This document shows positions 1 through 64,000 of a DNA stretch of 64,000 nt, piece by piece. The DNA lies in IMG/VR virus record IMGVR_UViG_3300033068_001142, positions 112,262 to 176,261 of that record. One strand, given 5' to 3'. Made by a program: the position numbers and the translations under genes. The DNA comes from a virus. Taxonomy: Duplodnaviria > Heunggongvirae > Uroviricota > Caudoviricetes. Position 1 is the stretch's first letter; the number at the start of each line of letters is the position of its first letter. The notes below the pieces were generated by a model. The model worked only from the letters and a program-made list of their open reading frames with translations, had not been told where the DNA came from and did not search any database.

Positions 1-174
1 AATGGAGTTAGCTTATTAGCAACTGACTACATTAGAAGAAATGGACTAAGACCTGAAGTAATGGAAGGTTTAGTAGCAATTAGTCACTTACAAGATTACT
101 TCTTGACTATCAAAAAAATGGGTACGACAGAAGATTATGATGATGAGTCTGAAGATATCGAAATTGAGGGGTAA
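1..174 (+). CDS. 3' end of a small head-module protein (position equivalent to N4 gp58), truncated by window start
   Basis: Frame open from base 1 (NGVSLLATDYIRRNG...EIEG) to TAA at 172-174; immediately upstream of the scaffold-like gene. Confidence 0.45.
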   Translation, partial: NGVSLLATDYIRRNGLRPEVMEGLVAISHLQDYFLTIKKMGTTEDYDDESEDIEIEG

Positions 175-177
175 TGA

Positions 178-1326
178 ATGGCTCTTAATGTATGGGATAT
201 GTCTGATGATGAATTAGAGAGAGCGTTTAGGGAAGCTAAGGCTGACCTAGATAGCCCGGTGACTACTATTGAAGATAATGATGTAGTAAACGATGAAAAT
301 GAAATAGAAACAATAGATCTGGAACAACCCACAGAGGATTCCGATGATAATGGTGATGAAGAAGTTGAATTAACTGATGGTGATGAGGAGCCAGCTGAAG
401 GTGATGATCTTGACGAAGATGCTGAAGTGGAGGATGAGCCAACTGACAAACCAAAAGATGATGAGATTGAGACAGCACAAGAGGAACAATTATATGAGTT
501 CAAGGCGAATGGTAAAGAATATAAGTTAACTGACAAAGAGATTAAAGAACAGTTTCCTAAAATATTTGCTCAAGCAATGGATTATACTAAAAAAACACAA
601 GCTATTAAGCCATGGAGAAAAACTATAGATGCTTTAGAGCAAGCTAAAGTAAGTCATGAAGATATTAGTTTGATGATTGATGTTCTTCGAGGAGACAAAG
701 ATGCTATTGCATCAGTAATTAAACGAACAGGTGTTGATACCCTCGAATTAGATACTGAGAATAGTAAATATGTTCCTAAAAGTTATGGTCGGGATGAAAC
801 TGCCTTAGCTGTGAAAGATGTAATTGATGAGATTAGCTCTGATAAGGAATATGAGTATACTCATAAAATATTGTCGAAAGACTGGGATGATAACAGCTTT
901 AATGAGTTAACTAAAGATCCTGATTTAATTAGAGAATTGCATATAGATGTAAAGAATGGTACGTATGATAAAGTACAACCAATCGCAGAAAAATTAAAAG
1001 TATTTGATAGAGGAAGAAAGTCTGATTTAGAATACTATCTTAGAGCAGGTGCTGAATATTATAATAGTATACAAGCAGAAGCTCAAAAACAAGCAGCAAT
1101 TGAGAACCAAAGAGTTCAACGAGAAGCTAAGATACAAAGACAAGCTGAAATTGAAAGAGTTAAAGCTCAACAAGCAGCTAGAGTAAAAACTACAGAAAAA
1201 GTAGAAGCAAGAAAAGCAGCGGCTCCGGTGAAAGCTAATGCTGGGACAAAGAAAGTGGTAGATTATTTGGATGACTCAGATGAGGCATACGAAGAATGGT
1301 ATAAACAAATGGAATCTAAGAGGTAA
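178..1326 (+). CDS. Scaffold-like head protein (N4 gp57-like)
   Basis: 382 aa; very acidic N-terminus, coiled-coil Q/E/A/K-rich C-terminus; directly upstream of the capsid gene as in N4-like phages. Confidence 0.55.
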   Translation: MALNVWDMSDDELERAFREAKADLDSPVTTIEDNDVVNDENEIETIDLEQPTEDSDDNGDEEVELTDGDEEPAEGDDLDEDAEVEDEPTDKPKDDEIETAQEEQLYEFKANGKEYKLTDKEIKEQFPKIFAQAMDYTKKTQAIKPWRKTIDALEQAKVSHEDISLMIDVLRGDKDAIASVIKRTGVDTLELDTENSKYVPKSYGRDETALAVKDVIDEISSDKEYEYTHKILSKDWDDNSFNELTKDPDLIRELHIDVKNGTYDKVQPIAEKLKVFDRGRKSDLEYYLRAGAEYYNSIQAEAQKQAAIENQRVQREAKIQRQAEIERVKAQQAARVKTTEKVEARKAAAPVKANAGTKKVVDYLDDSDEAYEEWYKQMESKR

Positions 1327-1406
1327 CTCTTAGTTTTCTGGGAAAAGGTTAAGAGCCCTGAAAGACTGGCCAACAACTTAAATTAAAAAAGAGGAATAAG
1401 TAAAAA

Positions 1407-2588
1407 ATGGCAACAAATGTTTATGGTAATGGATTAAATAGTACAGCTGGTGCAAATACAATTGTACATTTCTATGATAGAGCAGGTATTAAAGCTGCTA
1501 ATGCAATTAATGTGTACGGGCAGTTCGCATCTAAAAAAGATATGCCAACTAAATTTGGTAAAACGTTTAAGATTTCAAAATTCTTACACATGTATGACAG
1601 ATCAGTTAATGATGCTGAATTCGCTGCAAAAGGTTTTATGACAGCTAGAACTGCTGATGAGGTTTCATTAGCTTTAACTAATGCATCATTATCTGAAGGT
1701 GCTGGAGCGGTTAATAAAAGATCGTTACAAAAAATTACAGTTGAAACAACATTAGCTAGATATGGTGAAATGATTGATTATACTGATGAAGTTGATTTAT
1801 TCTCAGAAGATTACATTCAAGTAAAATATAGAGAAGAATTAGGTGAGTTAGCTAACTCAAGAATGGAAGATTTAGTTCAATTAGATATGTTAGGTACATC
1901 AACTGTATTATATTCTGGTGCTGCTACTTCAAAAGGTACTGTAGGTGCTGAAGCTGTTGCTGATGGTTCTACTGATGCTACTGTTAAGATTTCTTATGAC
2001 TTAATTAGAAAAGCAGTTAAAAAATTAACTAGAAATAGAGCTAGAAAAAATACTACATTAATTACTGGATCAACTAAAATTGATACTAAAACTGTAGCTA
2101 AATCATACTTTGCAATCATTGATGCAGATGTAAAAACTGACTTAGAGAACTTAGTAAGAGGGACTTCTTATGAGAAAGAATTTGCTTATGTACCAGTTCA
2201 AAAATATGCTGATGCAACTAATATTGCAGATGGTGAAGTTGGATCAATGTATGAAGTAAGATTCATCGAATCTGAAAGAGCAGTAGTATATGCTGGAAAA
2301 GGTGCAACAGTACCAGCGGGGTATACAGGAACATTAGCTTACACTGGAACAATTGGTTCAGGTGCTAAATTTGACGTTCACGCAATTTTATTCCCAACTG
2401 AAGGTGCATTCGCAACTGTTGGATTAAAAGGTCAAGGTAAAATTAACTTCAAATCTAAATCTCCAGAAGAAGTAGAATTAGTTAATCCATACGGAACAAC
2501 AGGTTTCTTCTCATATAATTTCTTCTATGCAGGAATTATCTTAGAGCCTGAGAAGTTATTAGCAGTATACTGTGGAGCTTCTAAATAA
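1407..2588 (+). CDS. Major capsid protein, N4-gp56 family
   Basis: 393 aa; strong RBS (GAGGA); N4-type motifs (ARYGEMIDYTDE, GEVGSMYEVRFI, NPYGTTGFFSYNFFYAG); strongly biased codons. Confidence 0.85.
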   Translation: MATNVYGNGLNSTAGANTIVHFYDRAGIKAANAINVYGQFASKKDMPTKFGKTFKISKFLHMYDRSVNDAEFAAKGFMTARTADEVSLALTNASLSEGAGAVNKRSLQKITVETTLARYGEMIDYTDEVDLFSEDYIQVKYREELGELANSRMEDLVQLDMLGTSTVLYSGAATSKGTVGAEAVADGSTDATVKISYDLIRKAVKKLTRNRARKNTTLITGSTKIDTKTVAKSYFAIIDADVKTDLENLVRGTSYEKEFAYVPVQKYADATNIADGEVGSMYEVRFIESERAVVYAGKGATVPAGYTGTLAYTGTIGSGAKFDVHAILFPTEGAFATVGLKGQGKINFKSKSPEEVELVNPYGTTGFFSYNFFYAGIILEPEKLLAVYCGASK

Positions 2589-2593
2589 TAACT

Positions 2594-2606
2594 GAGCCTT
2601 TGGCTC
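2594..2606 (+). terminator. Short hairpin after the capsid gene (possible weak terminator or stabiliser)
   Basis: GAGCC-TTT-GGCTC just after the MCP stop; no clean U-tract. Confidence 0.3.
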
Positions 2607-2665
2607 GTTATTATCTTAATAAAATAAAATAAAATAAAACTAAAAACCATAAAGGAATAGTATAA

Positions 2666-3178
2666 ATGGCAACAATCGAAGAATTAAAACAAGAAGCAAC
2701 TGAATTAGGTATTAGCTTCAATCAAAACATAGGTGTAGATAAACTACAAGCAAAAATAGATGAATTTTACAAGTCACAAGAGACTTCTGGTAACGAAATC
2801 ATGCAAGCTGTTGCGAAGCAAGAAGCTGCTGAAAAATCAGAAGAGAAATCTGCTGTGAAAGGTAAAGAGGCTGCTATTATCAACTTACATAAGTTTGCTA
2901 TTGATGCAGAAACTGAAGCAAGAAAAACTAGAGTAGTTATTATAACTGATAATGATCAAAGAGAAAACAATCAAACAACTGTAGCAGTAGTTAATTGCTC
3001 TAATATTTATTTTGACTTAGGTACTGCATACATTCCATTGAATGTTCCAGTTGAAGTTAAAGTAGGACACATTAATGTGTTAAAAGAGACTGAGATTCCG
3101 TTACATGTTAAAGATCCAAAGACTGGGTTAAATTCGTTAGCTATGAGACCTAGATACGCAGTAGCATACCAAGATTAA
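2666..3178 (+). CDS. Head-associated protein (N4 gp55-like)
   Basis: 170 aa; N-terminal LKQEATELGISF...IGVDKLQAKI motif; position directly after MCP. Confidence 0.5.
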   Translation: MATIEELKQEATELGISFNQNIGVDKLQAKIDEFYKSQETSGNEIMQAVAKQEAAEKSEEKSAVKGKEAAIINLHKFAIDAETEARKTRVVIITDNDQRENNQTTVAVVNCSNIYFDLGTAYIPLNVPVEVKVGHINVLKETEIPLHVKDPKTGLNSLAMRPRYAVAYQD

Positions 3179-3194
3179 ATAGTAGATATATAGA

Positions 3195-3227
3195 ACCCAC
3201 TTGTCAAATTGATAGGTGGGTTTTTTT
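3195..3227 (+). terminator. Rho-independent terminator
   Basis: ACCCAC-ttgtcaaattgatag-GTGGGT followed by a T-run. Confidence 0.75.
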
Positions 3228-3249
3228 ATGTCTATACAAAGGAGAATGA

Positions 3250-3600
3250 ATGAGTAAGTTTGTGTTAAATAAAGGTATGAGTAATGAGTTTATTATTACT
3301 ATAAAGCAAAATGGTACAACATTACCTATGGAGATAATGGACACAGATACCTTTGTAGCTAAGTTACAGAAGTTGAGTGATGATAGTGTTGTAGCTACTC
3401 CTACAGTTAGTGTTGTTAGTAAACCTAATGGACAAATTAAGGTTATGTTTACTAGTGGGATGGTAAATGGGTTAGATGGTAGTAAAGGTGATAAAGCAGA
3501 TGGGTATTATGCGATTGCTACGTACAAGTTGTCGATTGCTTGTAGTACTAGTAATAATGGTAAATTTGTAGCTAAGGTTAAAAAGGTATATGTAGAATGA
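3250..3600 (+). CDS. Putative beta-rich virion/tail protein
   Basis: 116 aa; RBS AAGGAG; stop overlaps the tail fibre start. Confidence 0.4.
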   Translation: MSKFVLNKGMSNEFIITIKQNGTTLPMEIMDTDTFVAKLQKLSDDSVVATPTVSVVSKPNGQIKVMFTSGMVNGLDGSKGDKADGYYAIATYKLSIACSTSNNGKFVAKVKKVYVE

Positions 3601-6600
3601 TAGAAGTAACAACAGAAGATATTGTAGTTGATATTGTTAATGATATAGATGTTAGTAGTACTGGTAATATTGATGTCGTAGTTGAGGATAATAATGAATT
3701 AGATATTACTGTAGCTAAGAAAGAGTTTGTTATTGTTGGTGATGATATTTATGTACCGATACTGTACGAGGATGTTCCTCAATGGATGAAAGATTTAGTT
3801 AGTTTATCTGTTAACCAAGCAATTGAAGGTGTTAGTACTAGTAATCTGGACCAATTAAATAGTATGTTATCTGAATTTGCTACAAGTTATGTTCCATTAA
3901 ACCAGTATACACAAAGTATATTGGATTTAAGTAATGCTGATGTTAGTTTGCATGCAGTGATTGAGACGTTAAATAGTAACTATGAAGATGGTATTACTAG
4001 TGCTAATAGTCAGATCATTACGTTGCAACAGACTAAAGCAAGTAAAGATGAAGTACTAACTCAAGTGATTGAGACTATTAGTGCACAATTGACTGATGAT
4101 ACTAGCGATATTGGGGCTATAATAGCTAGGCTAGATCAAGCAATAGTTAGCAGCAATCAGTCTAGTGCTTTAAGTTATCAAGCGATTACTGCTACATTAG
4201 AAAGTATGGATGGAGAAATTAGTGGGAATGCAACTGCTATCAATACTCTTAGTAGTTATGTTGGTGTAGTTGATGGAGCGGTTACAGGTACTGGTTTGTT
4301 AGCTGATGTGGCTATTTTGCAGAAGCAAAATGATGGTATTATAGAGACTACAAGTGGGACATATAAGGTTATGCTTAACCCACAAGATCCAAATACTGCT
4401 CAGTTAGTTACAACTGCAGAGCCGTACGCTAGTTGGAAAGCTAGTGAAACTCCTGGGAGTATAGATAATAGACTTGCTCATATTGGGGATGTATATATTG
4501 AGTATGTTAGTAATGCTAATGGAATGAAAGAATATGTAGCTAGTTACAAATTTATAAGAACTGCTGTTGATAGTACAAGTCCGTATGCTACTGATAGTGA
4601 GGGGTTTACTTGGGCACTGGTGGTTGACCAAGCTGCACAAGATGCTTATGAACAAGCGTTAAATGCGTTTGACTTAGCTGATGACAAAAGAAGAGTATTC
4701 GTTAATACTCCATATGTTCCTTATGATGTAGGAGACTTATGGCTTGTTCAAGCTGGAGCAAGTATAATCGGAACTACACAGGGTGGAAGAGTAATACAAG
4801 CCGGAGACATGCTAAGATGTGCTGAAACTAAAACTGGTACTGGATTATACGAACACAATGACTGGATTCCAGCTGACAATTATAGAGAAAGTATGGAAGC
4901 AATCAAGAGCAACTTACAGGAACAAATTGATGGAAAAGTAGACACATACTATCAAGGAACAGTGCCTACTGGGATGACAGTATTAAATAATGGGGATTAC
5001 TGGTATTGTACTACTGATATAAGTACGTATAAAAAAGGAAAAGTGTACAAGTATGTTCATGCTACTACATCATGGGTAGAAACTGCTGACGTTAGTAGGT
5101 ATGCATTCGATACTGCTGATGGTAAAGCTTCAATATTTACTAGCACAAATGTCCCTACAACTGGGTATAAAGTAAATGACATGTTAATAGTTATAGGTTC
5201 GTTTAATAATGGAACTGCAACGTTTAGTGATGGAGTCGTGTTGTCATCTACTACAACCAGAACTACTGGATTTACTATATCAGACTGGGTTAAAAAGATT
5301 AATGATACAGAAGATTTAGATGATTTTGTTGGAAATATTTATCAGCCAGAAATAAATACATTAAAAGCACAAGTTGATGCTAAGATAGAATATTGGTTTC
5401 AAACTACTGATCCAAAAAGTGCTTGGACTACAGATGAAGAAAGAGCTAAGCATAATGGTGACGTATGGTATAACACGACTCCAGGTAATAATATTAGTCA
5501 ATATTATTCTAGTTCTACAAATAGTTGGAATCTAATAAGTGATAAAGCTGCGTTAGATGCAATTACTGCTGCCAATGCAGCTAGGCAACTAGCTGATAGT
5601 AAAGTAGAAGTTAGGTATGGTACTGCTGCTCAAAGAGATACAACAAGTAATGCTTGGACTGATGCTGAAAAAACAAGTAATATTGGTGACTTGTGGATTA
5701 TTAGTGATGAGGGTGATGACCAGAACAAACAGTTCAGATGGACTGGTACTGGATGGTTTGATATTCGAGATAAAAAGATTATATCTAATGCAAGTGCAAT
5801 TACTGCTTTAAAGTCATATGTAGCTATGAATGGGCACACAGCAGGAGGAAGTACTAGCTTGTTGCAAGACCTTAATGCAGAGATATCTGCAGGTACTACT
5901 AAAGTAGACAGTAAGTTTAAGTACGATAGTACTTTAAGTGTAGATGGTATTAACTACAATAGTGGGTTTGGACTTGCTACTAGTTTGACTTCTGGTTCTG
6001 GATTAACTACAGGACAAAGTGAGTTCTGGATTAAGGCTGATAAGTTTAAACTAATGAGTGCAGACGGAAGTAAGAAAAGTAGTTACAGTCCATTTACTGT
6101 TGATGCTACAACTGGGGATATAACATTTAATGGTAAAGTTAGTTTTAATAGTATAAACAATGCTCCAAGTGTTAGTAGTAACCTGTTATATAATAGCGAA
6201 CCATCTATTAGTGGAGGAACTAGAGGATATGTCTTAGGGTATAATGATACTGGTATTACTGCTGTTATTGGTCAGAATGTAGGTGATTGGGCTCCTTCTG
6301 GTTCTTCGTCTATTTATATACATTCTACTGGTACACCAGCTCCAAATACTGTATTTGAGATTAATTCAGAAAAGAAAATACCAATTGTTGGAGGTAAACC
6401 ATATTGTGCATATGCTTACTTTGGTGCTCATAGATGTACTGCTCAGCTAATTATAGGGTTTTATGATGCTAGCGGAAACATAATACAGTTCATTAATGGA
6501 CCTGATGCCCCTGCTGCTGGAGGTGGAAAATCATTATCAGGATATGCTTTATCAATTATAAAAGTTGTTGCACCATCTAATGCTGCTTCTGTATTGATGA

Positions 6601-7709
6601 TTTATAGAGGTAAAAATACAACAAGTGTAAATCCTCATGTATTCGTAGTTAGATCTTACCTTGGTGTTATAGATTCTGTAAATAGTGAAACTCCAGAATG
6701 GAGTGAGGGAACATCTGTAACATATACACCTTCTAATGTAGTATCTGATATAAATAATGGTAACACAACTACTATAAATGGTGGAAGAATAACTACTGGA
6801 AGTGTTACTGCTAACCAGATAAATACTACAGGATTAATAGCTGAAAATATAAGTGCAAACGAAATAGTTGGTAAGACAATTACTGGTGGATCAATATCTG
6901 GAGCAATAATAGAGGGATCAATAATAAAAGCTTCTTACCTTGATTTAAATGGACAATTAAAAGTATTGACTGATTATATTATATCTGTTGCAATGTACAA
7001 CGCAAATCCTAGTTTGTATACAGATGCAGTTTACATAAGTGTATACAATAACTACCGAATTCCAACACTAAGCGTTGTTAAAGAATCAAATTCTGTCTTT
7101 ACAAATATATATTCAGCTGGTTCTATCTATAATGGTTCAATATTTTCATATTCTACAGCAAATGCTGGAACTTTACTTAAAGCTCAAAAAATAAGACCTC
7201 CAGTAACAGTATTAGAGAATACAGACATTATAAGTTCTGTTTCTTATAAGCCATGGTGGTATAATATAAATTATCATGTTTGTAATCATTTTAGGTTATC
7301 TCTAAATGGAATCACACTGATAGAAGTTCATGTTGCATATCAATCAAGAGCTGGAGGTCCAGACGGAAATCTTGAGTATAGTGTAACAAATATTAGTGGA
7401 AATTTAATAAGTCCAATAAATATAACAAGACATATATATTCAGACTCTACATATATACCTTTAGTATATAATTTAGATCTTGGGATAAAAGATGTAGTAT
7501 TGCAGCATACATGCACAACTGGTGGTGGAGCAGGATATGGGTGGAATTACGATTTTAATACAGAAATTAAAATTACACTAAATTCAGGAACAAGAATTAT
7601 GCCATTTGATTGGACTAGTGGTAACATTAAATTTGAACAACTTGTTGATGCACATGGAAGCAATTCATTTACTTTAAAAAATATTCAAATAACAAACTTA
7701 GATTTGTAA
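3597..7709 (+). CDS. Tail fibre / host-specificity protein
   Basis: 1370 aa; helical N-terminus, repeated AD(G/S)K...GD.W modules, QSEFWIKADKFKL...PFTVD...FNG tail-tip-like segment, ITTGSVTANQI repeats; followed by a fibre-assembly-like gene. Confidence 0.7.
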   Translation: MIEVTTEDIVVDIVNDIDVSSTGNIDVVVEDNNELDITVAKKEFVIVGDDIYVPILYEDVPQWMKDLVSLSVNQAIEGVSTSNLDQLNSMLSEFATSYVPLNQYTQSILDLSNADVSLHAVIETLNSNYEDGITSANSQIITLQQTKASKDEVLTQVIETISAQLTDDTSDIGAIIARLDQAIVSSNQSSALSYQAITATLESMDGEISGNATAINTLSSYVGVVDGAVTGTGLLADVAILQKQNDGIIETTSGTYKVMLNPQDPNTAQLVTTAEPYASWKASETPGSIDNRLAHIGDVYIEYVSNANGMKEYVASYKFIRTAVDSTSPYATDSEGFTWALVVDQAAQDAYEQALNAFDLADDKRRVFVNTPYVPYDVGDLWLVQAGASIIGTTQGGRVIQAGDMLRCAETKTGTGLYEHNDWIPADNYRESMEAIKSNLQEQIDGKVDTYYQGTVPTGMTVLNNGDYWYCTTDISTYKKGKVYKYVHATTSWVETADVSRYAFDTADGKASIFTSTNVPTTGYKVNDMLIVIGSFNNGTATFSDGVVLSSTTTRTTGFTISDWVKKINDTEDLDDFVGNIYQPEINTLKAQVDAKIEYWFQTTDPKSAWTTDEERAKHNGDVWYNTTPGNNISQYYSSSTNSWNLISDKAALDAITAANAARQLADSKVEVRYGTAAQRDTTSNAWTDAEKTSNIGDLWIISDEGDDQNKQFRWTGTGWFDIRDKKIISNASAITALKSYVAMNGHTAGGSTSLLQDLNAEISAGTTKVDSKFKYDSTLSVDGINYNSGFGLATSLTSGSGLTTGQSEFWIKADKFKLMSADGSKKSSYSPFTVDATTGDITFNGKVSFNSINNAPSVSSNLLYNSEPSISGGTRGYVLGYNDTGITAVIGQNVGDWAPSGSSSIYIHSTGTPAPNTVFEINSEKKIPIVGGKPYCAYAYFGAHRCTAQLIIGFYDASGNIIQFINGPDAPAAGGGKSLSGYALSIIKVVAPSNAASVLMIYRGKNTTSVNPHVFVVRSYLGVIDSVNSETPEWSEGTSVTYTPSNVVSDINNGNTTTINGGRITTGSVTANQINTTGLIAENISANEIVGKTITGGSISGAIIEGSIIKASYLDLNGQLKVLTDYIISVAMYNANPSLYTDAVYISVYNNYRIPTLSVVKESNSVFTNIYSAGSIYNGSIFSYSTANAGTLLKAQKIRPPVTVLENTDIISSVSYKPWWYNINYHVCNHFRLSLNGITLIEVHVAYQSRAGGPDGNLEYSVTNISGNLISPINITRHIYSDSTYIPLVYNLDLGIKDVVLQHTCTTGGGAGYGWNYDFNTEIKITLNSGTRIMPFDWTSGNIKFEQLVDAHGSNSFTLKNIQITNLDL

Positions 7710-7722
7710 AAAAGAGGTAATA

Positions 7723-8175
7723 ATGAAAGTAGCAGTAAAAAGAGAGCTAAATAGAATAATAGATTTGTTTCCAGATGGAGAGAGTGAAAATAGTACTTAC
7801 ATTATATCAAATGGATATATAGTATTGGATATAGAAGATCCAATACTTACAAGCACAACTAACGAAGATGGTACTATTGATGTTGTATTTAGAGAACTTA
7901 ATCAAGAAGATTACAAAGAATATGATAGAATTAATTACAAATCAATAAGAGATGAGTTAGTAAAAAACATAGTTGTTGTTCATAATGGAATTGAGTATCA
8001 AGGAGATGAGGATTCTCAGAGTAGAATGAGTAGGACTATAAATGGTTTACAAGAAAATGGTACAATAGAATGGAAAGCAAAAGATAATAGTAAGCAAACA
8101 TTATCAATATTAGATCTTAAAGAAATATTATATTTAGCTGGACAAGAACAAACAAGAATATGGTTTAATGAATAA
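7723..8175 (+). CDS. Tail fibre-associated protein (DUF4376-like)
   Basis: YQGDEDSQSRMS...IEWKAKDNS segment typical of DUF4376; follows the tail fibre gene. Confidence 0.55.
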   Translation: MKVAVKRELNRIIDLFPDGESENSTYIISNGYIVLDIEDPILTSTTNEDGTIDVVFRELNQEDYKEYDRINYKSIRDELVKNIVVVHNGIEYQGDEDSQSRMSRTINGLQENGTIEWKAKDNSKQTLSILDLKEILYLAGQEQTRIWFNE

Positions 8176-8204
8176 TATTATAAAATAGAGAAGGAAAGCT
8201 AAGA

Positions 8205-9065
8205 ATGTCAACGACAATATTAATGGAAACTACATTAGATGTAGTAACAAAACAGAGAGAGTTGGTTCAAGAAGCACTTGGACCCGATGGAGCATATGCT
8301 AGGTTAAAAGAAAATCTAGAAATGATGTATGAGAATAGTGATATTAAAGCACAAGATAAAGCAGCTGCAATAACAACTGCTCTGACTCAGTTCACGTCTT
8401 CAGTAACTAATGCTGCTATGCAGATTGGATTGCAATGGAGTAATAATGAGAAAGAATTAGCGTTAAAGAAAGAAGAATTACAATATCAACTTAGTTTGAT
8501 TAATCAACAAACATTGACTAGTGAAGAACAAGCTAAAGGTGTTAAGGCTGATAAGCAGTTAAAACAAGCACAACTAATTAGAGAGTATGGGATAGCTAGT
8601 TTGGATAGTAATGGAAATGTTACTGGATTAGATAACAGTGGTAAAGAATATTACAGTATTCTGAATATTCAAGCTGATACTACTAGTAAAGCTAAACAAT
8701 CTGAAGTATTGGAAGCTAATAAACAACAAGCATGGGCACAGACACATAAGATTGTAGCTGATACATATGTTAATCATGGGACGTATCAATGGACTACGTT
8801 AGCTGCAACAGGAATGAATGGTATTACTAAAAATAGTACTAATGTAACATTGAGTGATATGCAAAAAATTGTATCTCAAGAACAAGCTAAGGGTTATAGT
8901 TATAATGCTTGGTCGAATGCGGCTAGTGCAGGAGCTAGTATGTTAGGTACATTGGCTGGAGCAGAAATCCAAAGTATTGATGCAACGTCTTGGGCTGAAA
9001 TGATTAACTTGTGGAAGACTCCAACAACTAAATTAGGAGCAACAGTAACTCCTACGTTTTCGTAG
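8205..9065 (+). CDS. Putative virion structural protein
   Basis: 286 aa coiled-coil protein in the structural block upstream of the vRNAP. Confidence 0.4.
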   Translation: MSTTILMETTLDVVTKQRELVQEALGPDGAYARLKENLEMMYENSDIKAQDKAAAITTALTQFTSSVTNAAMQIGLQWSNNEKELALKKEELQYQLSLINQQTLTSEEQAKGVKADKQLKQAQLIREYGIASLDSNGNVTGLDNSGKEYYSILNIQADTTSKAKQSEVLEANKQQAWAQTHKIVADTYVNHGTYQWTTLAATGMNGITKNSTNVTLSDMQKIVSQEQAKGYSYNAWSNAASAGASMLGTLAGAEIQSIDATSWAEMINLWKTPTTKLGATVTPTFS

Positions 9066-9067
9066 AT

Positions 9068-10753
9068 ATGAAGACTTATATAGACTTCTGTTCTACGATG
9101 CAAGCAGAATTGACAGCTAAGTTAAAGTTAGCTAGTCAGTTGAAGAGGTTGTGGGGTACTCACGTTGTAGATGGTATTGAAGTCTACAATTCACAATTTA
9201 CGATATGGCCTGGTACTGAAACAGAAAATGTAAAAAAAGTTCTAAAGTTGTTTAATATACCTATTAGGGATATACAAGATCAAAGTAAAGATGGGATAAC
9301 TAGATTGTACTTGAAGTTTGATCCTAATAAAATGGATACGACTAGTTATAGTAAAGAAGCGTTAGCTACGATGTTAGAAACTAGTATACCGTTTGATGTA
9401 GAAAGAGAGTTTACATTAACTTATACTGATAGGAATGATCCTAGTAAGTTTATTGGTTGGGGTAAAGATCAAATTCAAGCGTTTGTCGAAGCTAATATTA
9501 ATTCGGTTACTACTACTGGATTTACTAGGACTCAGGATCTAGATGATGAGAATATTGATAATATTATAGGAAGTTACATTATTGCAGAAGCAGGAGTAGA
9601 CTTTCAAAAGACTTTAGTTGATGCAGCTGTAATTGCAACACCTGATACAGAAGTAATTGAAGGATTCAGGGAGAGAGCAGTTAAGTATATTTCTAGTATC
9701 GTATTAAAGTATAAATATAAACGTATTGGGTACTTAGATGATAGTAGTCCTATCGTTGTAGATATGTATGATGATATGGTGAATGCTGCTGTAGATAGTG
9801 ATACGGATATAAGAGCAAGTAAGGTAAGATCGTTACTGGCTAGACGTGAAACAGGGTTGACAAACACTTTGTGGTATGATGGTATGATAAGGACTGAGTC
9901 TTCGAGATTACTGAAAAAGCATGATTATGCGAATTTAGTGTTTGGTTCGCTTGGTACAGGGTATGATCAGAAGAAAAGTAAGGGATGGTTAAAGATACTA
10001 GCTATTATTATAATTATTGTTGTTACTGTCATTACTTGGAATCCTGGTGCTGGATTAGCTGCCGGGGCTGCGGTTACTGCAACATCTACATTAACCGCAA
10101 TAGCAGTTACTGCTGCAGCTGTAACATTAGCATTGACTGTGTATTCGATGATACTAGTTAAACATGGAGAGGCTGGGTCTGCTCAATATGTTGGTAGGTG
10201 GATAAAAGTATCTGGGTTTGTTGCTACAGTTGCTGGGGTTATGGCTGCAATAAGTTCGTTAACACAACAAGCCCTAAAAGCAGCTACTGAGAGAAGTTTG
10301 CAGAATATGGCAGCAAGCGCTGGGACTGAGGTTGTTGCAAGTAGTGCGGAGGTTGCAGTAGCTAATGCAGGGGTAAGTAGTGTAGAAGTTACGGTAGGTG
10401 ACTTGGTGAAAGCAGGTACGGATATGGCCATGAAGAGTGTAGAGAGCTCAACGAGTGGTGTGCTGAATTCACTGTCAACAGCTTCAAAAGTAGTTAATCC
10501 GCTAATGGAATGGCGAGAAAAGAATAAGATGGAAGAGCTAACTAGTATGAGTGATGAGTATAAAAAACAACAAGCTTTGCTAGTGGAAGAATATGATAAG
10601 AATATGCACATAGGTGTTGAAGATATAAAAGTATCTACAAAACCCTTAGTGTTGGATAATTTACAGTATGAGGTTGATTACTTGTATGAGCCTACTAGGT
10701 TTAATATACAAAGAGGAAGCTTTGCAAGAAGTGGGCTGAATGTTATTAGCTAA
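9068..10753 (+). CDS. Putative ejection protein with hydrophobic membrane-like segments
   Basis: 561 aa; long hydrophobic Ala/Ile/Val stretch (LKILAIIIIIVVTVITW...). Confidence 0.4.
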   Translation: MKTYIDFCSTMQAELTAKLKLASQLKRLWGTHVVDGIEVYNSQFTIWPGTETENVKKVLKLFNIPIRDIQDQSKDGITRLYLKFDPNKMDTTSYSKEALATMLETSIPFDVEREFTLTYTDRNDPSKFIGWGKDQIQAFVEANINSVTTTGFTRTQDLDDENIDNIIGSYIIAEAGVDFQKTLVDAAVIATPDTEVIEGFRERAVKYISSIVLKYKYKRIGYLDDSSPIVVDMYDDMVNAAVDSDTDIRASKVRSLLARRETGLTNTLWYDGMIRTESSRLLKKHDYANLVFGSLGTGYDQKKSKGWLKILAIIIIIVVTVITWNPGAGLAAGAAVTATSTLTAIAVTAAAVTLALTVYSMILVKHGEAGSAQYVGRWIKVSGFVATVAGVMAAISSLTQQALKAATERSLQNMAASAGTEVVASSAEVAVANAGVSSVEVTVGDLVKAGTDMAMKSVESSTSGVLNSLSTASKVVNPLMEWREKNKMEELTSMSDEYKKQQALLVEEYDKNMHIGVEDIKVSTKPLVLDNLQYEVDYLYEPTRFNIQRGSFARSGLNVIS

Positions 10754-10760
10754 GGTGTAG

Positions 10761-10782
10761 TTAAGTGATATTTAGTTATAAT
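10761..10782 (+). promoter_or_regulatory. Putative promoter TTAAGT-N10-TATAAT
   Basis: Perfect -10 box in intergenic space; same motif found at four other sites. Confidence 0.6.
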
Positions 10783-10807
10783 AGAAAAAAGATGATAGGA
10801 GAATAAT

Positions 10808-11239
10808 ATGGGAAATAGTATTCTAAACAAGAATAATATAGATGTTACTGATTTAAAAAATATGGGGTATACTGGTAATCTTGACAGTTTTACAGATCAG
10901 TCTATGGTAGATAACTTAAGCATGATGCAACCTAAACAGAGTATTAATAGCTACACAGAATATGCAAACTCTCCAGGTATGTTTGGATTGAGCAATGGAG
11001 CATGGAATAACATGGGACAATTGAGTGGATTAGCTGGTACTGCATTTAATGTGTATGATAACTTGTTTGGTAATAAAGCTGATATGTATAAAACACAAAT
11101 GAGTGCTATGAAGCAGAATATGGCTAATATTGATGAAGATAGAGCTAATCGTAAAGCATTTGTTGGTAACATTGGTAGTGGATTTAATAAAGCATTAGGT
11201 AGTGGATTAGCTGCATCTGGTTCTACTGTAAAATTATAA
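10808..11239 (+). CDS. Small putative ejection/internal virion protein
   Basis: 143 aa, Gly/Asn/Met-rich, no Cys; RBS AGGAG. Confidence 0.4.
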   Translation: MGNSILNKNNIDVTDLKNMGYTGNLDSFTDQSMVDNLSMMQPKQSINSYTEYANSPGMFGLSNGAWNNMGQLSGLAGTAFNVYDNLFGNKADMYKTQMSAMKQNMANIDEDRANRKAFVGNIGSGFNKALGSGLAASGSTVKL

Positions 11240-11247
11240 GGGATAAT

Positions 11248-13395
11248 ATGGCTGGATATAGAACAGAACAAATAAATATTGGGAGTATTGCTGCTCCTGA
11301 TGTTGGTAAAGCATTAATTGATTATGCTGGTCTTACGAATGATTACTATCAACAAGGGCTAAGTAACACTAAAGCTGGAATTGAATTAGCTAGACAACAA
11401 GTTGCTGATCAAAGATCTGCTGAGTTGTTTAATAGACAAACTAATGAGTATAATAGAGAGGTTGGTCTAAGAAAAGCTAAGCAAGATATTACTAAAGATT
11501 TCATGAACAATCAATCTGCGTATGGTGGACAACCACTACATGATAGATTAAATGATGCAATTAACGCTGAATCACAAAGAAGACTGAGTACTCCAGAGGT
11601 TGGTGAATTAGATGCATTAGTTGCTAGACAAGATAAAGGTGAGACATTAACACCTCAAGAATTAGCTAGAAAAGATGAAATTGCTAAAAAAATTACATTC
11701 AGCCCAGAGGAATCAACTAGGTTACAAAAAGAATCTGAGAGCATAGTTCCATTTCAAGAAGATGCAAAAGCAATGCTTGCTGCTAAATATGCAGCTGCTG
11801 GTATTGATAATGCTCATGCGTTAGCTGCAGATGCTACTGGTGGACTAATTAGTAGAGCTGCGTTGCAAGAACAAGCTGATAAGAATAGGGAAGTTAATCA
11901 AAAGTATTATGATGAGTTACTGAAAGCTAGAAGAGAATATGGTAAAGATTTAATTGAAGTAGATAAGGTTAATGCTAAAGCTGAAAATGATAAAGCTGAG
12001 AAAGTATTTGAGATGCTTAAAACAGTATATGGTATTGGTGGAGGTACGGGTTCTGGTAGTTCAGGTGGTGGAATTGGTGGAGTAACATTAGCTGATGCAC
12101 AGAAGGCAGTCGAAGGATTAGATCTTGGATGGTCAGATACTGGAGACGCCTACAAATTACTTAACAAAGGAATTGCTGAAGGATTAACTCCTGGTCAAAC
12201 ACTAAAAGCAATAAAAAATGCTAGAGATGTTGGAGTTACAGCTGGAATTTCAGCTAGTAAAATAGATGAAAAATTGTTTGATGCTCAAATAGAGAATGCT
12301 AAAAAGTTTGGTATTCCTGGTCAAGCTGGATATGATGTTACTAAAATAAGTAATAGATTGAATGAAGCTGATTATGCTCCTACATACATTCCTAGAGAAA
12401 GAGTTGGGTATGATACTAAAGAAATGGATGCAAGAATTGCTAGGAATTTGCCGTTCTTACACGCTGGGCAGCCTGAAGTACCAACTAAGGGTGGAGTTGA
12501 AAGAAATATAGTTACTAGAATGCCAGATAGTTTAGTAAAATCTGAAGGTGTAAAAACTAACCCATATGATGATGGTAAAGGTAATATTACAGTTGGAGTT
12601 GGGTATAATATGAGTGGTAAGTCTCGATCAGAGATTGAAGCAGACTTCAAAGATGCAAACATTCCAGTTGATAAAATTGATAAATTACTAAAAAGAGATG
12701 GGACACAACTAACTACTAAAGAAGTTAGTGACTTAGCTAATGTATCATATGATAAGTACGGTGTAAAAAAACTAGCAAATATAGGGATTGATATCTCAAA
12801 ACTTAACCCAGCACTGGCTGAAATAGGGGTATCACAAGCGTTTAGAGGTGATATTGTAAAAAATGGTGAAGGGTACAGAGGTAAATTATATAACTACTTA
12901 AAAGATAATGACTTAGCTGGGATGGTTGACTATATCCAGAATAATAATGTTCCTAAAGAAGTAAAGACACGTTTAAACAATGTGATCGGTATTGGAAAAG
13001 CTGGAGCAGAAGGTCCTATAGGAGAAGAACAATATAAGTACAATAAAAGTAGATTGGATAAGTTACTAGTTACAGATAATAAAGCTGAATTAGATAAATT
13101 GTTAGCTTCACACCCAGCACCTACTAAAGATGTGTTAGATAGAGTAACGGAATTAAGTGCACCTCAGAATGTAGTCACCCCAGGCGAACAAATTAAAACA
13201 TCAATGAGAACATCAGGATTAGGACCAATGTCTGAATCATCAAAACAACAATGGAATGTTATAAGTAATATTCTAAAATCATCAACTAAAATTCCAAGAG
13301 ATGTCTTAGTTGATGTATATAATAAATACCAAGAGAATATTGGTATGCCATTCGCAGAGTTTGTTAAACAATACACTCCAGGCGGAAACAGGTAA
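11248..13395 (+). CDS. Internal virion protein with phage-lysozyme-like domain
   Basis: 715 aa; LVKSEGVKTNPYDDGKGNITVGVGYNM resembles the E-x8-D-x5-T catalytic region of T4-type lysozymes. Confidence 0.55.
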   Translation: MAGYRTEQINIGSIAAPDVGKALIDYAGLTNDYYQQGLSNTKAGIELARQQVADQRSAELFNRQTNEYNREVGLRKAKQDITKDFMNNQSAYGGQPLHDRLNDAINAESQRRLSTPEVGELDALVARQDKGETLTPQELARKDEIAKKITFSPEESTRLQKESESIVPFQEDAKAMLAAKYAAAGIDNAHALAADATGGLISRAALQEQADKNREVNQKYYDELLKARREYGKDLIEVDKVNAKAENDKAEKVFEMLKTVYGIGGGTGSGSSGGGIGGVTLADAQKAVEGLDLGWSDTGDAYKLLNKGIAEGLTPGQTLKAIKNARDVGVTAGISASKIDEKLFDAQIENAKKFGIPGQAGYDVTKISNRLNEADYAPTYIPRERVGYDTKEMDARIARNLPFLHAGQPEVPTKGGVERNIVTRMPDSLVKSEGVKTNPYDDGKGNITVGVGYNMSGKSRSEIEADFKDANIPVDKIDKLLKRDGTQLTTKEVSDLANVSYDKYGVKKLANIGIDISKLNPALAEIGVSQAFRGDIVKNGEGYRGKLYNYLKDNDLAGMVDYIQNNNVPKEVKTRLNNVIGIGKAGAEGPIGEEQYKYNKSRLDKLLVTDNKAELDKLLASHPAPTKDVLDRVTELSAPQNVVTPGEQIKTSMRTSGLGPMSESSKQQWNVISNILKSSTKIPRDVLVDVYNKYQENIGMPFAEFVKQYTPGGNR

Positions 13396-13407
13396 ACTTC
13401 AACATAA

Positions 13408-13451
13408 CTTAAGTGTAAAGATAGTATAATATATCAAAATTTACACTTAAG
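13408..13451 (+). promoter_or_regulatory. Promoter TTAAGT-N10-TATAAT inside a 12-bp perfect inverted repeat that covers part of the vRNAP RBS
   Basis: CTTAAGTGTAAA (13408-13419) / TTTACACTTAAG (13440-13451); TATAAT at 13425-13430; the right arm overlaps TAAGGA. Confidence 0.6.
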
Positions 13452-13459
13452 GACTACTA

Positions 13460-16400
13460 ATGCCATTTATAGATAACATGGTAACAAGCTACTCAGAGCT
13501 ACCTGAAAACTTACAAGTAAAAGGGCTAGGATTAGCTTCTTCAACAAATACACAAAATAAAATAAATAATTTAAATACTAAAGTACAAGATAAAATTAAT
13601 AACTTAAATCAAACTAGAGGACAAATAATTGCTCAAAATATTGATGCAATGGATAAATCTGGATATGAGTTAAGAATGTTACAAGAGATCCCAGATGGAG
13701 ATAGCCCATTATTAGTTGGGGATACTGAAGGAAGAAGGCTTGGAGGAGATCCAACAATCCCAAAAGATCCAGCAGGCTGGGTAGACGCTCCTGAAGTGTA
13801 TCATGGTAAATTTAGTGAAACTCCTAAAGAACAAGCAAGAATTGAAAGACAAAGACAACAGTATGGATTATCATCTACAGATGAGGTTTTCACTGATGGA
13901 GAAAAAGTTAGATTAGAAACATTATATAACTTAATTGGAAGACCAATTGGTCCAGATGGTAAAGAATGGACTCCAGGCCCAATAGAAAAAGGTTCTCACA
14001 TATGGTTAGGTGATAAAAATAACCCATTAAATATTCCAGTAATGGTAAATGAAAGAGGTGATTTTGCTAACGGAAGACCAGTAAGTTACTTAATGGATGA
14101 AAATGGGAAGATAAATCAAAGTTCTCAATTAGCAAGAGCTGGGTACTTATCTCAACCAACTACGAATAATAAAGTTAGTACTGGAAGTAGTACATACGCT
14201 AAAGCAATGGCTGATAAGGTTGCTGAAGAGAATGAAAATACGTATGTTGGAAATTTAGTTGATGCAACTCAAGCTGGTCTAGGAACATTCGCAGCTAGAA
14301 CAGCAGATACAGCTGTTGATGCATTAATTAGAGGAGCTAAAAGTGTAACTACTAACGAAGCAGTTAATAAATTTATTGAAGGCGAGTACGTTAAAAATGG
14401 TGACTTTATAGGTGCTGATAAATATAAAGAAACTAAAGAGTATGGATTTGATGATAAAAATATAGTAGATGCTCAAAATAAAATAAGTAAGGCGCTAGAA
14501 ACTAAGAGTTTTATGGATACAGTAAAAGCGGTTGGAGCTATAGCTAAAGCTGGACCGGAAGTATTACTAACTAGTTCTGGAGATATGGCAGCTGCGTTTG
14601 CTGGACCTGCAGGGTGGTTAGTATGGGCTGGAAATTTTAATAATGAAATACTAGAGGAAAGAGCAAAGGAAGTTGGAGGAGTAGATAACTTACAAGCTAA
14701 TGATAGATTGATAGCTGGTGCTACTGCTATTCCTGCAGCGATGTTAAACCAATTTACTAAAGGGAATGTAGGACTGACAGAAGTTACTGGAGCGATTAAA
14801 GAAGCTGTTGGTAAAGGTGGTTTAGAAGTTGCTAAGCAATTAGGTAAAAAGATTGCAATTGGTGCAGTAGGTGAGGCTGCAGAAGAAGCAACACAAGAAG
14901 CATTAGTTGAAATCGGTAAGAAATTAGAAACTGCAAACCAAAAAGATATTGGTAGTGATAAATTCTGGGAACAAGTAATTACTGCTGGAGCCTTAGCTGC
15001 TGGAGCTGGTGGAACTATGAGTACATTAGCAGGTGGTAAAGAACTACTAGAAAGTACTAAAAGTAATGTAAGCCTAGAAAATCCTCCTAAAGATACTCCT
15101 AAAGGTAAACCAGAAGTGTCTGATGAAGGATATACTGGATTAACTGAAGATGAGAAAATAAACCTGAGAGAATCAATTGATAACTTCGTAACTAATACTG
15201 AAAGTACAATTGTACCACTACATGAGAAAATTAGTACTATCAGAGATATGGAAGAGAAAGTTCTTAGATTAGATGATAGAGAACCTAACAAAGAGAAATT
15301 GAATGCGCTTATCAAGCATACTAAAGATGAAATAGTTAGAGGATTAGAGAGTGCTGATGATATTGATGAGTTTACGAGAGTACTTGGATCTAAGCAAGGA
15401 TTCTTAGATTTATTAGAAGATGTAGTTGAAACTACTAATAATAATTTCTCAGAACCACTAAGAATTAACTTAGAAAAGATTGCAGGAAGTTTTGGAATAA
15501 ACTCAGAGGACTTCAGTAGAATTAGAAAAGATATGGGTGAAGTTGAGATAGAAGCTACTAAGAGTGCTAGAGGGTACCTAACTCAAGGTAAGGCGTTAAG
15601 AAGTATTCTAGGAGCAGTAGAACCTGATACAGCAAAAGCTGAAGAGTTATTGAAAAGAATGCAAGGGTTTGAAGCATCACAACATAAATGGGTTGATAAA
15701 TATGATGCTGCAGTTAAAGACTTCCAAAAACAGATTGCAGAGTATAATGCAGATGTTAAGAAAGGATTAGGTAATATAGCATCAGAACCTGCTAAGTACC
15801 CATTCACGATTAGTAAGAACTCAAAGTTTGAGTTAAATGCTATTAAGTTAGATGATGGAACGTATGTGTTTAATAATGCGTCGGATAAGATTAGAGATAG
15901 AAAAGTACAGAATATTACTGGTATTAAACAAGAATTAGAGAAATCTAAAGAGTTACTGCAAAAAGCTAAGGTTGATCCTAGTAAAACTGGTGTACAATAT
16001 TCTCCAATAATTGACCCAGATTCGGTTAGTGATAATGCTATTAAAAAAGCAGTAACTAAAACAAAAAGAATGTTTGATGCATTCAAAGTTTCAGGAATCA
16101 TAACATCTGAGATTACGAGTACTAGAAATAAAGCTATTGTAAATGGTAATGAACAAATAGTTAATAGAAAAGAGTATAATAAAGATGATACGGTGGCAGT
16201 TATGTTACCAGTAGTTAGAACACAAGCTGATTTTGATAAGGCTAGAAAAGAGATAGTAAGACAAGATAGTCAATTAAAAAAATTAATTAAAGCTGCACAA
16301 GAAGCTGGAGCTACTATCATTCTAGATCCTGCGTTAAGAGAAACTAAAACTAAAAAGTTACCTAAGTTTAAAGTTACTAGTACAGTTGATGGTAAGAAAG

Positions 16401-19400
16401 TTACTAAAGAAATGTCGATTAGAGATGTATTAGCTGAACAATTAACTAGGTATAGTGGTAAAGGTTTAGAGTATAAATCACATATGGGAACATCACCTAA
16501 TGTGTTTAAACCTGCAAGTGTTGTTGAAGAAGAAAGTAAAAGTAGAAAACAAAATAAGTTAGAGAAAGATAAATTAGAATTAATTAAAGAAGGTATTAGA
16601 AATAATGCTTATAATAAGTTCCTAGCTGGTAAAGAGATAGTAATGACTGAAGGCTTAATTGAGACATTCAAAACTAAAGACCGATTAGATAATTACTTGA
16701 ATAATAGAAAAGAAAAAGAAATTGAAGAATATAAAAAGAATGTTAAAGAGTATAATAGACTAGAAAGAAAAGTAAATAGTGTCTTAGAAGAGGCTGAAAC
16801 AGCTCAAGATATAATTACTTCGAATAGAATGATTGAAGCAGCAGACGACTTAATAGGTAAAATGAATAAACTTAGTGATAGACTAAAAGAATTAAGTGGT
16901 GTTAAAGAGTTTGCTCAGGAAGAGATTGAAGTAGAAGAAGAGATTGCTGAGAATAGTAAGAACATATTAGCTGAGTATAAAGAATTGAAAGAATTACTTA
17001 GTTCTGGTGACTTCACAGAGGAGGAAGCTAAGCAAGAACTAAAAGAGTTAGAAGATAGAATGCCTCAAAATGTTGTTAGTAATATACTAGATAATAGCTA
17101 CTCAAAAGGTGCAGAACCAATAGTAATTGAATCAAAAACTAGTAAACAAAATAAGACTACTGGAGAAACTGAAGTAACAACTAGTAGTAAGAAGTATTTC
17201 CTAGATATTAATGATATTGTAGAAAAGAAGAAGATTACTTCATTAGATATGGTGGAAGTTAATGATATGTTTGATAATTTGCAAACTAAAGATTACTTCA
17301 GTCCGCTAAGTTCTAAAGAGTATATCGAGGAAGCTAGAAGAGTATTAGATGAGAAGATAACTAAAGTTAGCAAGCGAAGTAAGAATTTTACTGTTGACCA
17401 ATTAACAATGAAAAATTCACCAGCATATAGTTTGCTGTTTAATAAAGATGGTGGTATTAATGATACTACTGTTATGGCTGTCAAGCTAGCATTAGATGAG
17501 TATATTACATATAAGAGTAAGAACTTGTCACCGTTCTATAAAACTAAGGGTGAAGTGGCTCAAATGAATGGGGTATTAGAGCATCAAGTTAGTCATGAAC
17601 AATATGAGTTGTTGAAAGATAAGGGAGTATTCCAAAAGACTTTCAACGATGAAGTTGGTAAAGCAATCATGAGTAAATTAGGTTTTGGTAAAAAGAATGG
17701 TGTTGAAGATGAGGTGTATAATAGATTAGTTGCTGAGATGGGACAACTAGCTAGAATAGTAGGAGTTGAGTTAGATATATTAGTTGAAGATGAAGTATTG
17801 GCAGCTGATTACGCTGAAGTTGCAACTAAGAAGAAAAAAAGTGGTAGTCCTGAGAAGAGTATTTCAAAAGATATTAAAATAGGATTTGTTAAATTAAATG
17901 TAAATGAAAATGGTGAACTTCCTACAGAAATATTAAATGTAATAAGAGATGATTATAAAGCAGTTCATGATATCATCAGTGATGAGTCTGTGTTCAGAAA
18001 AGAACCTAAGTTCTTACCAATAGGTAAAAAGAATAGAAGATACGTTAGAGAGCAAGTTGCTAAAGATATAGCAGGAGCTAAAATTCCTAAGGGTATTAAT
18101 GAGTTTGTAGGTGCTGAGAAAGCGATAGATAACTTGATTGATATAGAATGGAAAATAAATGATGAATTATTAGATGGAGTATCTAATATGGATCAAGATG
18201 TTCTTAAGAAATGGATGGGATATAAATCTAAAGAAGATATGGAGAGTATGTCATTTGAGGCAAGAGAAGCTGCTGTATCATCAAATAGAGATATAGAGAG
18301 TAACCTTCAAGAGTTGCTTAACTTAAGAGAAGATGCTCACAGAACATTATGGTTTGATTGGTTCTACACATCAAATGGAAGATATATGATGGATAGTAAT
18401 ACGGTTAATCCACAAACTGAGAAACAGTTACACAGATGGTTAATTACACCGAGTAGTCATAAAATAGAATATAATAGAACTAATACAGGAAGCTTCATAG
18501 ACTCAAAAGGTAAAAAATTAGATGCAGAAGTTAAGTATGCAATTGCTCAATCAATGGGATTTGCAGTAGATAAAAAGTCTACGAATAAGATTAATGAGTT
18601 AGCTGATAAATTACTAGAGATGTCTGCAGAAGAATTAGCTGAAATAAAACATACTGTCTTAGTTGAAGGTAAACATTATGAGAAAAATGGTGTTAAAATA
18701 GAACCAGAACATATTGGACACTTCTTACAAGGGATGGATTTCCTAGAGAAAGCACTGACTGGAAACAAGTTTAGTAGTTCATTAAGTGCAGAATTTGATG
18801 CGGTAACAAGTGGACTAGGAATTAAGATGCTTCAGATGCCAATACTAAGAAGTTTAGATAAAGATAAATTGAGAGCTCCTAATGGTACAGTATGGTACTG
18901 GTTGAATAAGGTTGGTGTGTTTAAACCTGAACAATTAAACGGTATTAATAGTATGAATGATGTACTAGATTCAGTAGGGTTTTATGGGGATGATAAGAAG
19001 TTCTACGATAGTTATCAATCACTAGCTGTTGATACTAAGATAGATTCGAGGGATATTAAAGCTAATGCAGAAAAATCAATATACAAGAATGTACAGCTTG
19101 GTAATATTAAGGAAGTATACGATAGTATTGAGAAAGTATTACCTAAACTGGATGAAGATGGTTCAGTTAGTAGTGCATTAAGAACATTGTTTAAAGATCC
19201 GTTCATGACGTTTAACTACTCAGCAGGATTAAGGTCAATTAGAGGTTCGTTAGCTAGAAATATGGTTGGAAAGTTATTGAATGAAGTTGCTAAAGCTAAT
19301 TCAGATTACAAAGAAGTTGCTGAGTTCTTAGCTAAACAAGTTAGAGTTGATGGAGCAAAAATAGACGTTAATCAATTAGTTGAAATGTTAAGAACTGAGA

Positions 19401-20392
19401 AAGCGTCAAGTATTATGATTGGTGATGTTAGTCTTGAGGATGTATTATTGAAGACCGTTGATAGTTCGTATGGAGCTAAAGTAGAAGAAATTATGAAGAA
19501 TAATTTCGGAGAATTCATGGCAGCTCACGAGAATATTAATAGTGCATTCAAAGTAATGTTTAGTGTATTTAATAATAAGTATAAAAAAGCAATTAGTGAA
19601 GTTCCAAGTGGTGAACTAACTAATAAGAAGAAGTTAGAAATAATTGAAGACTTAAGAAAGTACTTCCCAGTAATTAAGGGTCCGTTATCGGTAGAATTAA
19701 ATGAAGGTGTTCATGTTTACGCTACAAAGACTGCTGAGCCTAAAGACGAAAGTGTTAGACAAGATCCTGCACAAACATATATAACTGATAGTGAATATGA
19801 GAGTGTTAAAGCTAACTACATGATTAAAATGTTTGAAGAAGCAATGAATGCTGGATCAGTAATTCCAGTGCATTATATTGATGCTGCGATGATGGCACAA
19901 TTAACTAAAGGGAAAGATATTACTGCGATTCATGATGCGATTATCCCACCGCTTAATAAAGCTAAAGATAGAATCAAAGAGTATAATAAAGCAATGGTAG
20001 AAATTGGTAGAAGTTATAGTATGATTGAAGCTATGAATGATATGCTAAATAGAGTAGAACTGACTCCTGAAGAGATTAAAGAACTAAATGCAACAAAGAT
20101 TAATGTTAAAATGGAAGATGGCGAGTATAAAGACATTGGACTTGGTAACAATTTTAATAGAGTTAAAAAAGAGTTTGGTAAAACTGCGAAGCTTGTTAGA
20201 GAAGGTAGAGAGAAGTTATTTGAAGAGTTTGATAATGATGGAGTTGTGATTGGTCATATGGCTGGAATGCCTGATACAATGTGGAGTAATGAGGTTACAC
20301 TTAAAGAAGAACATAAGGGAAACATAGATATAATAACACCATCAGAAGTATTCGAAAAGAATATAAACAAAATAATAGAATGTAAGGAATAA
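13460..20392 (+). CDS. Virion-encapsidated RNA polymerase (N4 vRNAP-like), N-terminal and catalytic part
   Basis: T7/N4-type single-subunit RNAP motifs: A (EFDAVTSG), B (RTLFKDPFMTFNYSAG), C (IHDA); also NGRYMM; 2310 aa. Confidence 0.9.
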   Translation: MPFIDNMVTSYSELPENLQVKGLGLASSTNTQNKINNLNTKVQDKINNLNQTRGQIIAQNIDAMDKSGYELRMLQEIPDGDSPLLVGDTEGRRLGGDPTIPKDPAGWVDAPEVYHGKFSETPKEQARIERQRQQYGLSSTDEVFTDGEKVRLETLYNLIGRPIGPDGKEWTPGPIEKGSHIWLGDKNNPLNIPVMVNERGDFANGRPVSYLMDENGKINQSSQLARAGYLSQPTTNNKVSTGSSTYAKAMADKVAEENENTYVGNLVDATQAGLGTFAARTADTAVDALIRGAKSVTTNEAVNKFIEGEYVKNGDFIGADKYKETKEYGFDDKNIVDAQNKISKALETKSFMDTVKAVGAIAKAGPEVLLTSSGDMAAAFAGPAGWLVWAGNFNNEILEERAKEVGGVDNLQANDRLIAGATAIPAAMLNQFTKGNVGLTEVTGAIKEAVGKGGLEVAKQLGKKIAIGAVGEAAEEATQEALVEIGKKLETANQKDIGSDKFWEQVITAGALAAGAGGTMSTLAGGKELLESTKSNVSLENPPKDTPKGKPEVSDEGYTGLTEDEKINLRESIDNFVTNTESTIVPLHEKISTIRDMEEKVLRLDDREPNKEKLNALIKHTKDEIVRGLESADDIDEFTRVLGSKQGFLDLLEDVVETTNNNFSEPLRINLEKIAGSFGINSEDFSRIRKDMGEVEIEATKSARGYLTQGKALRSILGAVEPDTAKAEELLKRMQGFEASQHKWVDKYDAAVKDFQKQIAEYNADVKKGLGNIASEPAKYPFTISKNSKFELNAIKLDDGTYVFNNASDKIRDRKVQNITGIKQELEKSKELLQKAKVDPSKTGVQYSPIIDPDSVSDNAIKKAVTKTKRMFDAFKVSGIITSEITSTRNKAIVNGNEQIVNRKEYNKDDTVAVMLPVVRTQADFDKARKEIVRQDSQLKKLIKAAQEAGATIILDPALRETKTKKLPKFKVTSTVDGKKVTKEMSIRDVLAEQLTRYSGKGLEYKSHMGTSPNVFKPASVVEEESKSRKQNKLEKDKLELIKEGIRNNAYNKFLAGKEIVMTEGLIETFKTKDRLDNYLNNRKEKEIEEYKKNVKEYNRLERKVNSVLEEAETAQDIITSNRMIEAADDLIGKMNKLSDRLKELSGVKEFAQEEIEVEEEIAENSKNILAEYKELKELLSSGDFTEEEAKQELKELEDRMPQNVVSNILDNSYSKGAEPIVIESKTSKQNKTTGETEVTTSSKKYFLDINDIVEKKKITSLDMVEVNDMFDNLQTKDYFSPLSSKEYIEEARRVLDEKITKVSKRSKNFTVDQLTMKNSPAYSLLFNKDGGINDTTVMAVKLALDEYITYKSKNLSPFYKTKGEVAQMNGVLEHQVSHEQYELLKDKGVFQKTFNDEVGKAIMSKLGFGKKNGVEDEVYNRLVAEMGQLARIVGVELDILVEDEVLAADYAEVATKKKKSGSPEKSISKDIKIGFVKLNVNENGELPTEILNVIRDDYKAVHDIISDESVFRKEPKFLPIGKKNRRYVREQVAKDIAGAKIPKGINEFVGAEKAIDNLIDIEWKINDELLDGVSNMDQDVLKKWMGYKSKEDMESMSFEAREAAVSSNRDIESNLQELLNLREDAHRTLWFDWFYTSNGRYMMDSNTVNPQTEKQLHRWLITPSSHKIEYNRTNTGSFIDSKGKKLDAEVKYAIAQSMGFAVDKKSTNKINELADKLLEMSAEELAEIKHTVLVEGKHYEKNGVKIEPEHIGHFLQGMDFLEKALTGNKFSSSLSAEFDAVTSGLGIKMLQMPILRSLDKDKLRAPNGTVWYWLNKVGVFKPEQLNGINSMNDVLDSVGFYGDDKKFYDSYQSLAVDTKIDSRDIKANAEKSIYKNVQLGNIKEVYDSIEKVLPKLDEDGSVSSALRTLFKDPFMTFNYSAGLRSIRGSLARNMVGKLLNEVAKANSDYKEVAEFLAKQVRVDGAKIDVNQLVEMLRTEKASSIMIGDVSLEDVLLKTVDSSYGAKVEEIMKNNFGEFMAAHENINSAFKVMFSVFNNKYKKAISEVPSGELTNKKKLEIIEDLRKYFPVIKGPLSVELNEGVHVYATKTAEPKDESVRQDPAQTYITDSEYESVKANYMIKMFEEAMNAGSVIPVHYIDAAMMAQLTKGKDITAIHDAIIPPLNKAKDRIKEYNKAMVEIGRSYSMIEAMNDMLNRVELTPEEIKELNATKINVKMEDGEYKDIGLGNNFNRVKKEFGKTAKLVREGREKLFEEFDNDGVVIGHMAGMPDTMWSNEVTLKEEHKGNIDIITPSEVFEKNINKIIECKE

Positions 20393-20396
20393 GTAA

Positions 20397-23300
20397 ATGG
20401 GATGCTCAGCACAAGACCAAATAAGAGGGTATAAAGAAGTTCATAAAAAAATTACTGAACTTAACCCTAAAGTAGATAAAATTAGATTGCAGTTTGCAAT
20501 TAATGATTACTGGTTAAACTTAAAAGATAATATTATGAACAGTCATGAAAAAGATGTATATAAAAAATTAGTTGAGCAAACAGATGGTGTAATTAGTATT
20601 AGTCATAGTGATACAAAACAAACTAATACACCATTAGTATTCGTTAAAGAAATTGGTAATGAGTATGTAGTTTACTTAGATAATGGACAGAATTATACAT
20701 TTGAAAAAGGTAAAGTTAAAAGTAAGACAACTGCTTCTGGTAGAAGTGTGTTGCTTCCTTCAATGGAATTAACTAAGTACTTAACTAAAGAGCCAGAAGG
20801 AGAACTGTACTCAAAAGGTAGTACTAGTAAGGCTGATACGAAGTATGAAGAGTATGCTAAAATAATTGAAGATACTGTAAAAAGTATATCAAATATAATT
20901 GTTAGGAAAGATGATGGTTTAATAGTTAGAGAATTACTAGAAGGTGTTGGTAGTTTTATAGCTGGAAAGTTTGAAGAGAAAAAGGGTATTATTAGAGTAG
21001 CTGACATCCCAAGCAAAGAGAAAACAAATAAAATAGTTATTGATTACCTTGAGAAATTGTACATGGATGAAATATCAGATTTGGATTTATCAGATGAAGA
21101 ACTAATTGAGTACATAAAGAAAGATCCAAAGCGTAATAAGTATAATGAAGTGCAAGAAGCATACTCTGAAGCAGTCCAAGAGAAAGCGACAGAGTTTCAT
21201 AGTAAACTAAATTTAAATGCTGCTCAGTTACATGAGTTTATTCACGCAGGTGCTCATGTATTCATGAAAAATAATCCAAACGCACCAGAGACTAAAAGAA
21301 TTGAAGAGTTGTATAAAAAAGTACAAAGTACTAGATATAACCATATATTCTCAAAAGCATTAGGTGATGAACAATATTGGAGATCAAACATTGATGAGTT
21401 CATAGCTGAAGCACTAAGCAATCCAGAATTTATGGTAGCCTTGAATAGTATTCCAGTAAAAGAAATGGATAGACTAAGTACTGTGTTTAAAGAGCTAGTT
21501 GACACACTAATGAAAATACTGGGGTTCAAAAATGAAGATACAGTTTACAAATACTTATTAGATGGGTTTATGGCTATCGTTGAGAGTCAGCAAAGAATAA
21601 CTGAAGAAGAAAGAAGTATGGTACATCCTCGTAACTCAAAAGATGCTATTAACCTAAAAGAAGAATTAGATAGAGTACTAGGCAGTAAAGAAGAACCTAA
21701 AAAGAAAATAAACTGGAATGATTTTGAACGAGTTGAAAAAACTGTTCATAAGAATGTAGAAAGTATGCAAAAGTTACTAGAAGAATTACATGTGTTGGGT
21801 GGTAAGAAAGAAAGTGATTCTCACTTAAAGTATTTAAAAGATTTGATTGGTAGCTTAGATCAAGATTTCTTAACTAATATGAATGTGTATATTACAACTA
21901 AAGCTAAAGCATCTGCAGGTATGTTAGATAGAAGTTCAATGGGATTATGGATATCTAAGGCTGGTAAACTAGCTGGTAATCAACAAAGTGAAGCAGAAAT
22001 ATATGCTCATGAAGTTATTCATAGTTATGTTAGATATGCATTTGACTTAGCTAATAAGGGAAATATTGAAGCTAGAAAAATTGTGAGAGAATTAGAGTAT
22101 GTACTAAATACTGCTAGAAAGAATACTAAATGGCAAGATTTATTACCAAAAGAAAGTATAGATAGTAAGTTAGAAGAGAAGAATGCTAAAGAAATGTATG
22201 ATTACATATTTAATAGTAAACATGCAGAAGAAGAGTTCATATCACATGTATTAACTAATCCAATAGTTATGGAAGTTGTTAAGAATATTCAAGTAAAAGA
22301 GAAGGAGAAAGTAACTACGTTAGGTGCTAGAATTAAGAAATTATTTCAAACGATTATGGATTTACTATCAGGAAATTACGAGTTTAAAGATAGAGATAAA
22401 AATGTATATGAAGCCACTAGAGATTTGACTTTCAGATTAGCTGAGTATAATAATAAAGCAGTAGTTGAACGAAGAAAAAATATAAATGTAATGGAAAAAG
22501 TTACACAGTTCATAAATAGTACTGATGAAAAAGCTGGAGAAGTATTAGAAGATTTCATTAATAAACATGTACCAAAAGATGTTGCAGGTAAGAAACCAAA
22601 AGAACCACTAGCAAAAGCTAAATGGATGACACAAGTATTGACTAATATGATAGTTAACCCAGTGTATAGAAATCAATTGAGTAAGTTAGCTACGGTGTAT
22701 GGAATGCCTCCTGAAGGAACATTACAAACAATAATGAGAGATTTCACAGACCAAGATGACTTAAGTAAGACTGTGGATTTCCTAGCACTAGGTTCAGATA
22801 GAATTGATGGATTCAAGATGTCACTGTTAGGTACAATGAAACAAGCAGTTGAGACTGGGTTTAAAGAGAAATTGACTAAAGCTCAGAAGAAGTCATTGAC
22901 TAGAGTAATAATGGATACTGATTTCGAGATATTAGAGAAGAAGTATTCTACAAATGACCTAAGAAGATTATTGAAAGATAAAGATTACTTAGAAACTCAG
23001 ATAGGAAGAATTAAGCATAAGCTAGAGAAGAATGAGGGTGACAAAGCTAATTACTACAAATCACAAGCTACAAGCTTAGGTTACTACTTAGCAACTGGTA
23101 AAGCAAATATTGCACTAGGATTTAATGCACTGAACATCGCTAGAGGATTAATGACAAATGATTACAAGTCTCCTAGTAAAGAGTTAGTAAATGATATTGA
23201 TGTGCTAGCTACATTAGTTGCGTTGAAATATACAGATAGTTCACATAAGCTAGAAGTTGAGAAATTAATGAGAAGTGAGAGTAAGACACAGCTTAATAAG

Positions 23301-25247
23301 GGTGTCAAGAACTTAATTGAGATTGCTAGAAATTTAAAGAAAGAAGCTAAAAATAGTTTATTCCTGGACAGTAGCACGCACATAGTAAAAGGGTATACGA
23401 AAGAAGTATTCGATGATAGAATAACAATGGAGATAGATACAATTGCTAATGAGCAAGAGATGAAATCAAGAGGGTTTAAATTAGTTAAAAAATTAGATAA
23501 GAATCCTGCAGATACTTCACCACAAGAGTTTGGAATGTATGTATCGGAGTCATTCACGACATCAGATTGGCTAAGAACATCAGCTAGATTAACTAAAATG
23601 CACTCAAAGGGTACAAGCTTAAAAGATTTAATGTATGCGTCTGAAGATCAGTATGCTGGGATAAAACATAAAATTATTAAGACTAACTTAGATACTGAGA
23701 GAATTAAGTTGATTAAAAAGATGATGAAGGGTGAGTTTGATGTAACTAAAGTTGACTACGGGGTTGCTCCGGTATTAGACCAGGATGGGGCAGTAGTTGA
23801 TTATAGATATATGATGGACAAACAATCTAAGGAAGATTACTTAGGTATGGGAACAGATGTAGCAGATATTGTAGCGAGAACTAAAGCACAGATATTTGAT
23901 AAAACATCAACTAAACAACATAATGATAAGTTATTAGATATAATTAAAAAAGATGCTGAAGAAAATTACAATGATGGTTTAGTTACTGGAAAGAATGATA
24001 AACAATATATATTAATTAGTCCAGATTCAAATGATGAAAAAATTAAAGACTTATGGAATGTACTTCCAAAGAATTTCAAAGAAGAAGCAATGAATAGTGA
24101 GTACAAAGGTTTGCCGGTTAGACGAGATCTAATGAGTGCATACTTCGGATATAGACATTTAAGTGTAACTGATATTCCTATCTTAAAAGATATTACTCCT
24201 GCAATTATTAAGAATGCTGTTAAGTTAGCTGAAACGATTTGGATGGAATTCATCAAAATGGCTAAAGCCGATGTATTAATTAAAATGCCATTCGTGTTAG
24301 TTGGGAATATTATTAGTAATATTGTGTATGCAATTAATACAGGGACAAATCCAGCTGAGATTGGTAGAATGTATTTAGAGAGTACAAGAGAAGTTAGAAC
24401 TTATCTTAGAAAGCATAGAGAGTTAGTTGAGTTACAAATAGCTAAAGATACTGGAAATATTCAGAAGAAAGATATTGGAAGAATTCCATCACTAGAAAGA
24501 GAATTAAGGAATAGTCCAATTCATGAATTATATGAACTTGGGATTTATCAAGCTATCGTTGAAGATGTCAACAAAGATGAGTACACAGGAACTAATAGAA
24601 TTAGTAAATGGTATAAAGATAAAACTGAAAATATGCCTCAGATACTGAAAGATGGTGTAAATTGGATGTACTTGACGGAAGATACTGCTTATTATAAGTT
24701 CATGCAAGAAGTAATGCAAATGAGTGACTTAATTGCAAGAGATGTTGAGAATAGAAAACTAAAGAATATTACTGAACAACAAATTAATGGTAAGATGAAG
24801 ATTCCTAAATGGTTTACAGAGAAGTATCCTGAAACTAAAGGAAGAAAACTTACTAAGGGTGAAATGAATACATTTAAACAAGAGTCTGATAAAAAAAGAC
24901 TAGATACAATATTAAATGCATTTATCAACTATAATAAACCTTCGGGTTCGTTAGAAGAGTATTTGAATAGAGTTGGTTTGATTATGTTTACTAAGTATGC
25001 AAAAAGAATCCAATTACAAATTGCTAAAACAGGAACGAAATATCCGATAAAAACATTGATGGTTGTCTTAGGGCAATCACTGTTTATAGATTTCGAATCA
25101 ATCCAAGATCAATCAGTACTTACAAGAAGTTGGTATAATTTAGGGTTTGGTCAAGGAGACTTGTTACCAGGTAAAAGCTTATGGGAGTATATTGAACATG
25201 AGTTCACTCCTCCAATCTTCAGACCTACTACGTATAAACTATTTTAG
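20397..25247 (+). CDS. Separately encoded C-terminal part of the virion RNAP, with two zincin-like HExxH motifs
   Basis: 1616 aa; starts 4 nt after the vRNAP stop; LHEFIHAG and AHEVIHSY each followed by a downstream E-F motif; size matches the C-terminal region of giant N4-type vRNAPs. Confidence 0.65.
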   Translation: MGCSAQDQIRGYKEVHKKITELNPKVDKIRLQFAINDYWLNLKDNIMNSHEKDVYKKLVEQTDGVISISHSDTKQTNTPLVFVKEIGNEYVVYLDNGQNYTFEKGKVKSKTTASGRSVLLPSMELTKYLTKEPEGELYSKGSTSKADTKYEEYAKIIEDTVKSISNIIVRKDDGLIVRELLEGVGSFIAGKFEEKKGIIRVADIPSKEKTNKIVIDYLEKLYMDEISDLDLSDEELIEYIKKDPKRNKYNEVQEAYSEAVQEKATEFHSKLNLNAAQLHEFIHAGAHVFMKNNPNAPETKRIEELYKKVQSTRYNHIFSKALGDEQYWRSNIDEFIAEALSNPEFMVALNSIPVKEMDRLSTVFKELVDTLMKILGFKNEDTVYKYLLDGFMAIVESQQRITEEERSMVHPRNSKDAINLKEELDRVLGSKEEPKKKINWNDFERVEKTVHKNVESMQKLLEELHVLGGKKESDSHLKYLKDLIGSLDQDFLTNMNVYITTKAKASAGMLDRSSMGLWISKAGKLAGNQQSEAEIYAHEVIHSYVRYAFDLANKGNIEARKIVRELEYVLNTARKNTKWQDLLPKESIDSKLEEKNAKEMYDYIFNSKHAEEEFISHVLTNPIVMEVVKNIQVKEKEKVTTLGARIKKLFQTIMDLLSGNYEFKDRDKNVYEATRDLTFRLAEYNNKAVVERRKNINVMEKVTQFINSTDEKAGEVLEDFINKHVPKDVAGKKPKEPLAKAKWMTQVLTNMIVNPVYRNQLSKLATVYGMPPEGTLQTIMRDFTDQDDLSKTVDFLALGSDRIDGFKMSLLGTMKQAVETGFKEKLTKAQKKSLTRVIMDTDFEILEKKYSTNDLRRLLKDKDYLETQIGRIKHKLEKNEGDKANYYKSQATSLGYYLATGKANIALGFNALNIARGLMTNDYKSPSKELVNDIDVLATLVALKYTDSSHKLEVEKLMRSESKTQLNKGVKNLIEIARNLKKEAKNSLFLDSSTHIVKGYTKEVFDDRITMEIDTIANEQEMKSRGFKLVKKLDKNPADTSPQEFGMYVSESFTTSDWLRTSARLTKMHSKGTSLKDLMYASEDQYAGIKHKIIKTNLDTERIKLIKKMMKGEFDVTKVDYGVAPVLDQDGAVVDYRYMMDKQSKEDYLGMGTDVADIVARTKAQIFDKTSTKQHNDKLLDIIKKDAEENYNDGLVTGKNDKQYILISPDSNDEKIKDLWNVLPKNFKEEAMNSEYKGLPVRRDLMSAYFGYRHLSVTDIPILKDITPAIIKNAVKLAETIWMEFIKMAKADVLIKMPFVLVGNIISNIVYAINTGTNPAEIGRMYLESTREVRTYLRKHRELVELQIAKDTGNIQKKDIGRIPSLERELRNSPIHELYELGIYQAIVEDVNKDEYTGTNRISKWYKDKTENMPQILKDGVNWMYLTEDTAYYKFMQEVMQMSDLIARDVENRKLKNITEQQINGKMKIPKWFTEKYPETKGRKLTKGEMNTFKQESDKKRLDTILNAFINYNKPSGSLEEYLNRVGLIMFTKYAKRIQLQIAKTGTKYPIKTLMVVLGQSLFIDFESIQDQSVLTRSWYNLGFGQGDLLPGKSLWEYIEHEFTPPIFRPTTYKLF

Positions 25248-25394
25248 TTTCTTACGTAGTTTTGTAATAAAGTAGGCAATTATTGTTAAGAAAGTGATTA
25301 CTAGTACTATAACTAATACGTAGTAAAACATAACAGAAAGTATAGTAATTAGTATAAGAACTAAAGCAGTGACAATTGTTTTAAGAATGTCCAT
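25239..25394 (-). CDS. Small membrane protein (51 aa, not in ORF track)
   Basis: AAGGA RBS; MDILKTIVTALVLILITILSVMFYYVLVIVLVITFLTIIAYFITKLRKKLK. Confidence 0.5.
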   Translation of the reverse strand: MDILKTIVTALVLILITILSVMFYYVLVIVLVITFLTIIAYFITKLRKKLK

Positions 25395-25539
25395 ACTTCT
25401 TCCTTACATGCTCTGTAGCTCGTGTTAGCTTAGTCTTAACATGAGGTGCACTATCATTGTATTTCTTGATAATGTTATTTGTACTGTGTTCTGCTAAGCC
25501 CAGAATAGCACCTAAAAATGAAAATATAGTTTTTATCAT
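25381..25539 (-). CDS. Small hypothetical protein (52 aa, not in ORF track)
   Basis: MIKTIFSFLGAILGLAEHSTNNIIKKY...; overlaps both neighbours by a few bases. Confidence 0.4.
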   Translation of the reverse strand: MIKTIFSFLGAILGLAEHSTNNIIKKYNDSAPHVKTKLTRATEHVRKKYGHS

Positions 25540-25757
25540 AAAGATAACCTTGGTGGTGAAAAATATAAATAGATAGATAGCATTGCTGATCCTATCGTAC
25601 CTACTACTAAAGCTCCGTAAGAGCCACTAAATAAAATAGCTACAATGACTAGACATGTAAAGTCTAGTGTAGCATCTGCATAACGCTTTCGTTCAATCTT
25701 CCACTTAAGGAAGGCAATGTTGAAGAATAGCGCAATTCCAATAATTAAAAATTCCAT
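25536..25757 (-). CDS. Small membrane protein
   Basis: 73 aa with 2-3 hydrophobic helices; RBS AAGGAG. Confidence 0.55.
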   Translation of the reverse strand: MEFLIIGIALFFNIAFLKWKIERKRYADATLDFTCLVIVAILFSGSYGALVVGTIGSAMLSIYLYFSPPRLSL

Positions 25758-25809
25758 TGTTGCTCCTTATGTAGAAATAGGTGAATCCTCCGAAGAGGAC
25801 TCAGTATTA

Positions 25810-26058
25810 CTACTTACGTCTTGAATACTTGAATGTTGCTTTGTCTAATGCTTTCATAGAAAGTATAGATATTAATAAAACAATTCCAGCAAGGAACCCA
25901 ATACTAATATAAAGTATGAAAGAGTCCCAAGCAGATTGTGCTAAAGAAGCTCCGTTACTCCAAGTGTACAGGAAGAATCCTAGTGTTGTAATATTGTTTA
26001 AAGCTAATACAATTATTGAGCCATAGAAAAAAAAGAATAGTATGATATACATTATCAT
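25810..26058 (-). CDS. Small membrane protein
   Basis: 82 aa with hydrophobic segments. Confidence 0.5.
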   Translation of the reverse strand: MIMYIILFFFFYGSIIVLALNNITTLGFFLYTWSNGASLAQSAWDSFILYISIGFLAGIVLLISILSMKALDKATFKYSRRK

Positions 26059-26600
26059 AATGTTCTCCTATCAAGTAAAGCTTGAAGTTCAACTTCAGGT
26101 CCTACGAATCCTTCAGGTTTCATAAGTTTACCATGTTCGTCTTTCGGCATGCCTAGTTTAGCTAGGTTTGCATTCATAACGATTAACATAGCTTCTGATA
26201 ATTGAGCTGGAGTTAGTTTAAGTTTAGCTATTGATCCAACTGCAAATACAATTGCGTCACAAGCCTTGTCAAGTCTATCAACGTCTGATAATGAGTCTAC
26301 TTCATTACCATCCATAGCTAAGTTAACAATCGATCTAGCTAAGTCTTTTGGTGACTCAGATACGACTGTTACTCCGTAATCATTTCTTGATAACACTTTT
26401 CCTAATACTACTAAATCATTAAATCCTTCTAAGGCTTCTTCGATTTGAAATGAAGATTCTAAGAAGTCATTGTATGGTTTATCAAGTAGACCAGCTTTCT
26501 GATTGAATTCATAGATTTGATCTATGAAGTGTGGAAGTTTTACATAAGTTGTTACTCTTTGGGGTTTGTGTGAACTTTCTTCAAAGTTTTGCTGATCCAT
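26055..26600 (-). CDS. MazG-like / PRA-PH family nucleotide pyrophosphohydrolase
   Basis: IEEALE, DKACDAIVFAVG, IVMNANLAK and GKLMKPEGFVGP motifs. Confidence 0.65.
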   Translation of the reverse strand: MDQQNFEESSHKPQRVTTYVKLPHFIDQIYEFNQKAGLLDKPYNDFLESSFQIEEALEGFNDLVVLGKVLSRNDYGVTVVSESPKDLARSIVNLAMDGNEVDSLSDVDRLDKACDAIVFAVGSIAKLKLTPAQLSEAMLIVMNANLAKLGMPKDEHGKLMKPEGFVGPEVELQALLDRRTL

Positions 26601-26778
26601 CTGTTACTTTCCTTAAAATGTCGGATGTTGCTAATGAAATCATTGCAACTAATCCGTAGTATAGTCTCTCAGCTTCAGTAAGTTGGAGTAATCCAAGCCA
26701 TCCACCAAATATCATTATTAGAGATACCCAAATAATGATACTCCAAAAGTTTGTATTAAACCAATTTAAAAATTTCAT
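26581..26778 (-). CDS. Small membrane protein
   Basis: 65 aa with two hydrophobic helices. Confidence 0.45.
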   Translation of the reverse strand: MKFLNWFNTNFWSIIIWVSLIMIFGGWLGLLQLTEAERLYYGLVAMISLATSDILRKVTDGSAKL

Positions 26779-26883
26779 TGATTTTCCTAAATTTGAATTT
26801 TCGGATTATGATGCGTGCTGCTCCTACTCACCGAATAAGAGTAGTGCCCAGTGGGGAAAAAGTCTGGATATCCCACACGCTAA

Positions 26884-27501
26884 TTACTTGCTGTAGATTT
26901 TCTCAGCAAATTCAACAAGAGGTCCTCTAAGTACTTTAGTTAACTCACAAGCAAATAATTTGATTGAGTGTTCTGGTTCTTTCGCAGCTTTTAATAAACC
27001 TGATAAAGCATTAATGTACTTATTAGTGTAAAGGTTGTCTATCTGTCTGTTAGAACCGATACATACGACTTTACAGTCTTTATCTAATCTTGATAATATT
27101 AGTTGACCAGTACTGCTTGAACAGTTTTGGTATTCGTCTACTATTACGTATGCATTAGATATAGTTCTTCCTCTCATCTCCCCTACCCACATAGTTTGTA
27201 TATTGTATTCTGAAGTATAAGTAGCTACAAGTTCTTCGATTAATTCGTCAGTAACTTCAGATTTTGAGGCTTTAGTTTTGTTACTATTAGATTTAGTTAC
27301 GTTTGTACGAGCTATGAACCTAAGAGTGTCGTATAGTGGGTGGTTATAGATTTTGAATTTTTCTTCAAGACCTGGTAGAAATCCAACTTCCTCACCTTTC
27401 GCAGTTGATTCGATTGAGTTTCTGATGTAGATAATTTTAGAGTACTTCTTAGCTTTTACTAACTCCATTGCTGCAGTTAGTGCCATAAGTGTTTTACCTG
27501 A
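26884..27501 (-). CDS. phoH: PIN-PhoH protein, exon 2 (ATPase domain)
   Basis: Begins SGKTLMAL (completes Walker A); GEEVGFLPG, MRGRTISNAYVIVDEYQN, IGSNRQID. Confidence 0.85.
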   Translation of the reverse strand, partial: SGKTLMALTAAMELVKAKKYSKIIYIRNSIESTAKGEEVGFLPGLEEKFKIYNHPLYDTLRFIARTNVTKSNSNKTKASKSEVTDELIEELVATYTSEYNIQTMWVGEMRGRTISNAYVIVDEYQNCSSSTGQLILSRLDKDCKVVCIGSNRQIDNLYTNKYINALSGLLKAAKEPEHSIKLFACELTKVLRGPLVEFAEKIYSK

Positions 27502-28481
27502 CTATGTTTGTTAACGTAAAGGTCGTTAAGCTTTACGGACTTGATATTACAAGTCTCTATATGTTTCCATATAGTACTGACTATATCTTCATCTTACGTT
27601 GTTTGAATGAACATTCTTTACACATTTTAGCATTTTTTCTAATATTAGCTAAAGTGTTAGAGGTAATGTTTCCACAGGAACACTTACATACAAGTTTGAA
27701 TCTAGGGGTTTTTAAAGTTTTGTCATAAAAGAAATCAACCACAGTTAGTTCCTCTATAGTAGTTCCTATATATGACCTCCAAAGATCTATAGAAGCTTCA
27801 GTGATAAGTGCACCAGCAGCTTTACCACCAAGCCGACGAATCTCATCTTGTCTACCTTGATCACTTGAGTGTTTCATGTTTTCAGTTTGATTACACCATT
27901 CTAGGTTTGTTACAGCGTTGTTAAGACCATTGTTATCAATGTGGTTAACAAAAGGCTTAGCTTCAGGATTTGGTATAAATGCTTGAGCTACAAGACGATG
28001 AACTTGAAAACGTTTTGTCTTACCTTCTTTTGATAGTGTAACTCTAGCGTAACTAGTATGTGTATGTGTTTTAATATCGTATTTAAGTACTCTAGTTCTA
28101 TTGCCATTTCCGTCACCTTTAGGTAGTGATACTACAGTACCCAAGTTAGAGATTTGATATAGGCCTTCGTAGCCTACGATGTCTGTAAATATTTCATTCA
28201 TATGTTTTCCCTTATATTGATTTTGCGTTATTATAGCATAAATCAAAAGGGAAGTCAAGTAAGATGCCTCCCATTTCCAGCCTACTTAGACTGTACTCCT
28301 TACGGATAGTCGATGAACGTTCACCTGCACGGTGCTTCGCTGCTGATTTCCCAATACTTTCTATTTTTAAACATTCACGTTTACCATTTCTAGTTACGTT
28401 GTAGTTAGTAAGTCTTATGGGGGTCCCAGCAATTAGAGAGGTTACGGCTGTATATTACTACACAGCTAGGCTCGATTAAAA
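27502..28481 (-). mobile_element. Group I intron (980 nt) in phoH at Walker A, with HNH ORF in the P8 loop
   Basis: 5' exon ends in U (GCTGGT), intron ends in G; P AATTGCTGGGA, Q AATCAGCAGC, R TCATCGACTAT, S AAGATATAGTC; IGS GCC-AGC pairs with the exon; splicing restores EAKAG|SGKTL. Confidence 0.9.
27581..28201 (-). CDS. NUMOD4-HNH homing endonuclease (intron-encoded)
   Basis: GYEGLYQISNLG, VHRLVAQAF, VNHIDNNGLNNAVTNLEW; probable start MNEIF at 28201; stop lies inside the S element. Confidence 0.85.
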   Translation of the reverse strand: MNEIFTDIVGYEGLYQISNLGTVVSLPKGDGNGNRTRVLKYDIKTHTHTSYARVTLSKEGKTKRFQVHRLVAQAFIPNPEAKPFVNHIDNNGLNNAVTNLEWCNQTENMKHSSDQGRQDEIRRLGGKAAGALITEASIDLWRSYIGTTIEELTVVDFFYDKTLKTPRFKLVCKCSCGNITSNTLANIRKNAKMCKECSFKQRKMKI

Positions 28482-29261
28482 ACCAGCTTTCGCCTCACAG
28501 GCAACTAAATTGTAGTGTTGATCAAGTAATGCGGATAAAAAGAATAGTTGTTCCTTATTAAGCGCCTTGATTGTTCTGTTATTTAATTTGTCATCTAATG
28601 GTACAAATTTTCCATTTTGAACAGTTCCTAAGAAATGCCTACCAGTTTCCTTCTCTAGTATAGTATAACTATAATTTTCAGGTTGATGGTTTGGATCTAA
28701 TTTTGTTATTGGTACGTTGTCTAATTTTACTATATTTTCTAATTCTATTGTCTTATGAAAACTAAAAGATAGTTCTTTGTCTTTCCCATGTAAATAATCT
28801 GTTGGTAAATCTAGAGTTAAAGATCTAGTTCTACACATAATATCTAATGAGATAAATTTACAATCTAGTTGTGGACAAGCTGTGATGTAATCTTTAGCTA
28901 ATTCGAGAATTTTTCTATCGTTGAGAATATTAACTGCGATGTTTGAAGCTTCACAGTTATATTTTTCTTTTGTTAGGATTAATAGATCTACATTAGAGTT
29001 ACTTAGTTTGACTAAGAAACCCATAAGTGAGTCTGTTATGTTAGATTTAGCTTGGATTATTTCACTGTCTTCTAATAGTCTAGCGAATTGTCTTGCGTTG
29101 AAATTGATTTCTTCGAAACCAGATTTCTTAGCATCTAATTCGTCTATTACTATCTCAGGAATAACTAGTAAGTTAGTCCCGTCTTCAGATAGTTTGTAGA
29201 TGTTGTCTACACTATCAAGGATTACGTTAGTATCAAGGATATAAGCTTTGTGTGAGTTCAT
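28482..29261 (-). CDS. phoH: PIN-PhoH protein, exon 1 (PIN domain and start of ATPase)
   Basis: YILDTNVILD, VIDELD, NDRKIL, FISLDIMCR PIN motifs; LNKEQ Q-motif; probable start MNSHK at 29261. Confidence 0.85.
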
Positions 29262-29262
29262 C

Positions 29263-29532
29263 TTATACCTCTGATTTTCTTGGTCTTCCTCTTCGTACTG
29301 TAGGAGTTGATGGAACATTTTTAGTAGTAATAGGTAAGTCTGAAGGAGTGTCGATTTTACACTGTTTTGTATTCCATCTAGCTAAGACTTCATCTTTACC
29401 CATCCAAATGTCTTTACCATTGATTACTTGCGTCATTTCTTTATCTGTAAGGAAACTTTTGTAGATAGTTCTGAATGCAGCATTTAATTCTCTATCAGTA
29501 TGTTCTTGATATGATTTTAACTCATGACCTTT
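29263..29532 (-). CDS. ClpP-like protease, exon 2 (89 aa, not in ORF track)
   Basis: Reads KGHELKSYQEHTDRELNAAF...INGKDIWMAKDEVLARW..., supplying the ClpP Asp region. Confidence 0.8.
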   Translation of the reverse strand, partial: KGHELKSYQEHTDRELNAAFRTIYKSFLTDKEMTQVINGKDIWMGKDEVLARWNTKQCKIDTPSDLPITTKNVPSTPTVRRGRPRKSEV

Positions 29533-30343
29533 CGTTTGTGTTCGATAAAAGACGCAACTCTTTTATCCGGTACGTAACCAGCTATACATTACTGTATAGA
29601 CCAGACTATATCAAAATCCTATTAGGATCTTCACTTTTTCCACACTCATTAGCTTAGTGTGTACTCCCTTTAATGGCTTACGGGATAGTCGTTAGGCTTT
29701 TATAATTTCCATGTGTAATACTGAAATTGTTTTCTAATTCAACTTTACGTCTAGCTTCTGCTGCTTCTTCAATAGTATTAAAAATACCAATATGATGTTT
29801 AACACCATTAATATTAATACGTGCTCTCCACTTATTTCCATGAGCTGTTACTCCATGAAATCCAGATTTATTATTCTTATAAATAGATTGGTTTTTACTA
29901 TTTGTAGAAGCCGTAGCTTCAATTAGATTGTTTAGTTTATTATTAGTTCTGTCATGATCTTTATGGTCGATTTGATACTTAGGAAAATATCCATAAGTGT
30001 ATAACCATACTAATCTATGAGCTTTATACTCAGTTTTATTTATAACTATTCTTATATACCCTTGATCAGGTAAGATTCCTGCGATTGTTCCAGCAGTTTG
30101 TCCTTTATATTTTCCATGTAACCATGTAAATAAACCTGTTTCTGGGTTATAAGCTAATTTTAGTTTAAGTTGTTCTTGTGTCATGTAATATCCTTATTTT
30201 TTATAATTATATCATGTCCCTTCTTAAACCATACTTAGAAATTAATTTAGCACGGTAAATTGTCCTCAGCATTACCTGGTAGGAGTTCTTCCGTTTAAAT
30301 GAATTTTGATAACAAATTACTTTGTTAAAAGGCTATGTAGTCA
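29533..30343 (-). mobile_element. Group I intron (811 nt) in the clpP-like gene, with HNH-AP2 ORF
   Basis: Exon ends GCAGGT, IGS GCCT, R ACGACTAT, S GATATAGTCT, terminal G; splicing gives HNYSTGMAG|KGHEL. Confidence 0.88.
29678..30184 (-). CDS. HNH-AP2 homing endonuclease (intron-encoded)
   Basis: AHRLVWLY, IDHKDHDRTNNKLNNL; AP2-like NKSGFHGV...WRARI; C-terminus reads through the R element. Confidence 0.85.
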   Translation of the reverse strand: MTQEQLKLKLAYNPETGLFTWLHGKYKGQTAGTIAGILPDQGYIRIVINKTEYKAHRLVWLYTYGYFPKYQIDHKDHDRTNNKLNNLIEATASTNSKNQSIYKNNKSGFHGVTAHGNKWRARININGVKHHIGIFNTIEEAAEARRKVELENNFSITHGNYKSLTTIP

Positions 30344-30736
30344 ACCTGCCATACCTGTACTGTAATTATGAATCATGAATGATGTAAAGTCAGCGACGTA
30401 TAACTCGTGAGCATACATTGTGATTACAGTTGCAGCAGAGCATGCTGAACCACTAATCTCAACTTTGATGTGACCTTTACACCTTTTCATTGCATCAATA
30501 ATTTGGAATGCTGAATCAATTGATCCACCACCATTATTGATTTTAATTATGATGTTATCACCAGGTACAGCTGATTCTAGTGAAAGACACGCTTTATTAT
30601 ACTCTGATGGGTATGAGATAGCCTCAGTTAAGTAGATTGTAGTTGATCTACCGTCTCTTGATTGGATTACTGGAACGTAATCATCGAATGGACTAGACTT
30701 CTCGTCTTTTCCACCAAGTAATTCTATAATATCCAT
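30344..30736 (-). CDS. ClpP-like serine protease, exon 1
   Basis: INNGGGSI, GSACSAAT (catalytic Ser), FMIHN (catalytic His). Confidence 0.85.
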
Positions 30737-30738
30737 GG

Positions 30739-31095
30739 TTAGGCCTTTGTGTGTATATAGTGTAAGAATGCTACGTTAGTTAAAACGTGAGCCAAGTGGT
30801 GCATACCAGATTCTTGGTCGTGAGTTTCACCAGATCTGAATGCTTCGAGGTGTCTGAATAATGCATCCATATAACGGATGTCTCCGTTTTCAACCTTGAC
30901 CCAGTTGTTTGGGGCATATTTTTGAGCACCGTAAGTTAGAACTTCAGCTAAAGCTTTTAGAGTTTCAGGAGGAATTAATGAATATAATAATTTACCATTA
31001 TCAAATTTCATTCCTACTGATGGTTGTTCTGAAGAGTTGTAACAAGTACAACTTAATTCTGGTCTTGAACATTGTTCACATAATTCAGATTCCAT
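30739..31095 (-). CDS. dATP/dGTP diphosphohydrolase-like protein (DUF5664)
   Basis: GMKFDNGK, LTYGAQKYAPNNW, ALFRHL, DQESGMHHLAH; probable start MESEL at 31095. Confidence 0.75.
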   Translation of the reverse strand: MESELCEQCSRPELSCTCYNSSEQPSVGMKFDNGKLLYSLIPPETLKALAEVLTYGAQKYAPNNWVKVENGDIRYMDALFRHLEAFRSGETHDQESGMHHLAHVLTNVAFLHYIHTKA

Positions 31096-32167
31096 ATCTA
31101 GATCCTTCCGTTTTGAATTTGTAAAGATCATTGATAAGTGTACCTTTTTGATAAGCAGCTGAGTCAGCTTCTTGTAAAGCTACTGCCTTACCATTGATGT
31201 TTCTATAGGAATCAAACCATTTCTCGATGTCGTTCTTCTCTAAATTGTAGAAAGGTTCAAACTTTAATTGTTTTCTCCTTCTATCAACCCAGTACTTGAT
31301 GAAATGTTCACAGATAGCTTTATTGAATCCTTGGATTTCTCCGTCTTCTAATAAGTAGTCTGCATATGCTAATTCCTTAGTTGTAGTAGAAGTAGATACT
31401 TCGTCAACTAGGTTAGTAAACCAATCAGATTTGATGATTGGACCGAATAGCTTGTCTGCTCTTAGATCTAATATTACGTTAGCTCCAGTAGTTGTATGAG
31501 TTTGCATTTCGTCTTTAGCGATTTCAAGTAATGTAAGACTGAATCCCTGAAGCTTATTGTCATAAGCTCTGTTGATAGTCCACGTAGTTAAGAATGAGAA
31601 TGGAAATTTAACACCCTCTAAGAAAAGCAGTTTAACTAATAGTTCAAGAAGAAGTTTTGCATTCTCCTCTGTTTCTTGCCAGCCAGATTGAACTGCTGTA
31701 CGGAAACGAATAGCTATGTCTAGTTCGTCTAGAATACGATCTTTAATGATTTGATCAGTATAGATAATATTGAGGAACTCTTCGGCTTTTGCACCGAAGA
31801 CTTGAACTAGTCCAGCTGAATAAGACATTCCATGGACTTTCTCCATAGTACCGATACGTGAGTATAAGTAACTAAGGTATGGGTCAGTGGCAATCTCTGA
31901 TAAGTAAGAGTAAACATCAGGAACTAGAGTGTCTACTAAAGTTTGATAACCGATATTCTTCTGGAATTTAGACATAGCGTTTGTTGGTAATTCGTCAGCA
32001 TGGTCTTGGGAACAAGATACAGTGTTGATTGACCAGAAGTTTGCCTCGTCGGCGTTAGCTAGGTCTTGGTACTTCTTAAGACCACCAACGGTTAAGTTTG
32101 GAACTCCACCGTTGTCTCCAAAGAATAGTCTGCCATCATTAGTTGGTATTCTGTCTAATTTAATCAT
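31085..32167 (-). CDS. nrdB: Ribonucleotide reductase class Ia beta subunit
   Basis: NFWS, MEKVHGMSY, LEGVKFPFSF, DEMQTH di-iron ligands; adjacent to nrdA. Confidence 0.85.
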   Translation of the reverse strand: MIKLDRIPTNDGRLFFGDNGGVPNLTVGGLKKYQDLANADEANFWSINTVSCSQDHADELPTNAMSKFQKNIGYQTLVDTLVPDVYSYLSEIATDPYLSYLYSRIGTMEKVHGMSYSAGLVQVFGAKAEEFLNIIYTDQIIKDRILDELDIAIRFRTAVQSGWQETEENAKLLLELLVKLLFLEGVKFPFSFLTTWTINRAYDNKLQGFSLTLLEIAKDEMQTHTTTGANVILDLRADKLFGPIIKSDWFTNLVDEVSTSTTTKELAYADYLLEDGEIQGFNKAICEHFIKYWVDRRRKQLKFEPFYNLEKNDIEKWFDSYRNINGKAVALQEADSAAYQKGTLINDLYKFKTEGSRYGI

Positions 32168-32175
32168 GATTACTC

Positions 32176-33225
32176 CTAAGATTGGCAACTCTCACATACT
32201 GCATCATCGTCGTCTGATAAGTCGTCGGCAGCTGGTACGTAAGTGTAGTAAAGTGTTTTCAAACCTAAGTATTCAGCATATATGATGTCATCGATAACTT
32301 CATAAGCTGAGTTTAATTTAGGATATCCTAGAGATACAGACTGACCCATACAGATGAATTTCTGTCTGATAGCAGCTAATTCGATTGTGTCTTTGTTAGC
32401 TACTTGGAAAGTTGTTCTGTAGTATGGTCTACATTCTCGTAGGTTTGGAACTATGAATGGAAGAGAGTAAGTACCCTCTTGGATTGTTTTAAGTTTTCTA
32501 GGTAGGTCAACTCCAGGAGTTGCGTTGATACATAGACCAGAAGTAGCTGTAGGAGCGATTGCCATAAGGTATTCATTTCTGATACCATATTTTAGTAAGT
32601 CGATTCTTAGGGCTTCCCAATCCATTTTTAATGGATAGTTTAATTCTGATTCCATATTACCTAATATAGAAATCTCGTGAGGGAATACACCTTTAGACCA
32701 TTTTGATTCATAGAATAATGGGTATTTACCTCGTTCAGATGCTAACTTAACTGAACCAGCGATACAGTAGTATTGAAGTTCTTCGAATAATTCATGAGTG
32801 AATTGTCTAGCTTCCTTCGAATCCCATAAGAATCCTTGTAAAGCGATTACGTTAGCATAATTAGAAACACCAATACCAATGTTTCTGTGTTGGAATGAAT
32901 GATGCTTACCATATCTGTTTGAATAGAATGAGTTATCAATAGAATTATCCATAGATCTAACTAGGATGTATGCTTGTCTTCTCTTCTCTTCTGGAGATAA
33001 TAATATCCATTTAGCTAAATTGACAGAAGCTAAGTTACATAAAGCAACATCACCTTCGAATTTGTGCTGAACGAATGTTTTGTCTTCAATTGCAACTAAT
33101 TCATCTGAAAGATGTTTGATGCTCTTGAAGTTTGGTAAGTATTCCATACATAAGTTAGATTGAGTAACTGTACCACCACCAATGTTTTGAATGTTGGCGT
33201 TGTCTGTGAAGAACGTATAGTTGTT
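32176..33225 (-). CDS. nrdA: Ribonucleotide reductase alpha subunit, exon 2
   Basis: NNYTFFTDNAN...QSNLCMEY, CNLASVNL, GIGVSN, APTATS, C-terminal CESCQS. Confidence 0.9.
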   Translation of the reverse strand, partial: NNYTFFTDNANIQNIGGGTVTQSNLCMEYLPNFKSIKHLSDELVAIEDKTFVQHKFEGDVALCNLASVNLAKWILLSPEEKRRQAYILVRSMDNSIDNSFYSNRYGKHHSFQHRNIGIGVSNYANVIALQGFLWDSKEARQFTHELFEELQYYCIAGSVKLASERGKYPLFYESKWSKGVFPHEISILGNMESELNYPLKMDWEALRIDLLKYGIRNEYLMAIAPTATSGLCINATPGVDLPRKLKTIQEGTYSLPFIVPNLRECRPYYRTTFQVANKDTIELAAIRQKFICMGQSVSLGYPKLNSAYEVIDDIIYAEYLGLKTLYYTYVPAADDLSDDDDAVCESCQS

Positions 33226-34130
33226 CGATTGTATTCACGTGTAGTCGTTAATTACACGCAGTTCTCAGTACAGAAGTACATGAACTTCTACATGTTACCA
33301 TGTAGTCTAGACTATATCTTGATCCAAATAATTAAATTTGGACCTTCTCCATTTCCACTCACTTGAGTGTACTCCCTTTCGGGATAGTCGTTGAACGTTC
33401 TTGCAAATATTGGTTTGGTAACTTTCGTAGACCTGTCTTCCAAGCATGTTGGAGGTTTTCTTGTTTAGTTACCCACTCAAGGTTTTCAACTGTATTATCA
33501 AGTTTATTCCCATTACGATGATTAACTTCTAAATTAGAGTATAATGATGTATCCTCCAATGGAAGAAAAGTCATAGCATATAATCTGTGAAGTCTTTCAT
33601 AAATACCTATTGATGAAGTGTGTGGTTTTAAATGTCGAGTATTTACTCGTAAATAACCAAACTCATCAAAATAAGGTTTAACAATTCGTCTAGTTCTACT
33701 AGTTATGATAATACTATTAATATTAATAGCATAATCAGAACAGGTGTATAGACTAGCTGTAATAAATCCTGCAGGTAATGGAAGTGTTTCGTATAAGTCA
33801 TATACTTTACAAAGTATTTTGTTTAATACAGGTAAATTAGGAATATTAAATTTAGTTAATAATTCTTGTTTTGATATCTCGTGCATTTCTAATAAGAAAT
33901 CTTGAGATAATTCTTGAGTGTTTAAATATTTCTTATGTAATATTGGGATTGTTTTAAATCCTTCTATACATAATAGTGATTGCAAGCTTCGCTGCTGATT
34001 GTCCATAAGTATCCTTAATAATTAGTTATGTAATAATTATACATTAATTAATCTTAAAGTCTTATTAGGAGTTCCCAGCAATTAGAAGAATTTGCTTTAT
34101 GCATTACTACATAAAGGGGCTAATATGTTT
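33226..34130 (-). mobile_element. Group I intron (905 nt) in nrdA, with HNH ORF
   Basis: Exon ends ACGGGT, IGS GCCC; P AATTGCTGGGA, Q AATCAGCAGCG, R TCAACGACTAT, S AAGATATAGTC; terminal G; splicing gives ETG|NNYTFFTDNAN in frame. Confidence 0.92.
33359..34006 (-). CDS. HNH homing endonuclease (intron-encoded)
   Basis: LHRLYAMTF, VNHRNGNKLDNTVENLEW; N-terminus (MDNQQRS) and C-terminus (RSTTIP) overlap the Q and R core elements. Confidence 0.85.
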   Translation of the reverse strand: MDNQQRSLQSLLCIEGFKTIPILHKKYLNTQELSQDFLLEMHEISKQELLTKFNIPNLPVLNKILCKVYDLYETLPLPAGFITASLYTCSDYAININSIIITSRTRRIVKPYFDEFGYLRVNTRHLKPHTSSIGIYERLHRLYAMTFLPLEDTSLYSNLEVNHRNGNKLDNTVENLEWVTKQENLQHAWKTGLRKLPNQYLQERSTTIPKGSTLK

Positions 34131-35354
34131 ACCCGTCTCACCTTTGATTTTAGCAACAGTGAAGGCTAAGTCTTGAGCTCGATAAGTTCTCTTTCTAACT
34201 TGAGTTTTAGAATAATGGTCGTATAGTCTTTCTAATTCATCACCCCAAGCATAAGTCATGTCTTGAGTTTTGTGTGGATCGAATAGATATATTTCTTCAT
34301 CATTCTTGATTGCTCTTGAGAATCGTTTGGTCCATTTGATTGCATACTTAAGCTTTCTAGCTCTTTCTTCGTCTTTACCAGACTTGTCTTTAAGCATAGT
34401 AAGTTCAGGTGCTTCATAGTGAAACCAGTTATAGTACATAGCTTCAGAAGACATACGAGTATCTCCTTGGTTATATGCGCCAACTGCCCATTGATTCTTT
34501 TGAACGAATGGGATTGCTCCACCAGATTTACCTTTGTTACCTTTAATGAATGCACCCTTAGCTCGAACTGCTGAAATGTCAGTAGCTAATCCGCCACCGA
34601 ATTTAGACTCGTTACCTAAGATGTCATCAACTTTGTTTAAAGATTCAAGAGAATCTTCTGGACGAGCTAGACAACATGAAAATAATTGTGCATTAGGTTT
34701 ACAACCATTTACCATCTTAGGAGTTGCATCTGTAACTAAGTGAGAAGATACTTGATCGTAGTCTTCTTTGATTTCGTTAATAGATAGATGGTAGTTTTTC
34801 TGAATAGCGTCTCGTAGATAAACGTGTTGTGGTAGTTCTAAGAGTGTTCCGTTAGGAGTCTTGTTACAATACTTGTCCACGAATAGTTTAAGTCCACCGA
34901 ATGTGAAAAGGTTATCCCTCATTGGGTCAAGGACTTTAGATTCTAATTCTTCTATAGTTGTATGTGTAAGGAGTTTGTTAAAAGTTTCTTCGCTGTAGTA
35001 ACCGTGTTTGATATTGTTAGCTACAATGTCTTTGTACGAAGGGTAATCGATTCTTTTAACACCAATGTCTTTGTGTAGTTTTAAAATGTAAAGGTTTCTA
35101 GTTATTTCATCCCATACTGGGTATAAGTCTGAAATTAAATTAGAGGCTGTATTAATAACTTCATCATATAGTTTAACTATACTCATCTTGTTATGGATCT
35201 TAATACTGATTGCTTCTAATAAAGTTTTAGCTAAGGACTCTCTCCCTTTACATGCCCACAAGATAACTGCATAGAGTTTTTCCCAATCGAATGCTTCGAT
35301 TCGTCCATCCCTTTTGATTATCTCGTGACGTTTGTTTTCAACTAATTCAACCAT
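34131..35354 (-). CDS. nrdA: Ribonucleotide reductase alpha subunit, exon 1
   Basis: ATP-cone (IIKRDGRIEAF), ELPQHVY, ATPKMVN, FSCC, GGGL, KSGGAIPF. Confidence 0.9.
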
Positions 35355-35565
35355 TTTGACTTGCCTTTAGATTAGCATGAATTGCATTACATGCTTGAAT
35401 TACATGAATTACCCAGTCAGTCGCTTCTTGACTGTGAATTTTAGCCATCTCAAGAGCTTGAGTTGGATTATTCACTTGAGCGATGATTTTCTGAGCTTCA
35501 TCCAGAGTTAGGAGTTTCAGTTCTGATACCCTAATTGTTTGTGTGTCATCGTAAGTGAATTCCAC
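35347..35565 (-). CDS. Hypothetical protein
   Basis: 72 aa ORF with AAGGAG RBS. Confidence 0.5.
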   Translation of the reverse strand: MEFTYDDTQTIRVSELKLLTLDEAQKIIAQVNNPTQALEMAKIHSQEATDWVIHVIQACNAIHANLKASQNG

Positions 35566-35586
35566 TCGTGACTCCTTAAAATTGGA

Positions 35587-35874
35587 TTAAGAGTTTAATG
35601 CTACTTTGATGTTTGCAAATGGTTTGAACTTTAAAGTTCTTTTAGCTGGGATTTCTAATTTAGCACCAGTTGATGGATTGTGACCAGTTCTAGCAGCTCT
35701 AGTAACTTGTTTGATTGTACCAACGTTGTTGATTTTCACGTCATTACCTGCAGCGATTTCAGCAGCGATAATCTCGTATACATTTGTTACTAACTCAGTA
35801 GCAGCTTTTTTAGTGATAGATTGATTAGCAGCTAATGCAGCAGCAACAGTAGTGATTGTAGATAAGTTTGCCAT
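35587..35874 (-). CDS. hup: HU-family DNA-binding protein
   Basis: RAARTGHNPSTGAKLEIPAKRTLKFKP. Confidence 0.9.
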   Translation of the reverse strand: MANLSTITTVAAALAANQSITKKAATELVTNVYEIIAAEIAAGNDVKINNVGTIKQVTRAARTGHNPSTGAKLEIPAKRTLKFKPFANIKVALNS

Positions 35875-36010
35875 GGTGGCTCCTTTAGTGAGTGGATTAT
35901 TTGTGCGGTAAGCACTAGTAAGTAGTGTGGGTCAGTAACACGTAGCAGGTGGCTTCATTCCTGTCTTATAACACTACTTAGTAGTACCTACAAGTTGTCA
36001 AATTGACAAC

Positions 36011-37438
36011 TTACAAATACTTAGCATTGTGAAGCTCTTTCTTAGCTCTAGAGCAAGCTACATAGTATAAGTTTAATTCTGCTCGTTCTTCTTGAGTTGG
36101 TATGTAATCAGGATCTAATTTCGTAGATAGTACTATACTAGCGATTGCTTGATTCATATCATCAGCTAATTCAACTGAGTCCATTTCTAATCCTTTGAAT
36201 GAGTGAGAAGTGCCTATCATATAATTTTGTTCTTTCTTAGAATGCTTCTTAGCTAATTCAAAACATGAGATGATGTCTAGTTTTCCGTATTGGAATACTA
36301 AAGCTATTGCTTGTTGTAAGGCAAAATCACCTTCATGTAAGTCTTTAAGATACATAAGTACAGTTTTATAACGATCTTGCAACTCTTTAGATTTGCCATA
36401 TGTGTTTGCATCGTCTTGCAGATATTTGAATTCTGAATTTGATGTAAAACCTCCTGGTTTTAATGCACAAAGGGTTAATGGTAAGGCAAAAATATCCTTC
36501 ACGTCTCTGATGGTTCCGTATGGGATATGAAGCTTATTAAGTTCCATTAGTTTTCTTACTAAAGCGGAGTTAGTTCTTGAGATAAATGCACGAGTTTCAA
36601 TTTTAGGATTGGTAATCTCAATTCCTTCGAATAGCATGTCTTCAGATAGGTAGGCTTGACAATACTTTTGTATTCGTTTGGCTATCCTATGATCTACTCT
36701 GAATGACTTAGTCATTGGAAGGTAAGTACCTTGATCCGCCATAACACTGAAACAGTTAATCGTGTGATTGAATTGATAGATGTTTTGGTGTGGATCTCCT
36801 ACCATTACTTTCTTCTCAGCTGGAAGAAGTTTGAAAATCTCAAGAGTTACTGGATTCAAATCTCCAGACTCGTCGAGGGCAATTATACTGAACGGTTCGT
36901 AACTTATGTTACCGTTAGCTAGCATAATGTGATAAAGTTTTAAGTAAAAATCATGTGTACATTCTGTCTTACCTTCTAACATTTGATCTAGATATTTGTG
37001 TAGATACTCTAATAGTCTAGGTGTTAGGTCGTGAAATTTACCGTAGTCGTCAATATTGAGGAACGAGGACAAACAAAATGTTCTAATATGATCTACGATT
37101 TCACACTTGAAGTCATAGTCGATGCTTTCATGGATTTGTCGGTAAGTGAATTTACCTAAGTGAAGTTTACTGCCTTTAGCTCGCACGGTGGGTGTATAAG
37201 CTAATGAATGAGTTGTCATACAAGAAATAAAGTCGGGAAATTTAGTTTGAGCTTCCGTAGCTACAGATTTATTGTAGGCTAAGTAGAGACCTGGAGCTGG
37301 ATTTCCTTCAACCATTCGATTGGTTAGTGCTACTAATAGCGTAGTCTTACCTGAACCAGCTACGGCAGAAACCATAGTTAGTCCGTTAGTGGTAAGAACG
37401 TGTTGTATGATAGCTTGTTGTTCTGGTGTGGCATTCAT
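36011..37438 (-). CDS. Superfamily 1 (UvrD-like) DNA helicase
   Basis: AVAGSGKTT, LAYN, TTHS, LDESGD, VGDPHQNIYQF, KSFR, HSFKGLE, YVACSRA. Confidence 0.85.
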   Translation of the reverse strand: MNATPEQQAIIQHVLTTNGLTMVSAVAGSGKTTLLVALTNRMVEGNPAPGLYLAYNKSVATEAQTKFPDFISCMTTHSLAYTPTVRAKGSKLHLGKFTYRQIHESIDYDFKCEIVDHIRTFCLSSFLNIDDYGKFHDLTPRLLEYLHKYLDQMLEGKTECTHDFYLKLYHIMLANGNISYEPFSIIALDESGDLNPVTLEIFKLLPAEKKVMVGDPHQNIYQFNHTINCFSVMADQGTYLPMTKSFRVDHRIAKRIQKYCQAYLSEDMLFEGIEITNPKIETRAFISRTNSALVRKLMELNKLHIPYGTIRDVKDIFALPLTLCALKPGGFTSNSEFKYLQDDANTYGKSKELQDRYKTVLMYLKDLHEGDFALQQAIALVFQYGKLDIISCFELAKKHSKKEQNYMIGTSHSFKGLEMDSVELADDMNQAIASIVLSTKLDPDYIPTQEERAELNLYYVACSRAKKELHNAKYL

Positions 37439-37944
37439 TTGCTGCCCCCTCGTGCCATTATGTCTGCTAGTGGTACGAACTGAAAGTCGTTAACATCAAG
37501 ATTTACATTGATGTATTTTGGATCTGGAAGTTCCTCACTGTGTAAGTGACCATGAATGTTGCCATGACGGTTTCTCATTTCGTGAGGGTGGATTGGGCAA
37601 TGAGACACCCAAAAATCCTTATAAGTAAATAAAGGTAACTCAACCTTAACATTCGGAGCAATTGTCTGATTGTATAATAATTTAGAGTCGTGATTTCCAG
37701 GTACTACTCGAATTTCACACTTGTATGAAGATAGTCTCATTAGATAGTCTTCAAAATGAGTGCCATCAAATAAGAAGTCTCCAAGTACGTACAGGATTGT
37801 TCGTTTTGGTAGAGCTTCGATCATAGATAGTATGAATTCGTCGTGACTCTTAGAGGAGTCAAATATAGGTCTGTATTTAGCGATTGCTTTGTGACCTAAG
37901 TGTAAATCTGATGTGAATAAAACTTGCATATGTTTCCTATGCAT
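37435..37944 (-). CDS. Calcineurin-like metallophosphoesterase
   Basis: SDLHLGH, LGDF, GNHD, NIHGHLH. Confidence 0.85.
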   Translation of the reverse strand: MHRKHMQVLFTSDLHLGHKAIAKYRPIFDSSKSHDEFILSMIEALPKRTILYVLGDFLFDGTHFEDYLMRLSSYKCEIRVVPGNHDSKLLYNQTIAPNVKVELPLFTYKDFWVSHCPIHPHEMRNRHGNIHGHLHSEELPDPKYINVNLDVNDFQFVPLADIMARGGSK

Positions 37945-37953
37945 TAAGAAGGG

Positions 37954-38610
37954 TTATCTTCTGAATGCGTTTGATTTAACTGGAGTTTGAGTAGCTGGTT
38001 TAACTGCTCCAGATTTTCCGTTTTTCTTAGCTTCTTCCCAAGCAGTTACTTCTTCAGCTGTTAAACCGTCTTTGTAAGTGATTTTGTCAGCGTATGCTTG
38101 GTCTTTTTTGAACTGAGTACCAAAGTTTTCACCTTTGATGATTTCGAATGCGTTAGCTTCGTCAGCTCTATAGAATGATTTGATAACTAATCTAGATTTG
38201 ATTTCGTTATTGTATTTAGAGTATTCTTGTTGTACTCTAACAAAACATTCTAATCCTGTTAAGTCATCTAAAACCATAAATGATTTAACTTCTTTGTCTT
38301 TCCCAACTTCGTGTTCTTGTTCTTCTGGTTCGTTAACGTTTTCTAAACCAGCAATGATACATAAGTTGTTGAAGATTGGGTACATGTAGTTTTCACTACC
38401 GTCGTTGTTGTCTAATTTTAGACCGTATAATGTAGAAGAGTTTCCGTTGTAATCAACGTTGAAGTCGATACTTCTAGCATTGTGTTCGTTTACAGAAACT
38501 GATGCAAATTTGATAGTAACTGGGTAGATTCCTGACTTAGATAAGTAAGAACCTCCTCCTTTACTTTCTTTTACAACTTCTTCTGATGTGTTTACTTTGA
38601 TGAATGACAT
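37954..38610 (-). CDS. Putative single-stranded DNA-binding protein (N4 SSB-like position)
   Basis: 218 aa OB-fold-like; follows the AAA ATPase as in N4-like replication modules. Confidence 0.5.
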   Translation of the reverse strand: MSFIKVNTSEEVVKESKGGGSYLSKSGIYPVTIKFASVSVNEHNARSIDFNVDYNGNSSTLYGLKLDNNDGSENYMYPIFNNLCIIAGLENVNEPEEQEHEVGKDKEVKSFMVLDDLTGLECFVRVQQEYSKYNNEIKSRLVIKSFYRADEANAFEIIKGENFGTQFKKDQAYADKITYKDGLTAEEVTAWEEAKKNGKSGAVKPATQTPVKSNAFRR

Positions 38611-38634
38611 GGTGATGAGTCCTGTGGTGATTTA

Positions 38635-39005
38635 TTATAATTCGAATGTTTCAACTGCTGAATTGATTTCGGCAATTTGGTCGATATACTCTTGAAGATT
38701 AAATTCGTCAACTAGTGAAGAGTCTGGAGCAGATTCTAATAGTGTTCTAGCTGGGAATTTTGTTGATCTGTGGTGAACATACCTCTTGTTGTTTTTTAAT
38801 TCTAAAAAAGAAGAAAAGTCAACTTCTGCTAAGAATCCACCTCTTTTTAAAAATGACCCTTTTCCAACTAAGTTATAGCTAGATGTTTCAGAGTCATAAA
38901 GAGCATGAGATAGTAATACAACATTCATTCCGTTTTCTACTAACATATTTTGTACGTAGTCTGTGAATGCTTTGATTTCTAAATCTATTTCTGAGTAGAT
39001 TTTAA
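38635..39005 (-). CDS. Sak4-like AAA ATPase, exon 2
   Basis: Reads FKIYSEIDLEIKAFTDYVQNMLVENGMNVVLLSH... Confidence 0.75.
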
Positions 39006-39287
<282 letters not shown>

Positions 39288-39582
39288 AGCCAGTGTATTT
39301 CTTATTACAGTTGTCGTAAATTGTATCGAAGATTTTAGATACTGTGTCGATAACTACTGTTTTAGGTAAGTCACCTTTAGTATCTTGATACGCTTGGATT
39401 TTAGTAGTCATTAAGTCTGTTAATTGAGCTACTGAGTCAAATGTTGGCACATTTGTGTGAGGAATAGGGAATGGGAATTTCTTTCCATCATGTGATAGAA
39501 CATAAGCATCTTCAAGTGACTTTAAGAGAGTAGTCTTTCCTGAGTTACTTTGTCCTGCGATTAATAATTTAACTGCTGACAT
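39288..39582 (-). CDS. Sak4-like AAA ATPase, exon 1
   Basis: LIAGQSNSGKTT Walker A, VVIDTVS Walker B; probable start MSAVK at 39582. Confidence 0.8.
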
Positions 39583-40471
39583 TGAGGGCCTTTGTGAATG
39601 GGATTTGAGGAAGTTCAGATAGTTTAAGTCTGTAGTCTCTGAATGCGATGTATGCATACTGAGGGTTGGCTTTCACGAACTGAACAGTTTCGGCAACAAG
39701 TTTCAGTATGTCCTCGATGAAAGCGAGGGATTGCTCATCAATAGTTATTGTCTGAGATACTGAACAGGTTGCCGGGTAATCCTTCATGGGTTTGCCAGTG
39801 TCGGGACTGATTCGATTCACTTGGTTCGTAGTGATCCAGATTATAGAGGCTGAGTTTATCTGTACTCCGGATTTGACTAAAGCATAAGCATAAGCTAATA
39901 GTTGAAGTCGATAACCATAATTAACAGAGGATGGAGCAGATAGACTTGAAGTCGTCTTATAATCGTAGATGTCTGGACCGATTTGTAGGTCGCATGAACC
40001 AGAAACGTAGTAGCCTGGAATGATTTCCGCAGCTACCATTTGCTCTGAGACAGCTTGGTTTAGTTTGAATTTTGGTAATTCTGATAGGTACTTGATAAGA
40101 CAGTTACCCATAGGTTTGTATTGAGATAAAATATGTTGAATATCATAAGTAGGATGAGTGAATGAACTGAAGTAAGTTTCAGCTTCTTCTAATGTGGTAA
40201 AAGGACATTGAGTTGTATGAGTTAAAGAATATAAATATTTAAGAATTTCAAGTTTATCAACTGACTTAGTCTTAATGAATTCTTCACCACAGAAATGTAC
40301 GATTGTACCTAAGACAGTTGATGTGGTAGAGTCAAATTCTCGTTGACCTAATACGTACTCACGGTACCAAGTATGAGGTTCGTCGAAGAATTTACCTAGC
40401 GATGATGGAGAGATTGTAAATGCGTCTGGAGGCGTAATTGATGAGCCTGGGATGTAATCTAATCTAGTCAT
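39569..40471 (-). CDS. PD-(D/E)xK exonuclease
   Basis: ISPSSL, GTIVH, SGSCDL...YDYKTT, QLLAYA. Confidence 0.75.
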   Translation of the reverse strand: MTRLDYIPGSSITPPDAFTISPSSLGKFFDEPHTWYREYVLGQREFDSTTSTVLGTIVHFCGEEFIKTKSVDKLEILKYLYSLTHTTQCPFTTLEEAETYFSSFTHPTYDIQHILSQYKPMGNCLIKYLSELPKFKLNQAVSEQMVAAEIIPGYYVSGSCDLQIGPDIYDYKTTSSLSAPSSVNYGYRLQLLAYAYALVKSGVQINSASIIWITTNQVNRISPDTGKPMKDYPATCSVSQTITIDEQSLAFIEDILKLVAETVQFVKANPQYAYIAFRDYRLKLSELPQIPFTKALNVSS

Positions 40472-41115
40472 AGGATTACCGAAATAGGCTTATTGAATGG
40501 AACATAATTTAAATCACAGATTGCTGCATTGATAGTAACATACTTATCAAAGTAGAGTCCTGCAGATTCATGGATGTGACCAGTAACGTGAAGTTTTAAT
40601 TTAGGGAGTTCTGTTAATCTCATTCTAAGAGCTTGAGAACCCACATGAGGTGACATCCCGTACTGAGGATTAAGAACTTTATCACCAGTAAAGTAAGCTG
40701 GGCCGTGAGTTACAACAATGTCTGCATCATCAGGGATTGTGTCCCAGATTGTAGCTAAGTCTAAGTCGTCTTTCATAAATGCCCAATGACCGAAAGTGTT
40801 AGAGTATGGAGATCCCCAGATTTTGATTCCTTCGATGATGATTGATTCGTTGAATAAATATTTAACGCTTGGAGCGTGTTGTGTTAATAGATTCTGGAAT
40901 GAGTCAGAGCAACAAAAAAAGTCGTGATTGCCAGCGATTAGGATTTTGTGTTTAATAGGTAGTGACTCATACCACTGAAGGAATGATATTGTCTGAGCTT
41001 GATTACCGTTAGATGTGAAGTCACCTGCATGAATAATCATGTCTGCGTCTTGGATATCTAAAGGATTGATATATTTGTGTTTGTGATGAGTGTCTGAAAT
41101 GCATACGATTTTCAT
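40468..41115 (-). CDS. Metallophosphoesterase
   Basis: SDTH, HAGD, AGNHD, THGP, GHIHE. Confidence 0.85.
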   Translation of the reverse strand: MKIVCISDTHHKHKYINPLDIQDADMIIHAGDFTSNGNQAQTISFLQWYESLPIKHKILIAGNHDFFCCSDSFQNLLTQHAPSVKYLFNESIIIEGIKIWGSPYSNTFGHWAFMKDDLDLATIWDTIPDDADIVVTHGPAYFTGDKVLNPQYGMSPHVGSQALRMRLTELPKLKLHVTGHIHESAGLYFDKYVTINAAICDLNYVPFNKPISVIL

Positions 41116-41804
41116 AATCTCTCCTGTTGATAGATTTTAAAGTCTGGGAGTAACACGGCTGTTAGTTTCCCTCTGGTAGTAGTGTTGTAACATGCACCAG
41201 TGTCGATGTTTAGATGGAAGTTTGATTGATATGGAATGTTTGTTAAACCAAAGTAATCAGTTGGAGTATGGCCATGAATGTTAAAGTATGAGCTAGGCAT
41301 AGGGATTTGACGATTCCATAATGCGTAGTCAGCAAGCGGAGAAGTGTAATCTAAAGATTTAGAGAAGTCGTGTAAGCACCTAGTTATTAAAGAATGAGAT
41401 ACAACGATTGGTAAATTGTTCTTAGTATGCTCAGTCATAATGAATAGTGGTAATGATTTAAAGTAAGCTAATGTTTCAGGAAGTTTGTCTTCGATTTGGT
41501 AGAAGACTTTGTCTCCACCATTTGCCCACCAGTCTGTGCTGGTTAATCTTAAACGTTTAAATGTTTTAACTGATGAATCTAAGTAGTCTTCAATAGCTTC
41601 GATTGCCATAGCTTCATGATTTCCTAAACAGACTTTGATATTGTTTTCTTGACAGAATTTGATTACTTCTGCTGATTGAGGTCCTCTGTCAATGATATCT
41701 CCACAAGAGATAATTTCATCGACTGGACCTACTTGAGCTAATAGAGCTTTAAGCTCTTGAAACATTCCGTGAATGTCTCCGATAACTAAAGTTTTCATAG
41801 TCAC
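41112..41804 (-). CDS. Ser/Thr protein phosphatase (lambda NinI-like)
   Basis: GDIHG, GDIIDRG, GNHE, HGHTP, IDTGA. Confidence 0.85.
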   Translation of the reverse strand: MTMKTLVIGDIHGMFQELKALLAQVGPVDEIISCGDIIDRGPQSAEVIKFCQENNIKVCLGNHEAMAIEAIEDYLDSSVKTFKRLRLTSTDWWANGGDKVFYQIEDKLPETLAYFKSLPLFIMTEHTKNNLPIVVSHSLITRCLHDFSKSLDYTSPLADYALWNRQIPMPSSYFNIHGHTPTDYFGLTNIPYQSNFHLNIDTGACYNTTTRGKLTAVLLPDFKIYQQERL

Positions 41805-44065
41805 CAGCGGTCTACCTGTGATATTAAGGTCGATTGTAATCTAGATTCGTCTAAAGGATAAACCCAGTAAGCATTAATACGATAAAGTAATTCAATGATT
41901 TCATCTTTAGACATACCTAAATCCCTAGCGTGTTTAGCGGCTTTAAGCATGTTAAGAGAACCGTTTTCTTTGCACTCGAAGGCGTAACTGAATGTTGTTA
42001 ATTCGTCATCTAATAGAGCTTTCTTCTGGTTAGATGTTAAAGCTTTCTCAGTTAATGATGGTTTCTCAGTAACCTTATCGTGAGCTAACATTAGGTGATC
42101 CCTAACTTCGATTGGGGATTTGTCTGTAACAGATAAGATTTCTCGGTCTGCGTATGAGTAGAAGATTTGAGATTGAGGCAAAACGTCTACAGTAAATGAT
42201 AAAGATTTAGCTATAGATGTATAGAAGTGTTTCCATAACATTCCGTTAACTTCAACTACTGAATCTAATTCGATTAGGATTCTGAATTTGAATGGGTTGT
42301 TCTTATTGCTAGTTTGAACGATGTGGTGATTGATATCTTGAAGGATATAATGAGCTTCAGTATAAGTGATGTTAGATTTGTCAATGTCTAGGACAATGAA
42401 TTTAGCACCAGATATAATGTTGTCTTTACCACGAGTGTTGTCTTTGAATAGGAATGGAGAGTATGCGTTGTCTGAAGCTAGCATGTCAGCTAAGTCTGCA
42501 AAGTGAACAGTAACTGGAATGTATCCTGATACTGCAGATTTGGCAACTAGTTCTTTCTCCTTGGAGATTGCAACTTCGTTTCCTGAAGCTACGGCTTTCT
42601 CGATCTTAGAGTTATCAACTGGAAGATATGATAGAGTAAGTCCATCAACTTTAATGATTTTCTCATAGTATACACCATCGTTGTCGTAGGTGTAGATACC
42701 TTCAGGGTCGTATGATGAAGCTAAGTGAGTAAGTTCTTTCATCTTAGCTAATGGGCCACCTTGTGCAGAGATGTAGCCTGATTTACGAAGTTCGTGAAGA
42801 GTGAAAGACATTCTACCGTCAGTAGCATTAGTTTGCATGTAGTCTGAGAATACTTCGTATTGTTCTTTAAATAAGTCTTGTTCGAAAATTAGCATATCTG
42901 AATCTAATTGTTCGCAGAATCTGATTGCTGAAATGTAATGTTCGATTTCGATAGTGTCTGACTCTTCAAGGATGGCGAAAGCACCTGCTAGTTTTAAGGA
43001 TTTCCACTGAAGGTGTTTTCTAACTAACTTTGATAATGGATACTTATGATTGATTGTATCTGAAACCCTATCATTATAAAGTTTGTATATATTGAATAAG
43101 TCTTGCACTTCGTCTGCGATTTGGATTAGTTCGTTACCTTTCCTCATATGGTAGTTAGCAACTTTAACTACTCCGTCAGAGATTTGTTCTTTGAATAGAT
43201 TAGCTTGAACTGAAAGTTGTCTTTCTTGTTTAGTTGCTTCGATAAGCGAAATATTGTCTACTTTCGGTAGAGGTTTAGGAATGTAGCAGAAGAATGAACG
43301 TCTAGCTAACTTAGATTCGAAGGCGATTAAGAATTTCTTCTTAACTGAATAATCGTAAAGGATGTATTTAGGAGAACCAACGAATAATGCTGATAGTGGC
43401 ATAGCAGAGATTTCCTTAGAACGGAACTCCTTACCCTTAGTGTATACTGATTCTTTGTCACCAGTATCAAATACTTCAGCTATGATTTTAACTATTTCAA
43501 GCATGTTAGCATTAGTAGCAAGTTCGTCACCGAGTTCACCAGCGTAGATTGAACCAGCACCTAATGGTAGATCAGCAATATCGTTAAGATGTTGGATAAG
43601 ACCTTGAGGTGTAGTTGGAGCAATTAGTGTTGGAGGAGGTGGAGTGTAGAATTTCTTGTAGTTTTCAAATTCGTATGGTGGAGTTTCACCGGCTTCTGAA
43701 GCGGCAGCAATGGCTGCTTTCTTAGCTAGGGTTTTACGTTCTTCAGCGATGTTAGCTGTAGCAACTGCAAAGCATCTTCGAACAGCTTTAACTGCTGAGT
43801 CCTTGCCATCACCTGAGCCGGCGATAACGAATGATGTTGCGTTGATTGGTAATTCAAAGCCATCCCAATGCCAGATATTACGTCTGAATTGTGAGGCGAA
43901 TGAGATCATTTCTGAGATAGATATGATAAGTTTCATACGGTCTGGGATTGTGTTTATGGGAATAGCTTTAACTAAGAGATCGACAATTGGAGGCAGTTCG
44001 TTTTTGAATGCACCAAGTTGTTCTAATTCATGTCTGGCTTGTTCCAGTAGAGATTGTTGACTCAT
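41801..44065 (-). CDS. Putative primase-helicase (N-terminal P-loop domain, C-terminal AEP-like primase)
   Basis: IAGSGDGKD P-loop; VLDID and TSNKNNPFKFRILI primase-like motifs; probable start MSQQS at 44065. Confidence 0.6.
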   Translation of the reverse strand: MSQQSLLEQARHELEQLGAFKNELPPIVDLLVKAIPINTIPDRMKLIISISEMISFASQFRRNIWHWDGFELPINATSFVIAGSGDGKDSAVKAVRRCFAVATANIAEERKTLAKKAAIAAASEAGETPPYEFENYKKFYTPPPPTLIAPTTPQGLIQHLNDIADLPLGAGSIYAGELGDELATNANMLEIVKIIAEVFDTGDKESVYTKGKEFRSKEISAMPLSALFVGSPKYILYDYSVKKKFLIAFESKLARRSFFCYIPKPLPKVDNISLIEATKQERQLSVQANLFKEQISDGVVKVANYHMRKGNELIQIADEVQDLFNIYKLYNDRVSDTINHKYPLSKLVRKHLQWKSLKLAGAFAILEESDTIEIEHYISAIRFCEQLDSDMLIFEQDLFKEQYEVFSDYMQTNATDGRMSFTLHELRKSGYISAQGGPLAKMKELTHLASSYDPEGIYTYDNDGVYYEKIIKVDGLTLSYLPVDNSKIEKAVASGNEVAISKEKELVAKSAVSGYIPVTVHFADLADMLASDNAYSPFLFKDNTRGKDNIISGAKFIVLDIDKSNITYTEAHYILQDINHHIVQTSNKNNPFKFRILIELDSVVEVNGMLWKHFYTSIAKSLSFTVDVLPQSQIFYSYADREILSVTDKSPIEVRDHLMLAHDKVTEKPSLTEKALTSNQKKALLDDELTTFSYAFECKENGSLNMLKAAKHARDLGMSKDEIIELLYRINAYWVYPLDESRLQSTLISQVDRW

Positions 44066-44243
44066 CGTCAAGCTCCTTAATGGATTTGTTTCGGGATTTT
44101 CGTTCAAGCTCGATGGCTTTGATAAGTGGTTTGTATTCAGCACTTCGACCTAATGAACATTTGTAGTAGTAAATTAGTGTTTCATCATCGAGAGATGGGA
44201 GAATATTGATTGTTTGTTTGATAAGGTCTTTAGTGTTAGTCAT
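44028..44243 (-). CDS. Hypothetical protein
   Basis: 71 aa; overlaps both neighbours. Confidence 0.45.
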   Translation of the reverse strand: MTNTKDLIKQTINILPSLDDETLIYYYKCSLGRSAEYKPLIKAIELERKSRNKSIKELDDESTISTGTSQT

Positions 44244-44476
44244 GCTAACTCATCTAGTAATTCATTGTTGAATTTGATAGCTTTTTGGACATCGTTAATA
44301 CGAGCAGAGTCTTGAGCTTGGAATGGTTTATGGAGTAGTCTGCTAAGTAGGCCTTTGGCAGATGAGATCTTGTCTTGTAGAGCTTCTCTGTAAGGCATAG
44401 AGGCTAATAGAGTTACGTACTCTTTAGAGTATCCGTAGTAATATGTATAAGGTGGTAGTGAAAGTTTAGTTGACAT
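44240..44476 (-). CDS. Hypothetical protein
   Basis: 78 aa ORF with AAAGG RBS. Confidence 0.5.
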   Translation of the reverse strand: MSTKLSLPPYTYYYGYSKEYVTLLASMPYREALQDKISSAKGLLSRLLHKPFQAQDSARINDVQKAIKFNNELLDELA

Positions 44477-44573
44477 GTTGAGCCTTTAATTTAGAATGTC
44501 CTAATGTAAGATAAATATATTAGTAATAGTAGTTAGTATATAATGTTAATAATATATTTGTAAATAGAGGAAG

Positions 44574-44598
44574 TGGTGGAGAATAGCGGGATCGAACC
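44574..44598 (-). pseudogene. tRNA 3'-end remnant
   Basis: GGTTCGATCCCGCTATTCTCCACCA; no matching 5' T-stem or acceptor strand upstream. Confidence 0.5.
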
Positions 44599-44720
44599 TG
44601 ACAAGATCCGGACTTGGATGCGCAATCAGTCAGTATGTAGTAATGAGCGGAACTTAAGGTTTAGCCTTAATTAGAAAGTAGTACTACTTCTTTCTTTTAA
44701 TTCCGCATATAAAAATAAAA

Positions 44721-44843
44721 TGGTTCCGAAGTCAGGAATTAAACCTGAATGAGTACTTTCACTAATACTCTCACAGTGTGCATAACGTTAACAGCCCATT
44801 TTCAAGGCTCCTGTATATAATGAGAATCTACTCATACTTTCGG
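44721..44843 (-). ncRNA. Degenerate tRNA-like element (about 120 nt)
   Basis: Intact T-arm TCAGG-TTTAATT-CCTGA, acceptor CTTCGGA-ACCA pairing imperfectly with CCGAAAG; oversized interior with AGCC-TTGAAAATG-GGCT arm. Confidence 0.4.
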
Positions 44844-44850
44844 TATATAA

Positions 44851-44873
44851 TGGTACCCTCAAGGAGAGTCGAA
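44851..44873 (-). pseudogene. tRNA 3'-end remnant
   Basis: TTCGACTCTCCTTGAGGGTACCA; the rest of the cloverleaf is absent. Confidence 0.5.
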
Positions 44874-44888
44874 TAACCTGTGGTGGCA

Positions 44889-44964
44889 TGGCTGTGCTAG
44901 TAGGGCTCGAACCTACGACATAATGATTAACAGTCACTCACTCTACCGACTGAGTTATAGCACA
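44889..44964 (-). tRNA. tRNA-Asn (GTT)
   Basis: 76 nt cloverleaf: TGTGCTA/TAGCACA acceptor, ACTC/GAGT D-stem, CT-GTT-AA anticodon loop, GTAGG-TTCGAGC-CCTAC, G-CCA end. Confidence 0.92.
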
Positions 44965-44966
44965 TA

Positions 44967-45101
44967 TTACTCCGAGAAGTTAAGTTTGTGTTTAACTTTT
45001 CGAGAGTATTGTTTTTGACTTTTGATAGTCTGAGTTGAAAGATTAATCTCTTTCTTAAATGCTTTAATTACATCTCCGTTTCGAGATTTAGATTTAGACA
45101 T
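44967..45101 (-). CDS. 44-aa basic protein resembling ArfA/BrfA ribosome-rescue factors (not in ORF track)
   Basis: AGGA RBS; MSKSKSRNGDVIKAFKKEINLSTQTIKSQKQYSRKVKHKLNFSE. Confidence 0.5.
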   Translation of the reverse strand: MSKSKSRNGDVIKAFKKEINLSTQTIKSQKQYSRKVKHKLNFSE

Positions 45102-45152
45102 TATGGTTCCTTATAAAAATTGAATAATATCAAAGGAAACCTTAAAATGAGC

Positions 45153-46064
45153 TTAATGGGTCTCATATTGGTTTTTACCAACTGATGGTTTACCCTTAAC
45201 ATGGTATTTCATGCCAAGAGCTATTGATGCTTTGCTGAAACCAGCTTTGAGTATTTCACAGATTCGTGGTGTGCATTCTGGTCTAGCTTCGATATTAACT
45301 GCATCATGGATGTTTGCAACGTATCCGAAGTCTACTCCGTGAGTAAATTCAGCACGTAAGTCCTTGTCAATCTCGTAGAGGTATTGCTTCATGAAGATGG
45401 CTCCTCCAGCTTGTAGAAGGAGATTGAAGGCAGAGTGAGGTGATCGACAATGGAGTTGGTAGTCTTTGAAGCCCTTGAGTTCTCCGGCTTTAGCCTTGGA
45501 TTGAATATCAGTGATTAGAGCATCAAGTCCTAATGTTTGTTTACGGAATTCAGATGCGATTTGTCCACCGTAGATAGATTGTTTAACTAATGTGTCTGTA
45601 TAAGCGATCATACGGTCTTTCGCTATTGGGAATAATAAAGTTCCATCTGAGGTTTCAACTACTGCTCCTCTTGAACGAGATAATTCGATACGTTTAAGGA
45701 TGGCTTGCTCAGCTTTAGCATATTCGTCGAATGTGTACTGGAGAGTAGGTTCAGTTTTATCTGTCCATAATCCCCAACCGATACGAGTTGCCCCAGAACC
45801 GTATAAATACCCATATATAAAGGTTTTTGCGGCATCACGAGTTGGTAGACCGGCTGCTTTCTGATTCATAGTATGAATGTCAGTGCCCTTGTCTTTGTCT
45901 CCAGAATCTACTGCTTGAGCGTATTGGTAGTTATCATATGGACCTAAGTAGTGTCCCATCATAACTAATTCAAGTTGGTCAGCATCAACATCAATGAAAT
46001 CCATACCAGGAGATGATTGAAGTAATTGTCTGAATTCCTTAGTTTTAGGGACTTGTGTGATGTT
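45153..46064 (-). CDS. Family A DNA polymerase, exon 2
   Basis: NITQVPK, DVDADQLEL (motif A), RDAAKTFIYGYLYG (motif B), IHDA (motif C). Confidence 0.9.
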   Translation of the reverse strand, partial: NITQVPKTKEFRQLLQSSPGMDFIDVDADQLELVMMGHYLGPYDNYQYAQAVDSGDKDKGTDIHTMNQKAAGLPTRDAAKTFIYGYLYGSGATRIGWGLWTDKTEPTLQYTFDEYAKAEQAILKRIELSRSRGAVVETSDGTLLFPIAKDRMIAYTDTLVKQSIYGGQIASEFRKQTLGLDALITDIQSKAKAGELKGFKDYQLHCRSPHSAFNLLLQAGGAIFMKQYLYEIDKDLRAEFTHGVDFGYVANIHDAVNIEARPECTPRICEILKAGFSKASIALGMKYHVKGKPSVGKNQYETH

Positions 46065-46917
46065 CCTTTGTGTTCAGTAAGAGTCGTTAATTCTTACTCG
46101 GTAGAAAACCAGCTGCATATTACTATGCAGAGCAGACTATATCAACATCTTTTTAAAAAAAAAAGATGATTACTGTTTCGAGCCACTTGGCCCTACTCCC
46201 CTATGGGATAGTCGTTAGGCATTCCAATAACATTTTTAGGCCTGTCTAACTTATATTTATCTATAATATAATTTACATGCAAAGCTGCTTCAACTTCAGT
46301 ATCAAATCTTTTAAATTCGTATACTTTAGTATTATGTACAACTTTACCATAAAATTTGTTACGACTTTTATCGTAACCGACATTATGGTATTGCGTTTTA
46401 GAATTTGCATGTTTTAAGCCGATATAACTTTTACAAAGTTCTTTATCTCTGTTTAATTCATCATAAGAGTGTTTAATGTTTTGACTTACGGTTGCCCATT
46501 CTAGATTGTTTAAGGTATTGTCTAGTCTGTTACCATTTTTATGGTTTACAGTAAGTGTATTTGCATTCTCTATTGGATAGAAAGTTAGCATAACTAATCG
46601 ATGTATTAAATGAGATGTTCTTATATTATTTATACAGAATTTTATTGATTCATAACCAGAATTGATAATATATGTTTTTAATACTTTCTTAGTTCTTAGT
46701 GTACGAATTTTTCCTGTATTTGATACTTCATAAAAATTTTCATAATTTGGTATAGTTTTCCAAATTTCTTTGTTATTGTTTAGCACGGGATTGTCCTTTA
46801 ATATTGATATTTGATTAGGATATTATAGCCTAAGCAATCTTAAATAAATATTAAATAGGAGTTTCCCCGTTTAAGTAATTTTCGATATATTCTCACGAAT
46901 ATAAAGCCCTATTATTA
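46065..46917 (-). mobile_element. Group I intron (853 nt) in DNA polymerase, with NUMOD4-HNH ORF
   Basis: Exon ends CCT, intron starts TAA, IGS GGG; R ACGACTAT, S GATATAGTCT; terminal G; splicing restores TGRMTHSLP|NITQVP. Confidence 0.88.
46193..46786 (-). CDS. NUMOD4-HNH homing endonuclease (intron-encoded)
   Basis: EIWKTIPNYENFYEVSNTG, IHRLVMLTF, VNHKNGNRLDNTLNNLEW; GTG start inside the Q element. Confidence 0.85.
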   Translation of the reverse strand: MLNNNKEIWKTIPNYENFYEVSNTGKIRTLRTKKVLKTYIINSGYESIKFCINNIRTSHLIHRLVMLTFYPIENANTLTVNHKNGNRLDNTLNNLEWATVSQNIKHSYDELNRDKELCKSYIGLKHANSKTQYHNVGYDKSRNKFYGKVVHNTKVYEFKRFDTEVEAALHVNYIIDKYKLDRPKNVIGMPNDYPIGE

Positions 46918-48165
46918 AGGTAGCGAGTGAGTCATACGGCCTGTGTTTGCACCTAATGTATCTACACGACCGTGGAATCTGGAGTCTTCGTTAACTACAG
47001 CTAGAAGTGAGTTATCACCCTCGACAAGTTGACCTAGGTCTTTGACTGTCTTAAGGTACTCCTTGAGTTGGTTAGCTTCTGGGTAATCTAAGTTAGATAA
47101 AGTATCTGCATCGACTTTAGCTCCACCAGCAGGAGTGAATTCTGATGGTTTCCAATCGTAGAGTTTCTTAAGCCAGATTTGAATATGTGTTCGAGAACCT
47201 GGATTAAACTTAACTAAGGAGATTGGTTGGTATTCACCTAACTTATATTCGTAATAGATGTAGTGAGGTTTGTCAAACCATTTGAACTTAGTCTTAGCTG
47301 GGAATTTGAACTTGCCGTTTTTCTGACGAGGTAATGGTCTCCAATATGGTTGAGCGTGTTTGAATTTGTCACGATAGTTTAAAGCTGGAGCATAAATTTT
47401 AATTTTGTTACGACTAGATGGTTGTTTAACTGGACCATCTGGTAGAAACATAGGTTTGAATGACTTCTGTAACGCTAGTTCTAATGTTAGTTTCTTGTAT
47501 CTAAGAGTTGTAGCTAAAGCTTTAGCTCCATCTACGTCAAAGTAGAAGCCGTAAAGTTCTTGGTCCATAATGATTTGTTTGACTCGTTGTTCGAGTTCGA
47601 TAACAGATGAATTTGGGAAGAATGGTTGTTCTAGTAGATACATGAATAGACGATATGTAAGTTCAACGTCTTGGTCACAGTAATCTAACATCTCGGTAGT
47701 GAGTTTAGTAAAGTCTTCGAATTGGATTTTGTAATCTCCGAAACGGATACCAAAAGCTTTAAGACCGAATGAGCCATAAAGTTTAGGGGGCATCTCAGGG
47801 ATACCGTAATCGATGGAAGTTAGAGTGTCCTTCGAGAACATAAGTTTAGAAACTAAAATAGTATCGATTGGTATGGCTGTGAGTTTACCTAAGTTATTCT
47901 CGATAACAGGTATGTCGAAGCCAAGGATATTATGACCAACGATGTAGTCACAAGAATTGAGTAGTTTGACTGCAGCTTGAAGGTTTCCAGATGCAGTTGG
48001 GTGATAGAGGTGTGTGAATCTTTGTACGGGTTGATCGTTGATTTTGATATTGATACAAAAGATTTTCTTAATTCCGAGAATACCTATCTTAGGGATTGGT
48101 TCTGACTCGATGTCAAAAGTTGCTACCTTACTTTGTAGTATTATCGGAGGTGTTACTTGGTTCAT
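46918..48165 (-). CDS. Family A DNA polymerase, exon 1 (3'-5' exonuclease and start of polymerase)
   Basis: TFDIES, GHNILGFD, YCDQDV, FNPGSR, GANTGRMTHS. Confidence 0.9.
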
Positions 48166-48544
48166 TGTATTCTCCTATAATTACTTCTATTCTGGGATTT
48201 GTTTTGTCTTGTGAACCTACTGAGTATGACTCGTGTTTGAGATATTGAACGTTGTCATCTTTGATGACTCCAGCTTTCTTAAGAGCATCATTCAAGAATT
48301 TAGAACCTAAGGCAGTAACATTAGGTAAGTCACTGATAATTGATTTGAAGTAATAAGTGTATGCTATCTGGTATTGGTTGAATGTAATGTTAGCTGGAAT
48401 TTGTTTGATAATAATATCTTCAATTTCCTGTTTAACCTTGTTACTAGTGAAAAAATGAGCATTTCTGTACCAATTCATACCAAGAAATATAGTTTTCTTT
48501 CCTGTAGTATGATATACAGGTAGTGTTAATCTAACTTGTTGCAT
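48128..48544 (-). CDS. RusA-like Holliday junction resolvase
   Basis: DLPNV...KFLNDALKKAGVIKDDN...NPRIEVII. Confidence 0.7.
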   Translation of the reverse strand: MQQVRLTLPVYHTTGKKTIFLGMNWYRNAHFFTSNKVKQEIEDIIIKQIPANITFNQYQIAYTYYFKSIISDLPNVTALGSKFLNDALKKAGVIKDDNVQYLKHESYSVGSQDKTNPRIEVIIGEYNEPSNTSDNTTK

Positions 48545-48560
48545 TGAAGAGGTTCTTCCT

Positions 48561-49151
48561 TTAAATATTTTTAGTAGTAGATGGTTCTTTGAAAAATTCA
48601 GGAATATGCTGATTGATAAGTAACCTAATAAATAGAGCTATTCTATGAATATCATTAATGGGAAGTAACAAATGTTGATTAGTTTCTAACTTCTTTAGAA
48701 TCTCATAAGATAGTATGTCCCTAGTTTTTAATATATAGATAACATGAGAGTCTACTCTTGAACTATTTCTTAGATATGACATGTTTTTTAATTGATCATT
48801 AGTAATAAGTTTGAATCCGTTTTTCTTGATACCGTCATAATTGATGAATCTAGAACAGAATTTTTGTTCGGTTGTTATGCTAATTGGGTTCATTCCAGTA
48901 AATTTATCTGATAAGCCAATAGATCTAGCATAAGAAGAACCTTTAACTACTGATAAGGGTAATTCATGGGTTACTTGTTGTGGGTTATTGCTTCTTTTCA
49001 TAAGCTCAGAGTATAATGGGGCTACATATGAATGAATATTTTCAGTAGAAGCTCTTGGTTTAGTTATAACTAGGTGAATAGTGGGGTTAGATGAAAGTTC
49101 TGGAAGAATATATTTATCTATTTTTGTAGGTGGAATTGTTAAAGTAATCAT
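48561..49151 (-). CDS. Hypothetical protein downstream of the retron ncRNAs
   Basis: 196 aa; AAGGA RBS; overlaps the upstream ORF. Confidence 0.5.
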   Translation of the reverse strand: MITLTIPPTKIDKYILPELSSNPTIHLVITKPRASTENIHSYVAPLYSELMKRSNNPQQVTHELPLSVVKGSSYARSIGLSDKFTGMNPISITTEQKFCSRFINYDGIKKNGFKLITNDQLKNMSYLRNSSRVDSHVIYILKTRDILSYEILKKLETNQHLLLPINDIHRIALFIRLLINQHIPEFFKEPSTTKNI

Positions 49152-49438
49152 GTTGAGATCCCTTCTCCTATAAGTGGTACATTATATAATTGTTCCAATT
49201 TAATTACAGTTTTAAGTAAATGATAATTTTGAGGGAGAAATTCAACGTATGTTTTCCTTCTAACTAGTTTTTTTGATTTATACTTTTCAAAGGTAAATAA
49301 TGTAAAGCTGACTCCACAGATATATAGGTTAGATGTATATACACCTAATAGTGTGCCAGAGTTCTTATACTTTTCGTAAAGTTTCATAAGGATGTCTCTA
49401 CGAATAAATTTGTAATGTTTTGATCTAAGTTCGATCAT
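49148..49438 (-). CDS. Hypothetical basic protein immediately downstream of the retron ncRNAs
   Basis: 96 aa; AAAGGA RBS. Confidence 0.5.
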   Translation of the reverse strand: MIELRSKHYKFIRRDILMKLYEKYKNSGTLLGVYTSNLYICGVSFTLFTFEKYKSKKLVRRKTYVEFLPQNYHLLKTVIKLEQLYNVPLIGEGIST

Positions 49439-49466
49439 TGTTTGTCCTTTAAATTAAATTTTAGGA

Positions 49467-49677
49467 TTATAGCAGACATACCTACTCGCCAGCAGGTTAC
49501 TGCTGGAGCGCTGAAGGTGTGGGGGGATTCTACTTTGGGTCCCTGGCCTACGGCCTGGGTCCCTTTGTAGAATCCTGTAACACCTTCATATAGTTAGCCC
49601 TTGTACATAGCCGATTCAAACTACTAAACTAACCACAAAGTGTTATACTTGTTAAAGTCTAGGTATGTCAGCTATAA
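49467..49677 (-). ncRNA. Retron msr-msd-like ncRNA, cassette A
   Basis: 18-bp terminal inverted repeats (49467-49484 / 49660-49677, 1 mismatch); unpaired G at 49659; long hairpin 49512-49588 plus 7-bp hairpin 49489-49506; TATAAT at 49685-49690. Confidence 0.8.
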
Positions 49678-49745
49678 CCCTTGGATTATAGTGTGAAATT
49701 AATACTAAATGTTTTTTTGTTCATACATTTATTGTCAAATGTTGT

Positions 49746-49792
49746 GAATTAACCTTGTTAAACTGCCGAAAACTAAGCAGATAAGTTAATTC
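49746..49792 (-). ncRNA. Small structured RNA between the two retron cassettes
   Basis: 8-bp IR GAATTAAC/GTTAATTC, inner CTGC/GCAG stem; TATAAT at 49801-49806. Confidence 0.4.
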
Positions 49793-49815
49793 GAAAGTCT
49801 ATTATAAGTCACAGG

Positions 49816-49984
49816 TATACTGTATGTACTGGCCTGAGGCGGGATACAGGATGCATGTACTGCAGCTCAGGTATGAGACGCTTTAGCTGCTCGAAGAGCA
49901 GCGAAGCGTCTTATGTTACACAGTATGATAGATAACCGATACGAGCTACTCCATGTAACGGGGCTTCGTTCTACATACAGTATA
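49816..49984 (-). ncRNA. Retron msr-msd-like ncRNA, cassette B
   Basis: Perfect 13-bp terminal IR (49816-49828 / 49972-49984); unpaired G at 49971; hairpins 49873-49914 (GCTGCTC-GAA-GAGCAGC core) and CCTGAG/CTCAGG; TATAAG at 49992-49997. Confidence 0.75.
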
Positions 49985-50005
49985 ACTGTAACTTATACGA
50001 GAAGA

Positions 50006-50830
50006 TTATTTAGGTCTTCTCGATTTTGGTAACATCATTTTAGAGGCAGTAACTAGTCCGCCTAATGATGGTCCGTTACCTTGATGTTTTGCTGCTCTGA
50101 TTTTCTTCTTAAGTTTTCTAGATGGAGTTAGAGATTCTGAACCTACTTGAATACCTAAGATCTTACGATTGCCGTATTTTGAATGTCTCATACGAGTTTT
50201 CTTAGGGTTGATCGTAAGTTTGTATTGAGCAAAGATATGAGTTGCATAAGTAACTAATCTGTTAAGAGTATCATAAGATTGTTGGTGGATACTAATTTGG
50301 ATATCGTCGGCATAGCATGTAACTACAGCTTCTGGGTCGATGTACTTAACAAGAGTGGTTAGTTCTTTGATTGGTTTAACTAGGTAGATTGCAGAAAGGA
50401 TAGGACTAGTTGCAAAACCTTGAGCTAAGCAGTTAGTTTCTTTCTCAAAATAGATATCTAAAGGTTTGATGTCGCAAGATGCAATCATCTCGTTGCTGAT
50501 TGAATCGAAACAGTTGCTAATGTCTAGAGTTAGAGTGTGGTCTAGATTTTTGTGAAGATTTGCACAAGTAACGATGTTTCGACCTGGAATAAATCCGTGA
50601 AAGATTTCCGATTTTAGGTGTTCAGCTTCATATGAAATAAAATGTTCAACTAATTCAGGAAGGATTTTTCGTTGGGCTTTAAGTAAGTCTGCAGAAGGAG
50701 CACAGATTTTTCTAGTCTTACCGTTTTTCTTCTTGATGTAGAATGTTCGATAAGAGAGATCTAGGACTTTCTTAACTCGTTTAGGTTTAATTGTATCAGT
50801 TCCAGCCGTCGTCGTAGTCAACGAAATCAT
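50006..50830 (-). CDS. Retron-type reverse transcriptase
   Basis: KKKNGKTRKICAP, HGFIPGRNI, region X-like CANLH, LDISNCFDSI, QGFATSP, YADD, region Y-like ILG; probable start MISLT at 50830, overlapping the JAB gene end. Confidence 0.88.
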   Translation of the reverse strand: MISLTTTTAGTDTIKPKRVKKVLDLSYRTFYIKKKNGKTRKICAPSADLLKAQRKILPELVEHFISYEAEHLKSEIFHGFIPGRNIVTCANLHKNLDHTLTLDISNCFDSISNEMIASCDIKPLDIYFEKETNCLAQGFATSPILSAIYLVKPIKELTTLVKYIDPEAVVTCYADDIQISIHQQSYDTLNRLVTYATHIFAQYKLTINPKKTRMRHSKYGNRKILGIQVGSESLTPSRKLKKKIRAAKHQGNGPSLGGLVTASKMMLPKSRRPK

Positions 50831-52283
50831 ATATAGACCTTCCTGTATTATTTGGTATTGTTGTAACAATTCCAGGAGCATTGGTTAAAGATTCTTGTTC
50901 TTCATCATAGATATTAACATATAATTCTGTGATATACCCAATTAGTTCTTGTTTTGTTACGTCAGATTCAGTTTCACCAATAGATGCAGACATTTTACCA
51001 TAGTAGTAAGTATCTAATTCATCGTGGTGTGCAATAAGTGCTTCTCTTGTTAAAGCTTCAAGTTCTTCTTCTGTATAAGGAAGAATTTCACAAACTAAGA
51101 ATTTACCATTGTTTTTAACTTCTGTTTTCTTAGCTGGAGCTTTGTAATCATAAATTTCTTTTAGTTTTTCTTCCATCTCAGTTTTGTTAAGTTTAGCAAT
51201 GTCTTCATTTTTGAATGGGAGTTTATGAAAATTCATGTGTTTTTCATAATTAAACTTAAGAGTTTGTAATGGGTAGTCATAGTCAGCGATAGCTAATTTG
51301 TAAGGAGGCGTTTCAGCATTCGGCACCCAAGCACCATTAATCCATGAACCAGTGAACCCACCACCTGTGTACTTTGTAACGGTTGTTGTAATCCTGGTTT
51401 TCACATTCTCAGATCTAATTAATTGAATATTTGGATCTGGAAGTAAAGTTATTAATGAGTTAAGATTTTGAATCATAGCTTGTGGAACTAATGAACTGTC
51501 TTCTTTAATTTTAAGAGGAGTACCAGATGGAACTACTCCAAAAAATTGTTGTACTGATGATAAAACTGGAGGAGTGTAAGTATCATTTAGAGTGATAGCT
51601 AAACACCTACCCTTAGTATATGTCATGTCATTAGTTTCGTATGCGCCGTTAACTAATCTGTATTCGTAGTGAGCTACATTGCATTCTGTTCCGTCAACAG
51701 CTAAGATTCCAGAGAATGAAGGTTTGTCAACACCAGATTTTAATGGAAATACGATACCGTGATTAGTTGTATTAGCATCTAGGTCTGTTCCTGAGAATCT
51801 TTGAGAATAAGATGACCCTGGGTGTCTGTGTAGCGTTCCTACATCAACAGAGATTGGTTCGAATGGTACACCAAATAATGTTTCTAATTCTGTTTTGAAT
51901 GAAGTAGCTAAGATTTGATTAGTAATCATATTATGAAGAGGTGTTAATTTCTCCGATAATTCTGATACGTCTTTCATCTCGAAGTCTACATGAGCTGCAG
52001 ATACGAATTGTTCGTAATTGAAATAACAAGTTGGAACTGCTATGTCAAAGAATCCACCATCATCGAATGTGTGTCTGAAAACTAACATCCAGTAATGCAT
52101 TTGGAATTCGTTTGATTTAGCATTTGGTCCAGATTGTTCGTACATCTTCTGGATAGTACTGTGTTTTTGTAGGATGATACCATGATTTTTTAAATCAATT
52201 GGCAAGTGCGCTCTAGTTTGACCTGTAGAGGCAGGAGTAGTAAAGCCTACTGATCCGTAGATTGTTTTATATTCAGTTAGCAT
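50796..52283 (-). CDS. JAB/MPN-domain metallo-isopeptidase with C-terminal extension
   Basis: GTLHRHPGSSYSQRFSGTD fits the JAMM HxH-x7-9-S-x2-D motif; probable start MLTEY at 52283 (track start 52322). Confidence 0.7.
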   Translation of the reverse strand: MLTEYKTIYGSVGFTTPASTGQTRAHLPIDLKNHGIILQKHSTIQKMYEQSGPNAKSNEFQMHYWMLVFRHTFDDGGFFDIAVPTCYFNYEQFVSAAHVDFEMKDVSELSEKLTPLHNMITNQILATSFKTELETLFGVPFEPISVDVGTLHRHPGSSYSQRFSGTDLDANTTNHGIVFPLKSGVDKPSFSGILAVDGTECNVAHYEYRLVNGAYETNDMTYTKGRCLAITLNDTYTPPVLSSVQQFFGVVPSGTPLKIKEDSSLVPQAMIQNLNSLITLLPDPNIQLIRSENVKTRITTTVTKYTGGGFTGSWINGAWVPNAETPPYKLAIADYDYPLQTLKFNYEKHMNFHKLPFKNEDIAKLNKTEMEEKLKEIYDYKAPAKKTEVKNNGKFLVCEILPYTEEELEALTREALIAHHDELDTYYYGKMSASIGETESDVTKQELIGYITELYVNIYDEEQESLTNAPGIVTTIPNNTGRSIYDFVDYDDGWN

Positions 52284-53625
52284 TGTTTGCCTCTGATGGT
52301 GTTTTTTCTTTTTCTTTCCCATTTTGTTGTCCTTTAATTGTTTGGTATCTTGCTTCGATTTCCATTAGACTTAGTTTGAATGTTTCAGTCATGTATGTGA
52401 TATAGTCTGCAAAATTAGCGATTCTCTCAAGTTCTTCTGGAGTTGGAGTATCTTTCAGTGTTTTTGGTAATATACCGATTTTGTCATAGATTGTTGTACA
52501 TTTCTCAATAGATTCTTTAGCAAAGATTACTGAAAGATCTGAATGAGATGATGAATTGTATGCTGAAGCATAATTACAACAATGTAAAGATGAAATACCT
52601 TTTAGGGTACTTTGAGATTCTCGTCCAGTACATACTGAAGCGAATGTTAGACTTTTTTGTAAAGAGTCTGATTGAATATTGCATGAAGCTGATGGAGTTA
52701 AGAATGTTCCGTATAGTGAGTTTCTAGATTTCTTAAGTAAAGATACACCGTACTCAGGAGCGAATACTCCATTAACCATAATTTGGTGAGCTGACAATAA
52801 GTATGTATCACTCTTTGATGATCCTATATTGGTTTGATGTACATAATTTAATTTTAAGAATTCTTTCTCAGTGATTTCGTCTGCTTGTAGTACGTGATAA
52901 CTTAGGCCTTCAAATGAGTTCCTAGCATAACTTCTAGTTGTAGCTCTATCGCTAGGGGTAGCAATTGACTTATTTGTATAAAAGCCTTCAAGGTTGTTTG
53001 GAGCTTTAATTTCAACATCCTGATGATTTGAACATTTGATGATGTTGTTTAATAAAGTCTCACAGTATTCTTTGTCTCCCTTATCTGCGTCTGGTCTTTT
53101 GAAACCATCAGAGAATAAACTGTTAATGTTTGAGTAGAAGAACAATAGAACTGTGTATTTATCGTTGAATACTTCTTTGTTTTTCATATAACTAATAGGA
53201 GTCAGAATATGATAAGGATTGATAAGTTTATCACCTTTTCTTAGGACTGCACCATAGAAATGAAGTCCGGCTTTCTCCTTGAACTTGTTGATTTCAACGA
53301 TAGCTTCTTCGAATGAAAATGTACCATTAAGAGTTAGAATTTTCTTAATAACATTCTGGAAGATGTATCCGTAGTTTAGAGGTTTGAATTGTCTTCTGTT
53401 GTTCGTAAGCTCAGCAAAACTACTCATTTTTGGGTCAACTGGAACTAATGTTCCTAAAGTACTTGGATCAATAAAATACTTAGTTGGGTCTGATGAAGTA
53501 GCCGTCATAGATTGCATACATTTCTTCTGGAAGGCTTCTACTTCGTTTAGGTATAATTGACCTAAGATGTTTTGTTTAGGAGTAGTAGCTTGAATAGCTA
53601 GGTAATCTGGTATGTATGAATACAT
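52273..53625 (-). CDS. Unknown protein between E1 and JAB genes, possibly prokaryotic E2-like
   Basis: 450 aa; C-terminal ASVCTG resembles the xxCxG active site of prokaryotic E2 families; supported mainly by gene context. Confidence 0.35.
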   Translation of the reverse strand: MYSYIPDYLAIQATTPKQNILGQLYLNEVEAFQKKCMQSMTATSSDPTKYFIDPSTLGTLVPVDPKMSSFAELTNNRRQFKPLNYGYIFQNVIKKILTLNGTFSFEEAIVEINKFKEKAGLHFYGAVLRKGDKLINPYHILTPISYMKNKEVFNDKYTVLLFFYSNINSLFSDGFKRPDADKGDKEYCETLLNNIIKCSNHQDVEIKAPNNLEGFYTNKSIATPSDRATTRSYARNSFEGLSYHVLQADEITEKEFLKLNYVHQTNIGSSKSDTYLLSAHQIMVNGVFAPEYGVSLLKKSRNSLYGTFLTPSASCNIQSDSLQKSLTFASVCTGRESQSTLKGISSLHCCNYASAYNSSSHSDLSVIFAKESIEKCTTIYDKIGILPKTLKDTPTPEELERIANFADYITYMTETFKLSLMEIEARYQTIKGQQNGKEKEKTPSEANNAN

Positions 53626-53626
53626 G

Positions 53627-55150
53627 TTACTCTCCTACAACTAAAGCTTGCATTTCTCTACTAATGTTGAAGAAATATTTGGTTGCTTGTGTATTTTCTG
53701 GTGTGAATGTATAATCTGACCATAATAAGTCTTCTTGTCTATATGCTTTCTCAGATAAGATTTCTAAGAAACCAATAGCCATTCTAATCTGATTGATAAA
53801 GAATGAGTTAAGTTGGATTAGTCCGTAAGTTTCCACTTGTAATGAGTCATCAGCTTTAGGATTTATATATAATGATGCTGTGTTATTAGCATGAGTTGCG
53901 GAAATGAAGCTACCTAAAGAAGATAGGAAGTTTCTGTTACTGATTGATGGAGCACCATAAACGATCACATCAGATTTAGTCTGAGAATTTTCATCTAAAA
54001 GGATGTTTGGGATATCTGCATGTGACTCTAAGTATTGTTCTTTGTAAATGATATACTTAGATAGAGTACGAAGGTATCTGTCAACTAATGCGATTTTAGG
54101 AAGTTCAGCTGCGTTGATTGATTCGTATACTTTAGGTGAAATTGGGAATCTAAAGATGTTTGAGAAGTCTACGTTGTCTTTCTCATAAACATAGACTTCA
54201 TCGAAGATGTTTGTAATATCAAAAAATTTACAGATTTCGTTTAGCCAATAAATTGTATTTGTCCCTGTTCCACCAACACCAGCGAATATGATTTTAAGCT
54301 TAGCTTTCTTAACTGTTTTTAATAAAGTTTCAATATGAGTTAAATCAAAGTTAAGCACATCTTTCAATATAGAGTGAATTGGTATTTGGTCTATGTTTAA
54401 TAAAGATGCTGTAAATGGACTAATTGCTATGTATTTACTTGGGTTATAGGTTATTTCACTGCTATTAGAACTATTTGGAACATCATGGATAGCGAGAAAT
54501 GGAAGGAATGTGTCCAGAACTATTTTACCATAAGCTGAATTACCATCATTTATAGCGCTTGGTCTGTAGTATCTTGTATAGATTTGAGTTCTTAAATGAG
54601 TATTAAAATTGTAAGTTTCAACTGATGGGATTGAATAGAATTTATTATCTGAACCAAATTTGTTGAATACAGCCAAATCTGTACTGCTAATGTAGGATGC
54701 GTTAGCACTAGTTAGTGCTCTGAATACTATTTTAGGAAAACCTATTAGCTCGCTTTCTTGATCATTCTCAGCATAATACATTGGGTTAGCTATTTCTGCG
54801 TATGCTGATATATCAGTACTTCTAGTAGACCAAGAATCACTTCTGATAAGCTGAGGTAATAATTCTATCTTACCTGTAGCTTCTGAGAATATAGGATATA
54901 GTTTAACTCGTCCTGGAAGTTTTGATTCTTTCTCAAGTAGTGTTTGTAAGTCGAGATTAGAAACTACTTCGAAGAATCTTGAGTATAGGCTTTCTTTTTG
55001 AATATGAGCTGCTGTGTAGTCGATTTCGAAAATTAATGGCAATGAAAGTACTGATCCTGTATGTTGCATTGGTATTAATTCTGGTTTAAGTCTTAGAAGA
55101 GTTTTAGTGTTTGAGCTTAAAAGTTGTTTTATATCATATGTTATTGTCAT
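53627..55150 (-). CDS. ThiF/E1-like adenylating enzyme with unknown N-terminal domain
   Basis: IIFAGVGGTGTN (GxGGxG), YEKDNVDFSNIFRF (D-x-V-x2-SN-x2-R), APSISNR, NQIRMA. Confidence 0.75.
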   Translation of the reverse strand: MTITYDIKQLLSSNTKTLLRLKPELIPMQHTGSVLSLPLIFEIDYTAAHIQKESLYSRFFEVVSNLDLQTLLEKESKLPGRVKLYPIFSEATGKIELLPQLIRSDSWSTRSTDISAYAEIANPMYYAENDQESELIGFPKIVFRALTSANASYISSTDLAVFNKFGSDNKFYSIPSVETYNFNTHLRTQIYTRYYRPSAINDGNSAYGKIVLDTFLPFLAIHDVPNSSNSSEITYNPSKYIAISPFTASLLNIDQIPIHSILKDVLNFDLTHIETLLKTVKKAKLKIIFAGVGGTGTNTIYWLNEICKFFDITNIFDEVYVYEKDNVDFSNIFRFPISPKVYESINAAELPKIALVDRYLRTLSKYIIYKEQYLESHADIPNILLDENSQTKSDVIVYGAPSISNRNFLSSLGSFISATHANNTASLYINPKADDSLQVETYGLIQLNSFFINQIRMAIGFLEILSEKAYRQEDLLWSDYTFTPENTQATKYFFNISREMQALVVGE

Positions 55151-55246
55151 TGTGTTTTCCTTATTTAAATTACTAGGGCAAGAACCCTAGTGTTCAGGAT
55201 TAGAATCCTGAGTTGGTGGGAAGTTTAAGGTTTAAGTTAGGGAAGA

Positions 55247-55369
55247 TTACCATCTTCCAGACTTGCCCTTTGCTTGACTCACTGCACCATCAGCTACTCT
55301 AACAGTAGTTGTTGTGTCAGCTCCACCAGTTACTTCAGATATTAATGCGTTTACGTCGAAATCTGCCAT
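55247..55369 (-). CDS. 40-aa peptide, candidate modifier or substrate of the E1 enzyme (not in ORF track)
   Basis: Strong RBS AGGAG overlapping the upstream stop; MADFDVNALISEVTGGADTTTTVRVADGAVSQAKGKSGRW. Confidence 0.65.
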   Translation of the reverse strand: MADFDVNALISEVTGGADTTTTVRVADGAVSQAKGKSGRW

Positions 55370-55370
55370 G

Positions 55371-55721
55371 TTATTCTCCTTGAGTTTCTGTTTTAGTTTC
55401 TGCTTCAGCTTCACCGTCTAAACCACTAATTGGTAAAGCGATTGCTAATTCAGATTTGAATTTGTATAATTCAATTTTAGCTGTTGGTCTAACCATTAAG
55501 ATGCCGTGTACAGCTTTCTCAACTTCAGCTTTAGTTTTTGGTCTTTGTTGACTTACTCTGTCGTCTACTACTAAAACGAATTTAGGTGTAGTTTTTTGTT
55601 TTTTAGCTTTTTTGTCGCTGATTGCAGCGATTGCTTCTGCTAATGAAGATAAAATGTCATTTGATTGTGTCATTTTGATTTCCTTATTATTGAATTGATA
55701 TGTTAGATTCTCGAGAATCAA
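55371..55721 (-). CDS. Hypothetical protein
   Basis: Probable start MTQSND after an AAGGA RBS; phage-like codon usage. Confidence 0.55.
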   Translation of the reverse strand: MILENLTYQFNNKEIKMTQSNDILSSLAEAIAAISDKKAKKQKTTPKFVLVVDDRVSQQRPKTKAEVEKAVHGILMVRPTAKIELYKFKSELAIALPISGLDGEAEAETKTETQGE

Positions 55722-55750
55722 CTTAGTTTAATGACGATTTCGGTCCGTGA

Positions 55751-56284
55751 TTACATATGTTTTAAAAGAAGTTCGATAGAGGATTTAGGAGCTTTAGTTA
55801 AAATTTGTTGTAAAAATTTACGGATAACTGTTCCTGAATTTCCATCAAAGTTTGGGAAAATTGGAGTTAAATCTACTGAATTCTTAATTATTGATGAATG
55901 TTCCAAAAGTAAGTCTGAATAGAATTGTCCCTCTTTTAACCCGTACTTACCTGCTTCTGATGGTTTGTTATGTGTGAAAAGAGTGAAAGATTTACGATGG
56001 TCAAATCTCCAACTAGATAGAATAAAATCTAAGTTATCAATCCAAGCTATATTGTCCTGATGGTCCTTGATTGGTAAAACGATTGCGTTTGTAAATAATG
56101 ACTGAATGTAGTTTAGATTATCTCTAGCAAGTATTGGGTTCTTACGTTTATCAGAGCTAATTCCTACTATAATTACTGGAATGTATCCTTCAGAAATGAT
56201 ATGCTCAATAAGTTTGATATGTCCGATATGCATTGGTTGGAACCTTCCAATTATAACTCCATAGCCGTTTTTAGAATCTAGCAT
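55751..56284 (-). CDS. NMN adenylyltransferase (NadM-like)
   Basis: IIGRFQPMHIGH (HxGH), KRKNP, SGTVIR. Confidence 0.8.
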   Translation of the reverse strand: MLDSKNGYGVIIGRFQPMHIGHIKLIEHIISEGYIPVIIVGISSDKRKNPILARDNLNYIQSLFTNAIVLPIKDHQDNIAWIDNLDFILSSWRFDHRKSFTLFTHNKPSEAGKYGLKEGQFYSDLLLEHSSIIKNSVDLTPIFPNFDGNSGTVIRKFLQQILTKAPKSSIELLLKHM

Positions 56285-56320
56285 TTGTAAGCTCTAAGTC
56301 TGGGGGAAGTTGTTCAGTGA

Positions 56321-57430
56321 TCATTGTTCTGCCTTCAGTAAATAAATGTTGCTAATAGCTTTGAATGAGAATGGTCTATCTAGTTGTTTGTAAACACGCC
56401 CTTCTGAGATTGTTCCAGGATTCATCGATTGACCTTCAACATGAGTTAATAAATCAGATAGTTGAAGTTGGAATGGTTGGAAATTACCTAAGATTGGAAC
56501 ATGTTGGATTTTGTATTTAGAACAGAAAGCTTGTCTTTCTTTAGGTAGAAGGTATTTTTGTTCCTTAATGTCAAATACATCGAATACATAGTATTCAAGT
56601 GTAGTAACTTTCTCATGATTGGCTTGGATTTTAGGTCCGATTAATTCACCTTGAATTGCATAGCCTTCAGGGATTTTAGATTCTAAATCTAATTTGATAG
56701 CCATATTCCAGAAGTCTGATTGATCATATACTGAGATTTTACCACCGTTATTGAATGTTGTTGACTGATTAGCTGATGGTTTAAGTTCAAGATTTCTAGA
56801 GCATACACCGAAATGGTATGGTTTAACTTTGAATCCAAAGAATTGTTTGATCTTGTCAAAGAATGAAAGAGTTTTCTTGATTTTGTAACAAGTCATAGAT
56901 GACCCATCTAATTTAAGAGTTTCTTCGAATTCAGTATTTGGATCTAATGTTTGCCAAAGGTGAGTTAGATTTTGGATTCGTTCTTGGTCTGTTTTAGGAA
57001 TGAACGATGGAAATGAGCCACGAGGTTTACCAGCTTTAAGTCCTGGTCTTTGGTCAAAAGTTTGCGCTGCTACGTCGTACTTTATAACGTTTAACATATC
57101 AGAGTAGTCTTCTAACTGTAAGTTTGTAATCTCTGGGAACATTGATAACGGTAAGGCTAATCCTTGCGATAGTACACCTTTCATTTTCATTGTTTTGATT
57201 CTGTAACCTTCAGTACCTTCGAAAGTAGTTGTTTTCTTTAAGAAAGCAAATCTAGTGTCGGTAGCTGGGATGAAACTGTCTATCTCGAAGAATAAACAAT
57301 CATCTCCGATTTGGAATTCAGTTTTCTTTACGATTACAGTCCATCCTCCTATTACGGCAAGAGCAATGTTATCGCAGTCTTTAATTGGGACTAAGTTATC
57401 GATTTTTCTAATTGTTACGAGTTTTCTCAT
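56321..57430 (-). CDS. RNA ligase (DRB0094/Rnl2-like family)
   Basis: MRKLVTIRKI N-terminus, FFEIDS, KLDGSS (I), QGELIG (III), VFDV (IIIa), EGRVYK (IV), FKAISN (V). Confidence 0.88.
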   Translation of the reverse strand: MRKLVTIRKIDNLVPIKDCDNIALAVIGGWTVIVKKTEFQIGDDCLFFEIDSFIPATDTRFAFLKKTTTFEGTEGYRIKTMKMKGVLSQGLALPLSMFPEITNLQLEDYSDMLNVIKYDVAAQTFDQRPGLKAGKPRGSFPSFIPKTDQERIQNLTHLWQTLDPNTEFEETLKLDGSSMTCYKIKKTLSFFDKIKQFFGFKVKPYHFGVCSRNLELKPSANQSTTFNNGGKISVYDQSDFWNMAIKLDLESKIPEGYAIQGELIGPKIQANHEKVTTLEYYVFDVFDIKEQKYLLPKERQAFCSKYKIQHVPILGNFQPFQLQLSDLLTHVEGQSMNPGTISEGRVYKQLDRPFSFKAISNIYLLKAEQ

Positions 57431-57485
57431 TGTATTGTTTCCTTTTCTTTGTATTTTACCATTGGTTGGCAGAAAATGTTATTAA

Positions 57486-58142
57486 CTACAAGAAGATTTC
57501 CAAAAGGTTGGAAACCCTTAAATGTGATGGTAGTTCACCTATGAATGGCTCTAAGTTAGTTAATTTTTGTTCCAATTTTTTCCAAGGATTCCAGCATAAA
57601 TAGCAAGGATTTTCATTTTCAGTTGCTTTACATACTACTTTAATAAGTCCAAATACCGAACACCAACACCATTCACCTGGTTTAGGCTGCCATAGTTCTG
57701 CTTTTCCTAATGTAAGTTCCCATGCTGATAATTCTACTTCATGTTTTATTTGAAAAATACCTCTATGAGGTGTTCTAATCCAATCACCAACTTTAAATTT
57801 TGGTTTTTCTGGTTTGATTCTGTAATGTCTTGGCTCGTCTTTAAATTTAGGATCTTTTAAATCATTCCATGCTTCTGTCAAGTCTTTAAACTGAATAGTC
57901 TTACCTTCAGCTAATGCTTTTCTGAATTCAGCATACTCATCGTTGATAACTATCAGAACATAATCTGGACTTAAAGATTTTTCAATTATATAGCTAAAAT
58001 TATCAACACCACTGAAATCTACACATTCCTGGTCTGTCCACCATTTTGGATCATCATCTTTTTTGTGATAAGCTAATATCTTGCCTCCATTTAACCAATG
58101 GTCAAATTCTGTTTTATACTTAAGTATTAATTCTTTGTTCAT
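57486..58142 (-). CDS. Hypothetical phage protein
   Basis: 218 aa, Trp-rich; AAGGA RBS. Confidence 0.55.
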   Translation of the reverse strand: MNKELILKYKTEFDHWLNGGKILAYHKKDDDPKWWTDQECVDFSGVDNFSYIIEKSLSPDYVLIVINDEYAEFRKALAEGKTIQFKDLTEAWNDLKDPKFKDEPRHYRIKPEKPKFKVGDWIRTPHRGIFQIKHEVELSAWELTLGKAELWQPKPGEWCWCSVFGLIKVVCKATENENPCYLCWNPWKKLEQKLTNLEPFIGELPSHLRVSNLLEIFL

Positions 58143-58225
58143 TTTATTCCTTTAAATTAAGATAAGTAAGGGAATCCCTTACTTTGCTGTACCAACATTG
58201 ATGATTGGTTGATCTGTTGTTTTAG

Positions 58226-58572
58226 CTATTTCAATTCTCCTTCTTGTTTTCCAGATAATTGTGTTTGAATTTCGACAGGAAAGTGTGAGATTGGTAAAAC
58301 AAGGCCTTGACTAAGTACTTTTTTAAGTTTCATTGTTCTCAATCTATAACCTTGCATTCCTTCAAAAGTGGTAGTTTTTCTCAAAAATTCAAAGTGAGGT
58401 TCGATAGGTAAAAAACTATCAATTTCAAAGTACACAACTAGGTCATTTACTTTTACTTCATCTTTTTTGTTATACATTGCCATCCTAGTATTTGGCAGCA
58501 TTCGATGAAATCAGCATCTTTAATTGGATAGGTTGCTGCTACTTTTTGTATTGTTACTAATTTTCTTGACAT
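58226..58572 (-). pseudogene. Frameshifted, truncated second copy of the RNA ligase N-terminus
   Basis: MSRKLVTIQKV...GWQCITK, then an A6 run one base short of restoring frame, then KDEVKVNDLVVYFEIDSFLP...SQGLVLP; stops before the catalytic motifs. Confidence 0.7.
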
Positions 58573-58580
58573 GTGTATCC

Positions 58581-58748
58581 TTAAAAGATCATAGCGTACA
58601 AGCTATATAAAATAGCTGCAACGAGTGATCCGAATAAAATAATAGAAAGGTAAGCCCAAAGTTTAAAAGTCGTCTGAGCTACTTGTATTGATTCTGTAGC
58701 ACGGTCTACAAAGATACCGAGTATAAAGTTTATAATTGATTTAAGCAT
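58581..58748 (-). CDS. Small membrane protein (55 aa, not in ORF track)
   Basis: MLKSIINFILGIFVDRATESIQVAQTTFKLWAYLSIILFGSLVAAILYSLYAMIF. Confidence 0.45.
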   Translation of the reverse strand: MLKSIINFILGIFVDRATESIQVAQTTFKLWAYLSIILFGSLVAAILYSLYAMIF

Positions 58749-58756
58749 TGGGAACC

Positions 58757-59713
58757 TTAAGATAGTTTGTATTCGATTGAAGTAAAGCCTTCTTCTCGAA
58801 CTGGCATAGTGAATGATTTCTGCATATTGAACAGGACTTCATCTGGGATTACCTTCCCTGGTCGGTTTTCATTACGAGCATCGATAGTAGTTAATCTAGT
58901 TAGGAATACTACAGATTTGAATGAAGAGTTTGGAAGCTTAGCCATCATAGATCGTCTTGAAGATAGAGATAACATAGTCATGTCAACTAAGATAGGTGTT
59001 GAGTAGTCTTTAGATACCTTAAGAATGTGTGATTCAAATAAATTGTTAAAACAAGCAAGACTAACTTCGTCAGAATGAACTAAGTTATAGATTTCATTGT
59101 ATGGAAGGTCATCAGGATTAATGATAGGATCCATTAAAAATGTATCTCGTGAGACAATATTATGAGTGTCTTTGAACTGAGAAGCATAAGTTGACTTACC
59201 TGAACAAGGTAGTCCTGTTAGGATTGTAACTTCTCGCTTGTATTCAGAAGCTTGTTTAAGAAATTTACGAGGATCGTAATCCTTACGAATGTCTTTCAAA
59301 CTAATACGACCAACTGCGTCTGCATGTCTGAATAAATCCATATATGGGATTGTTAGTTGTTCGACATTGACTCCGTGAAGAGAAATAAGATTTAAGATTT
59401 GAATATTCTCTTGGTCTGATAATCCGAAGATTGGAAGGATATCTAGAGCTAAGTGTGTTGATACACCTTCGTGCCCTTTAAATGAGAATGATCCATCGTC
59501 TTTTGTTATTTTAACCATACACTTGCCTAAGTCATGAAGAATTGCAGCGATTTGAGGAACATAAGAGTCTGGTCTCCTAGATTTAAGGATTGAGTAAACC
59601 ATACAAGTGTGAGTCCAAACTGAGCCTTCAGCATGATATGGTGAGTTATGTTCTGTAGATTTCATTAGTTCTACGTAAATGGGGAAATGTTCTGTGAAAA
59701 GTTTTAGAAACAT
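58757..59713 (-). CDS. HD-domain / polynucleotide-kinase-like P-loop fusion (RNA end-healing)
   Basis: YHAEGSVWTHT, LHDLGK, FKGHEGVS; GLPCSGKST, VSRD, DMT, R..SF..P. Confidence 0.75.
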   Translation of the reverse strand: MFLKLFTEHFPIYVELMKSTEHNSPYHAEGSVWTHTCMVYSILKSRRPDSYVPQIAAILHDLGKCMVKITKDDGSFSFKGHEGVSTHLALDILPIFGLSDQENIQILNLISLHGVNVEQLTIPYMDLFRHADAVGRISLKDIRKDYDPRKFLKQASEYKREVTILTGLPCSGKSTYASQFKDTHNIVSRDTFLMDPIINPDDLPYNEIYNLVHSDEVSLACFNNLFESHILKVSKDYSTPILVDMTMLSLSSRRSMMAKLPNSSFKSVVFLTRLTTIDARNENRPGKVIPDEVLFNMQKSFTMPVREEGFTSIEYKLS

Positions 59714-59737
59714 TGATGTCCTTAATTAAGATAAGAC

Positions 59738-60592
59738 TTAGAATAAATCTAAGTCTAAAATTTTGAATTTATCCGATGAAGGAATATTGTGATATTGAGA
59801 TACTGAATTCGTAGTATAAATAGTATCAATACCTGATTCGAAGATTGGATCTAAACCGTAAGTGAAAAATCCATGAGTTACATAAAGATTAACTGTGCAA
59901 TTAGGTTGGATAGCCTTGATAGCTTTAGTTAGTTCAATGAATGTTCGCCCACCATCACAAATGTCGTCTACGATTAGTAGAATTTTGTTATCAAGTTGTT
60001 CAGGAGTTGCATATACGATTGTGTTTGAAATTGAGTTGTCTTCAAGTGATCTAATCTTATCTGCCCTGATGAATGGTACCTTAGTTTTAGATGAGATATC
60101 CTGGATTTTCTTGTTTGCTCCTGCATCAGGAGATACTAATAAGTTCGCAGTAGTTAATGGATTTTGACCTAAAAGTAAGCAAGATTCATCAGCTAAAAGT
60201 GTTGAAACTGAAATATTACCAATATTATTGATTAAGGCTGTAGATACATCTGAATGGTTATCAGTAGTAATTATATAGCTCAGATTTAATGAATTAATAA
60301 TATTAGTGAATACTTTAAGAGAGAAAGATTCTCCTTGTGAGCAACGTCTGTCCTGTCTTGAATATGCACAGTAAGGCATAACTAATACGATTTTAATTAA
60401 AGGATTATAATGTCTGAATGCTTCTACTAATTGACAAAGCTCGATTAATTGATCTGATGATAGAATTGATCCTTCGATTAGTAAATCGTTGTTGGTGTCT
60501 TTGTAGTTTCCTTCAAGTTTAACTTGAATTTCCCCTGATTTGAATTTCTTGACTGAGTATGACCCGATGTTAATTTGAAAGTTTGGTTCCAT
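59738..60592 (-). CDS. Ribose-phosphate pyrophosphokinase homologue (Prs or Adps-like)
   Basis: FKSGEIQV, PYCAYSRQDR, DNHS, VSPDAGA, IVDDICDGGRTF. Confidence 0.88.
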   Translation of the reverse strand: MEPNFQINIGSYSVKKFKSGEIQVKLEGNYKDTNNDLLIEGSILSSDQLIELCQLVEAFRHYNPLIKIVLVMPYCAYSRQDRRCSQGESFSLKVFTNIINSLNLSYIITTDNHSDVSTALINNIGNISVSTLLADESCLLLGQNPLTTANLLVSPDAGANKKIQDISSKTKVPFIRADKIRSLEDNSISNTIVYATPEQLDNKILLIVDDICDGGRTFIELTKAIKAIQPNCTVNLYVTHGFFTYGLDPIFESGIDTIYTTNSVSQYHNIPSSDKFKILDLDLF

Positions 60593-61013
60593 TTATGAGT
60601 TCTTCCTTTAGTTTTAAATTACGTTTAATCATAAGATGGATTAGTAATTCTTTTAATGTGTTGTATGCTGAGTCTAAACCTGCTCTGTCATCTAGTAAGA
60701 TATTGAAGTAAGGTTTAGGTCCTGGGAATCTGTTAGCTAATGGTGAAGTATTATAATGGTCAATGTTAAGGTTTAATTCTTTCCATTTGTTTCTAACTAA
60801 TTGTTCGTCTTGATTAGCTGTCCATACGCATAGTGTGCAGTTATGGTCTTGTTGAAGAGTTCTTAACATTCCAACTAGTAGAGATGTATTAATACCTCGA
60901 TTGAAAGTATCATTGATCGTATCATCGAAGTCTACTCCGATAATGATGTTACCATGTCTGTTGTACTCTTCGATAAGACGATCAGATGCTAGTTTGTTGT
61001 CAGTGCAGAACAT
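60570..61013 (-). CDS. HAD-superfamily protein
   Basis: IGVDFDDTI, VWTA, KPYFNILLDDRAG. Confidence 0.7.
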   Translation of the reverse strand: MFCTDNKLASDRLIEEYNRHGNIIIGVDFDDTINDTFNRGINTSLLVGMLRTLQQDHNCTLCVWTANQDEQLVRNKWKELNLNIDHYNTSPLANRFPGPKPYFNILLDDRAGLDSAYNTLKELLIHLMIKRNLKLKEELINGTKLSN

Positions 61014-62515
61014 TATAATGATGCTCTCTTTCTGATAGCTGCGAAGTCCGTATCGAATGTTAAAGTACCATCTTTGAAGATAGTTCTTAATGCACCTGTA
61101 GCTTCTTGTTCAGGAGTACAGTTATCGATAAGAGTTAAGTCTTCAGTAACATGTAGTAATCCACAAGCTGATTTCTTACCAGTATCTGTTTTAACTGTCT
61201 TTTGGATAGGGATTAATGTACCATCGTATGTGAAGGCAGCAGTAGCCTTAACTACGTAACCTAAAGTATCTCGAGTGTTGTAGTTGTAGGCATATGATCC
61301 TTGACCGAATACAATGTTAGATGCTGCGTAACCTTTCTCCATCATTCTCTCAAGAATATCGTTAGCTCTTTGTGGAGTAATTGAATCTCCGTATATTAAG
61401 CCAACTTTTGGATTTAGTACTTTAAAGCCTTTAGAATTGATTGTACCACCAAATATATCCCAAAGGATGTCTAGGGTACCCTTGTACTCGTTTGAGTCTT
61501 CTGGGGCACTATAATCACCACAAATGATGTACTCAGGATTTCCAGAATCTGGTCTGAATACTGTCTTGCAAAGTCCCGTAGAGTCTGGTTGTCTAGCTAA
61601 GATAACAGGCTTAAGGTTTGCAGCGATTGTAGAGATTGTATTCCAGTAATCGTCTGTGTCTGATACAATTGAAATGATTCCAGTGTTGTATTGTGTTAGA
61701 AGTCTTCTGAAAGTTTCTTCTTCTGAAGATAGAGCGATTCCTAAACACATAATTGAATGCTCCGTAGCTGGTACTGAGAATGCTAATGGTAATTCGTTTG
61801 TGAAGTCATAATGTTGTTTAGCTGTTAATGCTGAGTGGACAGAGTCTGATCCCCAGAATTGAGTTAAATGAGCTATTCCTGACTTGATTGAGTCTTCAGT
61901 AGATGACATACCCCTAGCCGAGAAGTCGTGACCTTGGAAGATGATGTGTGAATTGTCATCACAAGTTAAAGCTGAATAGTGTTCATAGATTCTTCTGTAT
62001 GCTCTAGCCATAGTTGCTACTGTTGATGTTTTCCAGATGTTTTGAGATAAGTATGTTTCTAAATAATTAGGAAGCCATCCAAATCCTGGAATTGTAGCTT
62101 GACAAGTCATAACTGGAACTTGAGGGTTTGTGATTGTACCTTCAGGTAAAGCTTTGAAAACTAATGGTAAATAACCTAAATTATGTAAGTTAGTTACGTT
62201 TTTGATTAGTGTTGCTGTAGCTTCTTCGTTGTCCCCAATGAATGGTAAAGCAGTTGAGATGTATTCAGCTAATACTTCAGTCAAATTTCTGTTGAAGAAG
62301 TTTAATTTAAATGCATCAGTGATGTCTTTGATAGCCATCTCAACACCAAAAGATACTAGTTTGTTATCTTGAAATTGTTCTGGGATAAGTCTGTTGAAGT
62401 ATTTCATGCTTCTAGGAGTCATGTTAATATAGATGTTAGCTATATTATCTGGGTGCATAGCCATGTGGCCGAATTTGTAAGCATCAATAGCTAACATTGG
62501 GTTTTGAATAATCAT
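61013..62515 (-). CDS. Nicotinamide phosphoribosyltransferase homologue (Nampt or Namat-like)
   Basis: DAYKFGH, HDFSARG, PATEHS, SIVSD, RPDSG, IYGDSIT, GQGS. Confidence 0.9.
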   Translation of the reverse strand: MIIQNPMLAIDAYKFGHMAMHPDNIANIYINMTPRSMKYFNRLIPEQFQDNKLVSFGVEMAIKDITDAFKLNFFNRNLTEVLAEYISTALPFIGDNEEATATLIKNVTNLHNLGYLPLVFKALPEGTITNPQVPVMTCQATIPGFGWLPNYLETYLSQNIWKTSTVATMARAYRRIYEHYSALTCDDNSHIIFQGHDFSARGMSSTEDSIKSGIAHLTQFWGSDSVHSALTAKQHYDFTNELPLAFSVPATEHSIMCLGIALSSEEETFRRLLTQYNTGIISIVSDTDDYWNTISTIAANLKPVILARQPDSTGLCKTVFRPDSGNPEYIICGDYSAPEDSNEYKGTLDILWDIFGGTINSKGFKVLNPKVGLIYGDSITPQRANDILERMMEKGYAASNIVFGQGSYAYNYNTRDTLGYVVKATAAFTYDGTLIPIQKTVKTDTGKKSACGLLHVTEDLTLIDNCTPEQEATGALRTIFKDGTLTFDTDFAAIRKRASL

Positions 62516-62994
62516 TTAATATCCTTTAGTTTGTGTGCAACTATATCTAATGCTTTACCTAATAAGTTTTGACCTTGCCATTTTGATTCGTCTAAGCAAC
62601 GTTCGTCATTTTCATCTAATCCGATTCCCCAGATTTTATCATATGGAGAGGCTTCAACGAAAGTTTTGTTTGAATGTTGTTTGATTAGATTTAATAATAC
62701 TAAGTTTTGTGAGAATTTAAGCAAGTTACCTTTAATAACTATGGCTAGTTTATAAGCATCCCATACTTGAGCGTCAAAGTTTTTAACTTCTCGCCCTAAT
62801 GCTTTTACGTCTCTTGGAGATGAAGTTTTAAGTATTTTTTTAGCTGCTTCATGATCTGTAAATAGCATAGCTTTATGGTACATCATATAATGTTCAGCAG
62901 TTCTAAATTGAATTCCATCTTCGAAGAAGAATGAAGTATACCATTGACTAAATGGGCCATCCCAAAAGTATAGATGAGTATTTGTAATTTTCAT
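62512..62994 (-). CDS. NADAR (YbiA-like) protein
   Basis: FSQWY, TAEHYMMYHKA, KALGR, KFSQN, VEASPYDKIWGIG, GQNLLGKAL. Confidence 0.9.
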   Translation of the reverse strand: MKITNTHLYFWDGPFSQWYTSFFFEDGIQFRTAEHYMMYHKAMLFTDHEAAKKILKTSSPRDVKALGREVKNFDAQVWDAYKLAIVIKGNLLKFSQNLVLLNLIKQHSNKTFVEASPYDKIWGIGLDENDERCLDESKWQGQNLLGKALDIVAHKLKDIK

Positions 62995-63169
62995 AATTGA
63001 TCCTTAATTAAAATAGAGAGAGAGTCATAAGGCTCTCTCGTAAAACGAATATTCACTGGGAAGTATCTAGTCGTTGTTGAGTTTAGAATTGGAAAGTTCC
63101 AATCAAACGTATATTATTATTTGTATTTGTAAATGCGGAATGAGATTCTGGACAGAATCCGGGATTTGA

Positions 63170-64000
63170 TTAATTAAAGCAAGAGTCTACGTAGTTGTAT
63201 TTCTCGATAGCTTTAACCATCATGTTGTATGGAGTTATGTTGTTTAACTCGGATGTGTTCATCTCACAGATTAATTTCATGATTGCTGGAGAGTATCCGT
63301 TGATTAACATAGTTCCTGTGTCATGCATTGTTACTGGTTGTTGAGCAACTGCTACGTTAACTCTCCAGAAGATGATTAATGGAACTTCCATACCAGCAGC
63401 TGAGAATTTCTTTTTAGCTAATTCATAGTTAGTTGTGTTTGAACCACAGCTATTGAATTCCATGTCTGAGATGATTAAAAGAACTTTAGGTGCGTTCTCA
63501 GGAGATTTAGCTGAAGTTTTGATAATTAAATCGAATACAGCTTGGATGTTTGTAGACATTCCCCAGCTGTTGTAGTCTAAGTTTTGAACCCTCTCAGATA
63601 ATGAATTACCTTTAAGGACTTGAACTTTAGGTCTATCAGAGAAATTTAACCAAACGTCTTTGTATTCTCCGTGATTGTGCTCAGCGAAGTATAAACCTAA
63701 TCCGATTGAGATGTCAATAGCTTGAACTTGAGTTCCTGGAACTGAACAAGACATTGATCCTGATACGTCGATGATTGGTAAGATGTTCATAGGAGTAGTT
63801 ACGTAGTTAGGTAAGTTCTTCCATTGAGCATCAGCAGATTTAACTTCAGTTGCGTCATGATATCTGCTTCTTGCAGCTTTCAAAGATATGTGAACTAAGT
63901 CATGAGGGTAAAGAACAGAAGCGTTAACTTTAACTTCACCAGTATTAGCTTTGTTTAAGAATTGTTCGAATCTGCTTGAGTCGTTTACCTTGAAAGCTTT
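63170..64000 (-). CDS. DUF2828 / Ro60-like VWA-domain protein, 5' end beyond the window
   Basis: Frame open to the window edge; IDVSGSM (MIDAS), TNIQAVF, ISDMEF, IFWRV. Confidence 0.75.
   Translation of the reverse strand, partial: KAFKVNDSSRFEQFLNKANTGEVKVNASVLYPHDLVHISLKAARSRYHDATEVKSADAQWKNLPNYVTTPMNILPIIDVSGSMSCSVPGTQVQAIDISIGLGLYFAEHNHGEYKDVWLNFSDRPKVQVLKGNSLSERVQNLDYNSWGMSTNIQAVFDLIIKTSAKSPENAPKVLLIISDMEFNSCGSNTTNYELAKKKFSAAGMEVPLIIFWRVNVAVAQQPVTMHDTGTMLINGYSPAIMKLICEMNTSELNNITPYNMMVKAIEKYNYVDSCFN

Follow-up and report, generated by a model that had tools for sequence, protein, structure and literature searches.

The window, meaning the whole 64,000-nucleotide stretch analysed here, belongs to a 205-kb phage record and carries two adjacent genes, A and B, which by sequence are a split variant of the N4-like virion RNA polymerase (vRNAP) rather than a canonical member of that group. 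The features of the locus are as follows.

13460-20392, plus strand: piece A of the split virion RNA polymerase, 2310 aa, with an N-terminal domain and a T7-like RNAP domain
20330-20389, plus strand: putative C-terminal docking tail of A, residues 2291-2310, IITPSEVFEKNINKIIECKE
20381-20383, plus strand: TGT codon of Cys2308 of A, the third residue from the C-terminus (..IIECKE, then stop)
20384-20388, plus strand: SD-like AAGGA, 8 nt 5' of B's ATG, overlapping A's final K and E codons
20390-20396, plus strand: A's TAA stop and the 4-nt spacer GTAA, which includes a TAA in B's frame abutting the ATG
20397-25247, plus strand: piece B of the split virion RNA polymerase, 1616 aa, with a junction N-domain and a C-terminal domain (CTD)
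20397-20777, plus strand: junction N-domain of B, residues 1-127
20403-20405, plus strand: TGC codon of Cys3 of B, within the MGCSAQ head

The junction reads GAA TGT AAG GAA TAA gtaa ATG GGA TGC, and the 4-nt distance between the genes given in the original prediction for this locus holds on the sequence. A and B each possess their own stop, SD-like motif and ATG. B is read in the +1 frame with respect to A (20397 - 13460 = 6937), and an in-frame TAA stands just before its ATG, so that the two ORFs cannot be fused by a single base change or indel. What in N4-like vRNAPs is one polypeptide of ~3,500 aa is here encoded by two ORFs in different frames.

Homology to the N4-type enzyme extends over both the RNAP domain and the CTD. 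In the virion RNA polymerase profile PHROG 2206, residues 688-2199 of A match positions 680-1880 (E 2.9e-63) and residues 200-1585 of B match positions 2030-3390 (E 7.9e-165), and residues 1122-1450 of B also match residues 2023-2370 of the N4 vRNAP chain 11fw_A (E 1.4e-16). Three stretches of A (18788-18814, 19190-19228 and 19925-19942) align to the N4 polymerase core, where ..AEFDAVTSG.., ..FKDPFMTFNYSAG.. and ..AIHDAI.. fall opposite EADGVTNG, AKNPLTITIYGSG and IFDG of N4; by this profile alignment A carries T7-like single-subunit polymerase motifs with the catalytic Asp, and we take the three segments to be motifs A, B and C. When 96 A-type tails are combined in a profile, its match in N4 gp50 covers residues 1344-2088 (E 2e-20, envelope to 2122), and the C-terminus of A extrapolates to N4 ~2120-2130, inside or adjoining the linker 2102-2123. 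This linker is flexible and invisible by cryo-EM in N4, whose vRNAP is organised as beads on a string and has to pass a tail of ~35 Angstrom (PMC13434306). On these alignments, the polymerase is cut within the flexible RNAP-CTD linker of N4 gp50, the two same-strand ORFs dividing it at the RNAP-CTD boundary in the manner of Alteromonas phages vB_AmaP_AD45-P1 to P4 (AltAD45). These are the closest cultured relatives found, with 32% identity over the last 800 residues of B, and in AltAD45-P1 the vRNAP is likewise encoded in two pieces (2495 + 1409 aa) in which ..HCKQ-stop faces MTIC.., a Cys pattern as in A and B. PCR confirmed the AltAD45 stop codon, and gels of the phages showed the two polypeptides (Garcia-Heredia et al. 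2013, PMC3821669); the gels bear indirectly on whether a split vRNAP is packaged in the capsid and ejected into the host.

The cysteine content of A and B supports the same affiliation and adds a peculiarity of its own. N4 gp50, described in the original prediction as lacking cysteine, proved on direct counting to contain none in 3500 aa, and A and B share this exclusion apart from one residue each: as had been claimed, the only Cys of the 2310-aa A is near its C-terminus (residue 2308) and the only Cys of the 1616-aa B is residue 3, giving two in 3,926 residues, both at the junction. The Cys share of the record's proteome (0.93%) predicts ~36 Cys in that many residues, and two Cys placed at random would both lie no more than 3 residues from the facing ends with a probability of ~2.4e-6. 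Among the 223 ORFs of the record, both signatures are combined only in two vRNAP-like pairs.

The Cys pair at the split therefore stands, but its earlier framing as the lone oddity of one phage was too narrow, because the rule is family-wide and also covers three-piece chains and inserted cargo proteins. In 20 loci of relatives, the upstream protein at all 24 true junctions carries a Cys 0-5 residues before its C-terminus, facing M-x-C (rarely M-x-x-C) at the downstream start, and outer chain ends are free of Cys; the single apparent exception, 'MCYNTC' at an N-terminus in L011, probably reflects a wrongly called start. Both ends bear Cys in the middle pieces, be they RNAP pieces (L002, L014, L020), an SF1 helicase (L005) or the middle pieces of L007 and L022. 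The proposed check of whether homologous split vRNAPs keep both terminal Cys was answered in the affirmative: A homologs (23-73% identity) have a Cys within the last 4 residues in 95 of 102 cases, the sole Cys in 94 of them, and all 58 B homologs begin MGCS.QDQ and contain a single Cys, with M1 and C3 invariant in an alignment of B-type heads (alignment A1). Many of the relatives come from anaerobic gut samples, one contig being filed under a Prevotella MAG; the lack of an obvious oxidant in such habitats counts against a disulfide.

A wider sample, the best 150 of 3,404 CTD representatives, comprises 119 CTDs of split size and 19 fused ones. Within it, a Cys occurs in the first 6 residues of 107 of the 119 split-size CTDs (the sole Cys in 102; at position 3 in 80 and at position 4 in 20), and the fused one-piece proteins contain none in 19 of 19, over 68,130 residues. 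A survey of 191 Schitoviridae reported a Cys content of 0.00075% in vRNAPs versus 0.865% in proteomes (PMC11445570). Eight of the 119 split-size representatives are without a terminal Cys, and three of these, when looked at, turned out to be a scaffold gap, a frameshift-ridden contig and a stand-alone CTD homolog without an upstream piece. On a tree of 143 CTDs with 10 fused/split changes, 4-5 of 7 supported independent contrasts show the Cys arising together with the split and none shows the reverse; by itself, the phylogenetic sign test is not significant (median p 0.125). No paper describing the terminal-Cys pairing rule was found.

At the nucleotide level the junctions of relatives vary in almost every respect: the Cys codon is TGT or TGC, the stop is TAA, TAG or TGA, gaps of -11 to +9 nt occur, and the Cys codon may precede or follow an SD-like motif, which is present at 22 of the 24 junctions. 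Such variation in codons, stops, gaps and SD position indicates that selection acts on the protein. It bears directly on the suggestion that the Cys codons are a side effect of start, stop or RBS sequence, or that the split is an assembly error, in whose favour one may cite the overlap of A's last codons with the SD-like motif and the RefSeq label 'potential frameshift' on the AltAD45-P1 locus. That suggestion is scarcely credible, as the Cys codon has no constant place with respect to the SD-like motif, stop and start, the combined signatures are confined to the two pairs mentioned above, and Cys is otherwise purged from these proteins, so that a neutral one would have been lost among sequences only 20-25% identical. 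For the stop codon of A itself the support is indirect, an identical junction architecture recurring on the independent contigs L003, L004, L005, L016, L022 and L023, and the presence of the split on dozens of independent contigs, together with PCR resequencing of the AltAD45 stop codon, excludes assembly error as a general explanation.

The same junctions weigh against a ribosomal hop, in which the Cys codons would be take-off and landing sites for bypassing and would yield a fused, one-piece polymerase. Bypassing in T4 gene 60 has matched codons on either side of a gap with a stop and an SD-like motif, and here, too, matched codons (one tRNA) flank a short gap with these two elements. However, the downstream Cys follows an ATG at a distance of exactly 2 (sometimes 3) codons in ~100 of the 119 representatives, which like the frequency of SD-like motifs points to independent initiation, only 0-3 codons separate the upstream Cys from the stop, a free CTD-sized polypeptide is present in AltAD45 virions, and the natural fused forms have no Cys at the equivalent site, which makes a hop very improbable.

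The broken ends also carry conserved modules. In an alignment of A tails (alignment A2), K, I, P, F, N, N, I and C are invariant; BLAST similarity of the tails is limited to the last 20-31 residues, and A-type tails are found attached to differing upstream proteins. Relatives retain 50-77% identity in the B N-domain with ~24% in the rest of the CTD (alignment A3), and tail and N-domain are conserved as a cassette among phages otherwise ~22-24% identical. The AF2 model of the N-domain comprises three helices, a four-stranded sheet and a final helix (mean pLDDT 79), and fold searches with it gave no significant match and recognised no known fold. Complex structure prediction, another check proposed at the outset, was run on B 1-145 with A's last 60 residues and on three controls, which were passed: the pair scored 0.61 and the best of the 3 controls 0.00. 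Of 80 solved complexes, 58 attain that mark, as against 2 of 110 mismatched pairs, counts that serve as a rough guide only because own alignments were used. The complex runs share at least 81% of contacts, with partner pLDDT of at least 48. The predicted interface involves residues 41-44, 48-49 and 52-60 of the 60-aa A tail and residues 1-4 of B in an antiparallel register, helix 5-22 of B being the predicted docking surface; the A tail has a pLDDT of ~50 in the complex model, its own fold being uncertain, and the S-S distance is unreadable from the model. In the predicted complex, the final 20 residues of A thus pack against the first helix of B, and the two ends that bear the Cys both lie in the contact region.

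Every computational check proposed at the outset favours the original reading that a Cys link rejoins the halves, and this reading is accordingly supported. Taken as a whole, a model of linker split, tail docking, head-to-tail disulfide, ejection as one thread and later reduction appears to us reasonably probable. In this model, the last ~20 residues of A would form a helix lying antiparallel on the first helix of B, a helical hairpin with the chain break in place of its loop. Docking would juxtapose Cys2308 of A and Cys3 of B and allow an inter-chain bond, most likely a disulfide, by which A and B would probably be tied end to end into one thread for injection. The linked pieces would act as a single, nearly linear chain with dangling ends of 2-3 residues, and the polymerase would exit the capsid via the ~35 Angstrom tail unfolded or as beads on a string, a passage that non-covalent domain contacts would not survive and for which a covalent tie would therefore be needed. 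The tie may also bring A into the capsid along with B, the bearer of the domain that N4 requires for encapsidation, and the exclusion of the remaining cysteines, as in one-piece vRNAPs, would leave no wrong cross-link possible. The reducing cytoplasm of the new host would finally reduce the bond and free the pieces. Computation establishes the split, the Cys rule with its strict tie to chain breaks, the place of the split in the linker and a controlled docking prediction; the bond, its chemistry, the timing of its formation and its reduction after ejection are what we infer. The host cytoplasm, being reducing, also counts against a disulfide, and in the 205-kb record no thioredoxin or glutaredoxin genes were found and no Erv1/Alr sulfhydryl-oxidase, although the search for the latter is uninformative, its control having matched in no genome.

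These considerations lend some appeal to a metal clasp, in which the terminal thiolates, perhaps joined by nearby Glu/Asp or by the Cys pair from another vRNAP copy, would share a metal such as Zn. Such a clasp could form in a reducing cytoplasm, requires no oxidase and suits anaerobic habitats; Cys is a classic metal ligand, and E/D occurs at -1/-2 in ~58 of 96 tails and at +3/+4 in ~30 of 110 heads. The flanking acids are nevertheless not invariant, each end has a single Cys with neither a conserved His nor a second Cys, and a two-thiolate site would be weak and hard to keep during unfolding in the tail channel. Zinc clasps and hooks (Rad50, CD4-Lck) draw two Cys from each partner, and the strict count of one Cys per end matches instead what a disulfide needs; with no conserved second ligand, a disulfide fits better, and a metal site is unlikely. 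Other covalent chemistry (a thioester, a thioether, a splicing-like ligation, or separate modification of the Cys, e.g., acylation) is improbable. The MGCSAQ head does show a C-x-x-Q spacing, which we take to resemble thioester motifs, and Cys is the usual nucleophile of protein splicing, but C-x-x-Q is confined to this junction type and absent from the others, no intein-sized conserved block is present, the Cys lies 0-3 residues from the end and not at an Int-N start, no lipobox or signal peptide is found, and the two separate polypeptides in AltAD45 virions show that no complete peptide ligation occurs. A naturally split intein was also considered and rejected, given the 0-3 residues after the upstream Cys and the downstream Cys at residue 3-5; no intein Pfam match was obtained, and the AltAD45 polypeptides are separate. 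Such an intein would need an Int-N block with Cys/Ser at its start closing the first protein, and in the second an Int-C block whose final Asn precedes Cys/Ser/Thr.

Returning to the disulfide, the terminal Cys might represent a general head-to-tail coupling code, in which an M-x-C start and a Cys end would let a separate gene join the ejection chain; we regard this extension as plausible but rather more doubtful. Examples would be the polymerase pieces, the SF1 helicase of L005, and uncharacterised modules of 701 aa in L022 and 871 aa in L007. If the code exists, coupled proteins would be packaged and threaded through the tail as one covalent string and freed by reduction in the host, providing phages with a modular, redox-cleavable route for injecting extra enzymes.

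Among known systems, N4 gp50 and other Schitoviridae vRNAPs (e.g., Pseudomonas phage DEV gp71) resemble A and B in the order of NTD, T7-like RNAP and CTD, in the exclusion of Cys, and in a gene that adjoins Cys-free structural genes on the same strand. In N4 and DEV, however, the enzyme is a single chain of 3,400-3,500 aa with no Cys, whereas here there are two chains with one Cys per broken end, an extra junction domain of ~127 aa and a cognate tail peptide. The AltAD45 phages, with ~100-kb genomes, have their vRNAP split at the same RNAP-CTD boundary, and the junction sequence type of AltAD45-P1 differs from that of the window. Their description took the cysteines as a sign of a non-injected protein; it is silent on cysteines at the facing termini and proposes no link (PMC3821669).

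By analogy, A and B may follow a logic like that of AB toxins, with a single inter-chain disulfide in the particle that would be reduced in the target cytosol. In diphtheria toxin and the clostridial neurotoxins, a single disulfide holds two chains while one of them, not natively folded, passes a narrow channel, and reduction of the bond in the target cytosol frees the enzyme. The likeness is functional only, with no homology: the two toxin chains are made by proteolytic nicking of a single precursor and have their Cys within a loop, whereas A and B come from separate genes and carry Cys at their extreme termini. A second analogy is offered by the docking domains of split PKS/NRPS, in which a short C-terminal peptide pairs with the N-terminal element of the next subunit and fixes chain order. 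There, cognate pairs are exchanged as units, much like the cassette of A tail and B N-domain; unlike the proposed clasp between A and B, however, these contacts are non-covalent, serve catalysis rather than translocation and involve no Cys pair.

The virion RNA polymerase (vRNAP) of this phage is encoded by two ORFs arranged head to tail on the + strand:

13460-20392, + strand: piece A, 2310 aa, whose sole Cys is residue 2308, third from the end (..IIECKE)
20397-25247, + strand: piece B, 1616 aa, whose sole Cys is residue 3 (MGCSAQ)

The original prediction placed a single Cys at the C-terminal end of A and another at the N-terminal start of B, with 4 nt between the genes; the Cys counts and positions are exact, and the gap is confirmed by the junction sequence, GAA TGT AAG GAA TAA gtaa ATG GGA TGC. 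Since B is in the +1 frame relative to A and begins at its own ATG, immediately preceded by a TAA in the B frame, this clean two-gene layout is beyond the reach of any single sequencing error. An SD-like AAGGA lies 8 nt upstream of the ATG of B. Given a Cys content of 0.93% in the proteome of the record, ~36 Cys would be expected in the 3,926 residues of A and B, and for two Cys placed at random, the probability that each lies no more than 3 residues from its facing end is ~2e-6.

Both pieces match PHROG 2206 (virion RNA polymerase), A at profile positions 680-1880 and B at 2030-3390, and B also matches the solved chain of the N4 vRNAP (11fw_A). A profile of the C-terminal regions from 96 A-type proteins matches N4 gp50 1344-2088 (E 2e-20), a region that includes stretches around the catalytic aspartates, and its last 42 positions extend to about N4 2120-2130. 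N4 gp50 consists of three globular units on extended linkers, with the RNAP-CTD linker at 2102-2123, and is pictured as beads on a string that have to pass a ~35 Angstrom tail (2026 structure paper, PMC13434306). The break in the window is therefore placed in the linker between RNAP and the C-terminal domain (CTD), and profile alignment identifies A as NTD plus RNAP and B as the CTD. For relatives with three pieces, an approximate extrapolation puts the first break at roughly N4 730-970, close to the boundary of NTD and RNAP. Neither piece has a real match in Pfam, A has none in the PDB by phmmer, DNA and N-terminal protein searches of GenBank phages returned no match, and a degenerate junction pattern matched nothing in IMG/VR.

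Several neighboring features were also recorded. B carries two HExxH motifs, HEFIH at residue 279 (window 21231-21245) and HEVIH at residue 538 (22008-22022), the latter invariant in nine diverse CTD pieces (E534, H538, E539, H542); it may be a zincin-like site, and a putative zinc-binding motif in the CTD is mentioned in the DEV paper (PMC11445570). Two proteins are encoded directly upstream of A:

10808-11239: 143-aa protein without Cys
11248-13395: 715-aa protein without Cys

No PHROG family was found for either, and in size, absence of Cys and adjacency to the vRNAP gene they are reminiscent of the N4 and DEV ejection proteins (small and large). In addition, a 393-aa structural-module protein (window 1407-2588) has a single Cys five residues from its C-terminus (..AVYCGASK), retained in its paralog in the other ~102-kb unit of the record (..AVYCAASK), which could be another terminal-Cys contact in the virion.

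The expectation that homologous split vRNAPs keep both terminal Cys is borne out at 24 of 24 junctions from 20 loci, with gaps of -11 to +9 nt and an SD-like motif at 22 of the 24. All 58 first-found homologs of B start MGCS.QDQI and contain exactly one Cys, despite only ~24% overall identity, and on their contigs the upstream protein ends ..KIECKE, with that Cys as its only one. Junction sequences in other lineages are unrelated, and the Cys pattern is the same, as the following examples show (the slash separates the last residues before the stop codon from the start of the next piece):

Set 1: ..NCKK/MPC; ..GCGE/MTC; ..TSC/MKC; ..DEGC/MNC; ..GWCK/MDC
Set 2: ..ECK/MSC; ..EGCK/MVC; ..CTI/MSC; ..CKTK/MAC; ..VCKGK/MSC

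Middle pieces bear Cys at both ends and none elsewhere, and the outer ends (the N-terminus of the first piece and the C-terminus of the last) have none. Among 102 homologs of the last 460 residues of A (23-73% identity), 95 have a Cys within the last 4 residues, which is the only Cys in 94 of them; six of the seven without Cys are 3,036-3,628 aa long, and the seventh looks truncated. At least three of the six long ones (P0107, P0109, P0115) recur among the representatives of fused CTDs. A search of 1.84 billion representatives with a CTD profile returned 3,404 homologs, of which the best 150 were used for Cys counts. Within these 150, all 19 proteins of at least 3,000 aa (68,130 residues) lack Cys, and 107 of the 119 split-size proteins carry one within the first 6 residues (at position 3 in 80 and position 4 in 20), the only Cys in 102 of the 107. 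The one-piece N4 gp50, cited in the original prediction for its lack of Cys, indeed has 0 in 3,500 residues, and the vRNAPs of 191 Schitoviridae contain 0.00075% Cys vs 0.865% in proteomes (DEV paper, PMC11445570). On these comparisons of sequence, the Cys pair holds across the family and is no quirk of one phage.

Eight split-size CTD proteins lack Cys, and three of the eight were inspected. The first is interrupted by a scaffold gap, and its true start is MSC, behind a ..VCKGK tail; the second sits on a frameshift-ridden contig; the third (L028:422-4618) is a stand-alone CTD homolog of 1398 aa with a TTG start and no upstream polymerase piece, which follows a divergently transcribed gene on an 8.6-kb contig. 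At another locus, an in-frame TGA (L001:1105-1107) lies inside a conserved polymerase-core stretch (..IHFIDGA, TGA, MGS..). Both of its flanks lack Cys, so this TGA probably reflects a sequencing error, read-through or recoding and not a genuine break in the chain. The pair is present at true breaks and missing at this TGA, at the scaffold gap and on the frameshifted contig, which offers annotators a simple test of a real split against a sequencing error.

On a FastTree phylogeny of 143 CTDs, the fused or split state changed at least 10 times (shuffled labels: mean 18, minimum 15). Cys arrives with the split in 4-5 of 7 supported independent contrasts, and the reverse never occurs; an independent-pairs sign test gives a median p of 0.125, too small a sample for significance alone. 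Because this test is small and the tree is a quick one built from very divergent sequences, the independence of these events rests mainly on the many non-homologous junction types.

The two Cys-bearing ends also move as a unit. The body of A is 62% identical to a homolog ending ..DEGC (P0063) up to residue 2292, and from residue ~2282 onward A resembles tails from phages that share only ~22% identity with it in the rest of the polymerase. Likewise, the first 129 residues of B are 59-77% identical to those tail-matching phages, and the remainder is 94% identical to a homolog (P0003) whose head differs (MNC..). As both ends match the same phages while the bodies match others, the ~20-30-aa tail and the ~127-aa N-domain travel together, and the cassette tail occurs not only on a polymerase piece but also on a helicase piece and on unknown ones. 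The N-domain of B is modeled with a mean pLDDT of 79 as three helices plus a small sheet, ending in another helix; PDB Foldseek, BFVD and VIA-align gave its fold no significant match (at best generic helical hairpins, Z 6.1), and the ESM Atlas gave no usable one. Weak papain-like rows (E 0.03) raised a Cys protease as a candidate, which was ruled out because no His is invariant.

Complex prediction, proposed earlier as a check, is consistent with binding between the tail of A and the N-domain of B: residues 1-145 of B with the last 60 residues of A score 0.61, vs 0.00 for the best of three controls. Of 80 solved complexes, 58 reach that mark, as do 2 of 110 mismatched pairs, a rough calibration since our own alignments were fed in. 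Docking runs agree in at least 81% of contacts, with a partner pLDDT of at least 48. The predicted contacts are antiparallel (B7 with tail 55-56, B11 with 52-56, B18 with 44-48 and B22 with 42-44), and the interface takes in B 1-4 and tail 52-60, both Cys-bearing ends included. The predicted complex thus resembles a helical hairpin with the chain break at the loop and the two Cys about one turn from paired residues; the model yields no S-S distance.

A staple that rejoins the halves, as originally proposed, is backed by every available computational test, while its bond chemistry and redox release are matters that we infer. Given exactly one Cys per end and no conserved second ligand, a disulfide is the simplest chemistry. 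If the pieces unfold to pass the tail, non-covalent interfaces could not hold them together, whereas a bond at the extreme termini would leave just 0-3 and 2-4 residues dangling and so keep the assembly nearly linear. Position 3 may be as near to the N-terminus as a Cys can lie without becoming a free N-terminal Cys once Met is removed, and exclusion of every other Cys would prevent wrong cross-links. N4 requires the CTD for encapsidation (cited in PMC3821669), so the tie would also bring piece A into the capsid, and the cytoplasm of the new host would reduce the bond and free the pieces, by analogy with two-chain toxins. Against a disulfide stand the reducing cytoplasm, the lack of any redox enzyme found in the 205-kb record (neither thioredoxin nor glutaredoxin was detected) and the origin of many relatives from anaerobic guts. 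An Erv1/Alr search of the record matched nothing, but its control matched in no genome, so it has no bearing either way. The main rival, a metal clasp between the terminal Cys, is considered unlikely, the single Cys per end again favoring a disulfide. Still less probable are other chemistry, by-product explanations and ribosomal hopping from one Cys codon to the other. A C-x-x-Q thioester for MGCSAQ was rejected, as other junction types lack the Gln. A split intein was also rejected: just 0-3 residues follow the upstream Cys, the downstream Cys is residue 3-5, and Pfam gave no intein hit.

In three relatives, additional proteins are inserted between the RNAP and CTD pieces, with Cys only at position 3 and the C-terminus:

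L005:6452-9997: SF1 helicase (AAA_30, UvrD_C_2), 1181 aa, not a polymerase part
L022:44-2149: 701-aa protein, no Pfam family
L007:1223-3838: 871-aa protein, no Pfam family

These inserts resemble cargo enzymes linked into the chain that is ejected. If so, they would represent a natural modular protein-delivery device, and the short docking pair of tail and N-domain might be reusable in protein engineering.

The 205-kb record comprises two syntenic ~102-kb units that share 65-75% nucleotide identity at an offset of ~102.1 kb, and the contigs of relatives are ~94-113 kb. Assembly has therefore probably joined two related genomes of ~100 kb, and the record would not represent a jumbo phage. A pair that follows the rule is also present in unit 1 (L024:2109-13585):

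Upstream piece: 2122 aa, ends ..DIEGCK, 1 Cys
Downstream piece: 1703 aa, starts MKC, Cys at 3 and 273

The PHROG vRNAP profile matches only the last ~140 residues of this downstream piece, and BLAST of A and B against the unit 1 pair gave no match.

The current N4 and DEV papers (PMC13434306, PMC11445570) leave open how a 380-450 kDa polymerase is packed and then passes a tail of ~35 Angstrom. Conservation of the Cys pair wherever the chain is broken implies that packaging or ejection requires a continuous chain, which would provide a direct handle on the mechanism. A full-text literature search found no paper in which terminal Cys pairs of split vRNAPs, or a covalent link between their pieces, are described, and the proposed end-to-end Cys coupling of a split N4-type vRNAP is apparently new to the literature. 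A split vRNAP as such was already described in 2013 in the AltAD45 phages, with a PCR-verified stop codon and both polypeptides on gels, and its authors noted the cysteines only as an argument against injection of the protein (PMC3821669), a reading that the proposed tie reverses. The RefSeq entry of Alteromonas phage vB_AmaP_AD45-P1 (NC_021532.1) lacks any CDS for the split vRNAP, and the whole 11.7-kb stretch (L025:1564-13288) is labeled 'potential frameshift', a flag that the Cys pair corrects: like the pair in the window, this phage encodes a 2495-aa piece ending ..HCKQ and a 1409-aa piece starting MTIC.., with one Cys each.

Follow-up and report, generated by a model that had tools for sequence, protein, structure and literature searches.

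The window, a 64,000-nt stretch of viral DNA (positions 112,262 to 176,261 of the IMG/VR record IMGVR_UViG_3300033068_001142), comes from an uncultured 205-kb phage that carries a set of four genes in the order peptide-E1-MID-JAB, all on the minus strand. They encode a small peptide, an E1-like enzyme, a cysteine protein in the middle of the set (MID) and a JAB/JAMM metallopeptidase (Table 1). The initial annotation had placed these four open reading frames (ORFs) at 50796-55369 from the letters alone, and all of them are there, with the start of the JAB gene overlapping the end of the MID gene by 50 nt. The motifs that it read are also real and conserved, namely the JAMM motif in 43 homologues of JAB, the cysteine of VCTG in 81 homologues of MID, and the GxGG, SNxxR and lysine of the E1 in 52 sequences. 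The neighbours of the cassette are a reverse transcriptase (RT) gene, an NMNAT-like gene and an RNA ligase gene. The surroundings are a nucleotide-metabolism and replication region, with ThyX as a frequent neighbour.

Table 1. Features of the cassette and its immediate neighbours, with positions counted in the window.
Feature	Position	Strand	Size	Basis
Retron-type RT	50006..50881	-	291 aa	Pfam, PADLOC, NCBIfam
JAB/JAMM (MPN+) metallopeptidase	50796..52322	-	508 aa	MPN fold, JAMM motif
MID	52273..53625	-	450 aa	81-sequence alignment, column counts, position between E1 and JAB
E1-like (ThiF/MoeB-type) enzyme	53627..55150	-	507 aa	Atlas matches, Pfam ThiF in relatives, hhalign, MAFFT, column counts
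Two stem-loops	55195-55210 and 55173-55190 (feature 55173..55210)	-		RNA fold
Precursor peptide gene	55247..55369	-	40 aa + stop	ORF, Shine-Dalgarno, homologous small ORFs, alignment, codon differences
Accessory protein	55371..55721	-	100-116 aa	PHROG 3710 match, homologues, alignment

The cassette is confirmed by its recurrence. The same order was found in the window and in all 20 other distinct metagenomic phage loci examined, although MID has no tblastn match in one of the 20 and two of them end before JAB. This order is kept though the identity of the E1 drops to about 27-30% across loci, and wherever MID was detected, it lay between E1 and JAB. In 20 of 20 other loci, the E1 homologue is directly preceded on its own strand by an ORF of 38-53 aa; because this ORF also has an invariant glycine, a Shine-Dalgarno site and the codon pattern of a gene, the cassette is far beyond what chance would give. 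We found it in no paper and in no GenBank phage record.

The small ORF begins with an ATG at 55369, which is preceded at a distance of 8 nt by an AGGAG Shine-Dalgarno site. Its product starts with an amphipathic stretch, is rich in Thr and Ser in the middle and has a conserved end, AKGKSG, after which only the tail RW follows (55250-55255, with the stop codon at 55247-55249). In the alignment of 21 sequences, Gly38 (55256-55258) is the sole invariant residue and the Ser just before it is nearly so; beyond the glycine there are 1-7 variable residues, and the rest of the peptide varies freely with a Thr/Ser/Ala-rich composition. Since Shine-Dalgarno sites are present ahead of about 19 of the 21 ORFs, and since diverged pairs have at least as many synonymous as non-synonymous codon differences (e.g., 18 vs 8), we regard the ORF as a coding gene. 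A candidate tag of 40 aa had been proposed from the letters, and the gene is indeed conserved, with its one invariant feature being the very glycine that removal of RW would expose. The terminal glycine is shared with ubiquitin-like modifiers, and a variable tail of 1-7 residues behind it is the pattern expected of modifiers or carriers that are trimmed by a JAB peptidase. A beta-grasp ubiquitin-like modifier is ruled out: the predicted mature peptide has 38 low-complexity residues, against about 70 or more, and is probably disordered. The phage has no gene of the ThiS/MoaD family.

Between the stop codon of the peptide gene and the start of the E1 gene there is a spacer of 96 nt that holds two stem-loops. 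The region 55145-55255 folds with -24.4 kcal/mol (z = -3.1), and a strong hairpin occurs right behind the peptide stop in about 17 of 20 related loci (z of -2.8 to -8.5). The stem-loops probably keep the ratio of peptide to enzyme high, either as an attenuator or by stabilising the mRNA, and their presence in most loci fits a substrate that is made in excess.

The metallopeptidase is the best defined of the enzymes. Its catalytic domain covers about residues 40-260 (E72, H165, H167, S177, D180), and a beta-rich linker joins it to a helical part at the C-terminus. H165, H167, S177 and D180 are invariant among the 43 homologues and E72 is at least 90% conserved, with 9 residues between the HxH and the serine, and hhalign lines up the JAMM motif with that of a plasmid Cap3. 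The MPN fold and the intact metal site thus bear out the JAMM peptidase call. From the conserved Ser-Gly and the variable tail of the neighbouring peptide, we infer that JAB would cleave after the C-terminal glycine in a Zn-dependent manner.

The assignment of the E1-like enzyme to a ThiF-type domain is supported by several comparisons. Both feature and structure searches in Atlas matched it to ThiF, the structure match spanning residues 270-489. Pfam ThiF was matched by 4 of 34 relatives (best E 1e-5); the E1 of the window itself lies below the score of that model. The nucleotide-binding residues line up in an hhalign comparison of the family with E. coli MoeB, and MAFFT aligns the protein with MoeB and ThiF over the whole adenylation domain, up to the C-terminal helices. 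Residues 1-190 form a variable N-terminal extension, and the conserved core begins at R193-Y194, a pair that is invariant or nearly so. It resembles the RY in the arginine finger (RYxRQ) of MoeB and ThiF, but stands about 97 residues before GxGG instead of about 27 and is not aligned with the MoeB motif by MAFFT. The nucleotide-binding domain is of the Rossmann type and occupies about residues 280-490 (G291xGG, D325, N331, R334, K352, Y398-G-A-P, R406, T419-H420, E440). In the 52 sequences, G291, G293, G294, N331, R334, K352 and R406 are invariant, as are D213, T419, H420 and E440, and the position of D325 holds D or E in 51.

The adenylation motifs had been called intact, which is only partly the case: GxGG, SNxxR and the lysine are invariant, but the site of the Mg-binding Asp (D130 in MoeB, D127 in ThiF) is occupied by Y398, with Tyr in 51 of the 52 sequences and Phe in one. 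Y398 lies inside an invariant YGAP, and the alignment with MoeB and ThiF is free of gaps in the strand that flanks it and in the RNxL motif. Canonical adenylation is therefore not assured. There is also no conserved cysteine, as no column of the 52-sequence alignment exceeds 54% Cys, and a canonical thioester-forming E1 was rejected because the catalytic Cys is absent near the crossover loop, where T419-H420 is invariant instead.

MID belongs to a family of 317 clusters at 50% identity. A candidate CxG active site had been noticed in it, and C332, in the motif VCTG, proved invariant in 81 diverse homologues, together with G125, N136, P290, Y292, N316 and S354; H139, G286, G334 and a His/Asn at 348-351 are nearly invariant. 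No similarity to E2 enzymes was obtained by sequence, profile or fold search: none of the 81 members matches a Pfam E2 family at E<=1, hhalign against a Cap2 gives a probability of 0.3%, and the HPN motif is absent ahead of the cysteine, with SxN(I/V) at 7-50 residues upstream instead. Searches of PDB profiles, Pfam and NCBIfam likewise returned nothing similar, and in the conserved block the AF2 model is of poor quality. An invariant cysteine is not specific to E2 enzymes. We consider MID a candidate acyl carrier or ligase that may be E2-like in role.

The three proteins had been described as the same trio as in Cap2/Cap3, Bil and PRTRC-type systems. This was not supported, as none of them scores as a member of those models, nor does any reach the threshold of a curated ubiquitin-system model. 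With the NCBIfam models of PRTRC, only a faint PRTRC_ThiF match was obtained on the GxGG region of the E1 (11.7 bits against a cut-off of 144.75) and none with the other cassette proteins. The PADLOC models of Cap2 and Cap3 matched neither E1 nor MID nor JAB; with RT, NMNAT-like and RNA ligase genes as neighbours, membership in type II CBASS was rejected.

Likeness in roles is another matter. In type II CBASS, the substrate of Cap2 and Cap3 is a C-terminal tail that is unfolded and has Gly or Ala as its last residue (PMC10097602), so that there too an E1-type enzyme and a JAB peptidase handle an unfolded tail rather than a beta-grasp protein. In CBASS, however, this tail is that of the CD-NTase, whereas the phage modifier would be a free peptide of 38 aa. 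Cap2 is an E2-E1 fusion, while the phage E1 and the cysteine protein are encoded by separate genes, the E1 lacks the catalytic Cys and the Mg-binding Asp, and MID has no similarity to Cap2. The phage cassette is also not in a defence island. In the Bub systems, E1 enzymes without a catalytic Cys work through oxyesters (10.1101/2024.11.21.623953). [quoted passage not shown] BilABCD, the bacterial ISG15-like system, is built from parts with the same four roles (a modifier, an E2-like component, a JAB and an E1), and in the Atlas feature search the phage E1 falls near BilD_N/ThiF clusters (score 0.91). BilA, in contrast, is a beta-grasp Ubl, and Bil is an anti-phage defence of the host whereas this cassette is carried by phages. 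Pup is a short, intrinsically disordered modifier whose C-terminus is processed before ligation to target lysines, and in these respects it resembles the phage peptide. Pup tagging, however, involves no E1 and no JAB: Dop processes the modifier, and the glutamine-synthetase-like ligase PafA activates it by phosphorylating a Glu side chain.

The four genes and their conservation, the JAB and E1 folds and motifs, and the invariant Gly and Cys were directly observed. From these we believe that the cassette may be a phage-encoded module for ubiquitin-like conjugation, in which a short linear peptide, probably disordered, takes the place of a beta-grasp protein as the modifier, and we give this reading a probability of about 0.5. 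The chemistry that follows is proposed from the sequences. The 40-aa precursor would be made in excess over the enzymes, as suggested by the strong ribosome-binding site of its gene and by the hairpins that follow this gene. JAB would cut the variable tail (RW here) off after Ser-Gly and expose Gly38, as the comparative data indicate. The E1-like enzyme would bind ATP and turn the carboxylate of this glycine into an acyl-adenylate; since it has Tyr at the Mg-binding Asp site and no conserved Cys, its chemistry must differ in detail, perhaps in the manner of the cysteine-less Bub E1. The activated peptide would pass to Cys332 of MID, near which there are a conserved His and Asn, and then to an amine on a phage or host protein, which is the step we hold least firmly. 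JAB may also undo the modification.

More tentatively, and with less assurance than we give to the module itself, we speculate that this is a widespread and undescribed phage tagging system, in which a disordered tag of about 38 residues is trimmed by JAB, activated by an E1 lacking the catalytic Cys and the canonical Mg-binding Asp, and transferred by a Cys/His enzyme of new fold to host or phage proteins during infection, with wiring to the RT in some lineages. If this is true, tagging could, for example, disable host defences or mark proteins for the phage's own protease.

Several other explanations were weighed, of which the least improbable, though still unlikely, is the biosynthesis of a product on a scaffold peptide, in a RiPP-like or pearlin-like manner. 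The activated C-terminus would gain a building block or be modified by MID, and JAB would release the product and regenerate the scaffold, or remove a protecting tail; an MccB-like peptide-nucleotide is a sub-case. The layout is that of a RiPP operon, with a precursor that has its own ribosome-binding site and hairpin, an intergenic gap and then overlapping enzyme genes, and E1-like enzymes are known to act on linear peptides in the microcin C and pantocin pathways. However, the peptide is variable and has no conserved core residue besides Ser-Gly, the locus has no transporter or immunity gene, no C39 peptidase is encoded in the phage genome, the fold matches are not significant, and a secreted product would have no obvious use in a phage replication module. 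The MccB-like route, which the initial annotation had offered on the strength of a double-glycine-leader-like SEVTGG (residues 11-16), is weak: the GG is kept in only part of the family, and the conserved end of the peptide is Ser-Gly, whereas MccB chemistry requires Asn. A microcin C-type system was rejected on this ground and for the missing C39 peptidase and transporter.

Slightly less probable is a sulfur-carrier pathway, in which the E1 would adenylate the trimmed peptide for conversion to a C-terminal thiocarboxylate, and Cys332 of MID, as persulfide or acceptor, would put the sulfur into a metabolite, a nucleotide or a nucleic acid. QbsE/QbsD/QbsC and CysO/Mec are JAMM-trimmed carrier systems in which QbsD and Mec take a short tail off after Gly, and the proposed JAB step follows the same logic. 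Like MoeB/ThiF-type activators and MoeZ, the phage E1 does without a catalytic Cys, MID has a single invariant Cys, and the position in a nucleotide-metabolism region, often beside ThyX, would suit such a pathway. Against it, the known sulfur carriers have a beta-grasp fold and a Gly-Gly end, whereas this peptide, with its Ser-Gly end, is too short for that fold, and the phage has no ThiS/MoaD-type gene. Within the cassette and next to it, there was no sign of a rhodanese, a cysteine desulfurase or a PP-loop motif, and the Mg-binding Asp needed by MoeB and ThiF is missing. It is improbable that the E1-like protein is a docking subunit that binds nucleotide without being catalytic, comparable to the E1-like domains of cyanobactin heterocyclases, with MID as the real catalyst (a Cys-His peptidase or transpeptidase on the peptide). 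The loss of the catalytic Asp in 51 of 52 sequences and the conserved Cys, His and Asn of MID favour this reading. Against it, one would hardly expect the glycine-rich loop, the candidate arginine finger, SNxxR, Lys and R406 to be invariant if there were no nucleotide chemistry, and the invariant D213, T419, H420 and E440 could supply the missing function.

Just as improbable is that the cassette serves the adjacent phage retron as its effector or regulatory arm, so that the RT and its product control peptide conjugation, or are controlled by it, and the unit is RT plus cassette. The RT is retron-type (Pfam RVT_1, 1.4e-22; PADLOC retron RT_III-A, 6.5e-34; NCBIfam retron St85 RT, 8.5e-30, which is under the cut-off of that model). 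An RT gene lies near the cassette in 8 of the 21 loci: in the window its start runs into the end of the JAB gene, in the close relative L008 the two genes also overlap, and in six more loci it is adjacent (L002, L005, L009) or close (L006, L013, L014). However, no Rfam retron RNA was found in 48500-56500, and 13 of the 21 loci have no RT within the DNA covered, which is 5-7 kb downstream for most; the cassette therefore works without it, and the RT is a facultative neighbour. On the other side of the cassette, the stop codon of the accessory gene lies 1 nt ahead of the peptide ATG, and the two genes are translationally coupled. The accessory protein matches PHROG 3710, a family of unknown function; it has a basic linker followed by a small alpha/beta core, and its family alignment contains no conserved C-terminal Gly. 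Its homologues stand directly upstream of the peptide gene in about 10 loci and are thus not universal.

The window was taken from a 205-kb virus record in IMG/VR, rated as complete by CheckV, and covers its bases 112262-176261. The cassette, which encodes a small peptide, a ThiF/MoeB-like enzyme (E1), a middle protein (MID), and a JAMM/MPN metallopeptidase (JAB), is located within a long minus-strand gene run. Of the genes listed in the table for this run, Pfam and PHROGs named just three (RNA ligase, cytidylyltransferase/NMNAT-like gene, and reverse transcriptase, RT), and the E1, MID, and JAB of the window had no significant match in Pfam, PHROGs, PADLOC, or NCBIfam. Another 20 loci were obtained from contigs with diverged JAB homologues and from IMG/VR loci found by an E1 profile. 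The order small ORF-E1-MID-JAB was identical in the window and the 20 other loci, with the proviso that MID was missed by tblastn in L021 and that two loci end before JAB. The genes of E1, MID, and JAB abut or overlap one another. No match to the cassette was found in 50,697 GenBank phage records by DNA or by JAB protein, literature searches did not turn up a description of such a phage cassette, and the two NCBI-sourced cluster members had no names attached.

Coordinates of the cassette and associated features in the window and in other metagenomic phage loci that carry the cassette (L002 to L025)
Feature	Locus	Coordinates	Strand	Transcription order	Remarks
RNA ligase, PHA02142 OB domain	window	56321-57430	-	1	PHROG 968, 4e-98
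Cytidylyltransferase/NMNAT-like gene	window	55751-56284	-	2	Pfam CTP_transf_like, 5e-6
Accessory 116-aa ORF	window	55371-55721	-	3	PHROG 3710 match, unknown function
Peptide, 40-aa ORF	window	55247-55369	-	4	
Two adjacent stem-loops	window	55173-55210	-		Between peptide stop and E1 ribosome-binding site
E1, 507-aa ORF	window	53627-55150	-	5	
MID, 450-aa ORF	window	52273-53625	-	6	
JAB, 508-aa ORF	window	50796-52322	-	7	
Reverse transcriptase, 291 aa	window	50006-50881	-	8	Retron-type
116-aa-family accessory	L005	3374-3655			
116-aa-family accessory	L006	4626-4943			
116-aa-family accessory	L010	5531-5776			
116-aa-family accessory	L011	6527-6784			
116-aa-family accessory	L012	5409-5720			
116-aa-family accessory	L013	5616-5903			
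116-aa-family accessory	L014	6249-6518			
Accessory family 1	L018	6269-6706			
Accessory family 1	L017	6245-6688			
Accessory family 1	L020	6067-6507			
Accessory family 1	L022	6312-6671			
Accessory family 1	L025	6068-6613			
Accessory family 2	L002	5727-6263			
Accessory family 2	L015	2080-2610			
ThyX	L004	4724-5365			
ThyX	L010	4498-5241			
ThyX	L021	5055-5654			
ThyX	L023	742-1386			
ThyX	L024	5524-6309			
ThyX	L015	136-726			

The peptide is the strongest result of this analysis. An ORF of 38-53 aa is present just upstream of E1 in every locus, and in the alignment of 21 such small ORFs (window and other loci) the sole invariant residue is the Gly that matches G38 of the window, preceded by a Ser conserved in at least 90% of the sequences. 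The tails behind this Gly are 1-7 residues long and unconserved, for example RW, AIA, VMA, K, I, C, or a stretch of seven residues. Over its N-terminal third the peptide is amphipathic, and Thr, Ser, and Ala are abundant in its middle part. A Shine-Dalgarno sequence precedes approximately 19 of the 21 ORFs, and in diverged pairs the synonymous codon differences equal or exceed the non-synonymous ones, which together indicate, at the level of sequence, that the peptide ORF is a translated gene under selection. The ORF that the initial annotation proposed as a candidate modifier is thus a conserved gene across the loci. The same annotation had called SEVTGG double-glycine-leader-like; such a leader was rejected, because only some family members keep the motif and no C39 peptidase is encoded in the phage genome.

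In most loci, the peptide stop is followed immediately by a strong hairpin, with z from -2.8 to -8.5, whereas the enzyme genes follow one another without such a gap, a layout that would be expected if the substrate is produced at higher levels than its enzymes. In one sub-lineage, the slot between the peptide and E1 genes contains a tRNA, which is Met-CAT in L004 (5679-5755) and Gln-TTG in L023 (1768-1843) and L024 (6702-6777). In L005, a 286-aa gene (3873-4733) with a Cys-rich product and an AP2/HNH-like C-terminal region, probably a homing endonuclease, is inserted in this slot, which indicates that the peptide-E1 spacer tolerates insertions.

The JAB family search gave 98 clusters, none of them annotated. 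Searches of JAB against PDB sequences, with the single sequence and with the profile, gave nothing significant, and the Atlas language-model search gave no usable match. Alignment of 43 homologues placed the conserved core at residues ~40-260 and showed a complete JAMM motif, with invariant H165, H167, S177, and D180 and a nearly invariant E72. The AF2 model built from this alignment had a mean pLDDT of 82 (core above 90), and its Foldseek PDB matches at E<=0.001 were MPN/JAB proteins (best E 7e-6), including Npl4, CSN5, Rpn11, BRCC36, Prp8 Jab1, and Citrobacter BubCD. Against AlphaFold-DB, the model matched clusters named "JAB domain-containing protein" with a probability of ~1.0. The JAMM peptidase call made earlier was confirmed in this way for both the predicted fold and the aligned active site.

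Searches of E1 against PDB sequences, single-sequence and profile, also gave nothing significant. Pfam ThiF was matched individually by 4 of 34 aligned E1 homologues (best E 1e-5), Atlas placed E1 beside clusters bearing ThiF and BilD_N, and its low-confidence Atlas model matched ThiF models over residues ~270-489. In hhalign, the E1 and E. coli MoeB aligned at the glycine-rich loop, at D..SNxxR, and at the Lys, and the MAFFT alignment with MoeB and ThiF spans the entire adenylation domain. Judging from these comparisons, the E1 truly has the ThiF fold, although in a divergent form. Its N-terminal extension before the conserved core ranges from nothing to ~380 residues in the 52 family members, in all of which G291, G293, G294, N331, R334, K352, and R406 are invariant. 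A possible RY arginine-finger motif, R193-Y194, is also invariant or nearly so; it sits ahead of the Rossmann domain, within a conserved stretch of ~100 residues. No predominantly-Cys column was found among the 52 sequences. The adenylation motifs had been described as intact; this holds for the glycine-rich loop, SNxxR, the Lys, and R406, but where MoeB (D130) and ThiF (D127) have the Mg-binding Asp, 51 of the 52 sequences have a Tyr, which lies within an invariant YGAP motif. The invariant D213, T419-H420, and E440 could take over the role of this Asp. A non-catalytic E1 is an unlikely rival explanation, with the lost Asp on its side and the retained adenylation residues against it. The predicted complex of E1, peptide 1-38, ATP, and Mg scored 0.01, which is evidence neither way.

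A word-based search with MID found close relatives only. Profile A4, which included the diverged MID copies of related loci, was searched against 1.84 billion proteins and gave a family of 317 unannotated clusters at 50% identity. In 81 diverse members, G125, N136, P290, Y292, N316, C332, and S354 are invariant, and P137, H139, G286, G293, G306, P311, T333, G334, G343, L347, and N351 are nearly so, as is a further His at 349, which stands at 348 in the window copy. The Cys of the CxG site first proposed as E2-like is among the invariant residues, in the motif S-V-C-T-G. Pfam gave no meaningful match for any member, the Atlas language-model search gave no usable match, the profile had no match in PDB sequences, and hhalign detected no similarity to plasmid Cap2. 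The AF2 model was built from 19 close homologues before the deep alignment A5 and was poor, with a pLDDT of 58.7 that drops under 50 over the conserved block; fold searches with it (VIA wide, Foldseek PDB, Atlas, AFDB) found no credible match. In MID, the Cys comes 7-50 residues after an SxN(I/V) motif and is itself followed by helices. The arrangement faintly recalls HPN...Cys of E2 enzymes, a resemblance and not a test of E2 identity. MID belongs to a large unannotated family with a probable Cys/His/Asn active site.

Studies have shown that CBASS Cap2/Cap3 act on an unfolded CD-NTase C-terminus in which only the terminal Gly/Ala is conserved, and that Cap3 cleaves at this C-terminus (PMC10097602). 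Bub E1s have no catalytic Cys and use oxyester chemistry, and the Bub JAB domain cuts its precursor after a conserved Gly (10.1101/2024.11.21.623953). With these precedents, the unusual features of the phage cassette are less of an obstacle; however, the missing Mg-binding Asp has no precedent in Cap2/Cap3 or Bub. In this study, we propose that JAB would trim the variable tail behind the peptide Gly, that E1 would activate the newly exposed C-terminal Gly, and that the invariant Cys of MID would accept or relay the peptide. This scheme is the most economical one, given an invariant Gly before a variable tail and the constant presence of an apparently active JAB and an E1-type enzyme. We give the full scheme a probability of about one half, mainly because of the Asp missing from the phage E1. 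In a less likely rival, a sulfur-carrier pathway, E1 would serve thiocarboxylate formation, for which its likeness to MoeB and ThiF can be cited; no ThiS/MoaD-type gene was found in the phage genome. Scaffold-peptide or RiPP-like chemistry on the conserved peptide is another less likely rival.

To our knowledge, prokaryotic ubiquitin-like conjugation has so far been known as an anti-phage weapon of the host (CBASS Cap2/Cap3, Bil, and probably Bub) or sulfur-carrier chemistry. Here the viruses themselves carry the machinery, and it is widespread, as the size of the MID family alone illustrates. The cassette departs from the textbook in having a linear peptide as putative modifier instead of a beta-grasp protein, an E1 that lacks both the catalytic Cys and the Mg-binding Asp, and a partner enzyme, MID, whose fold could not be recognised. 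Should the cassette conjugate, it would reveal the minimal requirements of E1/JAB-based tagging, offer a compact and genetically encodable peptide-ligation tool, and probably represent a new phage strategy to rewire the infected cell.

The RT is of the retron type (PADLOC RT_III-A, 6.5e-34; NCBIfam retron St85 RT, 8.5e-30), and in the window its gene begins within the 3' end of the JAB gene. Of the 21 loci, only 8 had an RT near the cassette, and rIIA/rIIB-like genes lie between the two in L006. Rfam gave nothing meaningful and no retron RNA on 48500-56500; the promoter/terminator scan was uninformative. By this count of loci, the RT is a frequent neighbour and not a core part, and a retron-coupled function is an unlikely rival.

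The slot upstream of the peptide is translationally coupled and holds alternative accessory proteins or none. The 116-aa family occurs in the window and approximately nine other loci, and begins with a helix that a Lys-rich linker joins to a possibly beta-grasp-like core of ~55 residues (strand-strand-helix-strand-strand); single-sequence and profile searches gave no significant PDB sequence match. It was rejected as the true Ubl, since its C-terminus shows no conserved Gly and many loci lack it. In loci without it, the slot is taken by one of two other families, with proteins of 120-180 aa, either of which could be a partner or a target. For family 1, PHROGs 16673 and 4263 (unknown function) were matched over their C-terminal part, and family 2 had no PHROG match. 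A ThyX-type thymidylate synthase gene (Pfam Thy1 in L004) often lies just upstream of the cassette, which places the cassette in a nucleotide-metabolism and replication module.
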